Origin: Glaucostegus cemiculus
Taxonomy: Eukaryota
Reading direction: 5' to 3'
NCBI GenBank assembly: GCA_976551045.1
Contig: CDPCPM010000106.1
Span: forward strand, 23,374,001 to 23,438,000
Length of the DNA: 64,000 nt
In this document: piece by piece, positions 1 through 64,000 of the stretch
How the letters are laid out: the number at the start of each line of letters is the position of its first letter
How positions within the stretch are numbered: position 1 is the stretch's first letter
Translations under genes and position numbers: made by a program
Notes under the pieces: model-generated
What the model saw: the letters and a program-made list of their open reading frames with translations, nothing else
What the model was told of the DNA's origin: nothing
Databases searched by the model: none

Positions 1-2669
1 TCAATCCAATTCACTTGCAAACCTGTTTAATAACCACTTGCTGTCACGTTACAACTGCAGCCAGGGAATATGTAGCAAGGAAGGACCGATTTCCAGAGAA
101 GAAAGCATGTTAGATTCTGTTGCATGTTTTGTTTATTTTCTTCTGAAGTGATCATGATAATAAGATTTCTGCATCTTAGAAATCACCTAGACTTTCTTTA
201 AAGTGTACAAGTTAACCTTTTGAAAATATTATTCAAATGCTACATGCTAAGTTAATGATTATTATTAGACTATTTTATATGTCATAATACATTTTTAGTC
301 CCTTTATAAACAGAAGCAGACAAATCATACAAACTGCCAGAACAATCTTTCTGAACCTATTAGAGAACGTCTTCATATTGAGTTGTTTCAAAAGATGCCC
401 CAACTTATTACTTTTAATGTTCTTTCAACACTGATTACCTCATTGCTCTTAAATCCAGTTTTAATAGATGTCCCATGTTATCAGCTATGATGTAGTTTTA
501 GATAAGAGAGATGATTTCTTATCTTAAAGCAAATTGTTTAGACATTTTGTTTTATGTTAATAAGATTTTACTGAAGATATTCAAAGCTTTAGACTCAGGA
601 GGTGGATGCCTATATAAACCAGTTTGACATTTCACATAGGACAGCATAAAGGTGTCACCCTCCATCAGATCACTGTCCTTGGGAGTAGGCTTTTTCTTTA
701 GTATAACTGAATTACTCTTGTCAGGATTTGTGACTTTGACTGTTTGTCCTACTTAAGACAGCAATACTCAAGTATCCTTTGGTGTTACTTCATTAAAATA
801 ATTGTCAAAGTTTTGTAATAAAGATATGAACATTTGGAATTGAACTTCTTTTTGATGCTCCCATGAGAAAGTGATCTTTTGTTATTGGCAGGCAATTTCT
901 CACAATTGCAATCAGAGTGAGTCTCCTACCTCATATAAAATTAAATACTGGTTACTAAGCATTGCATGGTATTGTCATACTTATTTTCAAAACCCATGAT
1001 CCTGTCTCTAAAAATGAAAAAAATGTTGTGAAAAGCTTCAATACCTGGGCTGGATCTGGGAGAATTCTTGCTTGCAGACAGGCATTCCATAGTTTGTCTA
1101 CCAGTTTCCAGTAAAGTTCAGATTTGATAAATTAATCATTTAATGATTAAGTGCTTCATTTGCAATATTGAATTGATCACCTTGAATATTGCTGGCTCTT
1201 TTAGCCTATTGACCCCACATAGACACTCCTTGATCAATGCCAGGTATTGCAGGGAAAATGCAAGGAGTGATTTCTTTTTAATATTTATGAAGTAGCCATT
1301 ATTTTCATTTCCATTAATTTTCTTTAAATTTTGAATAAAAATAAAGGTGACATATACATATAGGATAACAGATGGCCAGCAGTGATTTACAAAAGCAGTA
1401 ATTCAATAAAGTGGTTCTGATGACGCCATTAATGGTATGACTGAAGCTTAAGCAGACTTGGAAACATCAACAGAACGCCAAGCTTGAATTAATGCTTAAA
1501 ACTCACTGCCAGCTGTTTGTTATTCTTTATAATATGAAACCTATAATTTTATAATTATAAGTTTTGGCATTTTAAGCCTTTATGTGGGAAAAGGGATGAA
1601 TGCTGTAGAAAGTACTTGAAGAGAGTTAAAACAACCAACAATGATGACAATGACAATGAACTTGAAAGTATATCACACTGTAAGACTGTCACTGATGTAC
1701 AATTTCAAGTGTTTTTAGCACTAGTTCATTGCATAATTATTATCATGTTATATTATCAGTCTTTATGTTTTACTGACTCATGTTTGGCCATTGCTCAGCC
1801 CCTGTGTTCATTTATATTTTGTAGAGGGGAGGACTAGGCATTGGAAATTAGATTCTATTTTGCCTTGGTAAGTTTCCTTTGGCTTATAAAGTATTTTTAA
1901 GAATATTTACAAATGTCCAGGATATCAAAAAGATATCTGCTTTTAAAGCAAAAGCAATAGATCCCTAAAATGTTTGAGATGACACTAGTCTAAAGTATTA
2001 GACTGGTTTTATATTTACTTATATTTGTCTACATCTACTTTTGCAGGGTAGGTACAAATGAAAGTCTCAACAGCCAGTGGCACATCACAATTCAGCATAA
2101 AGTTTTTGTATATAGGGTGTATGGGGTAAAAAGGAACAGAATGAGCTAGAGTGTTAAATGTTTCAAGCAATTTTAGAACATGATATGAAAAAATTACAGT
2201 TTCAACCTTTACTGTAGAAAGTATTGTAAGAATTTAGATTTTTAGAGTTTAGTCTGGTTTACAGCAGTGATGGTTGTTTGAACCTTTGGTCTTCATTTTA
2301 TGGTTTTGCAATACTTAATGGCTATCCATGGTACATATTTTTCTTATTGATGAATGTTAGTGTATAGCTTACTGTTCATGCTTGCTTAATTCTTTGATGA
2401 TTCTGCTATTTGGAAACCTGTTATATGAATTTAAAGTAGCTCAAATAGTCACATTTTTCGATGGTTTGTGATGTACTAGGTACAAACCTTTAGGCTATAG
2501 CACCTCCAGATACAAAAGAATCTTCCAGAAGGTTAATAGGATGTTGGTCTTATCCTGAGACAGTGAAGTGCTGACTTCATGATCTCAGCCAGTCTAGAAA
2601 ATATTATGTGAAGCTTAGAAGATGAATTGTAGATTTTTCTTCACCAAACCATAGGCTCATATGATATGT

Positions 2670-3190
2670 AGCATACAGCACAGAAACAGGCCACCTTGTC
2701 CATGTCAACCTTGATGCCTATCTATGCTAATCCCATTTGCCTGCATTAGGCTTGTATTCCTCTATGCCTCTTCTATCCAGGTACTTGTCTAAATATCTTT
2801 TAAATGTTGTAATTGTATCAGCCTCCAGTGACAGCATGTTCCAGATATTTACCACTTTCTGTTTGGGGAAAAACTACCCCTTAGAACTCCTTAAAATTTT
2901 TCCCATCTCATTTTAAACCTGCACTCTCTAGTTCTAGACTCCTCTGCCCCTGGGGAAAAAGATTCTATGCCCTTCATAATTTTATAAACCTCTATAAGGT
3001 CACCCCTCAGCCTTCTATGCTTTAGTGAGAATAACCCCAGCCTACCTAATCCTTCTTTATAACTGTCGGCACTTCAGGGAGCTATGGACTTGCACCCCAA
3101 GGTCTCTGTTAACCGACACTCCTAAAGTCCCTGCCATTTACTCGGTATATCCTACCAGAATTTGATCTCCCAAAGTCTGATTTACTTTAT
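2670..3190 (-). mobile_element. CR1-clade LINE 3' fragment
   Basis: Reverse complement of 2975-3050 reads like RLGLFSL..RRLRGDLIEVYKIM; typical tail 'atacagcacagaaacaggcc' at the left end. Confidence 0.85.
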
Positions 3191-4469
3191 TCAGAAAATA
3201 TGCAAATATATATCATTGCAGTTACAGCACATATCATTCCATTTTCTTGCAAGATTTACAAATCATCAGCATGACACCTTTTTTCCCCCAAATACATCTC
3301 ATAAACAATGTACTGGTTTTCACACAGGCTTCAGTCCCCCAATGTGCAATGGCATAGTTCCTTGAACAAAGACCTTTCTCCATAGAGTTTTTGCAGCAGA
3401 TACACCAAGAGTTGTGCAAGCCACAGCATGTAGTACTACACCTTGGAAAGTACCCATCTGCAGCATTAATTTGTGGACAGAACATTGCACTGGAGCTTCA
3501 GACAGACCAAAATGTGTCTCTCACCATGTTCATAATCTTCCAGCATTTGATGTTTGTCTCAGTGTGCATCCTAAGGAACAGCTTGCATATGATGAACTTC
3601 AACAAAGACCACTGCATCTCTTTCCAATCCTTCTTGTCAAATATATATTCTCGAAGAAGAAGAATGTTCTCAATTTCACTGCAGCAATCTCAAGGGTAAA
3701 GTGGTGGATCAGAATCTTCTCTGGTTAAAAGGGTAAATTGTAAAATGTAAGACATAGCAATTATTATGCTTGAATTTGCCTTATTATCTGACTCCTGGGA
3801 AAAGGAGTTTGCCTACCACTTGATCCCCCAGTTATGTCACACTGTTCCCTCTGGAAAAAAATGGTTCTCTTTACAGTAATTGTCTGTATCGTGTTGGCTT
3901 AGAAATGAGCTACCATTTTTTTGTGGGCAGATGAAGACTTACCTTCCTGTACAAACAGGCATTATGAATCTAACCCTTGTGATCAGTGGAAAATTTCCCT
4001 GTAATCAGGGAAGACCTGTAGGCAGAATCACAATATGGAGAATATAATTTTGTGGACTTTCCATTTGCACAAATAGTCCAGTGTTAATCCTAGTCAGTTC
4101 CATAGCAAAGACAGGCAATGGATGATATAAAACCATGTCAGAGATATCTGCTGCTTGGTGCATAGTTTTTCAACTGAAAGATTTATGTTGAACAACAAGT
4201 CAACTTTCATGCAAGAAGTATATTAAAAGTTAAATCTTTTGCTCTCCCAAGATCACCAGTTGCTTATCCTTGAAATATACTGTTACTTTCCAGTGTGCTC
4301 TTGGATGAGTCTTTGGAATATCAGTGTGGCCCAGCACAGTGAAACACAGTGCAGGGCCTCTCCCAGTGTATGTGATTAACCAAAGGGTTTTGTCAGCTGC
4401 TGAGGTCTTTTCTTCAGGCTTTTGCATTTACAAATATTCAAATCACCTTAGCAGTATAAAAAATAAATC

Positions 4470-5230
4470 ATTAAAAACACACACAAATAGATTGTGCAGG
4501 GAATTAATATGGGAAAATGTGAAGTTATGAAAAGAAGAATCAGAGAACTATATTACTCAAATGGAGAGAGACCATGAAATGTTGAGGTGCAAAGGAATGC
4601 CAGAATCGTAGTGCATGAAAAGCAAAAAGTTATCATGCAAATAAAGCAAGTATTTGGGAAGGTGAATGGAAAATTGACCTTAATTACAAGGAATATGGTA
4701 CTGGTATTAGTTTATTATTGTCACTTGTACTGAGGTACAGTGAAAAGCTTGTCTTACAAACCAATCGTACAGGTCAATTCATTACACTGTGTGCAGTTAC
4801 ATAGCTAGTACAAAGTGCATTGAAGTAGTACAGTAAAAAGAGTAACAGTACAGTAAGGAATTTTTGATGCAGCTCCAGAATGCACCTGGAGTACTGTGTG
4901 CCGTTTTAGAATCATAAAGACATATAGCACAAAAATAGGCCTTTTGGGACCGTCAAGTGCCCATCTGTACTAATCCCAGTTACCAGCACTTTGTCCTGTT
5001 TCTTCTCGCAGAAGATTGACAACCTTTGCAGTTCTCCATCCCAGAATGTTGTGGACGCAGAGTCATTGAATGTTTTCGAGACTGAGAGCGGCACACACTT
5101 AAAGTACAAAAGAACCATGGAGTGTGGGGAGAGCAGGAAGGTGCTGTTGAGGCCAAGTGTTCATGATCTTATTGAATGGAGGAGCAGGCTCAAAGTGCTA
5201 ACTGGCCTTCTAATCCTCCCATTTCTGTGA
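4470..5230 (+). mobile_element. Old CR1 fragment interrupted by two younger opposite-strand inserts (about 4697-4855 and 4908-4990)
   Basis: CR1-like KCEV.., 'cacctggagtactgtgtg', and 3' tail 'attgaatggaggagcaggctc'; the first insert starts 'tttattattgtcacttgtactgaggtacagtgaaaagct' like 41575-41710. Confidence 0.7.
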
Positions 5231-5641
5231 TCAAAAAATAAAAATAATTATATCCATTTACGCTAACTGGATTAAATCAAGTAAAAAGATCTATTTACCA
5301 TTTGCCCTGTAGCTCCTTCTTCCCACTGATTTCTATGAGGCTTCTGAACCTACATTAGATTTAACCTGGTCACAGTTCAGTGAGCAGATTTCCAAATCTG
5401 GATGCAAAGAAGTGTGTGCTGGTTTGTTGGTCCCCGGTGCACCCACGTGTGCAATACAGGGGCAGCTGGCCATACAGGTGGCACAGTGGGAAATGCTCCT
5501 GCTAGCTTAAGCTAATGCTAGTTCTGGACTCTGGGACTTTTATGAAGAAACTTGGGTAACTATGATAAAAGTTCTGGTGACAAGCAGAAGATGTGCCCTA
5601 ATATGGTGATTCACAAAACAAATTGTCCAGAGTTATTCTAA

Positions 5642-5980
5642 TACATATTCTTAGAATTGATTCAAGTGCTGAACTGAATCTTTGGGTTGTTTATATTGCT
5701 GAACTCTGCTTGAAAACAGCAAATTTGCTTATCCGGTTATATAAAGAGAGTAGGAATTGCCTGCAGTAAGTCATTTTTTTAATCCTGGGGATTCATTCTG
5801 CTACAATGCACAAATGAATAAAATTTGTTAATTACTGCACAAACTCATGACATTGTGTGCACTTTAATCTGGGAAGAACACTGGTGCAGGCTTTTCTGGT
5901 GTGTGCTGTTGCAGTGAGCACCAGCTGCTTTTTTCCAAAACAACGCAGGGTGTGTTAAGCCATAGCCAGCTAGAACTGAT
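5642..5980. repeat. Unclassified diverged element, copy 1 of a direct pair
   Basis: Aligns co-linearly with 10086-10428 (40/45 and 50/60 identities in two hand-aligned blocks). Confidence 0.9.
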
Positions 5981-7149
5981 TAGGTACCTCCCACTACTTT
6001 CTTGTTTCTTTTAACATCCAAATCTCCATGCTTTCCTACAACCCCATTAACTCCAGTTCTTTTCCCCAGGAAAAGATATCCACCCAACTCTCTGCCTACT
6101 GGATGTTAAAGTTCCTCTTGGCATGAACTTTCCATGACACTGTGGATAATGTCGGCCTGGTGAATGTTTCTCTTTATTCAGCTTGCAGTGTTCTCATCCA
6201 CCACAGCCATTTACAATCTCTTATCTCTGCTGCTCGCTTTTAGTCCTTTTATTTTCTTCTCTAGTTCCTGAAGTCTAAATTTGCAGGCATGAGTACCTTT
6301 AGCAAATTTTGCTACCAGATTTACTTGGACTGTGCTAGGCATTGTTTTTTGTCTGTTTCTACATTCAATTACTACAAATATTCCAAGACCATGCCGGCTT
6401 AAAGGGACACTTGTAACCTCTTGATACTTCATTCACCCTAATCTCCAAAACCATGAGAGTAGGATCAATAATCAGTTGCCCATGCCTACTTCTCCCATGC
6501 AGCTGATCACAGAAGACCACCACCTACTATACTCTGTCACTCTGCATCTATCAACATACCTTTACCTGCTCATATTCATTTCTACAATGCAAGCTGCCTC
6601 TTGCTTCTTCTCCATTGGACTCTCTGCATATCATTGCCATGGCATTTGTCTTAGTCAAGACTGTAGGTATCACCCGCCTTTAAGTCAGAGAATCTTTGAT
6701 CTTTCTGTCTTTTCCCATTAACCTCCTATTGCTAACCTCACAACCGTCTTTTAGATGATTGACTGTAGTTTTACTTTCTAGTTTAAAGGCCATCTATGCC
6801 ATAAATCCTGGTCTGCTTCCTTTTAGTCTTGTTGGCTTGGTTTACTGCACCAGCACCATCCCTGCACATCTCCAGCCTTCTATCAAAGTCAGTAATAACA
6901 CGCTCTATAACTGTGACACTGGTGCTTTATTCCACCTTGATATCTTCAACTCTCCATGGCCCTTATCCTTGTGTGAGTTTTCCCCACCATCCTTTAGCTT
7001 AAGAGGAATGTTGTTACATGGTTCCACTCCTATTTATTCCAATGCAGCAAGTCGATCACCAACAATGGTTTTCACCTCTTCATTGCTTAGTCCGCAGTTC
7101 ACAATGATTTATCCTTCAGGGTTAAATCCAGTTAATGTTTTGTTCTCTG

Positions 7150-7340
7150 GTATCTTGGGGGAGTTGATGAGAATGTGGGGTGAATGAAATAAGTGGGATT
7201 AATGTAAGATTAGGGGAATCTGATGGTGCAGACTCAGTTGGCACAGTCCAAGTGGTCGAAGAGTCAAATTTGCTATATGTATTCATGTCTGCAAACTTTA
7301 GACTCACTGATGAGCCTGTTTTCAATGCTGTGCCTCTTAT
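7150..7340 (+). mobile_element. HE1-type SINE 3' fragment
   Basis: 'ggggagttgatgagaatgtgggg...gggattaatgtaagatt...cctgttttcaatgctgtg' matches the reverse complement of the SINE body/tail at 28700-28830. Confidence 0.55.
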
Positions 7341-7649
7341 AATTCTTATGGCATAATTACATTTCCCAATGAGGTAAAAAAATACCTTAATAAACACTGC
7401 TCTTTTGCAAAAGTAAGGAGCTAAAGCTTCACACAGGCAGGAAGTAGGGTACTGTACTCAAAGGAGAATTCTCTTTGGCTTTAAACTCTGTCAATCAGTT
7501 CAACAATGAATTCCCATCAAAGCAATGGAAATTGATATTTGAATGATAGAATAGAATCACAGAATTGTTACCGCACAGTTGGAGGAGCCATGGAGTCTGT
7601 GCCAGCTCCTAGCAAAACAATGATGTCAGTTCAATTGACCCACTACTTA

Positions 7650-8200
7650 TTATAATGGATGGAGGAAAGGAGGGATCACAGCTTACTAGACACACTGCAG
7701 TGCTAACCACACAAATGGAAGGGGTACTGGATAAGTGGTGCATATTTATTGGCATTCTTCCAACTTTCCAAAGCCTCTCTAGTACTACAGGGCACGCGTC
7801 AGGGGTATGATGCAATAATCCTATTGAGTGTAAAGGCATGCACAATAGTCAAGAATTTGACACCAGCCTGGATGGTCCATCTACTTGATCAGCATCTCAT
7901 TAACCTCCTTAAATATATTTTACCTCCATCCACTGGCAAGCTAGAGCAGCAATGTAAACTACCTGTAGAATGCACATCATCAAGATGTCAGATTTTCTGA
8001 CCCCACTTTCTAAATCCATCCATCGGAAAGACAAGGCAAGCTGTTCTGGGGAAGACCATTCTTCCCAAGCAGCTGTACACTGCTGTGATAATAACAATCC
8101 TTCATCACTGGATCAAAGTTCTGGATCTCCTTTCCCGAAAGACTTGAAGGAGCAGCTCCATCAAATGGACTGCAGCAATTAGGATTAGGTGGCGAACCCA
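7650..8200 (+). mobile_element. Degraded L2/CR1-group LINE 3' fragment
   Basis: Shares motifs (ccttcatcactggatcaaagttctggatctcc; ctgtagaatgcac) with 20720-21420 and 59930-60310. Confidence 0.55.
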
Positions 8201-10085
8201 AACATGGAATACTGTAGATGCTGTAAATCTGAAATTGATGCTTATTGCCCCTTTTCTGATTCTTTGAGTGCAAATGTTGGTAATAGCCTTTATTTCCAGA
8301 ACAGCCAGTAGGAAAATATCTCAGTTTTGCATGAAAAAAGATGTAATATTATCTGCAGGATAGTAGAACTCCAGACAATGGCAGTTCATAGGGTGACAGA
8401 GCACAGTGAACAGATTTTCAGTCATGAAGTCCAAGCTTTTTGAGTTGTGTGTTAACTTTCCTTCTCTGTATTCATGCCAGTAATGTCTTCAAGCAGCAGG
8501 ACATCAATTGGCAGAATCTTGTGGTTGCGGAAACCATGCCAAGTATTAAACAGATAGATCCTCCTATCAGTACAGTAACTGCATAATGTAAAAATTCACT
8601 TAATTCAATGGGTAAAGACAGAGTTTAGTATTATGTTGAGTCCTGTAGGTCAGTAAAATTAAGGGTTTGATCCTCGCACTGATTTAACTGATTTTAACTA
8701 AGGAGGTGATAGGAGGCTACGTTGAAACTTAATTACTGAGAGATAAAGTTGCTGAGAATTTTTTCTACATTCTTATCTAAAGATAAATACAGAGTTTTTG
8801 TGATGAAAAGGGAGAACAGAAAGAATTGAGAAAAAGTGGTTGAAGTTCATCTCTTGTTAGTAGCATTATATTCATAACAAAATAGCATTAAACCCATTTT
8901 TCTGGGCTAGATCTTGCTGGACACTACTCATACACAAAGTTGCTGCGCCCAGACTCCCTTTAGCGGCATTCACTTGGTCTGGATAGGGATGGCTGATATC
9001 TCTGATGCTCTGCACTTGAGAGTTGGGCAGCAAGGCATTGTGAGGCCTTGGGCAGTGAGCAGGCCTCGGGTGGTGTAATCTTGAGGCCATGCCCTGGAAC
9101 ATTCTGTAAGCCCTTGGTAAGAGACAAAACTGGGCACCGATCTTCACTTCCTAACAAGGATAAAATAAATATTTTAACATTTTAAAATTTCTCATATTTT
9201 AAAAATTCTTAAAGCTTTCACAAAAAAAATGAAAACTAAAAACTATATGATAAGTAATGGATAAATAACTTGCCTCCATTCCCCTATGTCCAGGCCAAGA
9301 ATCCAGCTTCAAATGAATGGAAACTGATTTTATGCCAGGTCTGACTTAATATAGGATCAGAGAGCCAAATTCCCCAGTATAATACTGCATATCCCCAGGA
9401 GGATGTGGACTCCTGCAAAAGAGGGCAGTGGCAGAAGCACTGGTATCTTTCGCTTAGAATGTCTTGGAGTTCAACATTGTGCCTTGCATGTACGAGACTA
9501 AGACCTGTTGGGATTTAAACAGCTGAATGTGCACAATTCCAATTGCAACGAGTGACTCCAGTCAGCAGTGTTCATCCCACAGTTCCTTTGCAGTCAATAG
9601 AAATAAATTTTAGAGTATTCCCAAACTTAATATAAATGCTATGTTTTCTACTTTACTAGATATTTTTACAAAGCTGGATTGTTTTTAGTTGAAAATAGAT
9701 TGGTCTTTATTGGAAGCATTAATATGAGTAAGACCTTGCACTTACGGTACCTTTCATGTTCTCAAAACAAAAGTACTCTTAAAGTGTATTCACTATGGAT
9801 AGTTAAATTTGACTACCAATTTATGCATAGCTTAACAGTCACAAATACCAACACAACGAATTCCTTGTTAAACTGGTCTGGTGGATGATGGATGAACCTG
9901 TTTTATCACCATTTTGTTTCATAAAAATACCTTGAAATGATTTCTGTCTACCAATAACCATGATCGCAGCACACAGCAATCTTTTATTACATTTAAGCGT
10001 CACATTTTCAAGTTGTATAAATAATATGAGGAATAAGGAATTTACAACTGCATGGACATCAAAATAACTGAATCAGTCTGCAAAG

Positions 10086-10428
10086 TACATGCTTTTTAAA
10101 ATTAATCATCCAGGGCTGAGCACATTCTGGGTTTGAGCTGCTAAGCCACATGTGATCTGGAAAACAGAGATGTTGTTCTTCCGGTTACATCAAGAGAGTA
10201 GGAATCGCCCGCAGTAATTCATTTTCAGGCTGAGGGACTCATTCCGCTACAATGTGCAAATGAGCAAAATTCATTAATTAGTGCACAAAATCAGCAATGT
10301 ATGTGCACTGTGTTTTGTAACTGCACCCATGCTGGCTTTTCAGGTGTGTGCTCTTAGAGTGAGCACCAGGTGTTTTTTTTCTTCTGCTGCAACATAATGC
10401 TTGTTAAACCACAGCAGTTGGAACTGAT
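10086..10428. repeat. Unclassified diverged element, copy 2 of a direct pair
   Basis: Co-linear match to 5642-5980; retains several CpGs that are TpG in copy 1. Confidence 0.9.
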
Positions 10429-11152
10429 GCTGCTGAAGACCTGTTTGTATTTTTGTAATATAATTTCAGGAAAATTATAGTGAGAAAAGAAGCTGACTAG
10501 TAGAAGCATGCAACAAAGCAAATTAAATTTGATGAGAATGCTTTATGTGAGATACTTTACAAAGCCCTTTATAGTTGTACATAAGTAGAAATTAGCACAT
10601 ACCAAGAAAATTCGTTATTTAGTTAAATTTACTAAATGAAGAGTTATATTTGGGAAGGGAAAAGAATTAAATAATACAGAAAGACTACTATAATCTATTG
10701 TGGCCATTTACTCTCTTTATTTTTCACCTTGCTCAAAGATGGGGTTTCATGTTGGGAGTGGTTGCAGAATTGCTGAGGGTTCTAAAATCTCATCTAAGTG
10801 GCAATGCTAATTGTAAATCACATTAGTGAGGGGTAGAAATTTGTCTGTTTTGGTACGCAGATTGGAATGCAGTGACTGGCCATTGTCTATTCTGGCTGAT
10901 CTTCATTTCCAATGACAGCAATAGAACTGAATATTGGTAGCAGAAAAATATGCAGTGATACAACTCACTCACTATCTGCTTATGCTCAAAATGACTTAGT
11001 ACTTTGTGAGTATCAGCAAACTACTGTAATTTGGAAGCTGGGGAAATCACTGTCATGTCTTATCCTGCCCTTGCCTGCTATTCATACATGCATTTTTATA
11101 AACAGATTACCAAACAGAAATATAGAGCAAGATTTGATTTGTTTTAAAGTCT

Positions 11153-11445
11153 TTAGAACATAGAACAGTACAGCACAGGAACAGGCCCTTCGGCCCACAA
11201 TATCTGCGCCGAACATGATGCCGAATTAATCTAGTTGTCTTCTGCCTGCACATGATCTATATCTCTCCATTCCCTGCTTAGTCATGTATCTATGTAACAG
11301 CCTCTTAAACGCCACGCTCATATCTGCTTCTACCACACCTCCAGCAGTCTATTTCAGGTACCTACCACCCTCTGTGTAAAAAAAACTTGCCCTACACATC
11401 TCCTTTAAACTTTTGCCCTTTTATCTTAAATGCATGTCCTTTCTA
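11153..11445 (-). mobile_element. CR1 LINE 3' end
   Basis: (tagaaca)2 terminal repeat followed by gtacagcacaggaacaggcccttcggcccac, the reverse complement of a CR1-type tail. Confidence 0.85.
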
Positions 11446-12999
11446 CCTCCTCTGCAGTATTAATTCCTGCTGGATTCTTCAGAGACACAGGAACAGGCAG
11501 AACAGGTTGTTCAGCCCCTTGAGTTTGTTCGTGGCTAATTTGTATCTTAATTTGATTCCCATCTTTGAACCAATTGATATTATTAAAATTCACATTTATT
11601 TCAAAATCCAATATAGGAAACACAGAATAGCCTTTCTATTTTCATTCAGTTTCAGTGACTTTTGTATTAACCATCATTAGTCCTCTGTTTAAAAAATCTT
11701 TCCATTTAAGGTATATCTTGCCTGAAAGTTTCCTGTGCCAGCAGGTCACTCTGCACAGACTGAACAAGCCATTAATACTGACAAAGCTGTTAGAGGAGAA
11801 ATGTTAACCAGAACAATCTCTGGGAAGGTGCACTGTACAAGCATGTCAAACAGTACAAAGTAATTACTTAAGATTACTTTTAATTCATTGAATATGTTCA
11901 GAGACATTCTACCTATAAAAAAATTAACTAGGAAGGTTTGAGATTCATGCTTTTCTTCGTGAAAAGTAGTACATGCATGTAAAATAGTTTGCCGAGGTAA
12001 TAATAATTGTGGACATCTGTTTTGTCAGGATTCAGTTTTATTGCTTCTGCTTTGATAAGATGCAGCATTCACTTTACAGTGACACTAGAAATGTTACTTT
12101 CCAATCATGTTATGGTGGGAGAAGTATACTCAAGTACACAGGTGGCAGTATAGCCCAACTCTACTTGAAGTTCAATGCGGAATATTGGATAATTCAAAAC
12201 TAGTCCTAATTGGCATTTTGTAATGTAATCCAAGTTCCAAAGGGAAATTGAAATGTCGTGGTTGATAGCCAGATGGCATTCCACATAGAAGGAGATACTG
12301 CAGAGGACATAAAAGCTACAGTCAAACATCAAGGTCATGCTGGCTTGCATAACATGGTCAAGCACATTTTGTGTCAATTACTTTGGGGCAAAACTTCCAT
12401 TTCTCTGAAATTGCTGGTAGCCTTGCTCTGTTTCAACATGGTACAACATTGGCAGCCCAGCATCCACCACTTTAGCATGGCTGACTACAGTGTAGGGCCT
12501 GCTGCATTCACAGGACCACTTTTACAGATGGTGAGTCTCTGTCCTCTAGACTCAGGGTCAAAACCGTCTGTGTTCAGAGCTCTTGAATGTTTGTGTGTTG
12601 ATTTGTGCTTGCTCCAAGTTTAATGCAGCATAGACTCAGCAGACAGGCTGGCAAGCTGGTTATTCGAGTTGACTCCACAAAATACTGTAAATGTTGAGGA
12701 ATTATTGCAACTTTGCACTCTGCTCACTGGACTCCATGAAACACAGAGAAAAATGCTGACATGGAACTGCTTGCAAGTCTGGGATTTTCATCTTATGTGT
12801 GGGAATTATGAATGTTACCATTAATGCAGGGAGCTGTTGGGATTTCTCCACAGAATTTGGGCCAATGTTTCTTTGTAACTTACTCCTTCCATCAACACTA
12901 CTTAGAATACTCCCTTCTTCTCAGGTGGTCAAGGATGATTTGCTGACATTTCACTTCTATGGGTTCTGAGTTGGATGAAGAGCCTTTGTAGGACTCACA

Positions 13000-15450
13000 G
13001 GCTTTACCCCAAGTGGGTAAAGTAGAGCTTGATAGGGTAGGTGGGTGGGTTGTTTGTGATGTTGTGTGCTCCATCCACTGTTTGTTCCCCTCATGGATAC
13101 TCCAGGTGCTTAGTACCTTCTTCATCACGAAACAGTCACAAGTCCATTAGGATGTAATAGTTTCTGAAGGAGACTTCAAGAATGCTGTTGAAGCAGTTCC
13201 TCTGTTCACCTGGAATTCTCATGCCATGACAGAGCTTGAAATAGAGTGCATGTTTAAGAGTCTGGTGTAAAAGCATGCAGAAAATTTTGTGTATACTTTG
13301 CTTGATGATTAGACCTTAAGTGTGGGGATGTTGGCATGGGAGAGTATGCTGCCGTTAGTTTTCCAATCTTGCCAATGCAGTTGGAGGATTTTGAGGAGAC
13401 GACATTGCTGGTATTTTTAGAGTACTTTGTGGTACCTTCTTCAGCTTGTCTATTAACAGGAATGTGAAAATCACTGCTGCTTGGTAAACCAGTGGTTAAC
13501 TACCGAGCTTGAGGTCTTGGTCTTCAAACACTCTTTTCCACTGTCAGTTGAGTGCTGTTCTGGTGAATTTTGCCATTGATGCCTGAGAGGTCTCTTCCAA
13601 ATAAAGTGATCCATGTATCTGAGCGTCTCGTTGTGAATCCTGACTGTCAGAGTTCATGTCGTCAGGTTATAAGAGGCTCTTCGTTTTACTGGTGTCTAGT
13701 GTAAGGCTCATCTTCTTGTGCACTTCAGTGGTGAACCCAATAAAGATGGGGCTCATTTTCTGAATATACACTCTTATAGGTGCCCTAACTTGATGAATAA
13801 TGTTATGGTTCTGGAGTGAAGATAATGAAGGTCCAATAGTTTCCTGTTTATCATCAACTCCATTCCACTGGGGAGCCTACAACAGATATATTTCTGAGGA
13901 TTGCCAAATATGAGGTGGATTCTCCATAATGCCTTTTGCTTGCTGTATGCATTTATGAAGTTAAAAATGCCAGGTGGAGTGGTCAGGTTGCTCCACATAT
14001 TCCCTGGATTTGTCACATGTCTCTGGGAGGAGCATCTTGCTACTGGGAGGAAGTGATTGAAAAGGTACTTCCAATGACTTGCCCTTTGGCAGACACCATA
14101 ATTTATGGGGCCAATCTTGTCTTCTTTTTCTGGGATCCTCTAGCATGCACTTCTCATGCCAAATGAGAAATATGAGGTCATGAATTCACCCCAGAAGTAC
14201 TCCTCTGCTGTGTTTGAGTATCTCATCGGGGATATCATCTTTCCTCCATTCCTGGCTCTCAGTGAGATAAGTCCTTGGGTGTTTATGTTATAGATGGGCT
14301 TGACAACACTGAGAAGCCCTCATTTATTTTGGTTATTAACTAGTTGTCAGATCTCCTGTGTTCTTTCTACCAAGGTCATGAAATTTTTGTTGGACCTAGG
14401 CCTTCAGATGCCTGTGGTTATGTTTTTTTTATCATGAGAGAATTTTCTTTTGTTTATAATGAAGCTCCTGGATGTCCTGGTTCATTTTCATTAAATCCAT
14501 CTCATTGTTTTGGGTAGAGAAGATGAAAGACTCTTCATAGCTGTTATTTATCCTAGACTTCAAAGTTGTCCAGACATTGGACACTGCTTGGGAATTGTCA
14601 GGATATCTGTGAGAGTCCTTGCATTGCTCTTGAGTCCTTCAACACTTATTTTTCTGTGCTTAAGGGGCTAAATTATTTGAAGTGATAGATTAGGCATTGT
14701 GCATCCCTCACTTAGATGCTGATATTATCTATTAAATACCGAGGCTTGATCAAGGCTGTTGGATCAGACATGGTATTTTTTGTGTTAGTTATGACAAGAC
14801 CATGATCCAATCATTTAGTTAGGATGAATTGGCTTTCCCCATTTCTTCCTTGTCAGTTACACCCTTCCAGAGTTTTATGTCCTTTCCAACCCTGGCACTG
14901 AAATAGCCAAGGAAAATCCTCAGTTAGGGATTGTTCAGGAATTCATCTTTGGCTTCATCCATTGCTTCCAGAGTTGGGTTGTACACTCTGACCTTAGCGT
15001 GCTGATTTGTGTTAGAGTGAACTGGAGGGTCATGAGACATCTTATCCCACAGAGGTGTTACTGAGATGTCAGACTATTTCAATCTTGAAAGCCAAATCTA
15101 TTATTATCATTCTGTTTTGCTCTTCCAGAAGAATATGTGCCCAATTCTCTGTTTCCTGACATGGCCTTCTGTGGCTCATTTCGTCTCACTCAGAGCGATG
15201 ATGTCAATGTGCAAGTGACTGAATTCCCAGGCCATGACAATGGAGCAATGTCAAATCTGTCGCTGTTCCGGTTGTCCAGGAGGGTTGTGATATTCTAGGA
15301 CCTAAACTTTATTTAGGAGGAATGGATAATGTGTGTGCATTGATTCTTTCAACGTGTGTGGCTGTTGCACACCACATGCCACATGGTCTTGATGGAATGA
15401 GGTCTTTGTCCAATGGCAAGGAGATTCAAGGTGACTGGAGACTAGGTTCT
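13000..15450 (-). mobile_element. RTE-clade LINE, decayed, endonuclease through C-terminus
   Basis: Minus-strand peptides IDIIALSETK (about 15180-15210, APE endonuclease motif), KRVFEDQDL (about 13510-13540) and KYQQCRLLKILQ (about 13380-13420) are RTE-type; many stops and frameshifts. Confidence 0.75.
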
Positions 15451-15554
15451 GCTGATCGGGCTGCACAGACAGAATGACAGATGCTCACACTCTCGTTCAG
15501 GCAGGTACAATCTGGCTACACGTGCACTAACTGGCACACACTCACTTGCTCTTA

Positions 15555-15810
15555 CCTACACCTACTTCTTCTCCCTTCTCTTCCTTAAACCCTCTCACTG
15601 TCCTCTAATTCCCTAACAGTTTCCCACCATCTATTCCTCTTCCCAAACCCCCTTCTTCCTTCCCTTTGTCCCATTCTCTCTTTTACATCCTCCCACTCAG
15701 ACACGCCACTTTCTCCCACCTTCCAATCACCTGTTCTGCCTCCCTTATCCCTCTCACCTTCCCTCTCTCCCACCATTTCCCTGACTCCTACTATTCTCCA
15801 GCCACTGGCC
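15555..15810. repeat. CT-rich low-complexity tract
   Basis: Strong pyrimidine skew on the + strand. Confidence 0.7.
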
Positions 15811-16934
15811 ATACCCTGCCCCTTGAAGTGAAGTCGTCCCCATTCAAACATCTACACCGGGTTCTCTGATCAGCTGTAAGTTGTCAAGGTGTTGAATAAC
15901 TATATTCTTAACCATCAACCCCACTGATTTGCTAACAGTAGTTAATATCAGTGCTGGCAAATCTTGGCCCATGTTTCATTACAGTTTTCTTGCATTGGTA
16001 TTCTCTTTCTCTACAGATATTAACACAAAATAGTCAACCTGTTCATCATCATGATTAGAGTTTGCCTGCCCTCAGCTGGGATGTAATGGTCCCCATGGAT
16101 GCTACCAGGTGACCATTTTCTGCACTTGCTGGCACATTGAGTACAGGCCAGGACTGTGATTTTTGAGTTCCAACTCAACTGTCTGCAAAAACCATGGTTT
16201 GTCTGGGTTTGGCAGTCACCAGAATTCAGGTGTGAATTCTTAGGAACTCAACCAGAGGTTGTGTGCCAAAAGCCAGAGCCTCCTGACCCTGACTATCTCA
16301 TGCTGTTTGATGATAGACCTCAGACATGTGACGTGCTCACTGAAACAAGTGTGTCTGCCTCAGACACCAGTGGTTGTCAGTACCCAGTGTCCTACTTAGA
16401 GAGACAGTAAAATGGTACAAGGAGGATGCACACATTGTGGAGGCAGGTCTCTATTGGTAATGTGTTATCCCAGGTATTCATGCACAATTAATATTCATTC
16501 AACATATATGCCATTTCATTATTTACAACATCAGTTTTCAAGGGACCTGGAATGCTCCTGGCAATTCTCCTTTTCTTAATATAATTGTAAAACATTTTGT
16601 ATTGATTTTGAGATTCCTTGAAAATTTGCTTTCATTCTCCATTTCTGTAGCTTTTTTCCAGTTTGTTAACTTTGGTTTTTCTTTGTATCTCTGCAAGACA
16701 ACAAAATCTATGCTGTTTTTGGATTTTTTGGTGGTGTTTCTTTCAGTTTTATATCGTCCTGTAACTCTTCAGTCACTTATATTTATATATTATATTTTGT
16801 TTTGCATATTATCTATGGCAAAACTGGAGGCCATTGGGCTCATTGAGTACATGCAGCCCAATCTCATCAATTCCATTCCCCCACTCTGTCTCAGATGCTC
16901 CTCAACTCCACTGAAATTCTCCTGCTATGATCTG

Positions 16935-17015
16935 AAGTAGGAGTAATTTTTAATACTCAATTAACTTACAAACCAACACATCTTTAGAATGTGGAAGGAA
17001 ACTGGAGCACCAGGG
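16935..17015 (-). mobile_element. V-SINE core fragment
   Basis: catctttagaatgtggaaggaaactggagcacc matches the SINE core at 27325-27356. Confidence 0.75.
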
Positions 17016-17982
17016 GGTGGGGCAGTTAGGCGGAGATGACCCTCCCTGCTCTTATATTCTTTGGTTAATAATGGAAAGCATCCAGTATCCCTTTTTAAAT
17101 CCACCTGTTCTGTCGTGTTCAGGATCTGTGGACATAGTCACCTCTGTTCACCTATCTCTCTCAGTGTCCTACCAATTACTGAGTATTCCCTTGATTTGTT
17201 GCACCTCCCCAAGTGTAATTTCACATTTCTCCACACAGCTGATTTTGTTTTGGCAACTGCAGCTTTGCCCTTTAGGGGTATAAACGAGTTCTGTATCACT
17301 TCAAGTACTTTTTGAACACCAACCGCATATTTTTTGCTTTACATATCAACAGACCTGCCTCGGTTGTTGTTTCTGTCTTATTCTATTGAAGTCAACCTTG
17401 CCCAAATCTAGACTATTAGTAGCTGTTAGAGTTTCTTGCTTTCATGCTCTGTTTTGAACTAAGTCATGTTATGATTGCTATTAGTTCATGCTCCCTGAGG
17501 CTATTAACAAATCTTACTCGTGAGTCATTGCTATATCTAATGTCGACTACTCCCTGGTTGGCTCTAGTACATAGTGTTTGCAGAAAACTGAACACAAGCA
17601 AGAAATTCATTATTTTTGTGACATGTGCCAGCTTGTTTACTCTAATCTCTATGAAAGTTAGAATCCTACATATAAAAGTGCATTGCCTTTGCTGCGTGCT
17701 TCTCTAACCTCTGCATTCACACCTTCCAGCTCCTGAAAGCAGCTTTCATATGGACGATTCACAACTCCAACACAGTCATAAAATCTTTCTCTATTCTCTC
17801 TCCACTCGGACTCTACTCCCAATCCAATTAAGGTGAAATCTATCTAATGGCACATTTTCTTTCTGTTCCAGAAACTGGTGCCAGTACCTCATGAAATTGA
17901 ACTCGTCTTTCTCACAGCATCTGTTCAGCCACACCTTCTGTTTGTATCTGCACCAGGTTGCACTAGCCTGGATTACAGGGTC

Positions 17983-17986
<4 letters not shown>

Positions 17987-18020
<34 letters not shown>

Positions 18021-18039
18021 TGTGTACATATATATATAT
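17987..18039. repeat. (GT)n plus (TA)n compound microsatellite
   Basis: Directly visible. Confidence 0.95.
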
Positions 18040-18309
18040 CCCGCTGACGGTGCTGCAGTCCCTCATTACTGGCGATGGGGAGTTTTGGCCTGGATTATGG
18101 AGCTGCAGTCCTAAAGTACATCCATATGGTGAGAATGCAACACCATGAGCCAAGGCGGGAGGGATTTTGCCCTGCAAATGAAATATGACAGTCAAGCCCT
18201 TCTGAGCATTTAGTGCATTTTGCCCATGTCTTGTCTTTGTAGGTGCTGTCCATTTTATTCCATGTCCCTGTGACTTTGCCCACTGCCTGCTGAGGAATTG
18301 AATGCAAAA

Positions 18310-18660
18310 GAGATTAGGTTATGCTGTTATGTTATTCTATAGAGCATTGGTGAAACTGTATCTGGATACAGTGTGTAGTATTGCTCTCATTCAAAAAAGG
18401 ATATTATTATTGAACAGAGTTCAAAGAAGGTTTATTAGATTGATTCAGGGAATGGGTGGTTTGTCTGGTGAAGAAAGGTTGAGCAGGATATGCTTGTATC
18501 CATTAAACTTTAGAAGAGTAAGGGAGGACATAAGATCCTGACACGACTTGAGAGGATGGATATGGAGAAGATATTTCCTCTTGTGGGAGAATCTAGAATG
18601 AGGGCTTACTGTTTAAAAACTAGGGGTCATCCATTTAAGTCTGAAATTAAGCAATGTAGG
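18310..18660 (+). mobile_element. CR1 LINE ORF2 C-terminal fragment
   Basis: ORF 18302-18541: YRALVK...RVQRRFIRLIQGMGGLSGEERLSRICLYPLNFRRVREDI. Confidence 0.85.
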
Positions 18661-19379
18661 AAGGCTCTCCTGTATTTTCAGGGGCTACAAGACCCTCCAG
18701 ATGTAGGAAGCAGACCTTTCATTCGTAGGATGTAGTGGAAGAAGTAGCTATGAAGATCAATACCAGGAGCGCTGTCTAGAGAGGATGAGAAATTCATTGA
18801 TCTCACATGTGGTCAAACCTTTGGATTCACTTCCAGTTGCCACTGACTGCACCATTAACCTTAGGTACTAATCAATTCACTTCATCCACATTACCCATAA
18901 ACAATCTCTATTATTAACAAATTATGCCTACTGTTCATATACTCACTTCATTTTCATATTCTTAGCATTGTTACAAAATTCACACTCATTAATAACAGCT
19001 TGCACACAATGCCATTTGTTCAACCATGATGGCCATTTCCCTCATTTACTTTGTATGTACTCAGTGCCAGACATACCTTTCTGTAGCAGGACAAAGTGCC
19101 TAAGCAGAGGCCAGAAATACATACATGTCCTAACACCCATGGAAAAGAGGGATACAGCCATTATTGGAAAGGTTGTTGCCAGTAGCCAGAGTCGATTGTA
19201 TCCCTACTCCTATTGCTTCTTCTCACATCTCAGTGCCCTCTCACCCTACATTTCCTTCAACTTCTCAGGCTACACATGGTGTAAATGTGAACCCCTTACT
19301 TCACTTCCCTTGTATACCCAATACTTGCAATTGGACAGGCAGTAGAGAAATATAAACAAGGCAATGATAATGATGATGC

Positions 19380-20100
19380 TACACCATCAATTTGATACTT
19401 AAAGACACCAGATCAAACACTGACATTGTGTTTAATTTAATGGATAACAGAGAGTGATGCAGTAGGAATTGAAGGCCTAAAGCCAAGACAGTACTGGAGC
19501 CACCAGCCACATCATCAGCTAATGGCCCTTGACACTCGGTAGGGACTCTTAATTTGGTATGTGGCTGGGACAGTGGACTACTGCAGAATGAAGGTTGCCT
19601 GAGTGCTGCCAGTGGACCTGGGCATATTACATAGCAACTGGATGTTAAGAATTTCTGCTTCTGGTTCAAATTTAACATGTATCACCCACAAAGCCTTATT
19701 CATGTAACAAATGACATCCTGAATTATTGGAAGTCCCACAATTGTCTCAAAGCCAAATCTATTCCCTCTCTGTTAGCAGACCTCTGACAATATCAAATGA
19801 CATGTAATTAATTCTCTTTGAATAGACAATGTTTGTGACTTTCCTTGCACAACACAGGTGTTGGAAGTACCACCACACCAGCCTAGAAGGAGCCTGGCAC
19901 ATAGTTGATATGATCACCTTGGCAGCCAGTGGCATTGCATTCCTTAAGGTTTCAGTTGTGTTTGCAGTATATGGAAGATTTTAGTGAAGATGTCCATATT
20001 GAAGATGTTTCATATATTGCTTGCAGAGGTTTGGGTAAGAACTTGCTTTCCGAAAGGTTGTAGCCTCCTGCTGAGAACTATTCCCCCACCGTCCTCCAGC
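19380..20100 (-). mobile_element. PIF/Harbinger transposase relic
   Basis: Minus-strand peptides in expected order NAMPLAAKVII, ILNIQLLCN, ATFILQ*S, GVFKYQ resemble Harbinger motifs ALPVAVKV, SLNVQLVCD, HDAFIL.S, GVLK.RF. Confidence 0.55.
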
Positions 20101-20719
20101 AGTTTTTATTGCTCTTTATGCCTTCCGTTTATTCTCCTCGTCAGACTATATTGCAAGGGCAGTGTTCAGGAACATCTGGTTTGTGCAGCGATATTGACAA
20201 CGACAAGATATTCCTTCATCACTCCTTGTTTGCTTTTGCAACTTTATATTACCATGCAAGATGTCAGACACTTGTCGTTTTGTAACAACAACCAGCAGAA
20301 ATCAACCACAACTTGGCTGAAATGTTGATAATTCCTTTATATCCCAATAGTTGGTGGACCATTCTGCTGCTAAACATGCTCAGCTGTATAAGATTAAGGG
20401 TGTTAGGTGCGGTATTGAACTCCAAAATGAGAGCACTGATGATCAATATAATCTGCCACTTCTATCTTTTGCCATCAGGCATTCATGTGTGTTTTACTGA
20501 TCACCTCACCAATATGACATCTGGCTTGACTCATCCCACAAGCTCACAGGTGCTATTCTGAAGCTTGAAGGGCATTTTGCCCCTCTCCCAAAAATGGGCA
20601 TTAACAATTTTGGTGCGATACTTACCAAATTTTCCATGTTCGACTTTGAATATCATGCACGTCATTTGTAACAACTCAGTGTAGTACATTTTGTTTGATG
20701 TTTTTCTTTTGATTTTGAT

Positions 20720-21420
20720 GTTTCTGGATAATGGTCAAAAATTCACACCACAAAGTTCCAGGCAATGACCATCTCCAACAAGAAAGAATCCAGTCACCTA
20801 CCTTTGTCATTCAATGGCATTATCATTGCCGAGTCCCCCAACATCAACAACGTGGGGGCCACCATTGACCAGAAACTCAGCTGGATCAGCCACAGATATA
20901 CTGTGGCTACAAAAGCAGGTCAGAGGCTACATATCCTGCAGCAAACATCTCACCTCCTAACACCCCAAGGATTTTCCACAACTCTCAAAAAATTTGACAC
21001 TATCCAGGATAAATTAGTCTGCTTAATGGGCTCCTCCTTCACCACCTTAAACATTTGTTCCTTAAACAACCAGTGCACAGTGGCTGCAGTGTGTACCTTC
21101 TGTAAAATGCACTGCAGTTGCTTTCTCAGGCTACGTTGATAGTATCTCCCAACCCACAACCAATACTACCTCGAAAGAGAAGGGCAACAGGTGTATGGGA
21201 ACATTACCACCTGCAGGTAGGCCTCCAAGTCCAGCATCATCCTGATTTGGAAATATAATTGGCAGACCTTCATTGTTGCTGGCTCTAAATCCTGGATCTC
21301 CCTGTCCAATAGCATTAAGTAACTCTGTCAAAGCTGCAGTGGTTCAAGAAGGCACTTAAGGGCAGTGGTGGATGGGCAATAAATGCTGGACTTGCCTGTG
21401 ATGCCCGTATACTGGAAATG
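20720..21420 (+). mobile_element. L2/CR1-group LINE 3' part
   Basis: ORF 20765-21139: LSFNGIIIAESPNINNVGATIDQKLSWISH..TVATKAGQRL, a post-RT non-LTR motif; tail ggatgggcaataaatgctgg. Confidence 0.8.
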
Positions 21421-21484
21421 AATATTATATAAAGAGGGGATATATTTAACACTGAGCAATATCTATCACTGAAAAGTCAAAACA

Positions 21485-21625
21485 AAAAAGCAGATTATCT
21501 AATCATTATCTCATTGCAAGAACTTACCTTGTGAAAGTTCCTGCATCACAGTGGTGACTACACTTCAAGGAAGTACTTCAGTGAAGGTTGAGTACTTTGG
21601 AATGTCCTAAAGTTGTGAAAGGTAT
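21485..21625 (+). mobile_element. Deu-type SINE (SacSINE1/AmnSINE1-like) 3' fragment
   Basis: gtgactacacttcaa..aagtacttc...actttggaatgtcctaaagttgtgaaagg resembles the remembered DeuSINE 3' consensus. Confidence 0.6.
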
Positions 21626-23423
21626 TACCCAACAAACTATGGGAAATTAGCAGAAGCTTCTTCACTCTCAGTGTGATTGGAATGTGGAACTTGATATGAC
21701 AGGGAATCATTGAAATGAAAAGCATAGCTGTATTTAAAAGGAAACTGTATTCATCTATGAGTGAGGAATGTACAGAAGGATATGTTGAACTTAGGTGGGA
21801 GAAGGCTGATGTGGAGCAGACACTAGCATTGAACTATTAGGCTGAATAACCTATTTCTCCAATCTTGAATTTGATCTAATTCTGTATAATATATGTAAAT
21901 AGCATATTTTTCCAGAAATAGTTGAAATTACTGAACCAAAATGGACAGCATATCTAAGCATTGTGTACACTATATGTACTCTACTTCCTATCTACCTATT
22001 CAATTCTTCCATTTGAGATTTTTCTTGGATATTTAAGACATTGATATGCATAATGTATCTTATTCCACATTTCTTTTGCCAAAGAATATCATACAATCTA
22101 ACTTTATCCTTGTTACTTTTCCCTCATCCTGTTTTGTGGGCGATTTACCACATAATATGAATACAAGGCATGTGCACCTTTCAGACCAATGGTATTCTTA
22201 TATTAATCATCATGCATTATTTGAGAAAGACTATTAAACACTGGTTGGATTCTCTGCTCCTTTGCTTGACTCCATAACTTTTCCTTTCGATGATACAACT
22301 GAGATTCCATAAGGAATAAGGATGGAAATCTCATTACAGCTTCACAGGACACATACTGTACTGCCAACACGGCCATTTCCAAATGTACCTTACGTACTTT
22401 TGTTAGAATTGCTACCGTGTCTCGGGTATTTAGCTCTACAGTAAAACCTTGTTAATAAATTAGTTCATATAAAGTAATACTTATAACTGCAGTTGTATGC
22501 AGATACCAGTGCTCAGTATTACCTTGTTTGTACTGTGGGTGGTAGACAGCTTGTGCATGAATCAAATGTTCATGCCTCAAGTTACAATTTGTTTACATGC
22601 AAGTTTAATTTTCCACATAACCAGTACAAGAAAAAATGGTTTCTATTTAATGAGTGAGCAGAAGGAAACAAATAAGTAAACATTATATTAAACTAATTAA
22701 TCCAAGTTTACATAGTTTTAATTTTCAGTAAATGTGGAACAGGATTCTAATTTAAAACTAATGTTGTTATTTGGCCTCAATATGCTCAAGTTACCCAACT
22801 CAACAACATGCTGATAGCCCAGTTGCCACATAGACTATAACTTACAGTTTGGTTTAGTACTGGATTGTTTGTGTGTTAGGTGGCTAAATTATTTGACTGA
22901 AAATTGATAATTTAGCTGTGGCAATTGTCCAATGGAAACGACCACCATGTTCTACATCCATAACTGATTATAAACCTCTAACATAAAGGAACCAATCTAT
23001 GGTTCAGTGAATTTTCCACTAAATAGATGTATCAAACTGACCAGGAAAGTGCCAGGTCCAGTCTCCTGTAGTTCTGAGTTAATGGGCCAGTTGTGGAATG
23101 CCATACTTGATCTCAGATGCCACTGGATTAGGAAGTAAAAGTTAACTATAATTTCCACAATAGCTCACATTCTTCCTTAGAAAATCACCAAAGGCTGATC
23201 ATCAGTTCAAAAAGGTTGCAACCCCTAAATGATCCTGAATAAAACACCATAACACTGGAAAGGCAACACATACACTGAAAGTGCACTGGAATTGGTGCTC
23301 CAATTTCTCTGTCTTAACTACTTATTTTCCCACCACTGGTGTTATTATTCTATGCTATTATTGAGAATTCCTGACCAAAGAAAATTCCTATTCGTGGTCT
23401 AAGCATCAAATACAATAGGAGTT

Positions 23424-23448
23424 TGTGTGTGTGTGTGTGTGTGTGTGT
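23424..23448. repeat. (TG)n microsatellite
   Basis: Directly visible. Confidence 0.95.
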
Positions 23449-24341
23449 TTATGCAGGGAGGGGGTGTGACATGCTTGGAATGGGAGGAGGATAGTGGGGT
23501 TTAGTATTTATTAGAAAATTATCAGGAAAATATAAAATAAACTCTTAAGCAATTGCTGGTGTATGAATAGATCTTATATGTCAGAGACAATGTAAACATT
23601 TTACCAAATTCAACTGGCATTACGCGTAGCTTTTGATACAATATTCTTTAATGTTCTGTTGGCCTTTGTCATGCTTAGCAGACATCAGGCCAGACAGTAG
23701 GAGCTGGAGCTGTTACTGTGGATGCTAAACATTATACGCCCTAGATCAACAAAAGGGTTAATACTTTCAGGAAAGGCAGATGTCAGGACCTTGGAAACCA
23801 ACATCCGTTATTGGAAAGTTTTTTTTGTACCTTAAAACATTATGCAGGACTAGTGAAAATTGCAATCACTGTGTACATTCCTGGAACTGTCACTGAAATA
23901 TAAATCCTGGTGTCCATTTGTCCTGACTCAGCCAGAAACACTGAGCAAAATCAAAATGCTCTGTCTGCTTAAAAGCATTTATTTGAGGACTTCTATTAGC
24001 CACACCATGGTTGGTATATACAGAATAATGAATGGCCAGTGGCTAACAACTGAGTTTGAGGATAGGTGTTTGGGACTTGTCCAATGAGTTTGTGATTTTA
24101 CAAATGAAGCAGAAGTCTAACTCAATGTCCACCTTCGGTAACATCCCTGACCTACCATTGTCCCACATATCTGACCAAAATCTACAGGGGAATGCCACAC
24201 ATCATTTTACTTCTTGATTCATTTTTTGACAAACATTTCTTGTATTGCTTCACCCATTCAATGATAACTACTGTTTCTCTGAGAGAGCTTTCAAAGTTTT
24301 ATGCATTACATTCTATAGTGACATTTTTTGCTTTATTGCAG

Positions 24342-24567
24342 TTCCAATGCCGATTAAAGCCAATGGCAGTTCACTTTCTTTGAACATGCAAAAGGATGGC
24401 TCCATTGGAGGAGTGACAAACCCAAATGAAGTGTTCTGCTCAGTCCCAGGCCGCCTGTCACTGCTCAGCTCCACTTCCAAGTATAAAGTGACCGTGGGAG
24501 AGGTTCAGAGGCGTCTATCACCACCAGAGTGTCTGAATGCATCACTACTCGGAGGAGTGCTGAGGAG
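24342..24567 (+). CDS. TFAP2E: AP-2 transcription factor (probably AP-2 epsilon), coding exon equivalent to exon 4, start of basic DNA-binding region
   Basis: Encodes (V)[74 protein letters not shown](R), the invariant AP-2 motif; acceptor ctttattgcag ends 24341, donor gtgagt starts 24568; 226 nt, ends in phase 2 matching next exon. Confidence 0.95.
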
Positions 24568-24949
24568 GTGAGTGAAGGAGGGAATGTTAGTTGAGTAGTT
24601 AACAACTGGGGTTGGAGTCAATGAAAAGAATTGAGAATGATACATAAATTGTACTATTATCAAAGATAAAAATAATAATGAGAGACATTGAGCTTAAAAG
24701 ATGAAAAGGAAGAGAAATAACAAAGGTGATAAAGGGATAAAATTGAAAAAAGAACATGGAGATTGAAAGGAAGATGGTACAAGAAACAGAAAAATTAAGA
24801 TTTTCTAAGCAACAATGAACTTACTGACTATTTTACATCTAACAAAATATAACTAAACTTACGATATACTGAGCAAAAAGATGAAAAGTTAATGAGTTGT
24901 TACTTTTCCATCTGTACACTGGATTTAAACACATGTATGTCTTCCTTAG

Positions 24950-25068
24950 GGCAAAGTCAAAGAATGGCGGTAGATCCTTGAGAGAAAAGTTGGAAAAGAT
25001 TGGACTGAATTTGCCTGCAGGAAGGCGCAAAGCAGCCAATGTCACCTTACTCACCTCACTTGTCGAAG
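24950..25068 (+). CDS. TFAP2E: AP-2 transcription factor, coding exon equivalent to exon 5 (basic region)
   Basis: Encodes (R)[39 protein letters not shown](G); acceptor cttccttag ends 24949, donor gtaggg at 25069; 119 nt, phase consistent with both neighbours. Confidence 0.96.
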
Positions 25069-27230
25069 GTAGGGCAATTTTTAACAGCCACTTAAAGGCA
25101 ACACTATTGGAAAAGCATGCTTATATCTTTTGGATCTGCATGTCCAAACAGGCACATAAGGCACAGAAAATATTAATGGCCTTGTGACTTCATGTGTTCT
25201 ACATAAGAAGTCAACTAATTAGTTTTGAGATTCAAACAACAGCTTGATTCTGAAAAGTCCAACATCAATTTCCAAGGTATGCAACAAACAGTGAATGGTC
25301 TGTCACAAATTGTTTTATATTAAAAGTTGGTAATGTTAAAGCAAATGAGGATTTACAGAAGTTGACTGAACTCACTGCACAGGTCAATGAGGAGACAAAC
25401 TTGATTCTGTTGCCTGACCGTGACTTTTTGATTGTTTCCTTCAAAGGAATCTGTTCTTTGTGGTGGGAAAACTTTTTTTTTGCAGTAAAAAGGTTCAAGT
25501 GGTTCTATCACTCAAAGTAAGTAAGCACAAAGAAAATTTGGAATTTAATGCCAAAAAAACAAATATCTGACAATACAGATAAACTGCAATTAAAGTCACA
25601 GAGTCAGAGAATCTGAGAATTTAGCCCTTTGGCCCATCATGTTGGTGGAAAATGAGTGCTATAATTCCCCTTCCATCACCAGGTCTGTGCCCCTGCAGGC
25701 CGTGGTTCTTCTTGCTATTCTGGAATTCTTTCCCCCCACAGAACTGCTGATGAAAATGCAAATCATTTAGAAATCGAAAACTGAATTCACAGCAACCACT
25801 TCCATTAATATTGTACATTTAATGTTGAAAGATCTGCAAAATATAAAGAAATATGGAGACTGAGCCCAAGAAGTGAAGGTTACGTGTGGAGGGAGGTTGG
25901 TGGCAGCCATATCAGTTGAAAAGTTGGGTTTCAAAGGGGGTCTTAGACGGGGAGAGTGAATAGACATACCAGTTTAAGGAGGAAATTATAGAGCATGGGG
26001 ATTTAATGCTGAAGGCACATCCACCAGCGATGGGGCTAAAGGAAAGTGAGTGCAAGAGATAGTAATTTAATGAGGCGGATTTAGCACCAGTACAAGTTAC
26101 AAGCATACAGAGATGCCAGGCCACAATACATTAAGATGTTACCTAAGATGTTCCAACAGTTTATTTTATTGTTAAGGAACAAGATGGCTAGAAATTTTCC
26201 AGCAGTTGTTTTATTTTTTTAAAACTTCATCAATGAGATCAGAGAAAAATGCTGATGAATTTCTCCCATTGCTATGCGTAGTATTATAAGCCTGAGAGAT
26301 TGAAACAGAGCCAGAAACAGATTACTCCTGCCACCTCTCCCCCACCTCAGCAAATAAATACTGTGACAATCCTTTAAAAATAGAAGTGGATTTAACCAAC
26401 ATTCTTTTGATTCGAATATTTATAAAGTCAACGTCATGACCTTTTGAAAAATAATTTTGCCAAAAATTTATTGTAACATCTTTTGCTCTGAATGGTTTAG
26501 TGCTTTTGATTTGTTTTACATAAGCAGTGAACTTAGCCATCAGCATACAGGATGGAGCACTGCCCCGCTTAAACAGTAAATGTTGACACTGAAACTTTAC
26601 TGGGAACTGGCCTCAAGGAGCTGCAGTTCCCAGCAGTGTGAGTAGTTAGTCACACTGCCGAGTATGGATGTGCAAGGTCCTAGCTGAAGCGGTGATTAGA
26701 GTCATCAGTGTTCGGTTTTCCGTTCTTCTGATAATGTGATGATCACTGAGTATCTGAGAGACAGATGTTAAGTGTATAATACTCTGCAATGCTCTTGTTT
26801 AGAAGAAGTCTTTAAAAGTTTGATGCAGATTGCTATCAATGTAAACAATGGTTCCACCTGAATAGATGAAAGGAATAAAGGTGTGGATGTGTAGCCCTAG
26901 CATGGGGGTCAGGCAGAGGACAAAAAGCTTAAATGCAAAAAAATGGATTTTGAGAAGGCTTTTAAAATGGAGCATGAAGTGGAGAGATGGAGATGTTTAT
27001 ACAGTTCCACAAAGTAAGATTGATAAACTATCTGCTTTCAAAGTGGAATGAAGAGAAAGAGGAGTGGATATGTAAAGGGTCAGATTTAAGCAATGTATTG
27101 GGAAATCTCAGATTGAAGCAATTATGGGTGGATTAAAGGAATAAGATAATGATCTTAATTTAAATACATCAGGAAACTGAAAACAAATATGGATCTGTGA
27201 GGAAAAGGATGGAGGACAGGCAGGACTTTT

Positions 27231-27477
27231 AAAAAAAATTTTATTTACAGCGCGGTAACAGGCCCTTTCGGCCCAACGAGTCCGCGCCGCCCATTTTAAA
27301 CCCCCAAATTAACCTACCCGTACGTCTTTAGAATGTGGGAGGAAACCGGAGCACCCGGAGGAAACCCACATAGACACGGGAGAACATACAAACTCCTTAC
27401 AGTCAGCGACGGGAATCGAACCCCGATCAGTGGCACTGTAACAGCGTTGCGCTAACCACTACGCTATCGTGCTGCCC
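27231..27477 (-). mobile_element. Young full-length tRNA-derived V-SINE (HE1-like)
   Basis: Minus strand: A box TAGCGTAGTGG, B box GGTTCGATTCC, V core GTGGGTTTCCTCCGGGTGCTCCGGTTTCCTCCCAC, CR1-like tail GGGCCGAAAGGGCCTGTT; CpG-rich. Confidence 0.92.
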
Positions 27478-28699
27478 ATCGATCACCAACACTTATTCAT
27501 CACCAACATCCTTCCATGAAACCAGTAAACCAGGGCTCAATCGGTCTGAGCACATTCCATTGTGAAAATGAGCCATGCCAATGAGAAAGAGTACTGGGTC
27601 TATCCCAGATTAAGTTAGACTATTCCATCAGTCTAGCAATAGGTGGCATTCCATTCCTTTGTTGTCTAGTATATCCTTTTGGAAAATACACTCATCTGGA
27701 GATTGACTAAGGACATGAATAAATTTAATGTGATACTATTTACAGTCAAATAGCCTACGAACATTTAATGTCTAGGGTTGCACACAAACAATGGCTCCTT
27801 GGACAAGAGAGTGCTGCAGTATTATACGTCAAATGAATTAGAGCCTCAAGTGTTGAAATGTCTATGATTCCGTAGGACCTTTGGGACTGGGACATACAAA
27901 TGTATGATCATGTGAACTAGGAGCAGCAGAAAGTACATCAAACCTGCTCTGCTATTCAATGTGATCATGACTGATCTGATTATAATCTCAGCTCCACATC
28001 TCTGCCTGCCTACATTCTGCTCTGCACTTCCAGCTATCTAAACTGGGAAAAGCAACATATAAACTAGCTTATGAGCCGTCAGAGTATATATTATAGTGAT
28101 GCTCCAATTGGGAACATGTTCTGTGTGTTATTTTGCCAAATTATTCTAAAGCAGATTCCTTTTTTAGTACTTAAATCCAAAATAGATCTAGCATTAAAGA
28201 ACTCCACTTGTTTGTAGGTTAATCCATTGAATATATAAATTAAAGCTCTCAAGATACCTTGAATGGAGAAGGTTCTTCAGCAATTGGAATTAATACTCTA
28301 AGAATGGTAAATTTACTATATAGTTAGTAGATTAATACCTAGATGGTTTTTTTAAATGACTTTTGGTATCAACCGTCTTTCCCAGTAACTTATTACTATG
28401 ATTATTACCACTCTAGAAACTTGCTTCTATATTTGTGCCTTTGACATATGGATTCATCCCAGTGCACTTCACAGATGAGTGAGAGAAACAAAGTAAAAGT
28501 GAGATATCCTAAGGCTTAGATGAAGATGTAGGTGACAGGTTGACAGAGGAAAGTCTTGACAGTTAACTGTTGATAATTCTGAGCATGAAGACTTATTAAA
28601 TATATCCTAATTTTACCCTTCATAGTTTGGAAACCTATTCCACTTGTTGTCATGTTTTGATATATCTGCAAGCACTATGTGAGTTTATTTTCAGTTATA

Positions 28700-29060
28700 T
28701 CATGGAGTCATAGAGTCACACAGCATGGAAACAGAGCTTTGGCCCATCCAGTTTGTATCGACCATCAAGCCCCAATTATGCACTCATCTCTTTTCTGTCC
28801 CTGTGTTCATATCAACTCCCTCCAGATTCTACCTACAAACCAGGGATAGTTTACAGTGGCTAGATAACCTATGAATACATCTTTGGGATGTGGAAGAAAA
28901 CCAGGGCACCTTGAGGAAACCCATGCAGTTTCAGGGAGACTGTATGGTTTTCCTCGAGGAGCTCTATGTGCAAACCCCACATAGACAGCACCGGCTGTCA
29001 GGGTCGAACCCGGGTTGTTGGAGCCGTGAGGCACCAGCTCTACTATCTGTGCAATTGTGT
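28700..29060 (-). mobile_element. Older V-SINE (HE1-like), near full length
   Basis: Same core (gaaaaccagggcaccttgaggaaacccatgc), B-box-like ggtcgaacccgg, CR1-like tail with catagagt repeat. Confidence 0.85.
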
Positions 29061-29449
29061 TTGCTGTAAGCTTATAAGGAGTCCTTCAAGGTGGAGATTT
29101 CAAAAGCTGAAGATGGTTCCTTATGCTGCTGTAACTGCATTAGTTTAAGTATACCTGATATTAATCAAAGCAGACCATAGAACACAGGTCTTTAAGTGTC
29201 CAGTGTGGTATGATCACCAGTAAATCTCAGTGTTATGAAATACAAATAATGACTATACTAAATGTGAGATCTCCTGGTAAGTACAAAGCTTGTACTTACA
29301 TAGACATTTTCAATGAAACATTTCACCGGTTGTATTTCACCCTACTTGTCTGTAACTGTAGCTATTTATCATGAAACCTAATAGTGACACTGCATAGGTC
29401 TGCAGGTTGTGCCAACCTGTTCATGATGCAGGCATTGCAGGCAATGCCA

Positions 29450-31800
29450 ACATTTATTTCTGTCCATAATTGCCATTGAGAAGCAGGTGTGAAGCAGCTA
29501 TCTTCTTCATATCTTGTGGTTTCTCTAGTGAAGATACTTCCAATGTTCCCTTAGTGGCTGAGTCGAGGCGGGCCGGTGGCCGGAGGCGGTTGAGTTGAAG
29601 CGGGCCGGTGGCCGGAGGCAGTTGAGTTGAGGTGGGCCGGTCAGTCGAGCCGGAGGTGGTTGAGCCGTCGAGCTGGAGGTGGTCGAGAACAACTCAGCGC
29701 GGTCGCTGTCCTGATGTCCTCCCTTGTCTCTTTTGTCTTTATTGTCTTGAATGGTTTTGCACCTGGTCCTGCGGAGGACGGTATTTCGCCTCCATGCACG
29801 CTTAATGTATGTGTGGAAGTGACAATAAAATTGAATCTGAATCTGAGTCTGGGGTAGGGAGCTTCAGGATTTAGACCCAGCAGTGAGGAACGAATGGTGA
29901 TGCAGTTCCAAGTTAGGATTTTGGTGACATGAAGGGGAACAGGCAACTGGAATGTTCCTGTGCTCCTGCTGCCCTTGTCCTCTTTTTGGGGTGGAAGTCA
30001 CAATTAGGGAGGTGGAGTTGGAGTAGCCTAGGCGAGTAACTGCAGTGCATTTTATAGTTGGCACATAATGCCACCAGTGCTGGAGGGAACGAATGTTAAG
30101 GCTTGTTGATTGGGTGCTAATCAAGTGAACTGCATTGTTCTCTATGGTGTTGAGCTTTTAGATCTTTATTGCAATTAGACTCATTTAGGCAAGTGGAGAG
30201 TAATTCATTGCACTCCTGTATGTGCCTTGTAAATGCTGGAAAGGATTTGAGGTGACAAGAGATGAGTCACTTGCCACAGGATACCCATCCTCTGACCTGC
30301 TCTTGTAGCTACTGGCATTTTGTGGCTGGTCCAATGGAGTTTCTGGTTAGTGGTGATTACCAGGATGTTGATGATGGGAGAAATTGTTATGGTAATCCCG
30401 ATGAAGTCATGTGTAGATGGTTGGACTTCCTCTGGTTGGAGATTGCTTGGCACTTTAGTGCTGGAATGTTATTTATCACCTATCAGCTCATGCCTGCATG
30501 TTGACCATGTCTTTCTGCATGTAGGAATGGAGCACTTTATTTTCTAAGGATTCACAAATGGAACTGAACATTGTGCAATCACTGGCTCTTTGCTACTGCT
30601 TTGATGTCAAGCTGTCACTCTCTCCTCACCTCTGGAATTCAGCTCTTTTGTCTCTGTTTGCGCCAAGGATATGATGAGATCCAGAACTGTGAGGTCTGGT
30701 GAAACTCAGACTTGCACTGGTGAGTAAGTGCCACTTGCTAACACTGTCATAAACTCTTCAATCATTTTGCTACCAATTCAGAGTAGACTGATTGGGCAGT
30801 AATTACATTTGTCCTGATCTTTGTGGACAGGACACTTTTCCACAGTATTTTAGTTGGACTGGAACAGCTTGGCTAGAGGTGTAACTGGTTCTGGATGCAA
30901 GTCTTCAGTACTACTGTTGGGATGATGTCTGGTTCTGTAGCCTTTGCTGTATCTAAGATTCTCAGCTGTACCTTGATTTCAATAAATGAAATGACTTGTC
31001 TGATGACTGGCTTCTGTGATGGTGGGGAGTTCAGGAGGAAACTGAGGCACTTCTGGCTGAATGTGATTGCAAGTGGTTAGGCCTTGTCTTCAGCACTCAC
31101 GTACTGGGAACCAGCAGCACTGAGCATGGAGATGTTTTTGGATCCTCCTTCTGTTATCTGTTTACACTATTCATTACTAGATGTGGTGGGATTGCAGAAC
31201 ATTGACCTGATCTTTATGCTGTAGAATGGCTTGGTTCTTTCCATTGCATGGTGTTTTGTTAAAAATGCACGTTACCTTATATGGTAGCTTTGACAGAATG
31301 GGACTTCATTTTTAGGTAAGCTTGCACTCTGCATGCCCTCCTACATTCCCCATTGAGCAAAGTCTGATCCCCTGGCTTGATTTTGTCAGTGGAATGAGGG
31401 AGGTGCCAGATCACAAGGTGGCAATTGTCTTGGTGTGCAGTTGCCCTGCTGTTGGTGGTCCATAGCATTTCTGTCAGATCAGTTCTGAGTTGTTCTATTT
31501 GGCACCATGATAATGGCATGCTATATGATGGAGGGTGACCTTGGTGTAAAGACTGGACTTTGTCTCTACGAGGACTGTGTAACAGTCAGTCCTAGTAATG
31601 CTGTCATGGGCATATGCATCTTCAACTGGTAGGTTAGTGAGAATGAAGTTATGTAGGTTTATCCCTTGTGCTGGTTGCTCACTACCTGCACAGATCCAGT
31701 CCGGCAGAACATCTTGTAGGACTGTGAGCTCTGTCAGTGATGGTCTACCAAGCTCTATGTTACTCTGTGTGGTTTGAATTGAAGCACCATGTCATTTAAG
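29450..31800 (-). mobile_element. Long decayed L2/CR1-group LINE, interrupted at about 29555-29850
   Basis: ORF 30205-30453: ISPIINILVITTNQKLHWTSH..VATRAGQRMGILWQV (same family as 20720-21420); decayed FADD-like motif near 30570-30590. Confidence 0.8.
29555..29850 (+). mobile_element. Young CpG-rich non-autonomous insert with 32-bp tandem repeats and Rex1-like tail
   Basis: Unit gagttgaagcgggccggtggccggaggcagtt starting 29560, 29592, 29624; ends tgacaataaaattgaatctgaatctgagtct. Confidence 0.75.
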
Positions 31801-33640
31801 TTTGTACAATTCTTCCTCTGCTTGAGCCTCCAATGTGTTTGGTCCAGGGTAGACTTGCAGTGGATTGACTTGGCATTTGGCTTGATGCATGTGTGGGCTT
31901 TGTGGCCCTTTATGCCAGTATAGGAAGGATATATTTGCAAAATGCTGTAGAAGCTTATCTAACCTTGGTTGTGAAATGCACATCCTTAGTGCATTCTTCT
32001 AAGCTATCTTTAAGTCAGCCTTTTCTAATCGAATTGGCCTGTTTGTGGAGTGAGTTATTATAATTGTTAACTTCACTCTTGACTATTATAAGAAAATATA
32101 CATCATATCTGAGCTCACATTTTCAGTGCCACTTCTAGCTATCTCTTCAGATTCAGCTTTTTTTCAAATGGTGCTTTGTAGTACCTTTTTATGTATATAT
32201 TTCTGTCTAAGACTGAACGATCAACAGCTATTGATATTCATTTCATTATATTGGTCATTAACTTTCAATTTAATTTTAACATCACTGTGTTTTCCATTAC
32301 TAACAATAGCAGCATATGAACTGTTTAAATCATTGTTCAGACTGTTCACCAGCTTCAGTGTTATGTAAGTCTTTATTTTGTGGCTTTTTGTCATCAATCT
32401 TTCTCTTTTTCTCATTGGTTGACATTATTGTGGCTTCTCATCCAGTGTGTTTCATTACATACTGAGGTTATGTGCTCCTTTTTTTTATAGTTAAAGTATT
32501 TTGCTGCTGTAAACTGTGATGAGTGATCTCCATTACATCGGTGCCAGTTTGTCCCACCTCACTAAACTCATTCACGCATACACCTTGGATTTAATGTTGT
32601 CGTTCCCAACTTTGCTGCCACATGACCTCACATTTTACTAACACCGCCAAAATTTCCTTGGTGTATTTCAAAGTCATCTCCATCACTGTGGCTAATTTAC
32701 ATGCCCACTCAAATGTTGTATATTCAGTAATTTAGATTGAATTTGTTGGCCTGTCAAAGTGCACATGAATGAGTTGCAATATTTCATTCAAGAAGGTGCC
32801 AAAATTACAGCCACAACAAATCCTTTACTATCACTATATACATATTAATGGTCTCTCTTGCCTTCTGCTTCTGCTTCTGAATTTGTAACTTTTTATGATC
32901 TCTGTGGGTGCTGGAGTAAAGTGTTTCTACAATCTCTTAATAACCTCAGCAAAAAAAGGAAAGAACTTTCATTTTGTGTGGAACCAGGACATCTGGGCCT
33001 ACCTTTATTATATGCTCTCGTATGGTTCACCCTAAACTTCAATGATATTTGTGATCTGAAAAACATTGCCATGCATTCCAGATAAGTGAAGTGCTTCATC
33101 ATAGATTCCCAATGCTGCTGATCTAGCAGGATTGGATCTGGACTGCCATTTAGCACCATTCTTGCTCTTGCAGTTGCAATGCTTAATTTGATAAGACTAG
33201 ATTTTAATTCTTCTGTACTCAAGTCAAAACTTGAATCTCGCCATTTCCAGGCTGCACATTGAAGTTACTAAGACTTATCATACTACCACGAGTATATATG
33301 CTTGAAGCCTGCAATGTCTTCATAACTTCGGGCCTCTTTGATTCTTTTTCAAAACTATCCTCCTTACCAGTGTAGTGTCTGTACATTTGTGAGTTCTTAC
33401 TGCAGTAACATGCAGAGTGTGATCGAATACTTCATAAATGGCATCACGCTTATTTGCCTATACTGCCTCTTAAAAGTTACAGAGTACACACTGCATTTAC
33501 CTGGGTTTACCCTCATTTCTGTGGAAGCTGGAGGTTGGGAGATGAAATCAATTTCAAATCTATATTTGAAATGAAATGACTTTTCCTAATACTAGGCATT
33601 AAGTGGTATGGAGTAATAGATTCTGAATGACGATGAGTAG

Positions 33641-34365
33641 AAATCAGAATCAGTTTTATTATCACTGATATATGTCATGAAATTTGTTGTTTTGAGGCAG
33701 CAGTACAGTGCAAGACATAAATTACTATAAGTTACAAAAATAAACAAATAGTACAAAAGAGGAATAACAAGGTAGTGTTAATGGACTGTTCAGAAATCTG
33801 CTGGTGGAGGGGAAGAAGCTGTTCCTGAAACATTGAGTGTTGGTCTTCAGGCTCCTGTCTATCCTCCTTGATGGTCATAACATGAAGAGGGCATGTCCCA
33901 GATGGAGAGCGTCCTTAATGATGGATGCTGCTTTCTTAAGGCACTGCCTTTTGAAGATGTCCTTGACGGCAGGGAGGGCTGTGTCCATGATGGAGCTGGC
34001 TGAGTCTACAACCCTCTGCAGCCTCTTTCAGTTCTGTGCATTGGAACCTCCATACCAGGCGGTGATGCAACCAGTCAGAATGCTCTCTACCGTACATCTG
34101 TAAAAATTTGCAAGAGTTTTTGGTGACATCCAAGTCTCCTCAAACATAATGAAATAGAGCCACTGGTGTGCCTTCTTCATGATTGCATCAATGTGTTGGG
34201 CCCAGGATAGATCCTCTGAGATGTTGACACCCAGGAACTTGAAGCTGCTCACCCTTTCCACTGCTGACCACTCAATGAGGACTGGTGTGTGTTCTCCCAA
34301 CTTCCCCTTCCTGATTGAAGTCCACAATCAATTCCTTGGTCTTGCTGACATTAAGTGCAAGGTTT
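33641..34365 (-). mobile_element. Rex1/Babar LINE 3' part
   Basis: ORF 34028-34327: AVERVSSFKFLGVNISEDLSWAQH..KKAHQWLYF..LANFYRCTVESILTGCITAWYG; tail aatcagaatcag-ttttatt. Confidence 0.92.
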
Positions 34366-36439
34366 TTGTTGAATTCTGCCCTCATTCAGAAAGACATAAA
34401 ACATATTTCTTTCTGAACATAATTGTACTGATACCCTCAGGATGATACTGAGAGACTAGGTTGGACTCATTACTCTGAATTATGTTTTTTCTGTCCCATG
34501 GCATGTTTACTAGGCCTTAGTTTGGGGCCAGGTTCTGGCTGTTGCTTCATCGACTCTGAATGTTATTTGTAAATTATGTACTGATAAATATTTGGGAACT
34601 TTGTTCAAATTCCATGAAGGAGAAACTTGATTTAAGTTTAAACTGGGCGCACAATTGCTTGTGCATTCTTTTGAATGCCATTACATTTGAGAAGAGAGGC
34701 TAACTCCAACGCGCCAAGCAGCAGACTAGAAATTCTGTGAGCTTCGAGAGTACATACTTAGATTTTTTTCAAAATGTCACCTGGACTACTAGTTTGTGGC
34801 TGACAACTGATTGAGCAATTATATCATCTGATTATCCCTGAATTGTGCATCTTATGTCCTGCAACCTGCCTAAATTCCAAACTGGCATACTTATGGAGTC
34901 TAATTCCAGTTTCACTCGGGCATTTTGAGTGATTAATAATCTGGTATTTAGTGCACCTCTGGCAAAATACTGGAGCAGATCATGGCAAAAAAAATTGTGG
35001 TTTACTGCCAGGTTTATATTGGAAAACAGAGATAATTTTTCCTTTCTTTCAAGTGCATAGTTTTTTTTGATTCTAGAACAACATTTGAAGTAAGTTTATT
35101 TTATTCCTGAAGACATTATGCATGTATTGGAGGAATATTAGACTTTAATAATATGCAGTCATATGGCTCATGTGATGGAGAAGTAAAGCTGTGGCGATAG
35201 TTCTGGTAGAACGAAATCATGTCGTTATTGTGGCTAAATCTAATTATCTGGCTGAATAGTCAGAGTTTGTTCAAGGAAATGAAAGGAAATTGCTAATATT
35301 TGGCAAATAATAAACAATTGCTGAGTGTATGATCTGTTTTTCAATATGGCAGATATTTAAGAAAATTAGTCTACTGGCCTTTCTATATTGCATTGAAAAT
35401 TTTTCACTGTAAGCCAAGTGATTGCAAAGAACAGGGAATTGTTTGTTGCTTAAGAGCATGATATAAATGTAAACTATTAATTTTCTTCTTGTCTTCTCAG
35501 TTTTTTTTGACATACTTTCCCTGTTTCTTTGTCTGCCATTGTTTTCTTTAGCCAGCATCTGCCTTTCATTACTTCCTCTCCATTATTATTTTCTCTCATT
35601 GTAACCTCTTCCGGGTGCCCCCCTTGTTTCTTCATGCTGCACACTCTGTCTTTTATTTCTCTTGTTTCTGTCTTTTGAACCTACCTTCAGGTATAACAAA
35701 ATCTTGAATTGAGATCATCTTAAATATTTAATTTTTCTGGTATATTTATTTGAAATTATTTTCCCATCTTTGGAAAAATACTTAATCTTATTTATAATCA
35801 TTCTCCTTTCAGTTCAAGTATCTCTAACCATGATATTCTGTAGACCCTGTTTGTTTTGATCCACCTTAAATCAGCCTGTATGCAAATCAATAGCTTCAGC
35901 GGGTCCTTCCTTTGGCAGTTTTTTTCAGTAGGTATTTTCATTTGGATCATTTTGTGTGTGAATAGCCCAGAAATAGTGCTGTCTCTTGGTTGGTCATTGA
36001 TCATACTAAGTGCCTTCAATTCAGTTTATCCTTTTCCTGGACAGCAAATTTCACTTGCTGAATATTTATTGTTGACCATTTATTACAGACATCAGGAAAA
36101 TTGGGAAATGCAACCAACTATTTTAACACTAAGAGGTGATATATCTGTGTAATAATCTGCAGAGGCCTTATGGGAGATTACAATGTATTTTTCAGCGACT
36201 TTTTTCCAAAATTGATTTTCTAGAGCCCAATTGAAAACTGTTGCAAAGGGACAGTTACTGGACATTTTAAGTTGTCATAAATGGCAAACATTCTGATCCA
36301 GAAAGGAGGATAATTTGAAGGAGATTATCATAAAACAATAGCCTTAAGAGTGATCCCTTTTACTAACTGATGGCTTTGGCAGAACAATGATGTTGCTTAC
36401 TCGGGCAGAACTTAACAGAAATGCACAAGTATCTTCTAT

Positions 36440-36770
36440 ATTTGTGCACAAGATATGGTCATCACCTTTACTGTTGATCCTTAATTTATCTTGAACTGAA
36501 TGACATGCCAGGTCTTTTCAGAGTGCAGTTAAGTGTCAACCACATTGGTGGCTCTGGAATTATATATATAGGCCAGAACTGGTAAGGATGGGAGATTTCT
36601 GTCCCTGAATGAGAGAATGAGATAGAATTTTACAGGTCTGATAGTTCTTTGCTCCCAGCTTTTTGTGCCAAGTTTTTCATCTACATTTAAATTTGCCAGC
36701 TGCTGAGGTGGGATTTGAATTTATGTTTGCACATCAATAGGCTGGGCCTCATGGCAACTGAACCATTAAT
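36440..36770 (-). mobile_element. Old SINE with L2/CR1-group tail
   Basis: Co-linear with 51065-51440; B-box-like ttcaaatcccacc on the minus strand. Confidence 0.6.
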
Positions 36771-36799
36771 TAAATGAGTTTCAGCCAATGAGCTATTTT

Positions 36800-36930
36800 T
36801 GTTTCTGATGAAGGGTCCTGGACATGAAACACTAACTGGTTCTCTTTTCTCAGATGCTGCCTGACCTGCCAAGTGTTTCCAGAATTTTTTTTTTATTTCA
36901 GATTTCCAGCATCTGTGTTTTTTGTTTGAG
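36800..36930 (+). mobile_element. Penelope-derived short repeat with hammerhead-like core
   Basis: ctgatgaagggtcctggacatgaaac followed by cagatgctgcctgacctgc...tttccag; homologous to 47715-47890 and 55940-56125. Confidence 0.7.
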
Positions 36931-37060
36931 CTAATTTTTGTATTTGCTATTGGCAATTATTTTCAATTTAGTAGTAGGTACATGTTGCTTCCTTAGCGCA
37001 AAGACTAGGGTAGATAGTTCCAAGAGGATAGAAACTGAAACTTGTGATAGGCAAAAGATG

Positions 37061-37150
37061 GAGAGAGAGAGAGAGAGAGAAAATGAGGGAGCGAGAGAAA
37101 AAAATGAGGGAGCAAGAGAGAAAGAAAATGAGAGAGCGGGAGAGAGAATA
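37061..37150. repeat. (GA)10 microsatellite plus three degenerate 21-25-bp purine-rich units
   Basis: gagagaaaaaaatgagggagc-like units visible. Confidence 0.85.
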
Positions 37151-37754
37151 TAGGGGGGGAGAAGATAGAATGAAGCACAAAATAGTAATGTAAGAACGTA
37201 ATGAGCTAGAAGTTACTATCCAGTTACCTACACTTGGCTTTGGACTATGAAATAAGTCTTTTGAATATTATTGCTGTCAACATTGCTGCTTAGCATAGGC
37301 CCAATCCTCAGTGGGGGGGGACCCATCTACAAAAGAGCTGAAAACACTTTGATAGTTGGCTAAGCAATGGCTTCAGCTTATCTGGCTGCCAAATGACTCA
37401 AAATTTCTTAATGTCTCAAAATTTCTTAATAATCCAGGAATTCAGAAACAGCCAAAACATTAAAAAAAAACTTCAAACATTCAAATAAACTCGATTAATT
37501 AAAAAATAAATTACCTAATAATAACGATGGTATCTCATGGCTATTCCTCTCCCCTGAAAAGAATAGACTCACTGCTTCTGCATGTGGTCTAACCTGTGGA
37601 GTCCAATGTCAAAGTGGAGTCAGGAAAAGCTGTTAAAGAGTAGCCGGCTAGTTCAGGACTTCCATGATCATGAAGAAATCCTGCACCTAATTCACTTACA
37701 CAGAGAACAGCTAGCAGTTCCATGTGGACTGCAAGCATTACAGCCATGATCTCA

Positions 37755-37820
37755 AAATGGCGGAGCAGACTCGAAGGGCCGAATGGTCTACTTCTGCTCC
37801 TATTGTCTATTGTCTATTAC
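37755..37820 (+). mobile_element. Very short CR1 3' terminus
   Basis: aatggcggagcagactcgaagggccgaatggtctacttctgctcctattgtctattgtctatt; terminal short tandem repeat. Confidence 0.8.
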
Positions 37821-39290
37821 CCAGGCATACACGGCCAATCTTTATTCTTAGTATCTCCAGATGTCTGCTTTTCAAACTGTTCTTGTAGGTGAGTTTTATG
37901 TGTCAATGGTTTCATTCATCCAGACTTGAACTAAATATGAAGGGTGTCCAAAGAATGAGCAGAGAACTGTAAGCAGTTAATTTCAGGCATTGGCTTTATT
38001 ACGTGTTCAAACATAATCAATTTTGTTTTGAGAAGGTGGCAGAGTAAGACAATGAGACTTTGACTTAGAGTTTAACTGTAAAACATGTTGGTTTAGCAGT
38101 AAAGCAAAATGTAGATAATGCCAGTAATACATTTTTAAAGCGGTGGTTAAACTTTACAATTGCCCTGAGTAACTGGAATAATTAATGGTTTATATACATT
38201 GTCTAAAATTAAAACATAAACATTTTTCTTTTTCTACATCACTTTCATTTTATGACCATAACAAATGTAAGGTATTCTTGTCTTTCGGAAAAAGGTTAAG
38301 GATGGATTTGAAGAGAAAACTTGTATAGTGCTTTTTCAAGTGTGACCAAGACAGCAGATTTAGATACTTGCTTGTTGACTATCAGTAAAAACACAAAAAT
38401 GTTGATGTTTGACTTAAATGAATTGGTCACTTGCTCAGCTACCTGTCTTAAACAAATTAAACTTAAAAATTATATGAAGGTAAGTGAGAGAATGATTTTT
38501 CTGAGTAAAGTTGGTTTTAAGCATTTTATCAACCCTGATCTAATTGAATGGTGGAACAGGCTTGAACACCCAAGGTGTGTACTCCTGCTTCTAATTCATA
38601 TCTTCTGATTCACATCTGATACAGATTTTGAGGAAGTTCTTAAAATCCCTATCATGAATATTGTCTTCAGTAATCTTCCTTAATGCTTCACCTCAGTCCT
38701 ATTTCCTCTTTCCCTTTGGTCCTCTTGAAATGTTTTGATATATAATCTTAAATTATATTTGTACTTCTTAGAAACAAAATGATTCATCCTAACCTTAGCT
38801 GACTTGGTGTTTGGGAAGGGATCTGGGAGAAAGGTTGAACAATACCACTGAAGTATGGAAGGGATGAGCTGGGATAAACAGGATTTTTGGGAAAGACAAA
38901 GGAACATGTCAACAAGCATCAGGTCTTTGAAATTAACGTGTTGGGAGAGGAGGAGGCAGAGAAGGTTAATAAAGGCAGAGCAACTGGTGAATGGCAAAAT
39001 GTGGACCTGAAAGAGCTGAAGTAATGAGTGAAGATCTAGACACCTGGCAAGAAAATGCTGCAGAACTTGTGCCTGGAAATGTCAAAGTGGTAATGAGGTG
39101 AGGTCACTGTCTTAGTATTGGACAGGGTGAGTGCTTTGAAACGTAAATCACTATCCTACCAGTTTGCGTGAATCACCAGGGAAGGCAGTTAGTTGCTATA
39201 ATTCTTTGATTTCATGCTTATTACATTTGGTTGCTCTCTTCTGATGCGAAATAACTTCACTCACTCTAGTTTCTATTTTGCTTTCTGTAG

Positions 39291-39432
39291 GTGAGGCTGT
39301 GCACTTGGCCAGGGATTTTGGGTATGTTTGTGAGACTGAGTTCCCCGCGAAGGCAGCGGCAGAATTCTTGACCCGACAACATTCAGACCCAGCTGAGCTC
39401 CATGCCCGAAAAAATATGCTTCTTGCTACCAA
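39291..39432 (+). CDS. TFAP2E: AP-2 transcription factor, coding exon equivalent to exon 6 (helix-span-helix); not in the ORF track
   Basis: Hand translation gives (G)[46 protein letters not shown](K); acceptor ttttgctttctgtag ends 39290, donor gtgagt at 39433; 142 nt. AKAAAE and DPxELHxRK resemble the epsilon paralogue. Confidence 0.95.
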
Positions 39433-40589
39433 GTGAGTACCAGACATCAATCGTCATATTTCTTCATTCAAGCAGAATGTATAGTCTACCTAAACTGGAC
39501 TCCAGCTGTCTAGAAAGAACCATTTTGAACATGAATATCGTATATAATTGTAAAAATTCAGCAAGGATAATTCAACATAAGGAATAGGTGCTTGAGTAGT
39601 CTGTTCACTTATCCAAGCTTGCCTTGCCATTCAACAAATTAAAAGCTTATCTCCTATAATCCATTCTTCCAGTCTATTTCTTGATTCCCTTCAAAATTTC
39701 ACATCCTCTGGACATCTAAAGATGACTTCTGCCAAAGCAAATTTATAGAAAAGCAAAGAATTTCAAAGCATGTTCTTGCACTGTTGGTTAACTGCATCTT
39801 GTTAAATATTATATTCAGGATGTGCAACATTACTTAAGTCAGAATTGTATCCAAGAGTTCTGCAGTCAGAAAGGTTACTCTGGTAACTTATGGTTTTTAT
39901 GTTTGTTAATAATAATCTTGTGGAATCTGCTAGTATGTTTACAATGCAGTGTACTGCTCTAAACATTGAAGAGCTTTGTTTTTAGTTCTCTTATTCTAGT
40001 ACATTAAGGAGGCATTCAAAGCGAACACAGTGCTGGTAAGGTTATGCAGCATTCTGGAAATAGACAAAATATAGTTTCTTTGGAACACAATAATTTGTAA
40101 TGTTCCAAAATTCAAATGTGAAAAGCTCTCTTTGAAGGGCCTAAGTAACAGTTATATAAACACATAACACAGAGCTAAAATATGCGACTTGAAAGAAGTC
40201 AACACTCTCTTCCATAATCTCTTGATTTTATGAAATGAAAAAGGATTAGAAAAGAATATGTGGACATTTCTTCTTGATTAGAATTAATATTGCCACCAAA
40301 TAATATTTAGATTGGAATGCAGGAAATCTAAGTTATCTTACTTTTGTGGAATGCAACATTCTGTGTTTTTTTTTAATTTTAAGTTCCCTGTGCTTTTGAT
40401 GTACTAATGCTCAAAGAACTGTGGATCTAGGCAATGCTGAGGTGTCCAGTAGTGTGCAATACTTGCCTGCCATCCACAGGCCACAGCACTCATGAAGCCC
40501 ACCTCAGCATTGCCTTGAATGGGACCTACCTTATCCAGCCTATGCAGCTTTCCTTAGGCCCCACCACTGACTACATACATAATTGTTTA

Positions 40590-41000
40590 TAGGAACCATA
40601 TTGCCTGATTACTCGAAATGAGAGAAATTTCCACTCCTTCCAATGTTCATCTGGGCTTGTGGCCATTGGCAGTGAATCACTGACTTCCTAGCTGTGGTCA
40701 TGTTACCTTCATTTTGTGCCACTCCGCAGTACTGGCTGCATTTGAACCTCCATGGCAAACCAAAGTTTGGATGTTGGGTGACAAGGCACTTATGCTGATG
40801 TCTTCGCTGATGAGGCTTGTACTTGTACATGCAGGCAACTTGCGTGTGATGAAAACCATAATGCCAGGCCAAATGTGATAGAGCAGACCACAGGCACTTC
40901 TGTTGTGTGGGATCTCTGAAGGATCTCTGCAGCACTCAGTGGGGTGGGTGGCATGGCTTGAGCTGTCAGTTTTATGCGACACAATCTCATAAAGTGGCCA
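40590..41000 (+). mobile_element. PIF/Harbinger transposase relic (DDE_Tnp_4-like)
   Basis: Ordered decayed motifs: FHS.NVHL.C, PSCGHVTFILCHS (cf. YPGSxHDxFIL), WMLGDK (cf. WLLGDxGY), ENHNARPNVIEQTTG (cf. YNxxHxxTRxxIExTIG). Confidence 0.75.
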
Positions 41001-41574
41001 CCTGCAAAAATAAAAGCTGCTACAAAATAAACCAAATTGATAAATTAAGGCGTGCCATATTTGTGCAAAAATCAATCACCTCTCAGCATTGTCTTTGTGC
41101 CTGCATTTCAAGTGTCTTTCCCTGTTGTAGCGCTCATAAACAGCGTGACATGAGCTTCATTGTGGCTGATGGAAGGAGCAAACAGTTCTGGGCCTTGAAA
41201 GTCTGTCTTGACTTGGGCTGCAGCAGTGTGGGCAAGTTGACTGTCAGCCATCCCAAGGGGCGAAGACACCAGTATATGGGTTGGCTAAGAATTAAACAGT
41301 GACTTCCTGAAAGAAGATAATAGGTTGGGACTCTATGGAGCCACTGCCTTTGCCCTGTGGTGATTCTTAGTAATTCTAGCGCTCTGTTGGAGGACAGTTT
41401 GCTGGACTACTGTGACACTCCACAACCCCTCTGCATACTCTAGTCCACAACCATGATGGCAGCAGTTTCAGCTTCCACTATTGCACTCAGCCATTGAGTT
41501 CCTTGTGCTGTCAGTGAAGTTGTGACTATCGGATGTTCCCTCAGGATTGGGTCCATAGTGTGTGCAGATGGAGC

Positions 41575-41790
41575 TGGTAATTGGTTTATTATTGTCACAT
41601 GTGCTGAGATACAGTGAAAAGCTTTGGCTTGCAAGCTATCCAGACAGATCATTCCATACATAAGTACATTGAGGTAGTACAAAAGGGAAAATAATAACAG
41701 AGTACAGAATCTAGTGTTTCAGTTGCTGAGAAAATGCAGTGCAGGTAGACAAATAAAGTGGAAGGACCATGATGAATAGTTTGAGAGATC
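41575..41790 (-). mobile_element. Short Rex1-tail-type repeat
   Basis: tttattattgtcacatgtgctgagatacagtgaaaagct...; same family as 4697-4855 and 42007-42143. Confidence 0.75.
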
Positions 41791-41994
41791 AAGAGTTCAC
41801 CTTCAACATACTGGAACAACTACTCCAAAGTGCTGGCCAACATACTAGAAAGGACAGCCTCCAAGTCCCATGTCACATGCAAATCCTGACCTTATGCAAT
41901 CTGAATGGCAATCAGTGTTAGTGTTTGAAATCATGGCCATGAGTGTAAAATGATGCGATGGCATCTGTTTTTGTCTCTTCTTCCTACATTATCA

Positions 41995-42143
41995 TACCAG
42001 ATTGCAGTTCTGTATTCTGTTACTTTTTTTCCCTTTTGTACTATCGCAATGTACTTATGTATGGAATGATCTGTCTGGTTGGCATGCTAGCCAAAGCTTT
42101 CCACTCTATCTCAGCACATGTGACAATAATAAAACAATTACCA
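41995..42143 (+). mobile_element. Short Rex1-tail-type repeat, inverted relative to 41575-41710
   Basis: Ends cacatgtgacaataataaaacaattacca; about 90% identical by hand to the reverse complement of 41575-41710. Confidence 0.8.
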
Positions 42144-43549
42144 AATGAAAACTGTGTGGGAAAGGCTGAGGGGGTTGGGTAGGTGGGTGGGAGGGGGAGG
42201 TTGCGGGAGGAGAGGGAATCGGAGATGTTTGGGAGGGGTTGGGGGGAGAAGAGGAGCTGCTTAAATTGTCTGCAGATCTTTAATCAGAAGACTCTTCGGG
42301 ATAAATGGAAAGTGGGTTTTGAGCAGAAGAATTCAGGATGAAGATAGAGTTATCGTGGATGGTCCTTGACACTCATTAGGTCAGGACCACAACATTGACT
42401 GTTCTGATGTTGGCCAACACTGTCCCTTCCTGTGGGGATTAGGACGCATGACTGACTTCCCTTCTCCAGTTTCCTCCTCCTCTCTCCTTGTCCAGAGAGA
42501 AAGAGGGATGTAACAGTGACTGTTGTCCAATATGTTTGTGTGAAGTGGCTGCAGCAGTTAACTAGCAGGGTATGAGGCTTACAGCAGGTTCAAGTGTGTG
42601 ACAGTGAAGGGGAGCATTTTAATGCTGGATAGGGAGAGCTGGTAGGTGAGTGAGGGGAGGAGATGGTAAATTGATGAGGCTGAGGACAGTGCTGTGGTTA
42701 AGATGAATTGCTGTCACAGTTTAGTTGGGATAGTCCTGACTTGCAAGTCCCCACTCTGGGTGGAATGAATTCGGGGTCGGAGATAAAGGCTGGCATTTGT
42801 CCAACAATCGTCAAAGCTCTGAAAGACTCCAATGGTTTCCCAGCTGTGCTGGCAGAGATCCAGGCAGTTGGGCCAGAGATAGCGTCAGAGAGCCAGGGGC
42901 AGTGGTGGTAAGAATGATGGGCTGGAGGCAGCTGTGGAGGGCTCGTTCAGTGTAATATTTTAGGAGTGAATGAATTGCATTTACTGGGAATATCCCTCCA
43001 TTCTAATCCTAGTCATGGAATGCCATAATTGGAGTGAAACTCCATCCTTGGAGTTTCTCCATCTATTATTAATTATACCTTTCACAAGGTTGAGTGCGGT
43101 TCTGCAGGAAAGGACAGAGACCATAGCATGAAAATGGAGGCAGCAACAATGGAAAAGAGGCCACAGGATCCATCCTGGCTCAGTCTGAGCTGGCCTGGCC
43201 CTTTGACCGAGTGTCCTGTCTGCTTTGCTCTGCCCTGCAATGCCAGGCTGCTCACAACACATGCAGCAACTTTCCTGCCTGACCTGCAAGGACCTGCGCA
43301 CTGTTCATCAGCTTCAGGAACCTGGCCACACACCCACCCCACCAGCTGTAAAACGACATTGATGTGGAGTTTGTGAATTTTAATTTGCAAAAGTACATTT
43401 GTAATTACTAGAACAAGCTCAATCCCACACAGTGAAGCCCATACCCTCACAGGGCTTTAATCGGTGCAGGCTGGCTTTATGTGGAGGCAGCCACTCACAC
43501 TATAGTTCCCTCTTGAAACACTAAAGGATGTTACAAACCTTCTAACAAT

Positions 43550-45375
43550 AACTTCCATATCCATTGTGCTTTTAACATAGTGAAATCTCCCAAGGCATTT
43601 CATCAGAACATGGGTAACCAAAAATTTAACTCAACCACATGTGGAGATATTAGAGTTGATACTAAAGGTTTGGTGTAAGAACTAAGTTTCAGTAATGTTA
43701 TAAGAGGAGGGAAAACTGGTGGAAAGGCAGACAGGTTTAGGGAAGGAATTCCAGATCTTAAGGCTTGGAAGCTGTAACTATGGCCAGCAACAATATAGCA
43801 ATTACACTTGTGAATAACCAAGAGGCAGAAACTAGAGAAAGCTTATAGGACTTGGGAAATTACAGAGACAGAGACAGGAGATTTGAAAACAGCCAAACAA
43901 ATTGTAAAAGTGTGGTGTTGCTTAATTGGGAGCTGGTGTGGGTTAGAAAATACAGGGTGATATTTGAATCAGACTTGGTAGGTGTTAAGATATGAACAGA
44001 GTCTGTGAGATTCAGAAAATGTGCTCTAAAGGTAACCAGGGGGTCAAGTACGATGCCAAGATTGCGCAGAGTTTGGTTCAGATTCAGAAAGTTATTAGGA
44101 AAGATGAAGTGATTGGTTTGGGAATGGGCATGTGATGGTTTCAGGCCTCAGTATTTGATCAGAGGAAGTTTTGTTCATCGATTTGGAATTGGCTTGCCCA
44201 CAGAAGGCAGATGGTGATAGTAGATGGAGAGTTTTCTGCCTGGAGGTCAGTGACCAGTGGTGTTCTGCAGGGATCTGTACTGGGACCCCTGCTCTTTGTG
44301 ATTTTTATAAATGACTTGGATGAAAAAGTGGAAGGGTGGGCTAGTAAGTTTGCAGATGACTCGATGGTTGGTTGTTTTGTGGATAGTGTAGAAGGTTGTC
44401 GTAAGGTACAACAGGATATAGACAGGATGCAGAGCTGGGCTGAGAAGTGGCAGATGGAGTTCAATCTGGAAACGTATGAAGTGATACACTTTGGAAGATC
44501 GAACTTGAAGGTGGAGTACAAGGTTAACGGTGGGATTCTTAGCAGAAGAACAGAGGGATCTTTGGGTCCAAGTTGAGATCCCTGAAAGTTGCTGTGCAAT
44601 TTGATAGGGTGGTTAAGAAGGCGTGTGACGTGCTGGCCTTCATTAGTTGGGGCACTGAGTTCAAGAGCCGTGAGATAATGTTGCAGCTCTATAGAACTCT
44701 GGTTAGGTCACACTTAGAGGCTTATGTTCAGTTCTGGTCACTTCAGGAAGGATGTGGAAAATTTAGAGAGGGTCCAGAGGAGATTTACTAGGATGATGCC
44801 TGGATTGGAGAACATGTCTTCTGGGGAAGGGCTGAGCAAGTTAGGGCTTTTCTTTTTGGAGTGACGCAGGATGAGAGGTGACAACAGAGGTGTATAAGAT
44901 TATGAGAGGCATAGATCGAGTGGACATCCTGCATCTTTTCCCCAGGGTGGCAATGGCCAATACCAAGGGATGTCAGTTTAAGGTCAGAGGAGGAAAGTTT
45001 AGGGGAGATGTAGGTTTTTTTACATAGAGAGTGGTAGATGCCTGGAATGCACTGCTGAGGGTGATGGTAGAGACTGATACAATAGAGACATTTAAAAGAC
45101 GTTTAGATCAGGACATGGATGTAAGAAAAATAGAGGGTTATGGGCTGTGTAGGAGGAAGTGGTTAGATTGATCAGAGAGTAGGTTTATATAGGTCAGCAC
45201 AACATTGTGGACCAAAGGGCCCATACTGTTCTATGTTCTCTATGTTCTATTGAGCATGTATGATAGGCAATTTAGAGACAATGGAGGGGTTCCAGTAGTG
45301 GTGAGGCAGATGTCATCAATACTCATGTGGAAATTGATTCTGTGCTTCCGGAAGATGTTGCTGAGGGGCAGCACT
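43550..45375 (-). mobile_element. Old L2 LINE split by a CR1 insertion
   Basis: Minus-strand LPLSNIFRKHRINFHMSIDDI at about 45310-45375 (cf. L2 LPLGxIIRKHxIxFHxYADD); 3' part at 43550-44180. Confidence 0.7.
44180..45250 (+). mobile_element. CR1 LINE, RT domain to 3' end, frameshifted
   Basis: ORF 44211-44576: SGVLQGSVLGPLLFVIFINDLD..SKFADDS..WAEKWQMEFN; next ORF LQLYRTLVRSHLE..VQFWS; terminal (ctatgtt)n repeats. Confidence 0.95.
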
Positions 45376-47714
45376 TAATACAGTGTTAAATGTTGCCAGC
45401 ATTACACTAAATGAGCAAAGGTAGATTACACATCTTGAATTCCCTTGTGGATTTTCAGGGGCTATTGCATTTAGCCCCTGGTGTCTTTTTATTTGCCTAC
45501 AGGATTGGCTCTAGGTTAGTGATGTTTTGTCCTGGTGATACGTCAGTGCTGTATCTGATGTGCGTGTGTTTATGGGGGAATAACTGGCAAATTTCCCTGT
45601 CTGGTGTTAATTAATAGGTCATGATGTAATGTTTTTCGAGTATTGCCATCAGGGTATATTTTGTTTAAACTGGAATTTGCACACCTGCCAACAACCTTGA
45701 ACCCACAGGGCTTAGAACTGTGATATCATTAAATTTTCTTGGAAGAATAACCTTTGTAATATTTCATACAGTTGGTGTTGCATTGAATCCCTGTTACTGT
45801 CACCATCAATTTGACAGCTCTGCTAGTAAGAGGCACTAGGCAAGAAATGACAGTATTTGGGTTTCACTGGAGTGTGATGTTTTCCCCTGTGAAGCTTTCT
45901 AGGTTGTTTAACACAACCAATGAAAAGGAAGTTGCCACTCCAGGCAATGGTGAGTACTGCAATTTTGCCTGGGGATCCATTACTGGTTTCGATGGAGCCA
46001 AGAGCATTTAGGCTCTATCTGACATGTTTTCTATCCATGTGATTGAGTTGGATTTAGAAAGACTGACTGGAAGTGGGAATCAAGAATGATTTCCTGAGTG
46101 ACATTTTCAGATAAGTGAATGACGAATCTACTGAAAACTATAAAGATGTCAGAAAGAAAAATAAAAACAAATGAGACTAGTGGAAGCTGCAAGAAATTCA
46201 TCCCCAGTCAGTATTGCTAAATGTTCTGTATAATCTGGTTTCTGCATTGTACTCTGTCCCTGAAACTCATTCCCTTTATTTCAACTTAGAAGGTAGAGTA
46301 CAATGCACTGACATGACTTCCTGGGCAGCTTTCCCCACCTGTATGGAAATCCCTGTGTGGTACTTCATTGTAACTTGATTAATTTCTGAAGCTCTTGCAG
46401 TGGGGGGATCATGATGGAACCCTCCCCCCTTCAACCCAGAGCACAATGTTCTGGATGACCAAAACACTCTCCACTACCTGGCATATAGTAAAACAACACT
46501 TAAACTAATCTGGATTAAGCAATATGGAGTATGCAGTGATTTAGAATTTATGAAAACAACCAGATTTAAATAGTAAGTCAGAAGATTCTAATCAAATATA
46601 GTAAAATACAAACCTCTCAGAGCATGAAGCAACTATTCTTTACACCATCATTTGTTAACTTGTTTAGGCTACAGGGCTAAAAATTTCTGGTATTTTAAAA
46701 ACCTTTTTTAAAATTGTGTATGTCCCAATGTTATACTCAAGGTTAGCTATAAAATTGTCTTTTGTGCTTTAGAGTTCCAGATTTAATTCAGGGACTTCAG
46801 CCTCTGTCAAATATCAGGGCTTTGCTGCTAATATTTTCCCCCAAGCTCTCACTCTATTAGTCAAACAGAGTTAACCAGCTACATCTGTGTCTGCGATTCC
46901 CATGATGCTATAATCCTAGCACAGTGTGAAGAATTTCCTAACATTAATATGATTTTCTTACTGCAAGTGGAAGTGTGCCTTTCCTCATCCTGCAATTGGT
47001 TTTCTTTGTTTATTTGAATATTGAGGGAAAAGAAGCTGGAGAATGAATTTTAACAGCTTCATTTTTAATTCAGAGTGTGAAATGTAGTGAATGCACCACC
47101 TGAGCTTCATTTGGTTTCTGCTAAGAAATCATGAATCATCATTGTTCAAAGAAATATTTATTTTGGCAGTGCAAATATTAAATGGCATAATTTCTCAGAC
47201 TATATTCTTAAATACTTTTGAAAAAAAATTAAGAAACTTTGTTTTGAGCTTTGTATCAAAATTATATTCAGCCTTTTGTTCTGATTTAAAGAGAGAGCGA
47301 CAGAGAGATATAAAGGGTGGTGATTTATAGATCCTACACTTCAGTTTTGTATTCTGAATTGCTGACCAAACACTAATTAACTCACTGACTGGCCTAAGGC
47401 TTTGTTTACTTAACAATTAAACCTTGTATACTTAAAGTCTATTTGCAGATTGTATATTGGTTGTTTCAGTTCTCCTGCTGCACCAAGGTATGCAAATTAA
47501 GAATAAGAAGCGGACGATGTACTTCCTGCTGAGTTATCAGATTCTGATAATCTGGACTTTGCCAGAGTTGAAGCCACAAGTTTATAAGTAGTGGCTGTTA
47601 CACTGGAGAACTTCTTCCAGTACTAAGCTTCCAAATGACTCCAGTGCATGCCTATTGACGTCCCTCTCAATATGAATAGAGGCCTTAAGGAAATGGGCTG
47701 TAGTCAAGAAGCAA

Positions 47715-47892
47715 AACAAAAACTGCTGATGCCGGAAATTTAAAGTGAAAATAGAGAATGCTGGAAATACGCAGCAGGTCAGTTGGTAACTGTGGAGAGA
47801 AACATTTCAGGTTGATAACTTTCCATCAGAAAACTCATTGACTTGATGCTGCCAGACCTGCTGTATATTTCCAGCTTCCTGTCTTTATTTTT
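47715..47892. mobile_element. Penelope-derived element with inverted arms
   Basis: gctggaaatacgcagcaggtc (47760-47780) pairs with gacctgctgtatatttccagc (47855-47875). Confidence 0.7.
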
Positions 47893-49254
47893 GATTTATG
47901 GGCAGATTTGCCTTTGCAGATGAGTATTGCTTTGGAGCTCATATTACCCATGACCCTCATGTGAGGTCAATGAGCAAATATGCATTGTTGTAAATCATAA
48001 ATCATTAATATCTCGTAGTATGTATTTTAGTCTGGTCTGTAGTCCTTACAGTCTGCTGCTGTGAAGTCAAACAGTGCAGCATCGCATGTCACTGCATGCT
48101 TTCAAATCTTCAATCCTTCCCACCTTCATCACTTCCTAATCAATGTCACTCCACATTTACTGTGCTTAGTGAGACCACAGCAGTGTCTTAAAATGTCAAA
48201 TCTGAAATAATTGTAGATTATATTTCAATTGTTTGGTGTTAAATGTCACATAGCCATTGAATCTTGTGATTCTTGTGAGGTTCATGATCCACGTTACTCT
48301 CGTGGTTTATGGTGACATCAGAACTTCTTAATTGAATCACTGCCTAGTAACTCACAGCCAGACGTTTGTATCTGCTATAGTACGTAGTCTATAATTATTT
48401 CACATTTTGTTTCCATATCCTATGGGTATTGTGAGCAGGGTAAAACTCATTTAGAGATGAGCTTGTTCAGATGATCCCTGCACTTTACAACAGGAGCACT
48501 GTTTCTGTTCTAATCCATCCTAAGCTTGCCCATATTTTATTCTGGCCATTTTCTTTCGGTTGTTTTGATTTGCTTCCCAAAATTTGTCATTATTTTTCCG
48601 TGTGACACAAGTGCACACAGTACCTTCGGGGCATCAAACTGGCAGCTGTTTCCAGGCTTAGGGCCTTGTTCAGCTGTCTGCTCGAACAGCCCAACCCATC
48701 CCCCTCTGATGTGTTCCCTTGATGAGCAGTAGCTACTATTGTTTGCTTGGTGCACCATCTAGACCCATGTCTAGTTTTGGGTACCCAGCCAGTGTTAGAC
48801 TTAGGCTTACTTGTCCAAATAGACTGATGCTGTAACACAAAGTGGAGGACTACAAGTTAAATTGTGATTTCCATTCTTGGAATGAAAGACTTCTCTTTTT
48901 TTTATTGTAAACAGAAACAAAGCAGTTGATAGAGCTGTCCATCCAGAGAAGGATCAGCTCCAGGGGAATTAATTTGAATGGAAAGACTTACTACAAGGTA
49001 CAACTAGGCAGTACTTGATTGCCAGGGCAGTAACTGCAAACATAGACAAATCTGATAATTTATGTAGCCTACAAGTGGATGCTTCTTATATTAATAACTT
49101 CTAACTGGGCACAAGATTGCAAGAAATATATCTGGAATTTTAGGAAGACATCGCAAAAAAGGGGGAAAATAAAATGGGACCTCATAAGACTGATGACTCA
49201 TTTCAATTTTCCCATATACCATTAAAAATCTAAAAGCAAAAGAACATCGAGGAG

Positions 49255-50150
49255 GCATAGAACAGTCATATAATCATAGAGTCATACAGCACAATAACAG
49301 GCATTTTGACCCACCATGTCAATGCCTACTATTAAGTACCTACCTACCCCACTTACCAGCACTTGGTCCATAGTCTACTATGCCTTGCAGATTCAAGTGC
49401 TTGTCCAGATGCCTTTTAAATGTTGTGACTCAAGTACCTTCCTTCACCATCTTCTCAGGCATTCTGTCCAGACTTCACTTACCCTCTGAGTGAAAGAAAT
49501 TCTCCCCCAGATCCCTGTAAGCTTTTTACTCTTCACGTTATACTTAAGTCCTCTGGTCTTAAACATCATGCTAAGGGGGAAAGGTTTCTTACTATGTACC
49601 TTATCTATGCATTTTGTATACCTCTATCAGGCTCTTCCTCAGCCTCCTCCACTCCAAGGAAAGTAAATCCATCCTATCCAATCTCTCCTCATAACCGAAA
49701 CATTTCATCCCAGGCAAAATCCTGGTGAATTTCCTCTCCACCCTCACTAGTGCAATCACATCCTTCCTAACAGTGTTGCAATCAGAACCACACACAAAAT
49801 TCCAGCTATGGCCTTACCAAGACCTCCCGCACTTGTATTCTGTGCCCCAGCTAATGAAGGCAAGCATCCTTAATGGCTTCTTCACTAACTTATCTACCTG
49901 TGCTGCCACCTTCAGGGATCTTTGGACTTGTACAACATCCCTTTGTTCCTCATCACTCCTTATGATGCCACCATACACAGTATATGTCCCACTTTATTAG
50001 ATCCCTTAAACATATCACCTCTCACTTATCCGGGATTAAATTCCATCTGCCATTTCTTAGCCAAATGACCAGCTCGGCCCAAATTACCAGATCGATTACT
50101 CTCCTCACTATCAACACCACCACCAATTTTCATGCCATCTGCAGTTTTAC
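49255..50150 (-). mobile_element. CR1 LINE 3' part
   Basis: ORF 49601-49795: KDVIALVRVERKFTRILPGMKCFGYEERLDRMDLLSLEWRRLRKSLIEVYKM; tail repeats tcataga. Confidence 0.92.
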
Positions 50151-51064
50151 ATGATTTTTCCTTATTTTTGTTACATTTTTATAAGCTTTTAAAAATGATT
50201 ATGAAAGTAATTACTTTGGCCTATGACTAAGGAGTCACTGAGTTGATGTATATTTTACAGCCATAGTCAATTGATGTGCTTTCTATAAACATGTGTTTCA
50301 GTGATAGTTAAAATTTCTGAGATCAACTCCCTTAAATAGCCTGATGTGTGAGAGATTGGAACTACTGGTCTAAACTATGGAAAAAAAAAAAGTTGTGTCC
50401 TAGGCCTTACAGGCGCTTCGCAGCCTGAATTTCCTGTGTCTCTTATTGATCTGATGACAGCTCTGAAGAACAGCAATCAAATAGTCTCCAATCCTTCAGA
50501 AAACCATAGACATAAGGAGAGGCCTAGATGGCTGTTGGCTGCTTGTGTGGTACCTGGTGGCGATCCAGAGAGCTGCTTCAAGGAATTCGTAGAAAATGAC
50601 AAGGGAAACAACATGCTACAGCTTTATCGACATCTACAAACAATTTTCTATGCTGGGAGCCATGACCTTCTCCAGGAAGTGGATGGAATGGCTAAAAGAC
50701 TGGAGACACAGTCATATAAGTTGATTTTTCCTGCTTAACACCCCAGGAATTGGCACACCATGGAAGTCTGAGAAGAGGAAAATTGGCCTCAATGGGTCCA
50801 TTGGTAAAAGGAGAAAAGCCCACTCTGGTGCTGATTTAATATTATTAGACAATGGATTCACTGGCTGTTGTTGATTGCGGTCCCTCAATGACGCTAGACA
50901 TTTCTCCTTCAATGCAAGTACTTTTCAAACTTGCATGTCATTCACAGTTCATTGTAACAATTTAAAGGGTGACATGCTTTCTACCATGAAAAGTGAAGTG
51001 AATAGAGCCATAGGATTTCTAAGAAGCCTACAATATTTAATGAATATAATAAACAAAATTGTGC

Positions 51065-51440
51065 CTGTTTTCTTTTATCCATTCAAAAGATGTGGATGTT
51101 ACTGGCAAAGTCAGCATTCATTGTCCACTCCCAACTTGTCTCCTGAACTGAGTAGCTTGGTAGACTCTTGGAGTTTATTCAGTTTGGAGTCAAACTCGAT
51201 GTTGGGCCTGGAGTCACACAGAGGCTGGACTGGATAAGGTTGGCAGGTCGTCTTCTTTGAGGAATATCAGTAAATCAGATGGGTTTTTAATGACGATCCA
51301 GTAACTTCAAGGTCACCATTACTAATACAAGAGCTCCATACTAAATTTATTTAATGACTTGAATTTGAATTCCCTAGCTGCTGTGGTATGATTTGAATTC
51401 ACATCTTGGAGTCATTAGTCCAAGCTTCTGGATACTAGCC
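51065..51440 (-). mobile_element. Old SINE with L2/CR1-group tail
   Basis: Co-linear with 36440-36770. Confidence 0.6.
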
Positions 51441-51648
51441 CTGTATGTTAAGACTGTAGAGAAAAGCATGACTATATAGGTATATATGAGCGTGCCATTG
51501 CCATTATATATATTGTTTTTCAATGGCTTATTTAAAATAGTCAAGGAATTATTTGAAACGCTGTAAAGTTTTTATATTTGCAGAGTTTGTTCAAACCAAA
51601 TATGACCAACACCCAACACTTACTGTTCCCATTTCCTTCCTTTTCCAG

Positions 51649-51940
51649 GCAGATCTGTAAAGAGTTCACAGATTTATTAGCTCAGGACCGGTCTCCATTA
51701 GGAAACAGCCGCCCCACAGCAATCCTTGAAGCTGGAGTCCAGAGCTGCTTGACTCACTTCAGCCTGATTACACATGGCTTCGGGAGCCCTGCCATCATCG
51801 CTGCATTAACTGCCTTCCAGAATTACCTGGTGGAGGCTATAAAGGGGCTGGATAAGATGTTCCTGAGCTCATCCAACAGCCATCCCTCGGGGGAATCCGG
51901 GACTAAAAGCACAGACAAAGAGGCCAAACATCGGAAATAA
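51649..51940 (+). CDS. TFAP2E: AP-2 transcription factor, terminal coding exon (dimerisation helix and C-terminus)
   Basis: Encodes (K)[99 protein letters not shown]; long polypyrimidine acceptor ends 51648. [21 protein letters not shown] and AKHRK match TFAP2E as I recall it. Confidence 0.95.
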
Positions 51941-52810
51941 CCGGGGACAGATGGCACGGACCAAACTGTTCTAATTATCAAAGAGATTAAACAGTCATTC
52001 AACGTGCAATTAATAACAAAGGACAAATAAAATAATCATCAGGAGGATTGTGTTGAGGTGGCTGCGCAGTGACAACTTTCTAATTGAGGCGAGAAAGGAG
52101 TAAAGAGTTAGCCTGGTTTTATCGGGATCGAATAAGGCCTGAACCCAGGCTTGTCTCAATCAATGGCACGCACATTGAATTATCTTGGGACAATTGATCC
52201 AGAATTTGGGAACATTAATATGGCAAGACATTAATAAAGCACAAGCTTGGAGCAACAGCCTCAGCAGAGCAAGCAAATAGTGTTCCACATGTATATATTT
52301 ATTTATGTGTAATTAAATGGGAACTTTAAATAGACCCGTGCAAGCTATTTATCTGCTGACCTGGTTTTTCTGCTGTGAGTGATAGGAGATGAAGACTTTG
52401 CTTTTAGATTTTTTTTTAAACTTGAGGTTTCAGGGACAGGATAAGGGCAGATTGGCAGTATCTGTGTAAAGGTCATTGTATTTTCTTGTGGAAGTGATGC
52501 ACAGAGGAATATTTGTGAATGTGTTCCTGAACCATATTTTGAAACGGTGGCGTGTGAGGTACGAGGTTATAAATCTCTTAATTTGTTTGTCTAGAGTGTT
52601 TCATAAATTGTTGAATAAATTGTGCTGCTATACAGAACAATTCTATTATATGTTTCTTTCATGTAATTGGTTATCAGGACTTTGTAAGATTTTGTAACCT
52701 ATTCTCTCCCACCCCAAACACCCTGCAAAAAAAAATTTAAATTGAACCCATTTTTGTGTTTTAAATTTCCTCACAATCTGTCTTGTTAATAAAGGAAAAT
52801 AATTTAAACA
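51941..52810 (+). other. Probable 3' UTR of the AP-2 gene (end uncertain)
   Basis: Repeat-free sequence after the stop with AATAAA at 52026, 52233, 52614 and 52788; AU-rich tract at 52290-52305. Confidence 0.55.
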
Positions 52811-53198
52811 ATGCTAAAATTACAATGCTCACTTTGATTGAATAACACTGCTTTTTGGAAAGGAAAGGACATGGAATTTCCATCAGTTGGTGGGATTTAC
52901 AGCATTCATTTTTTTTTTTTTTTAGAGTCTGACAGTAGCAGCGATCATATCAATTAAACACAGCGCAATACAGCAGAAATTCTTCATTGTCATTTGGTCA
53001 AACTCACCCAGTATTATTTTCTGCAGGAAGACACTCCCAGAGATCTTGCCCTCATCGCCAGTTAGTATTTTGTAGGTTCTCCTAAAGTGGTCTCTACAGT
53101 TGACCATCACTGTCAATCATTTAGACATGGAGCTTCGAGTAAACATAACATTTAATTGTTGTAGTCAGTTGTTTTCAATTGAATTGTGAATATGGTAC

Positions 53199-53261
53199 AA
53201 AGCTGATGGATTGCTCCTATCATGTGACAGTATCATATGATAGGAGCAATCCATCAGCTTT
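53199..53261. repeat. Near-perfect inverted repeat, 29-bp arms, 5-nt spacer
   Basis: aaagctgatggattgctcctatcatgtga-cagta-tcatatgataggagcaatccatcagcttt; 28/29 Watson-Crick, the one mismatch is G-U in + strand RNA. Confidence 0.97.
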
Positions 53262-54834
53262 AAGGTAGGAGTTTCCCTTTGTAGCTAATGGACATACACC
53301 ACTGTTCCTTATGGAATAACCAGGACAGGGTAACACGGTTCTCTACCTTGTAGTTGATTTTCTTAACTAAAGAATAAAAGATAGCAAAAATGATGGGTCA
53401 AATGATTTTGCCAAACAAAAACACTGGGCTGTAAAATGAACAGAGCATGAGACCTTCCATTTCTGACAGTCCTGTTACATAGTTTCCCCATGCAATTTCT
53501 ACTTTAATTCTGGACAGCACATGCCTTCCCATCCCATTCCTCCAATGATATTCCTTTTTAACCTAATATAACAGATTGCTTAATTATGCTAATCAGATAA
53601 ATACCACAAAATGACTGTGCTATTACACCTTACTATTGCTTCATTACCTAGCATCTGGGAAAGTGCAGCCCTTGTATTTCATATTTGGGTTGATTGTAAC
53701 ATTCCAGTGGCGTCCATTAGACTTAAGGATCAATCAAGGGCTGCCTTAAGGTACGAATACATGCTACAAAAGCTGACCTGTGTGTTTGAGCAAATGACTT
53801 GAAAGTAAAACACCGTCTAGTCCATCAAACAAAAATACACATTAGGAATATTATTTCTGTTTTGCTGCTATTCCATTGTAGAATTGGAATCAAGAATGTG
53901 GAATTCACACCATTTCTGGGCTTATGTATCCCAGCACTATTGAAACTTGCTTTGATTCTTAAAAATCAAATTATCCAAAAGGACCGCATAAGGATCAACT
54001 CAGGTATTTGTGATGCTGAGTCAGTGGAAATCTGTTCCAAGCTTAAAAATTAACAAAATAGTTACAAACTATCCATCTTACCCCAATACAATTGCAAAAA
54101 CCATTGAAGTTGGAAGTATTTGCTCTTTAAGATGCTCATTAGATTGACTAGTTGATAATGAATATATTCCTTTTGGAAAACTGATGCTGCTTTGGTGTTG
54201 ATACCAAAGCTATCGCCACAAAATCCTTCAAATTCACTGGCAGGATAAGTAAACCAATCTCAGGATCCTCTCTCAGACCAAGATCCTTAATTACACTCAG
54301 CTGGCTCCTATAGGCAGGCAACATGGTTCATACATCTGACACCAGGTAATATATTGTGATGGTTTCAAAGGTTCCTTGAAAATGCATGGGAATCCTTGGT
54401 CCTCAAAATGGAGAAGGAACTTTGGGGAAGAGATCACAAATTTGCACATACCTCTCATTCTCATTTAGGAATATTTAAACTGTAAACTTCTAATTCTGGG
54501 CTGCAGTATATTTAAGAAAATTGGTGCAAGTGTCATTCCATTCTTACCTTCTGAAGATTGTGGCTAGAAATAAAGTACTGGGAAACAATGGGTTGGATGC
54601 ATCTGCCAAAATGGCATATCTGTGCTCTGGTAATTTTGTCATGGTTTTGCAGAAGGGAAACCTGTAATATTAAAAATGAAGAAGACAAAAGGGAAATTTT
54701 CTACAGCTGTTTTTGGTTGTTAGGCGTGAAAAGTTAAACAATTGGTTGAGGGTTCTCTGATCTAAATGCCAGAAAATGCTTAAAGGCATGGTTGGGGAGT
54801 GGTTAAAAGGGAGGAATGAGGAAATAACTTGGAT

Positions 54835-54965
54835 TGATATCACGCCCTTCAGTACCTCAGGCCATCAGAAATCACTTTAATGCCATTTAAATGCTCTTGA
54901 AGTGCACTCACTGATGTAAGGAATTGCAGCAACCAACTTACACATGGCAAGGCCTCACAAATAAA
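54835..54965 (-). mobile_element. Deu-type SINE fragment
   Basis: ttgaagtgcactcactgatgtaag...gcagcaaccaacttacacatggcaaggcctcacaaa is the reverse complement of the motif set at 21485-21625; a similar piece lies at 55640-55730. Confidence 0.5.
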
Positions 54966-55939
54966 ATTACAGCTGGTTCCTTTACTTCCAATAATGCAAT
55001 TAGAACATATGGTTGGAGAAACTGCACATTCACAGAAACAAGACTGTTGTAGTATGCAAGATGTAACAGCCCACTTTTGTAACCTGTACCTTAGTGTTTG
55101 AGGTGCACTTGTGGCCCAGAAAGGTAAAAGGGACATTTTTAGCCAGTAATTCTCTGTACTCTTCCCCTCCTTGCCCATTAGACGATTCTGACTCCAGAAG
55201 CAATGCCTCATTAGCTCCAATGTGAATGCAAGTGGAAAATGATTCTACCTGATGACTACTGGATATGCTGATAAAAGTGAGACTGAAGAATTAGTATTGA
55301 GTGGAAGTTCCATCATTGTGTTTGAAGTAGCTAAGTCCAACAGCATGATGCTGATACAATAAAGATTAGCTGTAATATTAACTTAGTCTCTCCTAAAGGC
55401 AAAACTCTGAATGCAGGATTTAAAGTTAGTTAACTATTCTCAACTATATGCATTAAAATTATAAATAGTCTTTAACATTTTCATCAAATAGTTAACAACT
55501 TGAATCCAAGGGAGGTGAATATATGGTCTAATTGTTGAAAGTGACAGTAGCAAGTGAAATGGCCATTGAACAACTGAGCAAACAGATAGAATATGCCCTG
55601 AATATATACATATCTACAGGACATTCCACATGAATTAATCATGGTTGTAATATAGCATTCTGTAGGTGATTGAAGCTGCCAAGTTGTGCATGGCAATTCT
55701 CACATACAGCCAAAGATATAAATAACCAGGCAACCTGCTTTGGTGAATGGAGTTTTGGAACCACTGACATAGGCAGAAGAAGATTTAGTTTTATTGTTTC
55801 TACTGAAAGATGGGACCCCCAACAATCAAGATTAGGTAAAAAAAATTCTAGGTAAATGTAATCTACAGAATGATTCACTAACTTCTGGAGGCATGAAATA
55901 AAGTAAATACATTCCCCAAAGAAATTGCGACAGGGAATT

Positions 55940-56125
55940 GGAGCAAAACAGAAACCGCTGGAGGAACTCAGCGGGTCAGGCGGCATCTGTAGAGGGAAAT
56001 GGACAGTCGACATTTTGGGTCGAGACCCTTCAATGTGGACAGAAAGAGTAGCGGGAACATAGCCAGTATAAGGAGGTGAAGGGGAGGGGTGGGCAAAGAG
56101 CTGGTAAGTGATAGGTGGATCCAGG
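55940..56125 (-). mobile_element. Penelope-derived repeat
   Basis: gctggaggaactcagcgggtcaggcggcatctgtagagggaaatggacagtcgacattttgggtcgagaccctt; homologous to 36800-36930. Confidence 0.75.
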
Positions 56126-59100
56126 CAATCTCTTGTGTCTCAACGTGGAATTGAAACAATTTCCAATATGTCAAGGAACAGAGGAATATGTGCTTGGAGT
56201 AGCAATAGTAATGAAAACAATCAGAATGAGTCCAGAGCAGTCTGTGTACCGAATGAACTTGGGGTGAGATGGGGAAGGAATTAACCCACAATCTCCTTTT
56301 TTGTTTATAACTGTACAAGTTTGCAAGTTAATTTATAGTAAGTACAGTAAAGGTCTAGGAAAGAAGCAAAATTTCATGAAAATGGTGCAGCCATGTAGAA
56401 ATTCACATTGGACCAAGAACAGTGAAGACTGCAAATTTATAATAAGAAGGGAAAATGCTGGCCATATATAGTAGGGAGATCCAAACTGGAAAAAACAAAG
56501 ATTGTTTTTTGTGATTTCATCAGAGTTAGGAACAAATCGTCTCATGAAAAGCATGAGCAATTTAGTTTGGAAGTTTCATATGACTTATGATTGTACAATA
56601 ACTTCTTGTATCCGATTGCCTTTTCTGCTGTGCAAAAGTGCTTTTACCTCATTTATTCTGAACCGATTAACATCTTGGTCATAATAACCGACAGAGGAAC
56701 TTGATTCATTCAAGACCAAAATTTCTATGACATTATTGCCTGACTTATCTACCCTAAGGCTGATTTCAGTTAATGCTGTTTAGGGGACATTTTATTCAAC
56801 CCTAACCGAACATGGATGGTGGTGAATGGGTTAAAGTCAAACTGCAGTTTAAAAAAAGATGAGAAAGAACAATCGCAAGCATTGCACAATGCTTCAAGGA
56901 GATCAACTTCTGAATGGTTTTGAACTGTAGTTAAGATAGAAAAAATCTTCTTCTGTAGGTTAATTCACAGAGACAGACTTGGAGTCTCATAAAGAAAAAA
57001 TATTTAACAATCATTATGATCTGGGAGGGAGCACGTTGATAGAAGATTGAAGTAAATAAAATCACATTAGAGGAATGTAGCAGCACGAGCAGAGCCATGT
57101 GGGCACACTCCTGGAAACACCCTGATGCAAATAATTTACTTCCAAATCCCAGATTTTCTCCCCATGAAACCAGCCTGCTTTAAGTGGTGCCCTGGGTTAG
57201 CGCATGGAATGATATTCCAAGACCCTAATTGCATTCAAATACAGTTTTATACTGGGAATGGTAAACTTGGTTGCAGAAAGGGAAACTTAGAAACGTATCC
57301 TTCCTACAAACATTTTAGAAAATTAAAATCTTAAAAATAACAACTCTGCTAAAACCATTCTGCCTTATTCCTTACATTCAAATTTACCTGCCACTTGATC
57401 CTTCTAAGTATCTTTAAAGATCTTTGCAAGGATGTGTGTACAATCAGAATAGTGTAATAGTTCTCCTCTTTCTCAAATCATTTAGTTAAACTTTTATTAC
57501 AGAGCCAGAGATATAATATCATAATTCTGCTGTGCATTTTGGAGCCTATGCTCCCACCCACATTACTAGGCAAATTCTCTATGGATCCAAAAAATGTTCT
57601 GCTGTAGTTGCAAGGTTCCTGCATTACATAAGAAAAAATTGACTTTTCCATTTACTTTTATTAAAATATTTGAGAGCCTTTCCTTTCCTCCTTCCAAATC
57701 CCCAGTATGTTAACTTCCCAAGTTCACTTTTCTTGGCTGCCAAAGTACATCCTGAAAATGCCATTGCTCAGTCTGCTAACACCACACTTCGGTTACTTCA
57801 GTTGCTTAATAAATTTTCAGGCTTATTCTTTCCTTATTCTCCACAGCTGCCCTTGGTAGCTAAGCCAAGAATGGTATCGCACAGAGACAAGTAGTGAATG
57901 ACATTCAAGACCAGGATGTGCGTTGGGTTCTCACTGAGAATCTGAAACTGTAGCACAGCAATTACAAAATGCTCAATAATTTTCTATTAACTTTTGGGAC
58001 CTTTAACTCATCTCTTGAGTTTGCAGATGTACCCTGAGTTTGTTCTTTAATACCAGTTAGTCTGAAGCTGCACATTTCATATCCATTCACACTTTGCACA
58101 ATTGGTAGGGAGTGCTTCAAGTGAAGGCGGCTTCAGAAATCTGAACAGGTGCTGTAACTTAGAAATTCTTCTCCTACTCTATTGGTGAATAGTCTCAATT
58201 ATTATAAACATATTTCAAAATGAATATAAAAACTCTTCTGTGAACCTTCACCTTCAGTGTGAACTTGAGTCTTGCACTCTACAACAAAGACATCCAGTTA
58301 AATAAGTTAGGATTAAAAACAGTTGTACATCTGTTCCATGTAATTCATGCAGCATGTGATTTTTGTGCTGCCATTTTCCTGGTTGCTGGCTGTTGGCAGT
58401 GCTGTGTTGTTGATATGTTGCATGAGTCTGCAGGGGTCCCAAAATCGTGCTTTGCTAAGAGTACGAGAGGCTAACCTGCACTGCTTAGATGGTAGGGGGA
58501 TTGTGGCCGGAGCAGGTGCAAATGGTTCTTTGTAGCTGAATCTTTCCTAGGAAATAGAGCAAAATTATGGAACATGGGAGAGAACTAGCACCCAGGTTTT
58601 CAAGTGTGGAATTGGAGGTGGAAGTGGAAGGGATGGAAGGGAAAAGAGATGCCCTGGTACCTTTTATGAGAAGGCAGTGGTAGTAGATGCCCACAGAGAT
58701 CTTTGCCAGTAGAACATTTCCAAGGACTTAGATGCATAACTAGAGTCCAATGGATTTAAACACTGAACACAGGGAATGCACTTTCAACTATCACATATCA
58801 GCAAATGCAACCACTAATCTCAGCCACTGCTCATTTCACCGCACACCCATCCTTCACCTGCAATCTTTATCAATTAGGATTCATATCTAACATTCATAAG
58901 CATCCTGTACTTGGCACTATTACAGTCTTCATACTTACATCACAATTTGCAAACACCGCTAACTATTCAATAAATACAGCCAATTATCCAAATGTGATCG
59001 GCACTATTCACTGACATATGACTCACTCTCTTGCAGGTCAAGATGACACATGATATGAGTCAGCAGGAGCTAACTGGGGTGCTGATGGGGCTTGGGTGAA

Positions 59101-59929
59101 CAGGTGAACCTGCATGCCCTAAGCTGCAGGGAGAAGACAGTGCTGGTCACAATTGAAAGGGCACGCTATGTAGTGAATGAACAATAAGACGACAGTGATA
59201 TTGAAGTACAACACCTGATTTCATATTCAGAACCAAAAGCTCAGGCACCCCACCTTAACCCTCCAAAGCCTGGATGTCCCTGACCTGGTCTTACATAACG
59301 GTGAAGGAAAGGTCTTCCCTCATGCAAGACCCATGCAGTGGTGCCTGCTGCCTCAGGCACTACTAGTTTACCATGTTGCAGGCCAAGACCAAGATGGTGT
59401 TTGGTGTGCAATAGAGGGGCCAATGAACAGTCCACTGGAGACAACAATTAATTTCTAGTGCTGGCAGTAAGAGAATGGATATATTAACAAGCCTATTTCC
59501 AGCCAAATTGTTTATAGCTGGATCTTGATCAATTTGATTTTTAATACTGAAATAAATACGTCTTTTAGAGATAATCACTATTTACCTTTGCTGGATTAGG
59601 TACAAAATCACAGATTACAAGCATACATGTACTCATTTAGACCTGAATTTTTTCCTGTAATAAAATTTGATATAAAAATTAATAGGTTATAATCCATGCA
59701 ATTCTTCCCTATAGGCAAAGCAGAAAAGCAGTTAACCTGAAAACACAAGTTAGTTTATTTTCAATTATTAATTTTTTTTTAATAAGGTTTATGGTTTAAG
59801 AACTCCGACCTGATTGTAATCAGCCTTCAGATTTGGTCTCACTGTAGTTTAAGTCAAGAGATCAGTGAAACATTCTCCTCTGGCCTTACCCAAAGGAGTA
59901 TAATTCTCAAGAAGATCAAAAGCAACCAA

Positions 59930-60315
59930 AACAAATCAGCCAGGCACCCAGTCAGCGTTCCCTCCACTACTGATGCACAGTGGCTACAGTTCACACCATC
60001 TACAAAATATACTGTAGGTACTCACCCAGGCTACTCTGCCTGCATTTCTCAAACCCACAGACTCTGCCACCAAGAAGCACAAGAGCAGCATGGGAACACC
60101 ACCACCTGCAGGTTCCCCCCATGTTGTGCACCATCCTGACTTGGAAATTTTTGATGCCCCTTCAGCATTTCTGGTACTAAATCCCAGAACTTCCATCGTG
60201 GAAGCCCCTTCACCAGAAGGACTACAGTGGTTAAGGGCAGCGGTTCACCGTCACCATCTCCACGGCGATTAGGGACAGGCAATAAATATCGGTCGTGCAA
60301 GTGTTGCCCAAAACC
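59930..60315 (+). mobile_element. L2/CR1-group LINE 3' end
   Basis: Co-linear with 21010-21400 (tgcacagtggct..., accacctgcagg, ggcaataaat). Confidence 0.8.
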
Positions 60316-60344
60316 TGAATCTGGGCAACAGCTTGGAGAATGAA

Positions 60345-60670
60345 GATCAAAGAACACATAACCAGGGTCTTCAGCCCACGGTGTCTGCTCTGACCCATAA
60401 CGCCAAATGAAACTAATTCCATCCATGATCCATGTCCCTCCATTCCCTTCATGTTCATGTGTCTGTGTAAATGCCTCATGAACACCACCATTGTGTCTGC
60501 TTCCACCACCACCCCTGGCAGCCAGTTCCAGGCACCTACCAGTCTTTTTGTGAAAAAACTTTCCCCTCTCACCTTAAAGCTATGCCCTCTGGTATTTGAT
60601 ATTTCTATCCTGGGAAAAAGATTCTGATTATCTACCATCTTATAATTTTATAAACTTCTATCAGGTCTAA
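60345..60670 (-). mobile_element. CR1 LINE 3' end
   Basis: ORF 60231-60638: LFPRIEISNTRGHSFKVRG..FFTKRLVGAWNWLPGVVVEADT. Confidence 0.9.
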
Positions 60671-62829
60671 CAAAGACCTGTTGTTGGTGAAAATGGCAAG
60701 ACAGCAAACATTGGGTCATGGGTAGAAAAGGTAAAATGGGTGATAAGTAACTGTACCTGGATATCAGCACCAGACTTCTCCTGAGGACACCACAAAGGAG
60801 TTTGTATTTATTAGGTCTTAGCTAAAATATTTCAGGTGCTCCTTACCAACTTCACCTTGATTGCATACAACTGAAAAGCCATCTTGTTGTAGTCTGTGTA
60901 GAATGATGTGAAGGTAGATGCCATTTCTTAGTGAAGCTTTAGTTTACTTGGATCAATTAGGGAAGGTGCGCTTTTTCTTTTAAAGCAGAGAAGGTTAAGG
61001 GGATCAAATGATTTGGCCTTGCTTAAGTAAATGGCTGATGAGTTGGTAAATAGAATGGATAAATGTAATTTAAAGGGCAAAAATAGGGATAAGAATGCTT
61101 TATATAGACAGTTGTTAGAGTGTATAGTGGAAACAATCTATAATACTAAAACATAGATAAATGTATTAAAAAGTTAAAAAGATACAGGGATAAATGATAC
61201 TAAGCAGAAATCTCCTTCAGGGAGTGAGCAAAGTCTGATGGGTCAAGTGTCCTTCTTTACTAGTATATAATTCTCTCACTATTATTCGACATTCCACTTC
61301 AATGGTTTTCTCAGAATACTATAACCTACATTCTTAAATAATTTGTCTAACGATATACTGCAACATTTTTGCTGCTCAAATCTGAGTTCAAATCAATGTC
61401 AATTAGGATACGAAAATCTTTCTTATTGGCCAGTTCAAAAGTTTCCAATTGAGCAGAAGATTAGTTGTACAAAATGTTAAATAACAAGGCACAGCAGGTA
61501 CATTCTTCCTCTTGACTCCATGGAGCCTCAGAGGCCACATGTACAGCTTAAATTCATGTCGCCTTGTTTCTTCTGCTTACAATTCATCCACCAGGATGGG
61601 ACACAATTCATCCCAAACCATTAGACCTTCAAACCCTACAAGTTCAAATAGGGCAAACAAGTGAATAAAAAAAAAAAATGCAGCTCAGAGAAATCTGAGC
61701 TGCTTTGACTTCAAGAATTAGGTCCATGCTTGTCAGGGGTGGAGGACAACCCGTAGGGATTGAGGTCCAGGATTGGTGGCATTTATGGTCCAGCTTTGGC
61801 AGGGGTTGAGGTCCAGGTTTGGCAGGGAATGAGATCCATGTCTGGCAGAGGTTGAATTTCACACATGACCTTACAGTAGGCAGTTCATTTTTCTCTATTT
61901 GATTATGCGACATTGAGTTCAAACAGGAACTTGTTTTGTACAGTAGGATGGTTGCGAATCTGTCAGTTTTACTCGCCATCAGATTATCTTTTTCATTCAT
62001 GTGTGAACTTTGAACTTTCAAAATGTTTCCCAAATAATTCTGGGAGGACCTAGAAGGATGCTGGGTGATTGGCATTAACTTTACTGTTTGATTTTTCCAT
62101 TGAGTAGAATATTCCCTGCACTTTGTTTGAGGCAGGAATGGAACCAGATATTTTCCAGAAAGCTCAACCAGGTTCTCCATTAAAATCAATGTTAAAAGTA
62201 CTCATGTAATACCAGTGGCTCTTGTACACTTATTAAATCATTTGCTAAGGCTCGTCATGTATGCTACTCAAAATGCTCAGATACTTGGCTGCACAATGAG
62301 TTTGCATTACATAATCTGTCTTCATCTATCAAGAAACTTGTTAAATTTCCTAATCAAAGGAGGATGTTGCAACTTTCATTCTCTTACTGTAAAATCACAA
62401 CATGTAATCTGCAGCTTTCTGTCACTGTGGGACATATGGAGTAATTTTCAGCTTCAATGTAGCTTAAATGTCAAATTCTCCAATAAATTTGTATCAGATT
62501 TAAAGTTGCCTTACTTTGAAAACTAACTACAGTGACAGCAGAAGGTCATCTTGTGTTGTACAACCAAAGTTCAACACTCTAGATATAAGTGTGATAGGGG
62601 TTTAACAAAGTGCACAACACTGCTGGTATTTCCAGTAACATCAATGGATTCCTGCAAGACCTGGGCATTGCAGTTGACAAAACATTGACTTTTCCACTCA
62701 CTCCCCCAAACCTGGAAATACTAATAAACGGAACTCAGATTTTGCCCCATGTTTTATGGCTATATTGCTTATTATAATTGTAATTAATTGTTTCTAGTGA
62801 TTAGAAATTTATGGAAACTAGGAGATTAC

Positions 62830-63190
62830 AATTACATTTATAAGATTTTAAAGGAATAACAAGGTACATTTTGTGAAAATGTTTTTTCCAGTTGAAAATG
62901 CTGGAATTAGAAGACTGTTTCAAGGTAAAGGGTCACTAGATCGGACAAGGTTTCTTCATTCTGAGGGCTGTGAATCTTTAGAGCCTCCCACCACTGATGG
63001 TTGAGAATGTTCAGGCTTTGAGAATATGTGCAGCTGAGTTCAGTGGTTTTGAACACTAGCAGAATTAAGAGGCAGAGGGATTGGATGGGAAAATTAACTT
63101 GGTGGTGGATTAGTCATCATCCTACTGGGTGGCAGAGCAGATCTGAGTGGCTGTATGTCTACTCCCACTGCCATTTCTTATGTTCTTAAC
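62830..63190 (+). mobile_element. Old CR1 3' end
   Basis: ttcttcattctgagggctgtgaatct and tail ggcagagcagatctgagtggct...ccatttcttatgttctta. Confidence 0.7.
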
Positions 63191-64000
63191 AAAAGACCAC
63201 ATCAGAAGCTGAACAACCAATGTTAAAGAATATTTCTCTTTTATCAAAAATATCAATTTCTGAGAGTAAATTTTCTGAATATTTTACAATCCCAGCACAT
63301 TAAAAAGTGTAAACTCAATTTTTAGTAGTTTATAGTGCAAAATATAAATGGGGGAATAAAAATGAGATTAAAAGAGAAATAACATAACAAGCATAAAGAT
63401 TATTTCTAAAAAAAAAATCAGATATTTGTTAGAAGAAAGGATATCATTCACAAAGGAAATGAGTTTTTTTTTAGGGCCAGCGAGCAGCAATTAAGGTTTA
63501 GTATACCACTAAAAACTCAGTCATATCTCATGCAACACAACATAAAATATTCAGGGCTTCTATGCACTGAGAATAGTTTTTAATTATTTGATTTGGGTCA
63601 GATCACTGACTTTGGTTAAGTCAGATAAGGCTTCAAAGCAGCACACACCATGGAGGAGTAGGGAATTGCTGGCAGCAACTCCTGAAGTTCTAGATTCAAT
63701 GGTAGAAACTAATGGCATTCGCTGTTCCAGTAAAACTGTAGCCTGGGCTTATGGGGACCTTTGAAGGACTGGGATACACTAAATGAACCCATCCCTGCAC
63801 TCAAGTGCTGTTGGGATTTCCAATTCAATGCCACATCAGGCTTGGAGTAGAATCAAAGACCCCAGTTTCAATGGGGATTCTAGCTGAACAGATTAAGAAG
63901 CTGGGAAGCAAATGGGAAAGGAAGTGATTTTTTTTTAGAATTATTTTATTTTAGCATAATGTTTTTATTTTTTAGTTTAATGCTTTTCTATGCATTTTAA

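What the first reader, a model, noticed from the sequence alone, without database searches (positions are those of the whole stretch)
5642..10428. Twin ~340-bp non-coding element 4.45 kb apart with shared motifs and hairpins
Seen: 5642-5980 and 10086-10428 are direct, co-linear copies (40/45 and 50/60 identities in core blocks) with patchy conservation and no match to any repeat family I recognise (no A/B box, LINE tail or ORF). Both keep CCGGTTA, GAGAGTAGGAAT, CTACAATG..CAAATGA (Sox plus octamer-like), TTAATTA, an inverted TGCACA..TGTGCA pair, and GGTGTGTGCT...GTGAGCACCAG followed by a T-run. The last hairpin has a possible compensatory swap (CTG-ttg-CAG vs CTC-tta-GAG). Many differences are CpG-decay type. 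Inference: duplicated (shadow) enhancer of the AP-2 gene, a pair of intronic structured RNAs, or an unclassified ancient TE.
Basis: partly seen in the sequence, partly recalled or inferred. Interest (0 to 1): 0.7.

Follow-up and report, generated by a model that had tools for sequence, protein, structure and literature searches.

The report
Twin conserved element in AP-2 intron
An intron of a developmental AP-2 transcription-factor gene in a vertebrate (likely a cartilaginous fish) holds two old copies of a 340-base non-coding element, found only there and conserved in related species; they are likely a duplicated pair of gene-control switches (enhancers), a known kind of thing, with a weak hint that they may instead fold as an RNA.

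Summary
The twin is real: 5642-5980 and 10086-10428 are direct copies (core 76% identical, E 2.6e-39), and homology stops at those edges. Both lie in the ~43-kb third intron, sense strand, of an AP-2 gene, by synteny and elimination likely TFAP2E. Genome-wide DNA and pattern searches gave only these two full copies, none near the four other AP-2 genes, and no Rfam hit. In four related species the cores differ by 1.3-3.7% against 6-8% in flanking DNA, so both copies are constrained. The duplication is roughly 9-16 times older than those species splits. CpG decay explains only 3 of 53 differences, and the octamer-like site is in one copy only. Best reading (0.6): an old locally duplicated conserved element acting as twin enhancers. 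A shared RNA fold (three hairpins plus a long-range helix, three compensatory swaps in the core) beats shuffles only weakly (p 0.02-0.05), about equally on both strands, with four end or internal pairs broken: 0.2. A dispersed transposon family and coding or cassette-exon readings are disfavoured. No expression or activity data were available. New member of a known kind.

The parts
5642..5980 (+). Copy A of the twin element (full homologous extent)
10086..10428 (+). Copy B of the twin element (full homologous extent)
5709..5934 (+). Constrained core of copy A: 3 listed differences in 226 bases in relative X3, 6.0% in flanks
   Evidence: table was cut at 40 rows
10157..10379 (+). Constrained core of copy B: 4-5 differences in 223 bases in each of four relatives, 5.9-7.9% in flanks
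10086..10156 (+). 5' extension of copy B: homologous to copy A but changing at about the flank rate (3-6 differences in 71 bases per relative)
5731..5739 (-). Shared ETS-like / MYB-like site (CCGGTTA block; 10179-10187 in B); motif names recalled
5754..5896 (+). Predicted long-range helix P2: 5754-5765 pairs with 5885-5896 (10202-10213 with 10330-10341 in B); 9 pairs invariant, one internal pair broken in B
5792..5818 (+). Inverted repeat / predicted hairpin H1 (10238-10264 in B) with 2 compensatory and 1 wobble change; carries a Sox-like ACAATG and a CAAATG E-box (names recalled)
5829..5834 (.). Shared TAATTA homeodomain-like palindrome (10275-10280 in B)
5836..5861 (+). Inverted pair TGCACA..TGTGCA / predicted hairpin H2 (10282-10307 in B); 6 invariant pairs, divergent loop
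5898..5934 (+). Predicted hairpin H3 (10343-10367 in B) with a G-C/C-G swap at the closing pair, followed by a CAGSTG E-box and a T-run; relatives' changes fall in its 3-base loop (5911, 10355)
24342..24568 (+). AP-2 gene exon 4 (end approximate); closes the ~43-kb intron that holds the twin (exon 3 lies upstream of the window, at G000:C106 ~23355391)
24950..25070 (+). AP-2 gene exon 5 (end approximate)
39291..39433 (+). AP-2 gene exon 6 (end approximate)
51649..51940 (+). AP-2 gene last coding exon

Best explanation
The two stretches are copies of one non-coding element in the long third intron of an AP-2 gene (likely TFAP2E), present as full copies only there and constrained in related species; they likely arose by one old local duplication and likely act as twin, partly redundant DNA enhancers of that gene. 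Shown: two copies, their place, their constraint, no reading frame. Inferred: a short tandem duplication (about 0.7-1.0 neutral substitutions per site ago) whose unselected flanks have decayed; each copy kept a shared string of transcription-factor-like sites (ETS/MYB-like, Sox-like, two E-boxes, homeodomain, T-box-like), and differences inside these stay within the tolerated classes (GGAT/GGAA, CAGCTG/CAGGTG). Each copy would loop to the AP-2 promoter 33-38 kb upstream and drive overlapping neural or neural-crest expression; the divergent spacers would allow fine differences in timing or tissue. On this reading the inverted repeats are symmetric binding sites or chance.
For: Location in intron 3, sense strand, of a TF_AP-2 gene. 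NCDN lies 0.6 Mb away on the same contig (NCDN-TFAP2E linkage in human is recalled), and four other AP-2 loci lie elsewhere. Only 2 matches genome-wide with either copy as query and with two tight patterns. No hit under E 0.8 in 624 kb around all five AP-2 genes by nhmmer or in 730 kb by covariance model. Constraint: X3 8/449 in cores vs 6.0% flanks, p 4e-5; B core X9 p 0.018, X12 p 0.003, X13 p 2e-4; X12 piece over A 10/272 vs 7.6%, p 0.016. 7 of 12 sites variable among relatives fall at the 55 of 223 columns where A and B already differ (p 0.013), so both copies share one constraint profile. 7 consensus motifs are shared at aligned positions vs 1.5 in background (p 0.0015; list chosen after seeing the sequence). 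[quoted passage not shown]
Against: No chromatin, reporter or expression data. The motif list was recalled and post hoc, so its p value is inflated. The four relatives are close (6-8% flank divergence) and share many changes, so the constraint tests are not independent. Conservation in bony vertebrates was not testable. The shared fold scores better than the three nulls on the plus strand (p 0.02-0.05), which an enhancer does not predict. The target promoter is assumed; intronic elements can serve neighbouring genes.
Confidence: 0.6

Rival explanations
1. The copies are a pair of structured RNA elements in the AP-2 pre-mRNA intron (or small RNAs cut from it): a closed helix P2 enclosing hairpins H1 and H2, followed by hairpin H3 and a U-run. 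They would act on splicing, intron turnover or as an unknown small RNA.
For: RNAalifold on the two copies gives -41.2 kcal/mol with 7 double changes, 3 of them in the core (H1 twice, H3 once). Against dinucleotide-preserving and genomic nulls with the same conservation pattern: energy p 0.020, 0.048, 0.028; double changes p 0.043, 0.058, 0.035 on the plus strand. 12 of 14 sites variable in relatives are unpaired (p 0.096), one paired change keeps the pair (10246, G-U to A-U), and both H3 changes are in its loop. Two distant conserved blocks are complementary (P2).
Against: Each copy alone folds no better than shuffles (z -0.47, -0.09) and adopts a different overall MFE; single hairpins score z -0.8 to -2.4. 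The minus strand scores about as well (p 0.013, 0.033, 0.088), as DNA palindromes would. Four helix-end or internal pairs are broken in one copy (read), and one relative's change (10264) breaks the H1 end pair. Only two divergent sequences; boundaries were chosen after looking. No Rfam match. Internal T4-T7 runs argue against a Pol III transcript. No C/D, H/ACA or Sm boxes shared by both copies were seen by eye (box patterns recalled).
Confidence: 0.2
2. The copies are the last survivors of an ancient transposable element family, inserted twice here (local hop) and later co-opted. This concerns origin; the present function could still be enhancer-like.
For: Homology has sharp edges. Several inverted repeats and a final hairpin plus T-run loosely recall non-autonomous rolling-circle elements (recalled). 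Loose patterns gave more hits than the reversed control: 9 vs 0 and 34 vs 4, including one 24-of-25 match at C63:20600059.
Against: None of the 35 of 39 extra hits that got a locus extends convincingly into the rest of the element (best nhmmer 10.4 bits; covariance model E 1.5 or worse). The reversed controls contain extra CpG, which would lower their counts (read from the patterns). In relatives only 1-3 contigs lay on copy B, while a repeat at 7140-7323 reached depth 3,800-19,000 in the same runs. No terminal inverted repeat or target duplication was seen by eye. Families below about 70% identity or with few copies could be missed; no Dfam/Repbase library was available.
Confidence: 0.09
3. 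Each copy holds a 46-base cassette (poison) exon or an alternative last exon that truncates AP-2 before its DNA-binding domain.
For: Both copies have an AG at 5718-5719 / 10166-10167, a donor-like GTAAGT / GTAATT 46 bases later, and an in-frame TAA there.
Against: The candidate acceptors have 8 and 6 pyrimidines of 16 against 11-15 for the four real acceptors of this gene. All 8 codon differences in the putative frame change the residue (read). AATAAA lies in copy A only. Constraint extends about 200 bases past the donor.
Confidence: 0.04
4. A neutral old duplicate, or one copy functional and the other a decaying passenger.
For: The 5' extension of copy B changes at about the flank rate.
Against: Both cores are separately below the flank rate (A p 0.001, B p 0.018 in X3), and A-B similarity is blockwise.
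Confidence: 0.03

Closest known systems
Vertebrate conserved non-coding elements (CNEs) near developmental regulators (Woolfe et al., PMC526512; abstract and passages read)
   Same: Few hundred bases, non-coding, constrained, inside a developmental transcription-factor locus, low copy.
   Different: Those were defined by human-Fugu conservation and assayed; here conservation is shown only across close relatives and between the two copies, and there is no assay.
Shadow enhancers born by duplication (Ness et al., PMC13345019; abstract and passages read)
   Same: Two homologous elements at one gene with body similarity and no flank homology, as in 31.5% of mouse and 62.2% of fly enhancer-hit pairs.
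   Different: Those pairs have measured overlapping activity, and the fly pairs are mostly recent (median 93% identity); this pair is 76% identical, old and untested.
Hmx uCNE/dCNE tandem-duplicated enhancer pair (Papadogiannis et al., bioRxiv 10.1101/2020.09.07.281501; passages read)
   Same: An ancient tandem-duplicated CNE pair kept at one developmental locus; both copies are enhancers there. The authors call such long retention apparently unique.
   Different: The Hmx pair duplicated with its gene, is over 1 kb and is traced to lamprey; this pair sits 4.45 kb apart in one intron of an unduplicated gene, is 340 bases and is not traced beyond close relatives.
Intronic structured RNAs (snoRNA/scaRNA, intronic ribozymes, splicing-regulatory folds; classes recalled)
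   Same: Sense-strand intronic position, paralogous copies in one host gene, predicted hairpins.
   Different: No Rfam match, no shared boxes or catalytic core seen, weak and strand-symmetric folding signal.

Membership tests
Conserved non-coding element (CNE) | Non-coding | tested here: met
   2-5 stops in all 12 frames of the cores; 2- and 1-base indels between copies
Conserved non-coding element (CNE) | Evolves slower than neighbouring DNA | tested here: met
   1.3-3.7% vs 5.9-7.9% in four relatives
Conserved non-coding element (CNE) | In or near a developmental regulator gene | tested here: met
   Intron 3 of a TF_AP-2 gene
Conserved non-coding element (CNE) | Conserved across distant vertebrates (shark to human or teleost) | not testable with these tools
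   No other vertebrate genomes held; the one metagenome hit was a chance match in unrelated GC-rich, gene-like DNA
Duplicated (shadow) enhancer pair | Two homologous elements at one gene, not a dispersed repeat | tested here: met
Duplicated (shadow) enhancer pair | Each drives expression, in overlapping patterns, of the same gene | not testable with these tools
   Needs reporter, chromatin and deletion data
WGD-derived duplicated CNE (paralogous loci) | Copies next to paralogous genes on different chromosomes | tested here: not met
   No match in 400 kb fetched around the other four AP-2 genes
Known ncRNA family (Rfam 15) | Covariance-model match at gathering score | tested here: not met
New structured RNA family | Significant covariation on one strand | tested here: inconclusive
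   p 0.035-0.058 plus strand, 0.11-0.13 minus strand, two sequences only
New structured RNA family | Expressed RNA with defined ends | not testable with these tools
   No RNA run was available to lay
Transposable element family | Many dispersed copies | tested here: not met
   2 full copies; 35 of 39 loose hits checked, none extends; very old or small families not excluded
Transposable element family | Terminal repeats, target-site duplication or tail; Dfam match | tested here: inconclusive
   None seen by eye; no repeat library available

The most novel reading that the evidence does not exclude
The twins are the first two members of an undescribed vertebrate intronic RNA fold (three-way junction plus terminal hairpin and U-run), kept in duplicate for hundreds of millions of years inside the TFAP2E pre-mRNA, where it controls processing of the 43-kb intron or is released as a small RNA.
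Probability: 0.15. Interest if true: 0.75.

Novelty: new member of a known kind. Interest (0 to 1): 0.38.

Why it matters
As twin enhancers, the pair is a natural experiment: one ancestral switch copied within a single intron and kept twice, with about a quarter of core positions changed. That marks which sites matter and allows a direct test of redundancy versus subfunctionalisation. My searches for TFAP2E enhancers (listings only) showed no paper on an intronic TFAP2E element or on this gene's regulation in sharks or rays. Old same-intron CNE duplicates without gene duplication are little described. If the shared fold is real, it would be a new vertebrate RNA family in a neural-crest and pigment-cell regulator.

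Tried and rejected
Rfam at gathering and E-value thresholds: nothing on either copy. Metagenome pattern scan: 1 hit, 21 matching letters only, flanks unrelated, rejected as chance. Viral contigs: 0 hits. Sequencing runs: no RNA holder listed, so expression is untested; of 13 runs listed I laid 4 (X3, X9, X12, X13; one per other organism). Run X13 has no long piece over copy A's core (a hole proves nothing). Paralogous AP-2 loci: no homologue. Loose pattern hits: excess over control, but no extension in 35 of 39; 4 hits had no locus and were not checked. The first folding null (column shuffle, z -3.4 and -4.0) ignores dinucleotide content and was replaced by the stricter nulls. Considered by eye from recalled patterns and dropped: iron-responsive element (CAGUGA loop in A only, stem does not fit), U-rich triple-helix element (no shared lower stem), Pol III gene (internal T-runs; TATA in A only), SECIS, C/D and H/ACA boxes, microRNA hairpins (stems too short), canonical Sox-Oct composite (wrong geometry; octamer-like in B only), AP-2 autoregulatory site (no GCCNNNGGC in either copy). 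Earlier findings by sequence and by place: none.
Full report
Observation. The window holds two direct copies, A (5642-5980) and B (10086-10428). blastn gives a core of 5709-5934 against 10157-10379, 75.8% over 227 columns, E 2.6e-39; the next best hit of either copy in the window has E 0.26. Over the full extent 233 of 339 positions match. The 5' and 3' extensions align better than all 2000 shuffles each, while the next 80 bases on each side do not (p 0.68 and 0.51). Nothing else in 1000-8000 matches 8000-15000 beyond 19-base words. Two remarks fail: only 3 of 53 core substitutions are CpG vs TpG/CpA, with 26 transitions and 27 transversions, and the octamer-like site is in B only.

Context. 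The window is G000:C106:23374001-23438000 in a 2.85-Gb genome. Four exons in the window match Pfam TF_AP-2 on the plus strand. Exons 1-3 lie upstream at about C106:23346711, 23347400 and 23355391. The twins therefore sit on the sense strand of a third intron of about 43 kb, 33-38 kb from the start codon. The genome has five AP-2 loci. Two are adjacent on C102, one is on C63 and one on C917. Neurochondrin lies 0.6 Mb away on C106. With the recalled human linkage NCDN-TFAP2E and the recalled TFAP2B/TFAP2D tandem, the gene is most likely TFAP2E; no call named it.

Copy number. Either copy as a DNA query finds 2 places of 2 candidates. Two tight patterns find the same 2 places and 0 in controls. 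Looser patterns gave 9 hits vs 0 in the reversed control and 34 vs 4, which at first looked like a dispersed family. Of the 39 extra hits, 35 came with loci. None extends convincingly into the rest of the element (best 10.4 bits against about 390 for the twins), and the reversed controls contain extra CpG, which would lower their counts. One 24-of-25 match at C63:20600059 has unrelated flanks and stays unexplained. nhmmer over 624 kb around all five AP-2 genes and a covariance model over 730 kb found nothing under E 0.8. In four related species only 1-3 contigs lay on copy B: its orthologue, in two runs also the A orthologue, and one 35-base piece. A repeat at 7140-7323 reached depth 3,800-19,000 in the same runs. 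The tools warn that counts of repeats are lower bounds, so a small or very old family is not excluded.

Constraint. Contigs of four other organisms were laid on the region (4 of 13 listed runs). In X3 the cores differ at 8 of 449 sites against 6.0% in the flanks (Fisher p 4e-5; A alone 3/226, p 0.001; B alone 5/223, p 0.018). B's core differs at 5/223 in X9 (5.9% flanks, p 0.018), 5/223 in X12 (7.0%, p 0.003) and 4/223 in X13 (7.9%, p 2e-4). The X12 piece over A differs at 10/272 against 7.6% (p 0.016). Caveats: the table showed 40 of 607 rows, so A's list is probably complete only for X3; the four species share many changes, so the tests are not independent. Seven of 12 variable sites fall at the 55 of 223 columns where A and B differ (p 0.013), so one constraint profile governs both copies. 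B's first 71 bases change at about the flank rate: homologous but not now constrained.

Age. The corrected A-B core distance is 0.29, which is 9-16 times the core distance to the relatives and equals about 0.7-1.0 neutral substitutions per site if rates were steady. That fits the loss of flank homology. An absolute date needs a rate that I do not have; faster change right after duplication would inflate the estimate.

Coding and splicing. All 12 core frames carry 2-5 stops. A 46-base exon-like segment exists in both copies, but its acceptors have 8 and 6 pyrimidines of 16 against 11-15 for the gene's real acceptors, and a poly(A) signal lies in A only. All 8 codon differences in the putative frame change the residue (read). 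Disfavoured.

RNA structure. Rfam gives nothing. Each copy alone folds like its shuffles (z -0.47, -0.09). The two-sequence consensus is more ordered: a long-range helix P2 encloses hairpins H1 and H2, followed by H3 and the U-run, with 7 double changes among 47 pairs, 3 of them in the core. Against a column shuffle it scored z -3.4, but that null ignores dinucleotides. With dinucleotide-preserving and genomic nulls the energy p is 0.020, 0.048 and 0.028 on the plus strand and 0.013, 0.033 and 0.088 on the minus strand; for double changes 0.043, 0.058 and 0.035 against 0.13, 0.12 and 0.11. Of 14 sites variable in relatives 12 are unpaired (p 0.096); one paired change keeps the pair, one breaks the H1 end pair, and both changes in H3 lie in its loop. 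Four end or internal pairs are broken in one copy (read). This is a hint, not a result: the conserved blocks are somewhat more self-complementary than chance, which fits RNA helices or symmetric DNA sites.

DNA motifs. Seven recalled consensus sites are shared at aligned positions (ETS-like, MYB-like, Sox-like, two E-boxes, TAATTA, T-box-like) against 1.5 in background with the same conservation pattern (p 0.0015). The list was chosen after seeing the sequence, so this is weak. Two differences stay inside their motif class (GGAT/GGAA; CAGCTG/CAGGTG). None of the 14 variable sites falls in the roughly 40 motif columns (read; about 2 expected, not significant). No AP-2 site was found.

Mechanism. 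Shown: two copies, local, non-coding, both constrained. Inferred: one old tandem duplication, then retention of both as partly redundant enhancers of the host gene (0.6). Zebrafish tfap2e is expressed in olfactory placode, telencephalon, tectum, hindbrain and migrating pigment precursors (PMC2940735, passages), tissues where such inputs are plausible; the tissue is not determined here. Rivals: structured intronic RNA (0.2), co-opted transposon relic (0.09), cassette exon (0.04), neutral relic (0.03).

Comparison with what is known. It works like a CNE enhancer (23 of 25 tested were active; PMC526512 abstract) and like duplication-born shadow enhancers (33.9% of mouse sets; PMC13345019). The nearest named case is the Hmx uCNE/dCNE pair, which however duplicated with its gene (bioRxiv 2020.09.07.281501, passages). 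It is not a genome-duplication dCNE. Literature searches (listings only, open-access library) showed no description of this element; supplements were not read and CNE catalogues there could list it. Unchecked notes from this scan report similar old intronic duplicates in other cartilaginous fishes, so the kind may not be rare.

Verdict. Real, constrained, two-copy, and new as an instance, but most likely a member of a known kind. Interest 0.38; 0.75 if the RNA fold is confirmed (probability about 0.15).

Noticed in passing
L073:1501-1525 (G000:C63:20600059-20600083): A 24-of-25 match to the H1 block (Sox-like site plus E-box) with unrelated flanks, 15 Mb from the AP-2 gene on the same contig; rarer than a rough chance estimate (about 0.01) would give.
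   Followed up: partly
window 41575-41694 and 42024-42143: 120-base inverted repeat, 92% complementary, 329 bases apart, related to a 45-base stretch at 4706-4750; looks like two copies of a dispersed repeat in opposite orientation in AP-2 intron 6.
   Followed up: no
window 7140-7323: Fragment of a very high-copy repeat between the twins (depth 3,800-19,000 in four relatives' contigs); further moderate-copy fragments near 7508-7691 and 8060-8243.
   Followed up: no
window 24342-51940 and G000:C106:23346711-23425940: This AP-2 gene spans about 79 kb (intron 3 about 43 kb), while the AP-2 gene on C63 spans about 10 kb between the matching exon 2 and last exon.
   Followed up: partly
window 44136-45102, 60049-60647, 33837-34445: Decayed LINE-like reverse-transcriptase fragments in the ORF list (class recognised from recall).
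   Followed up: no
window 29556-29651: Three head-to-tail copies of a 32-base GC-rich unit.
   Followed up: no
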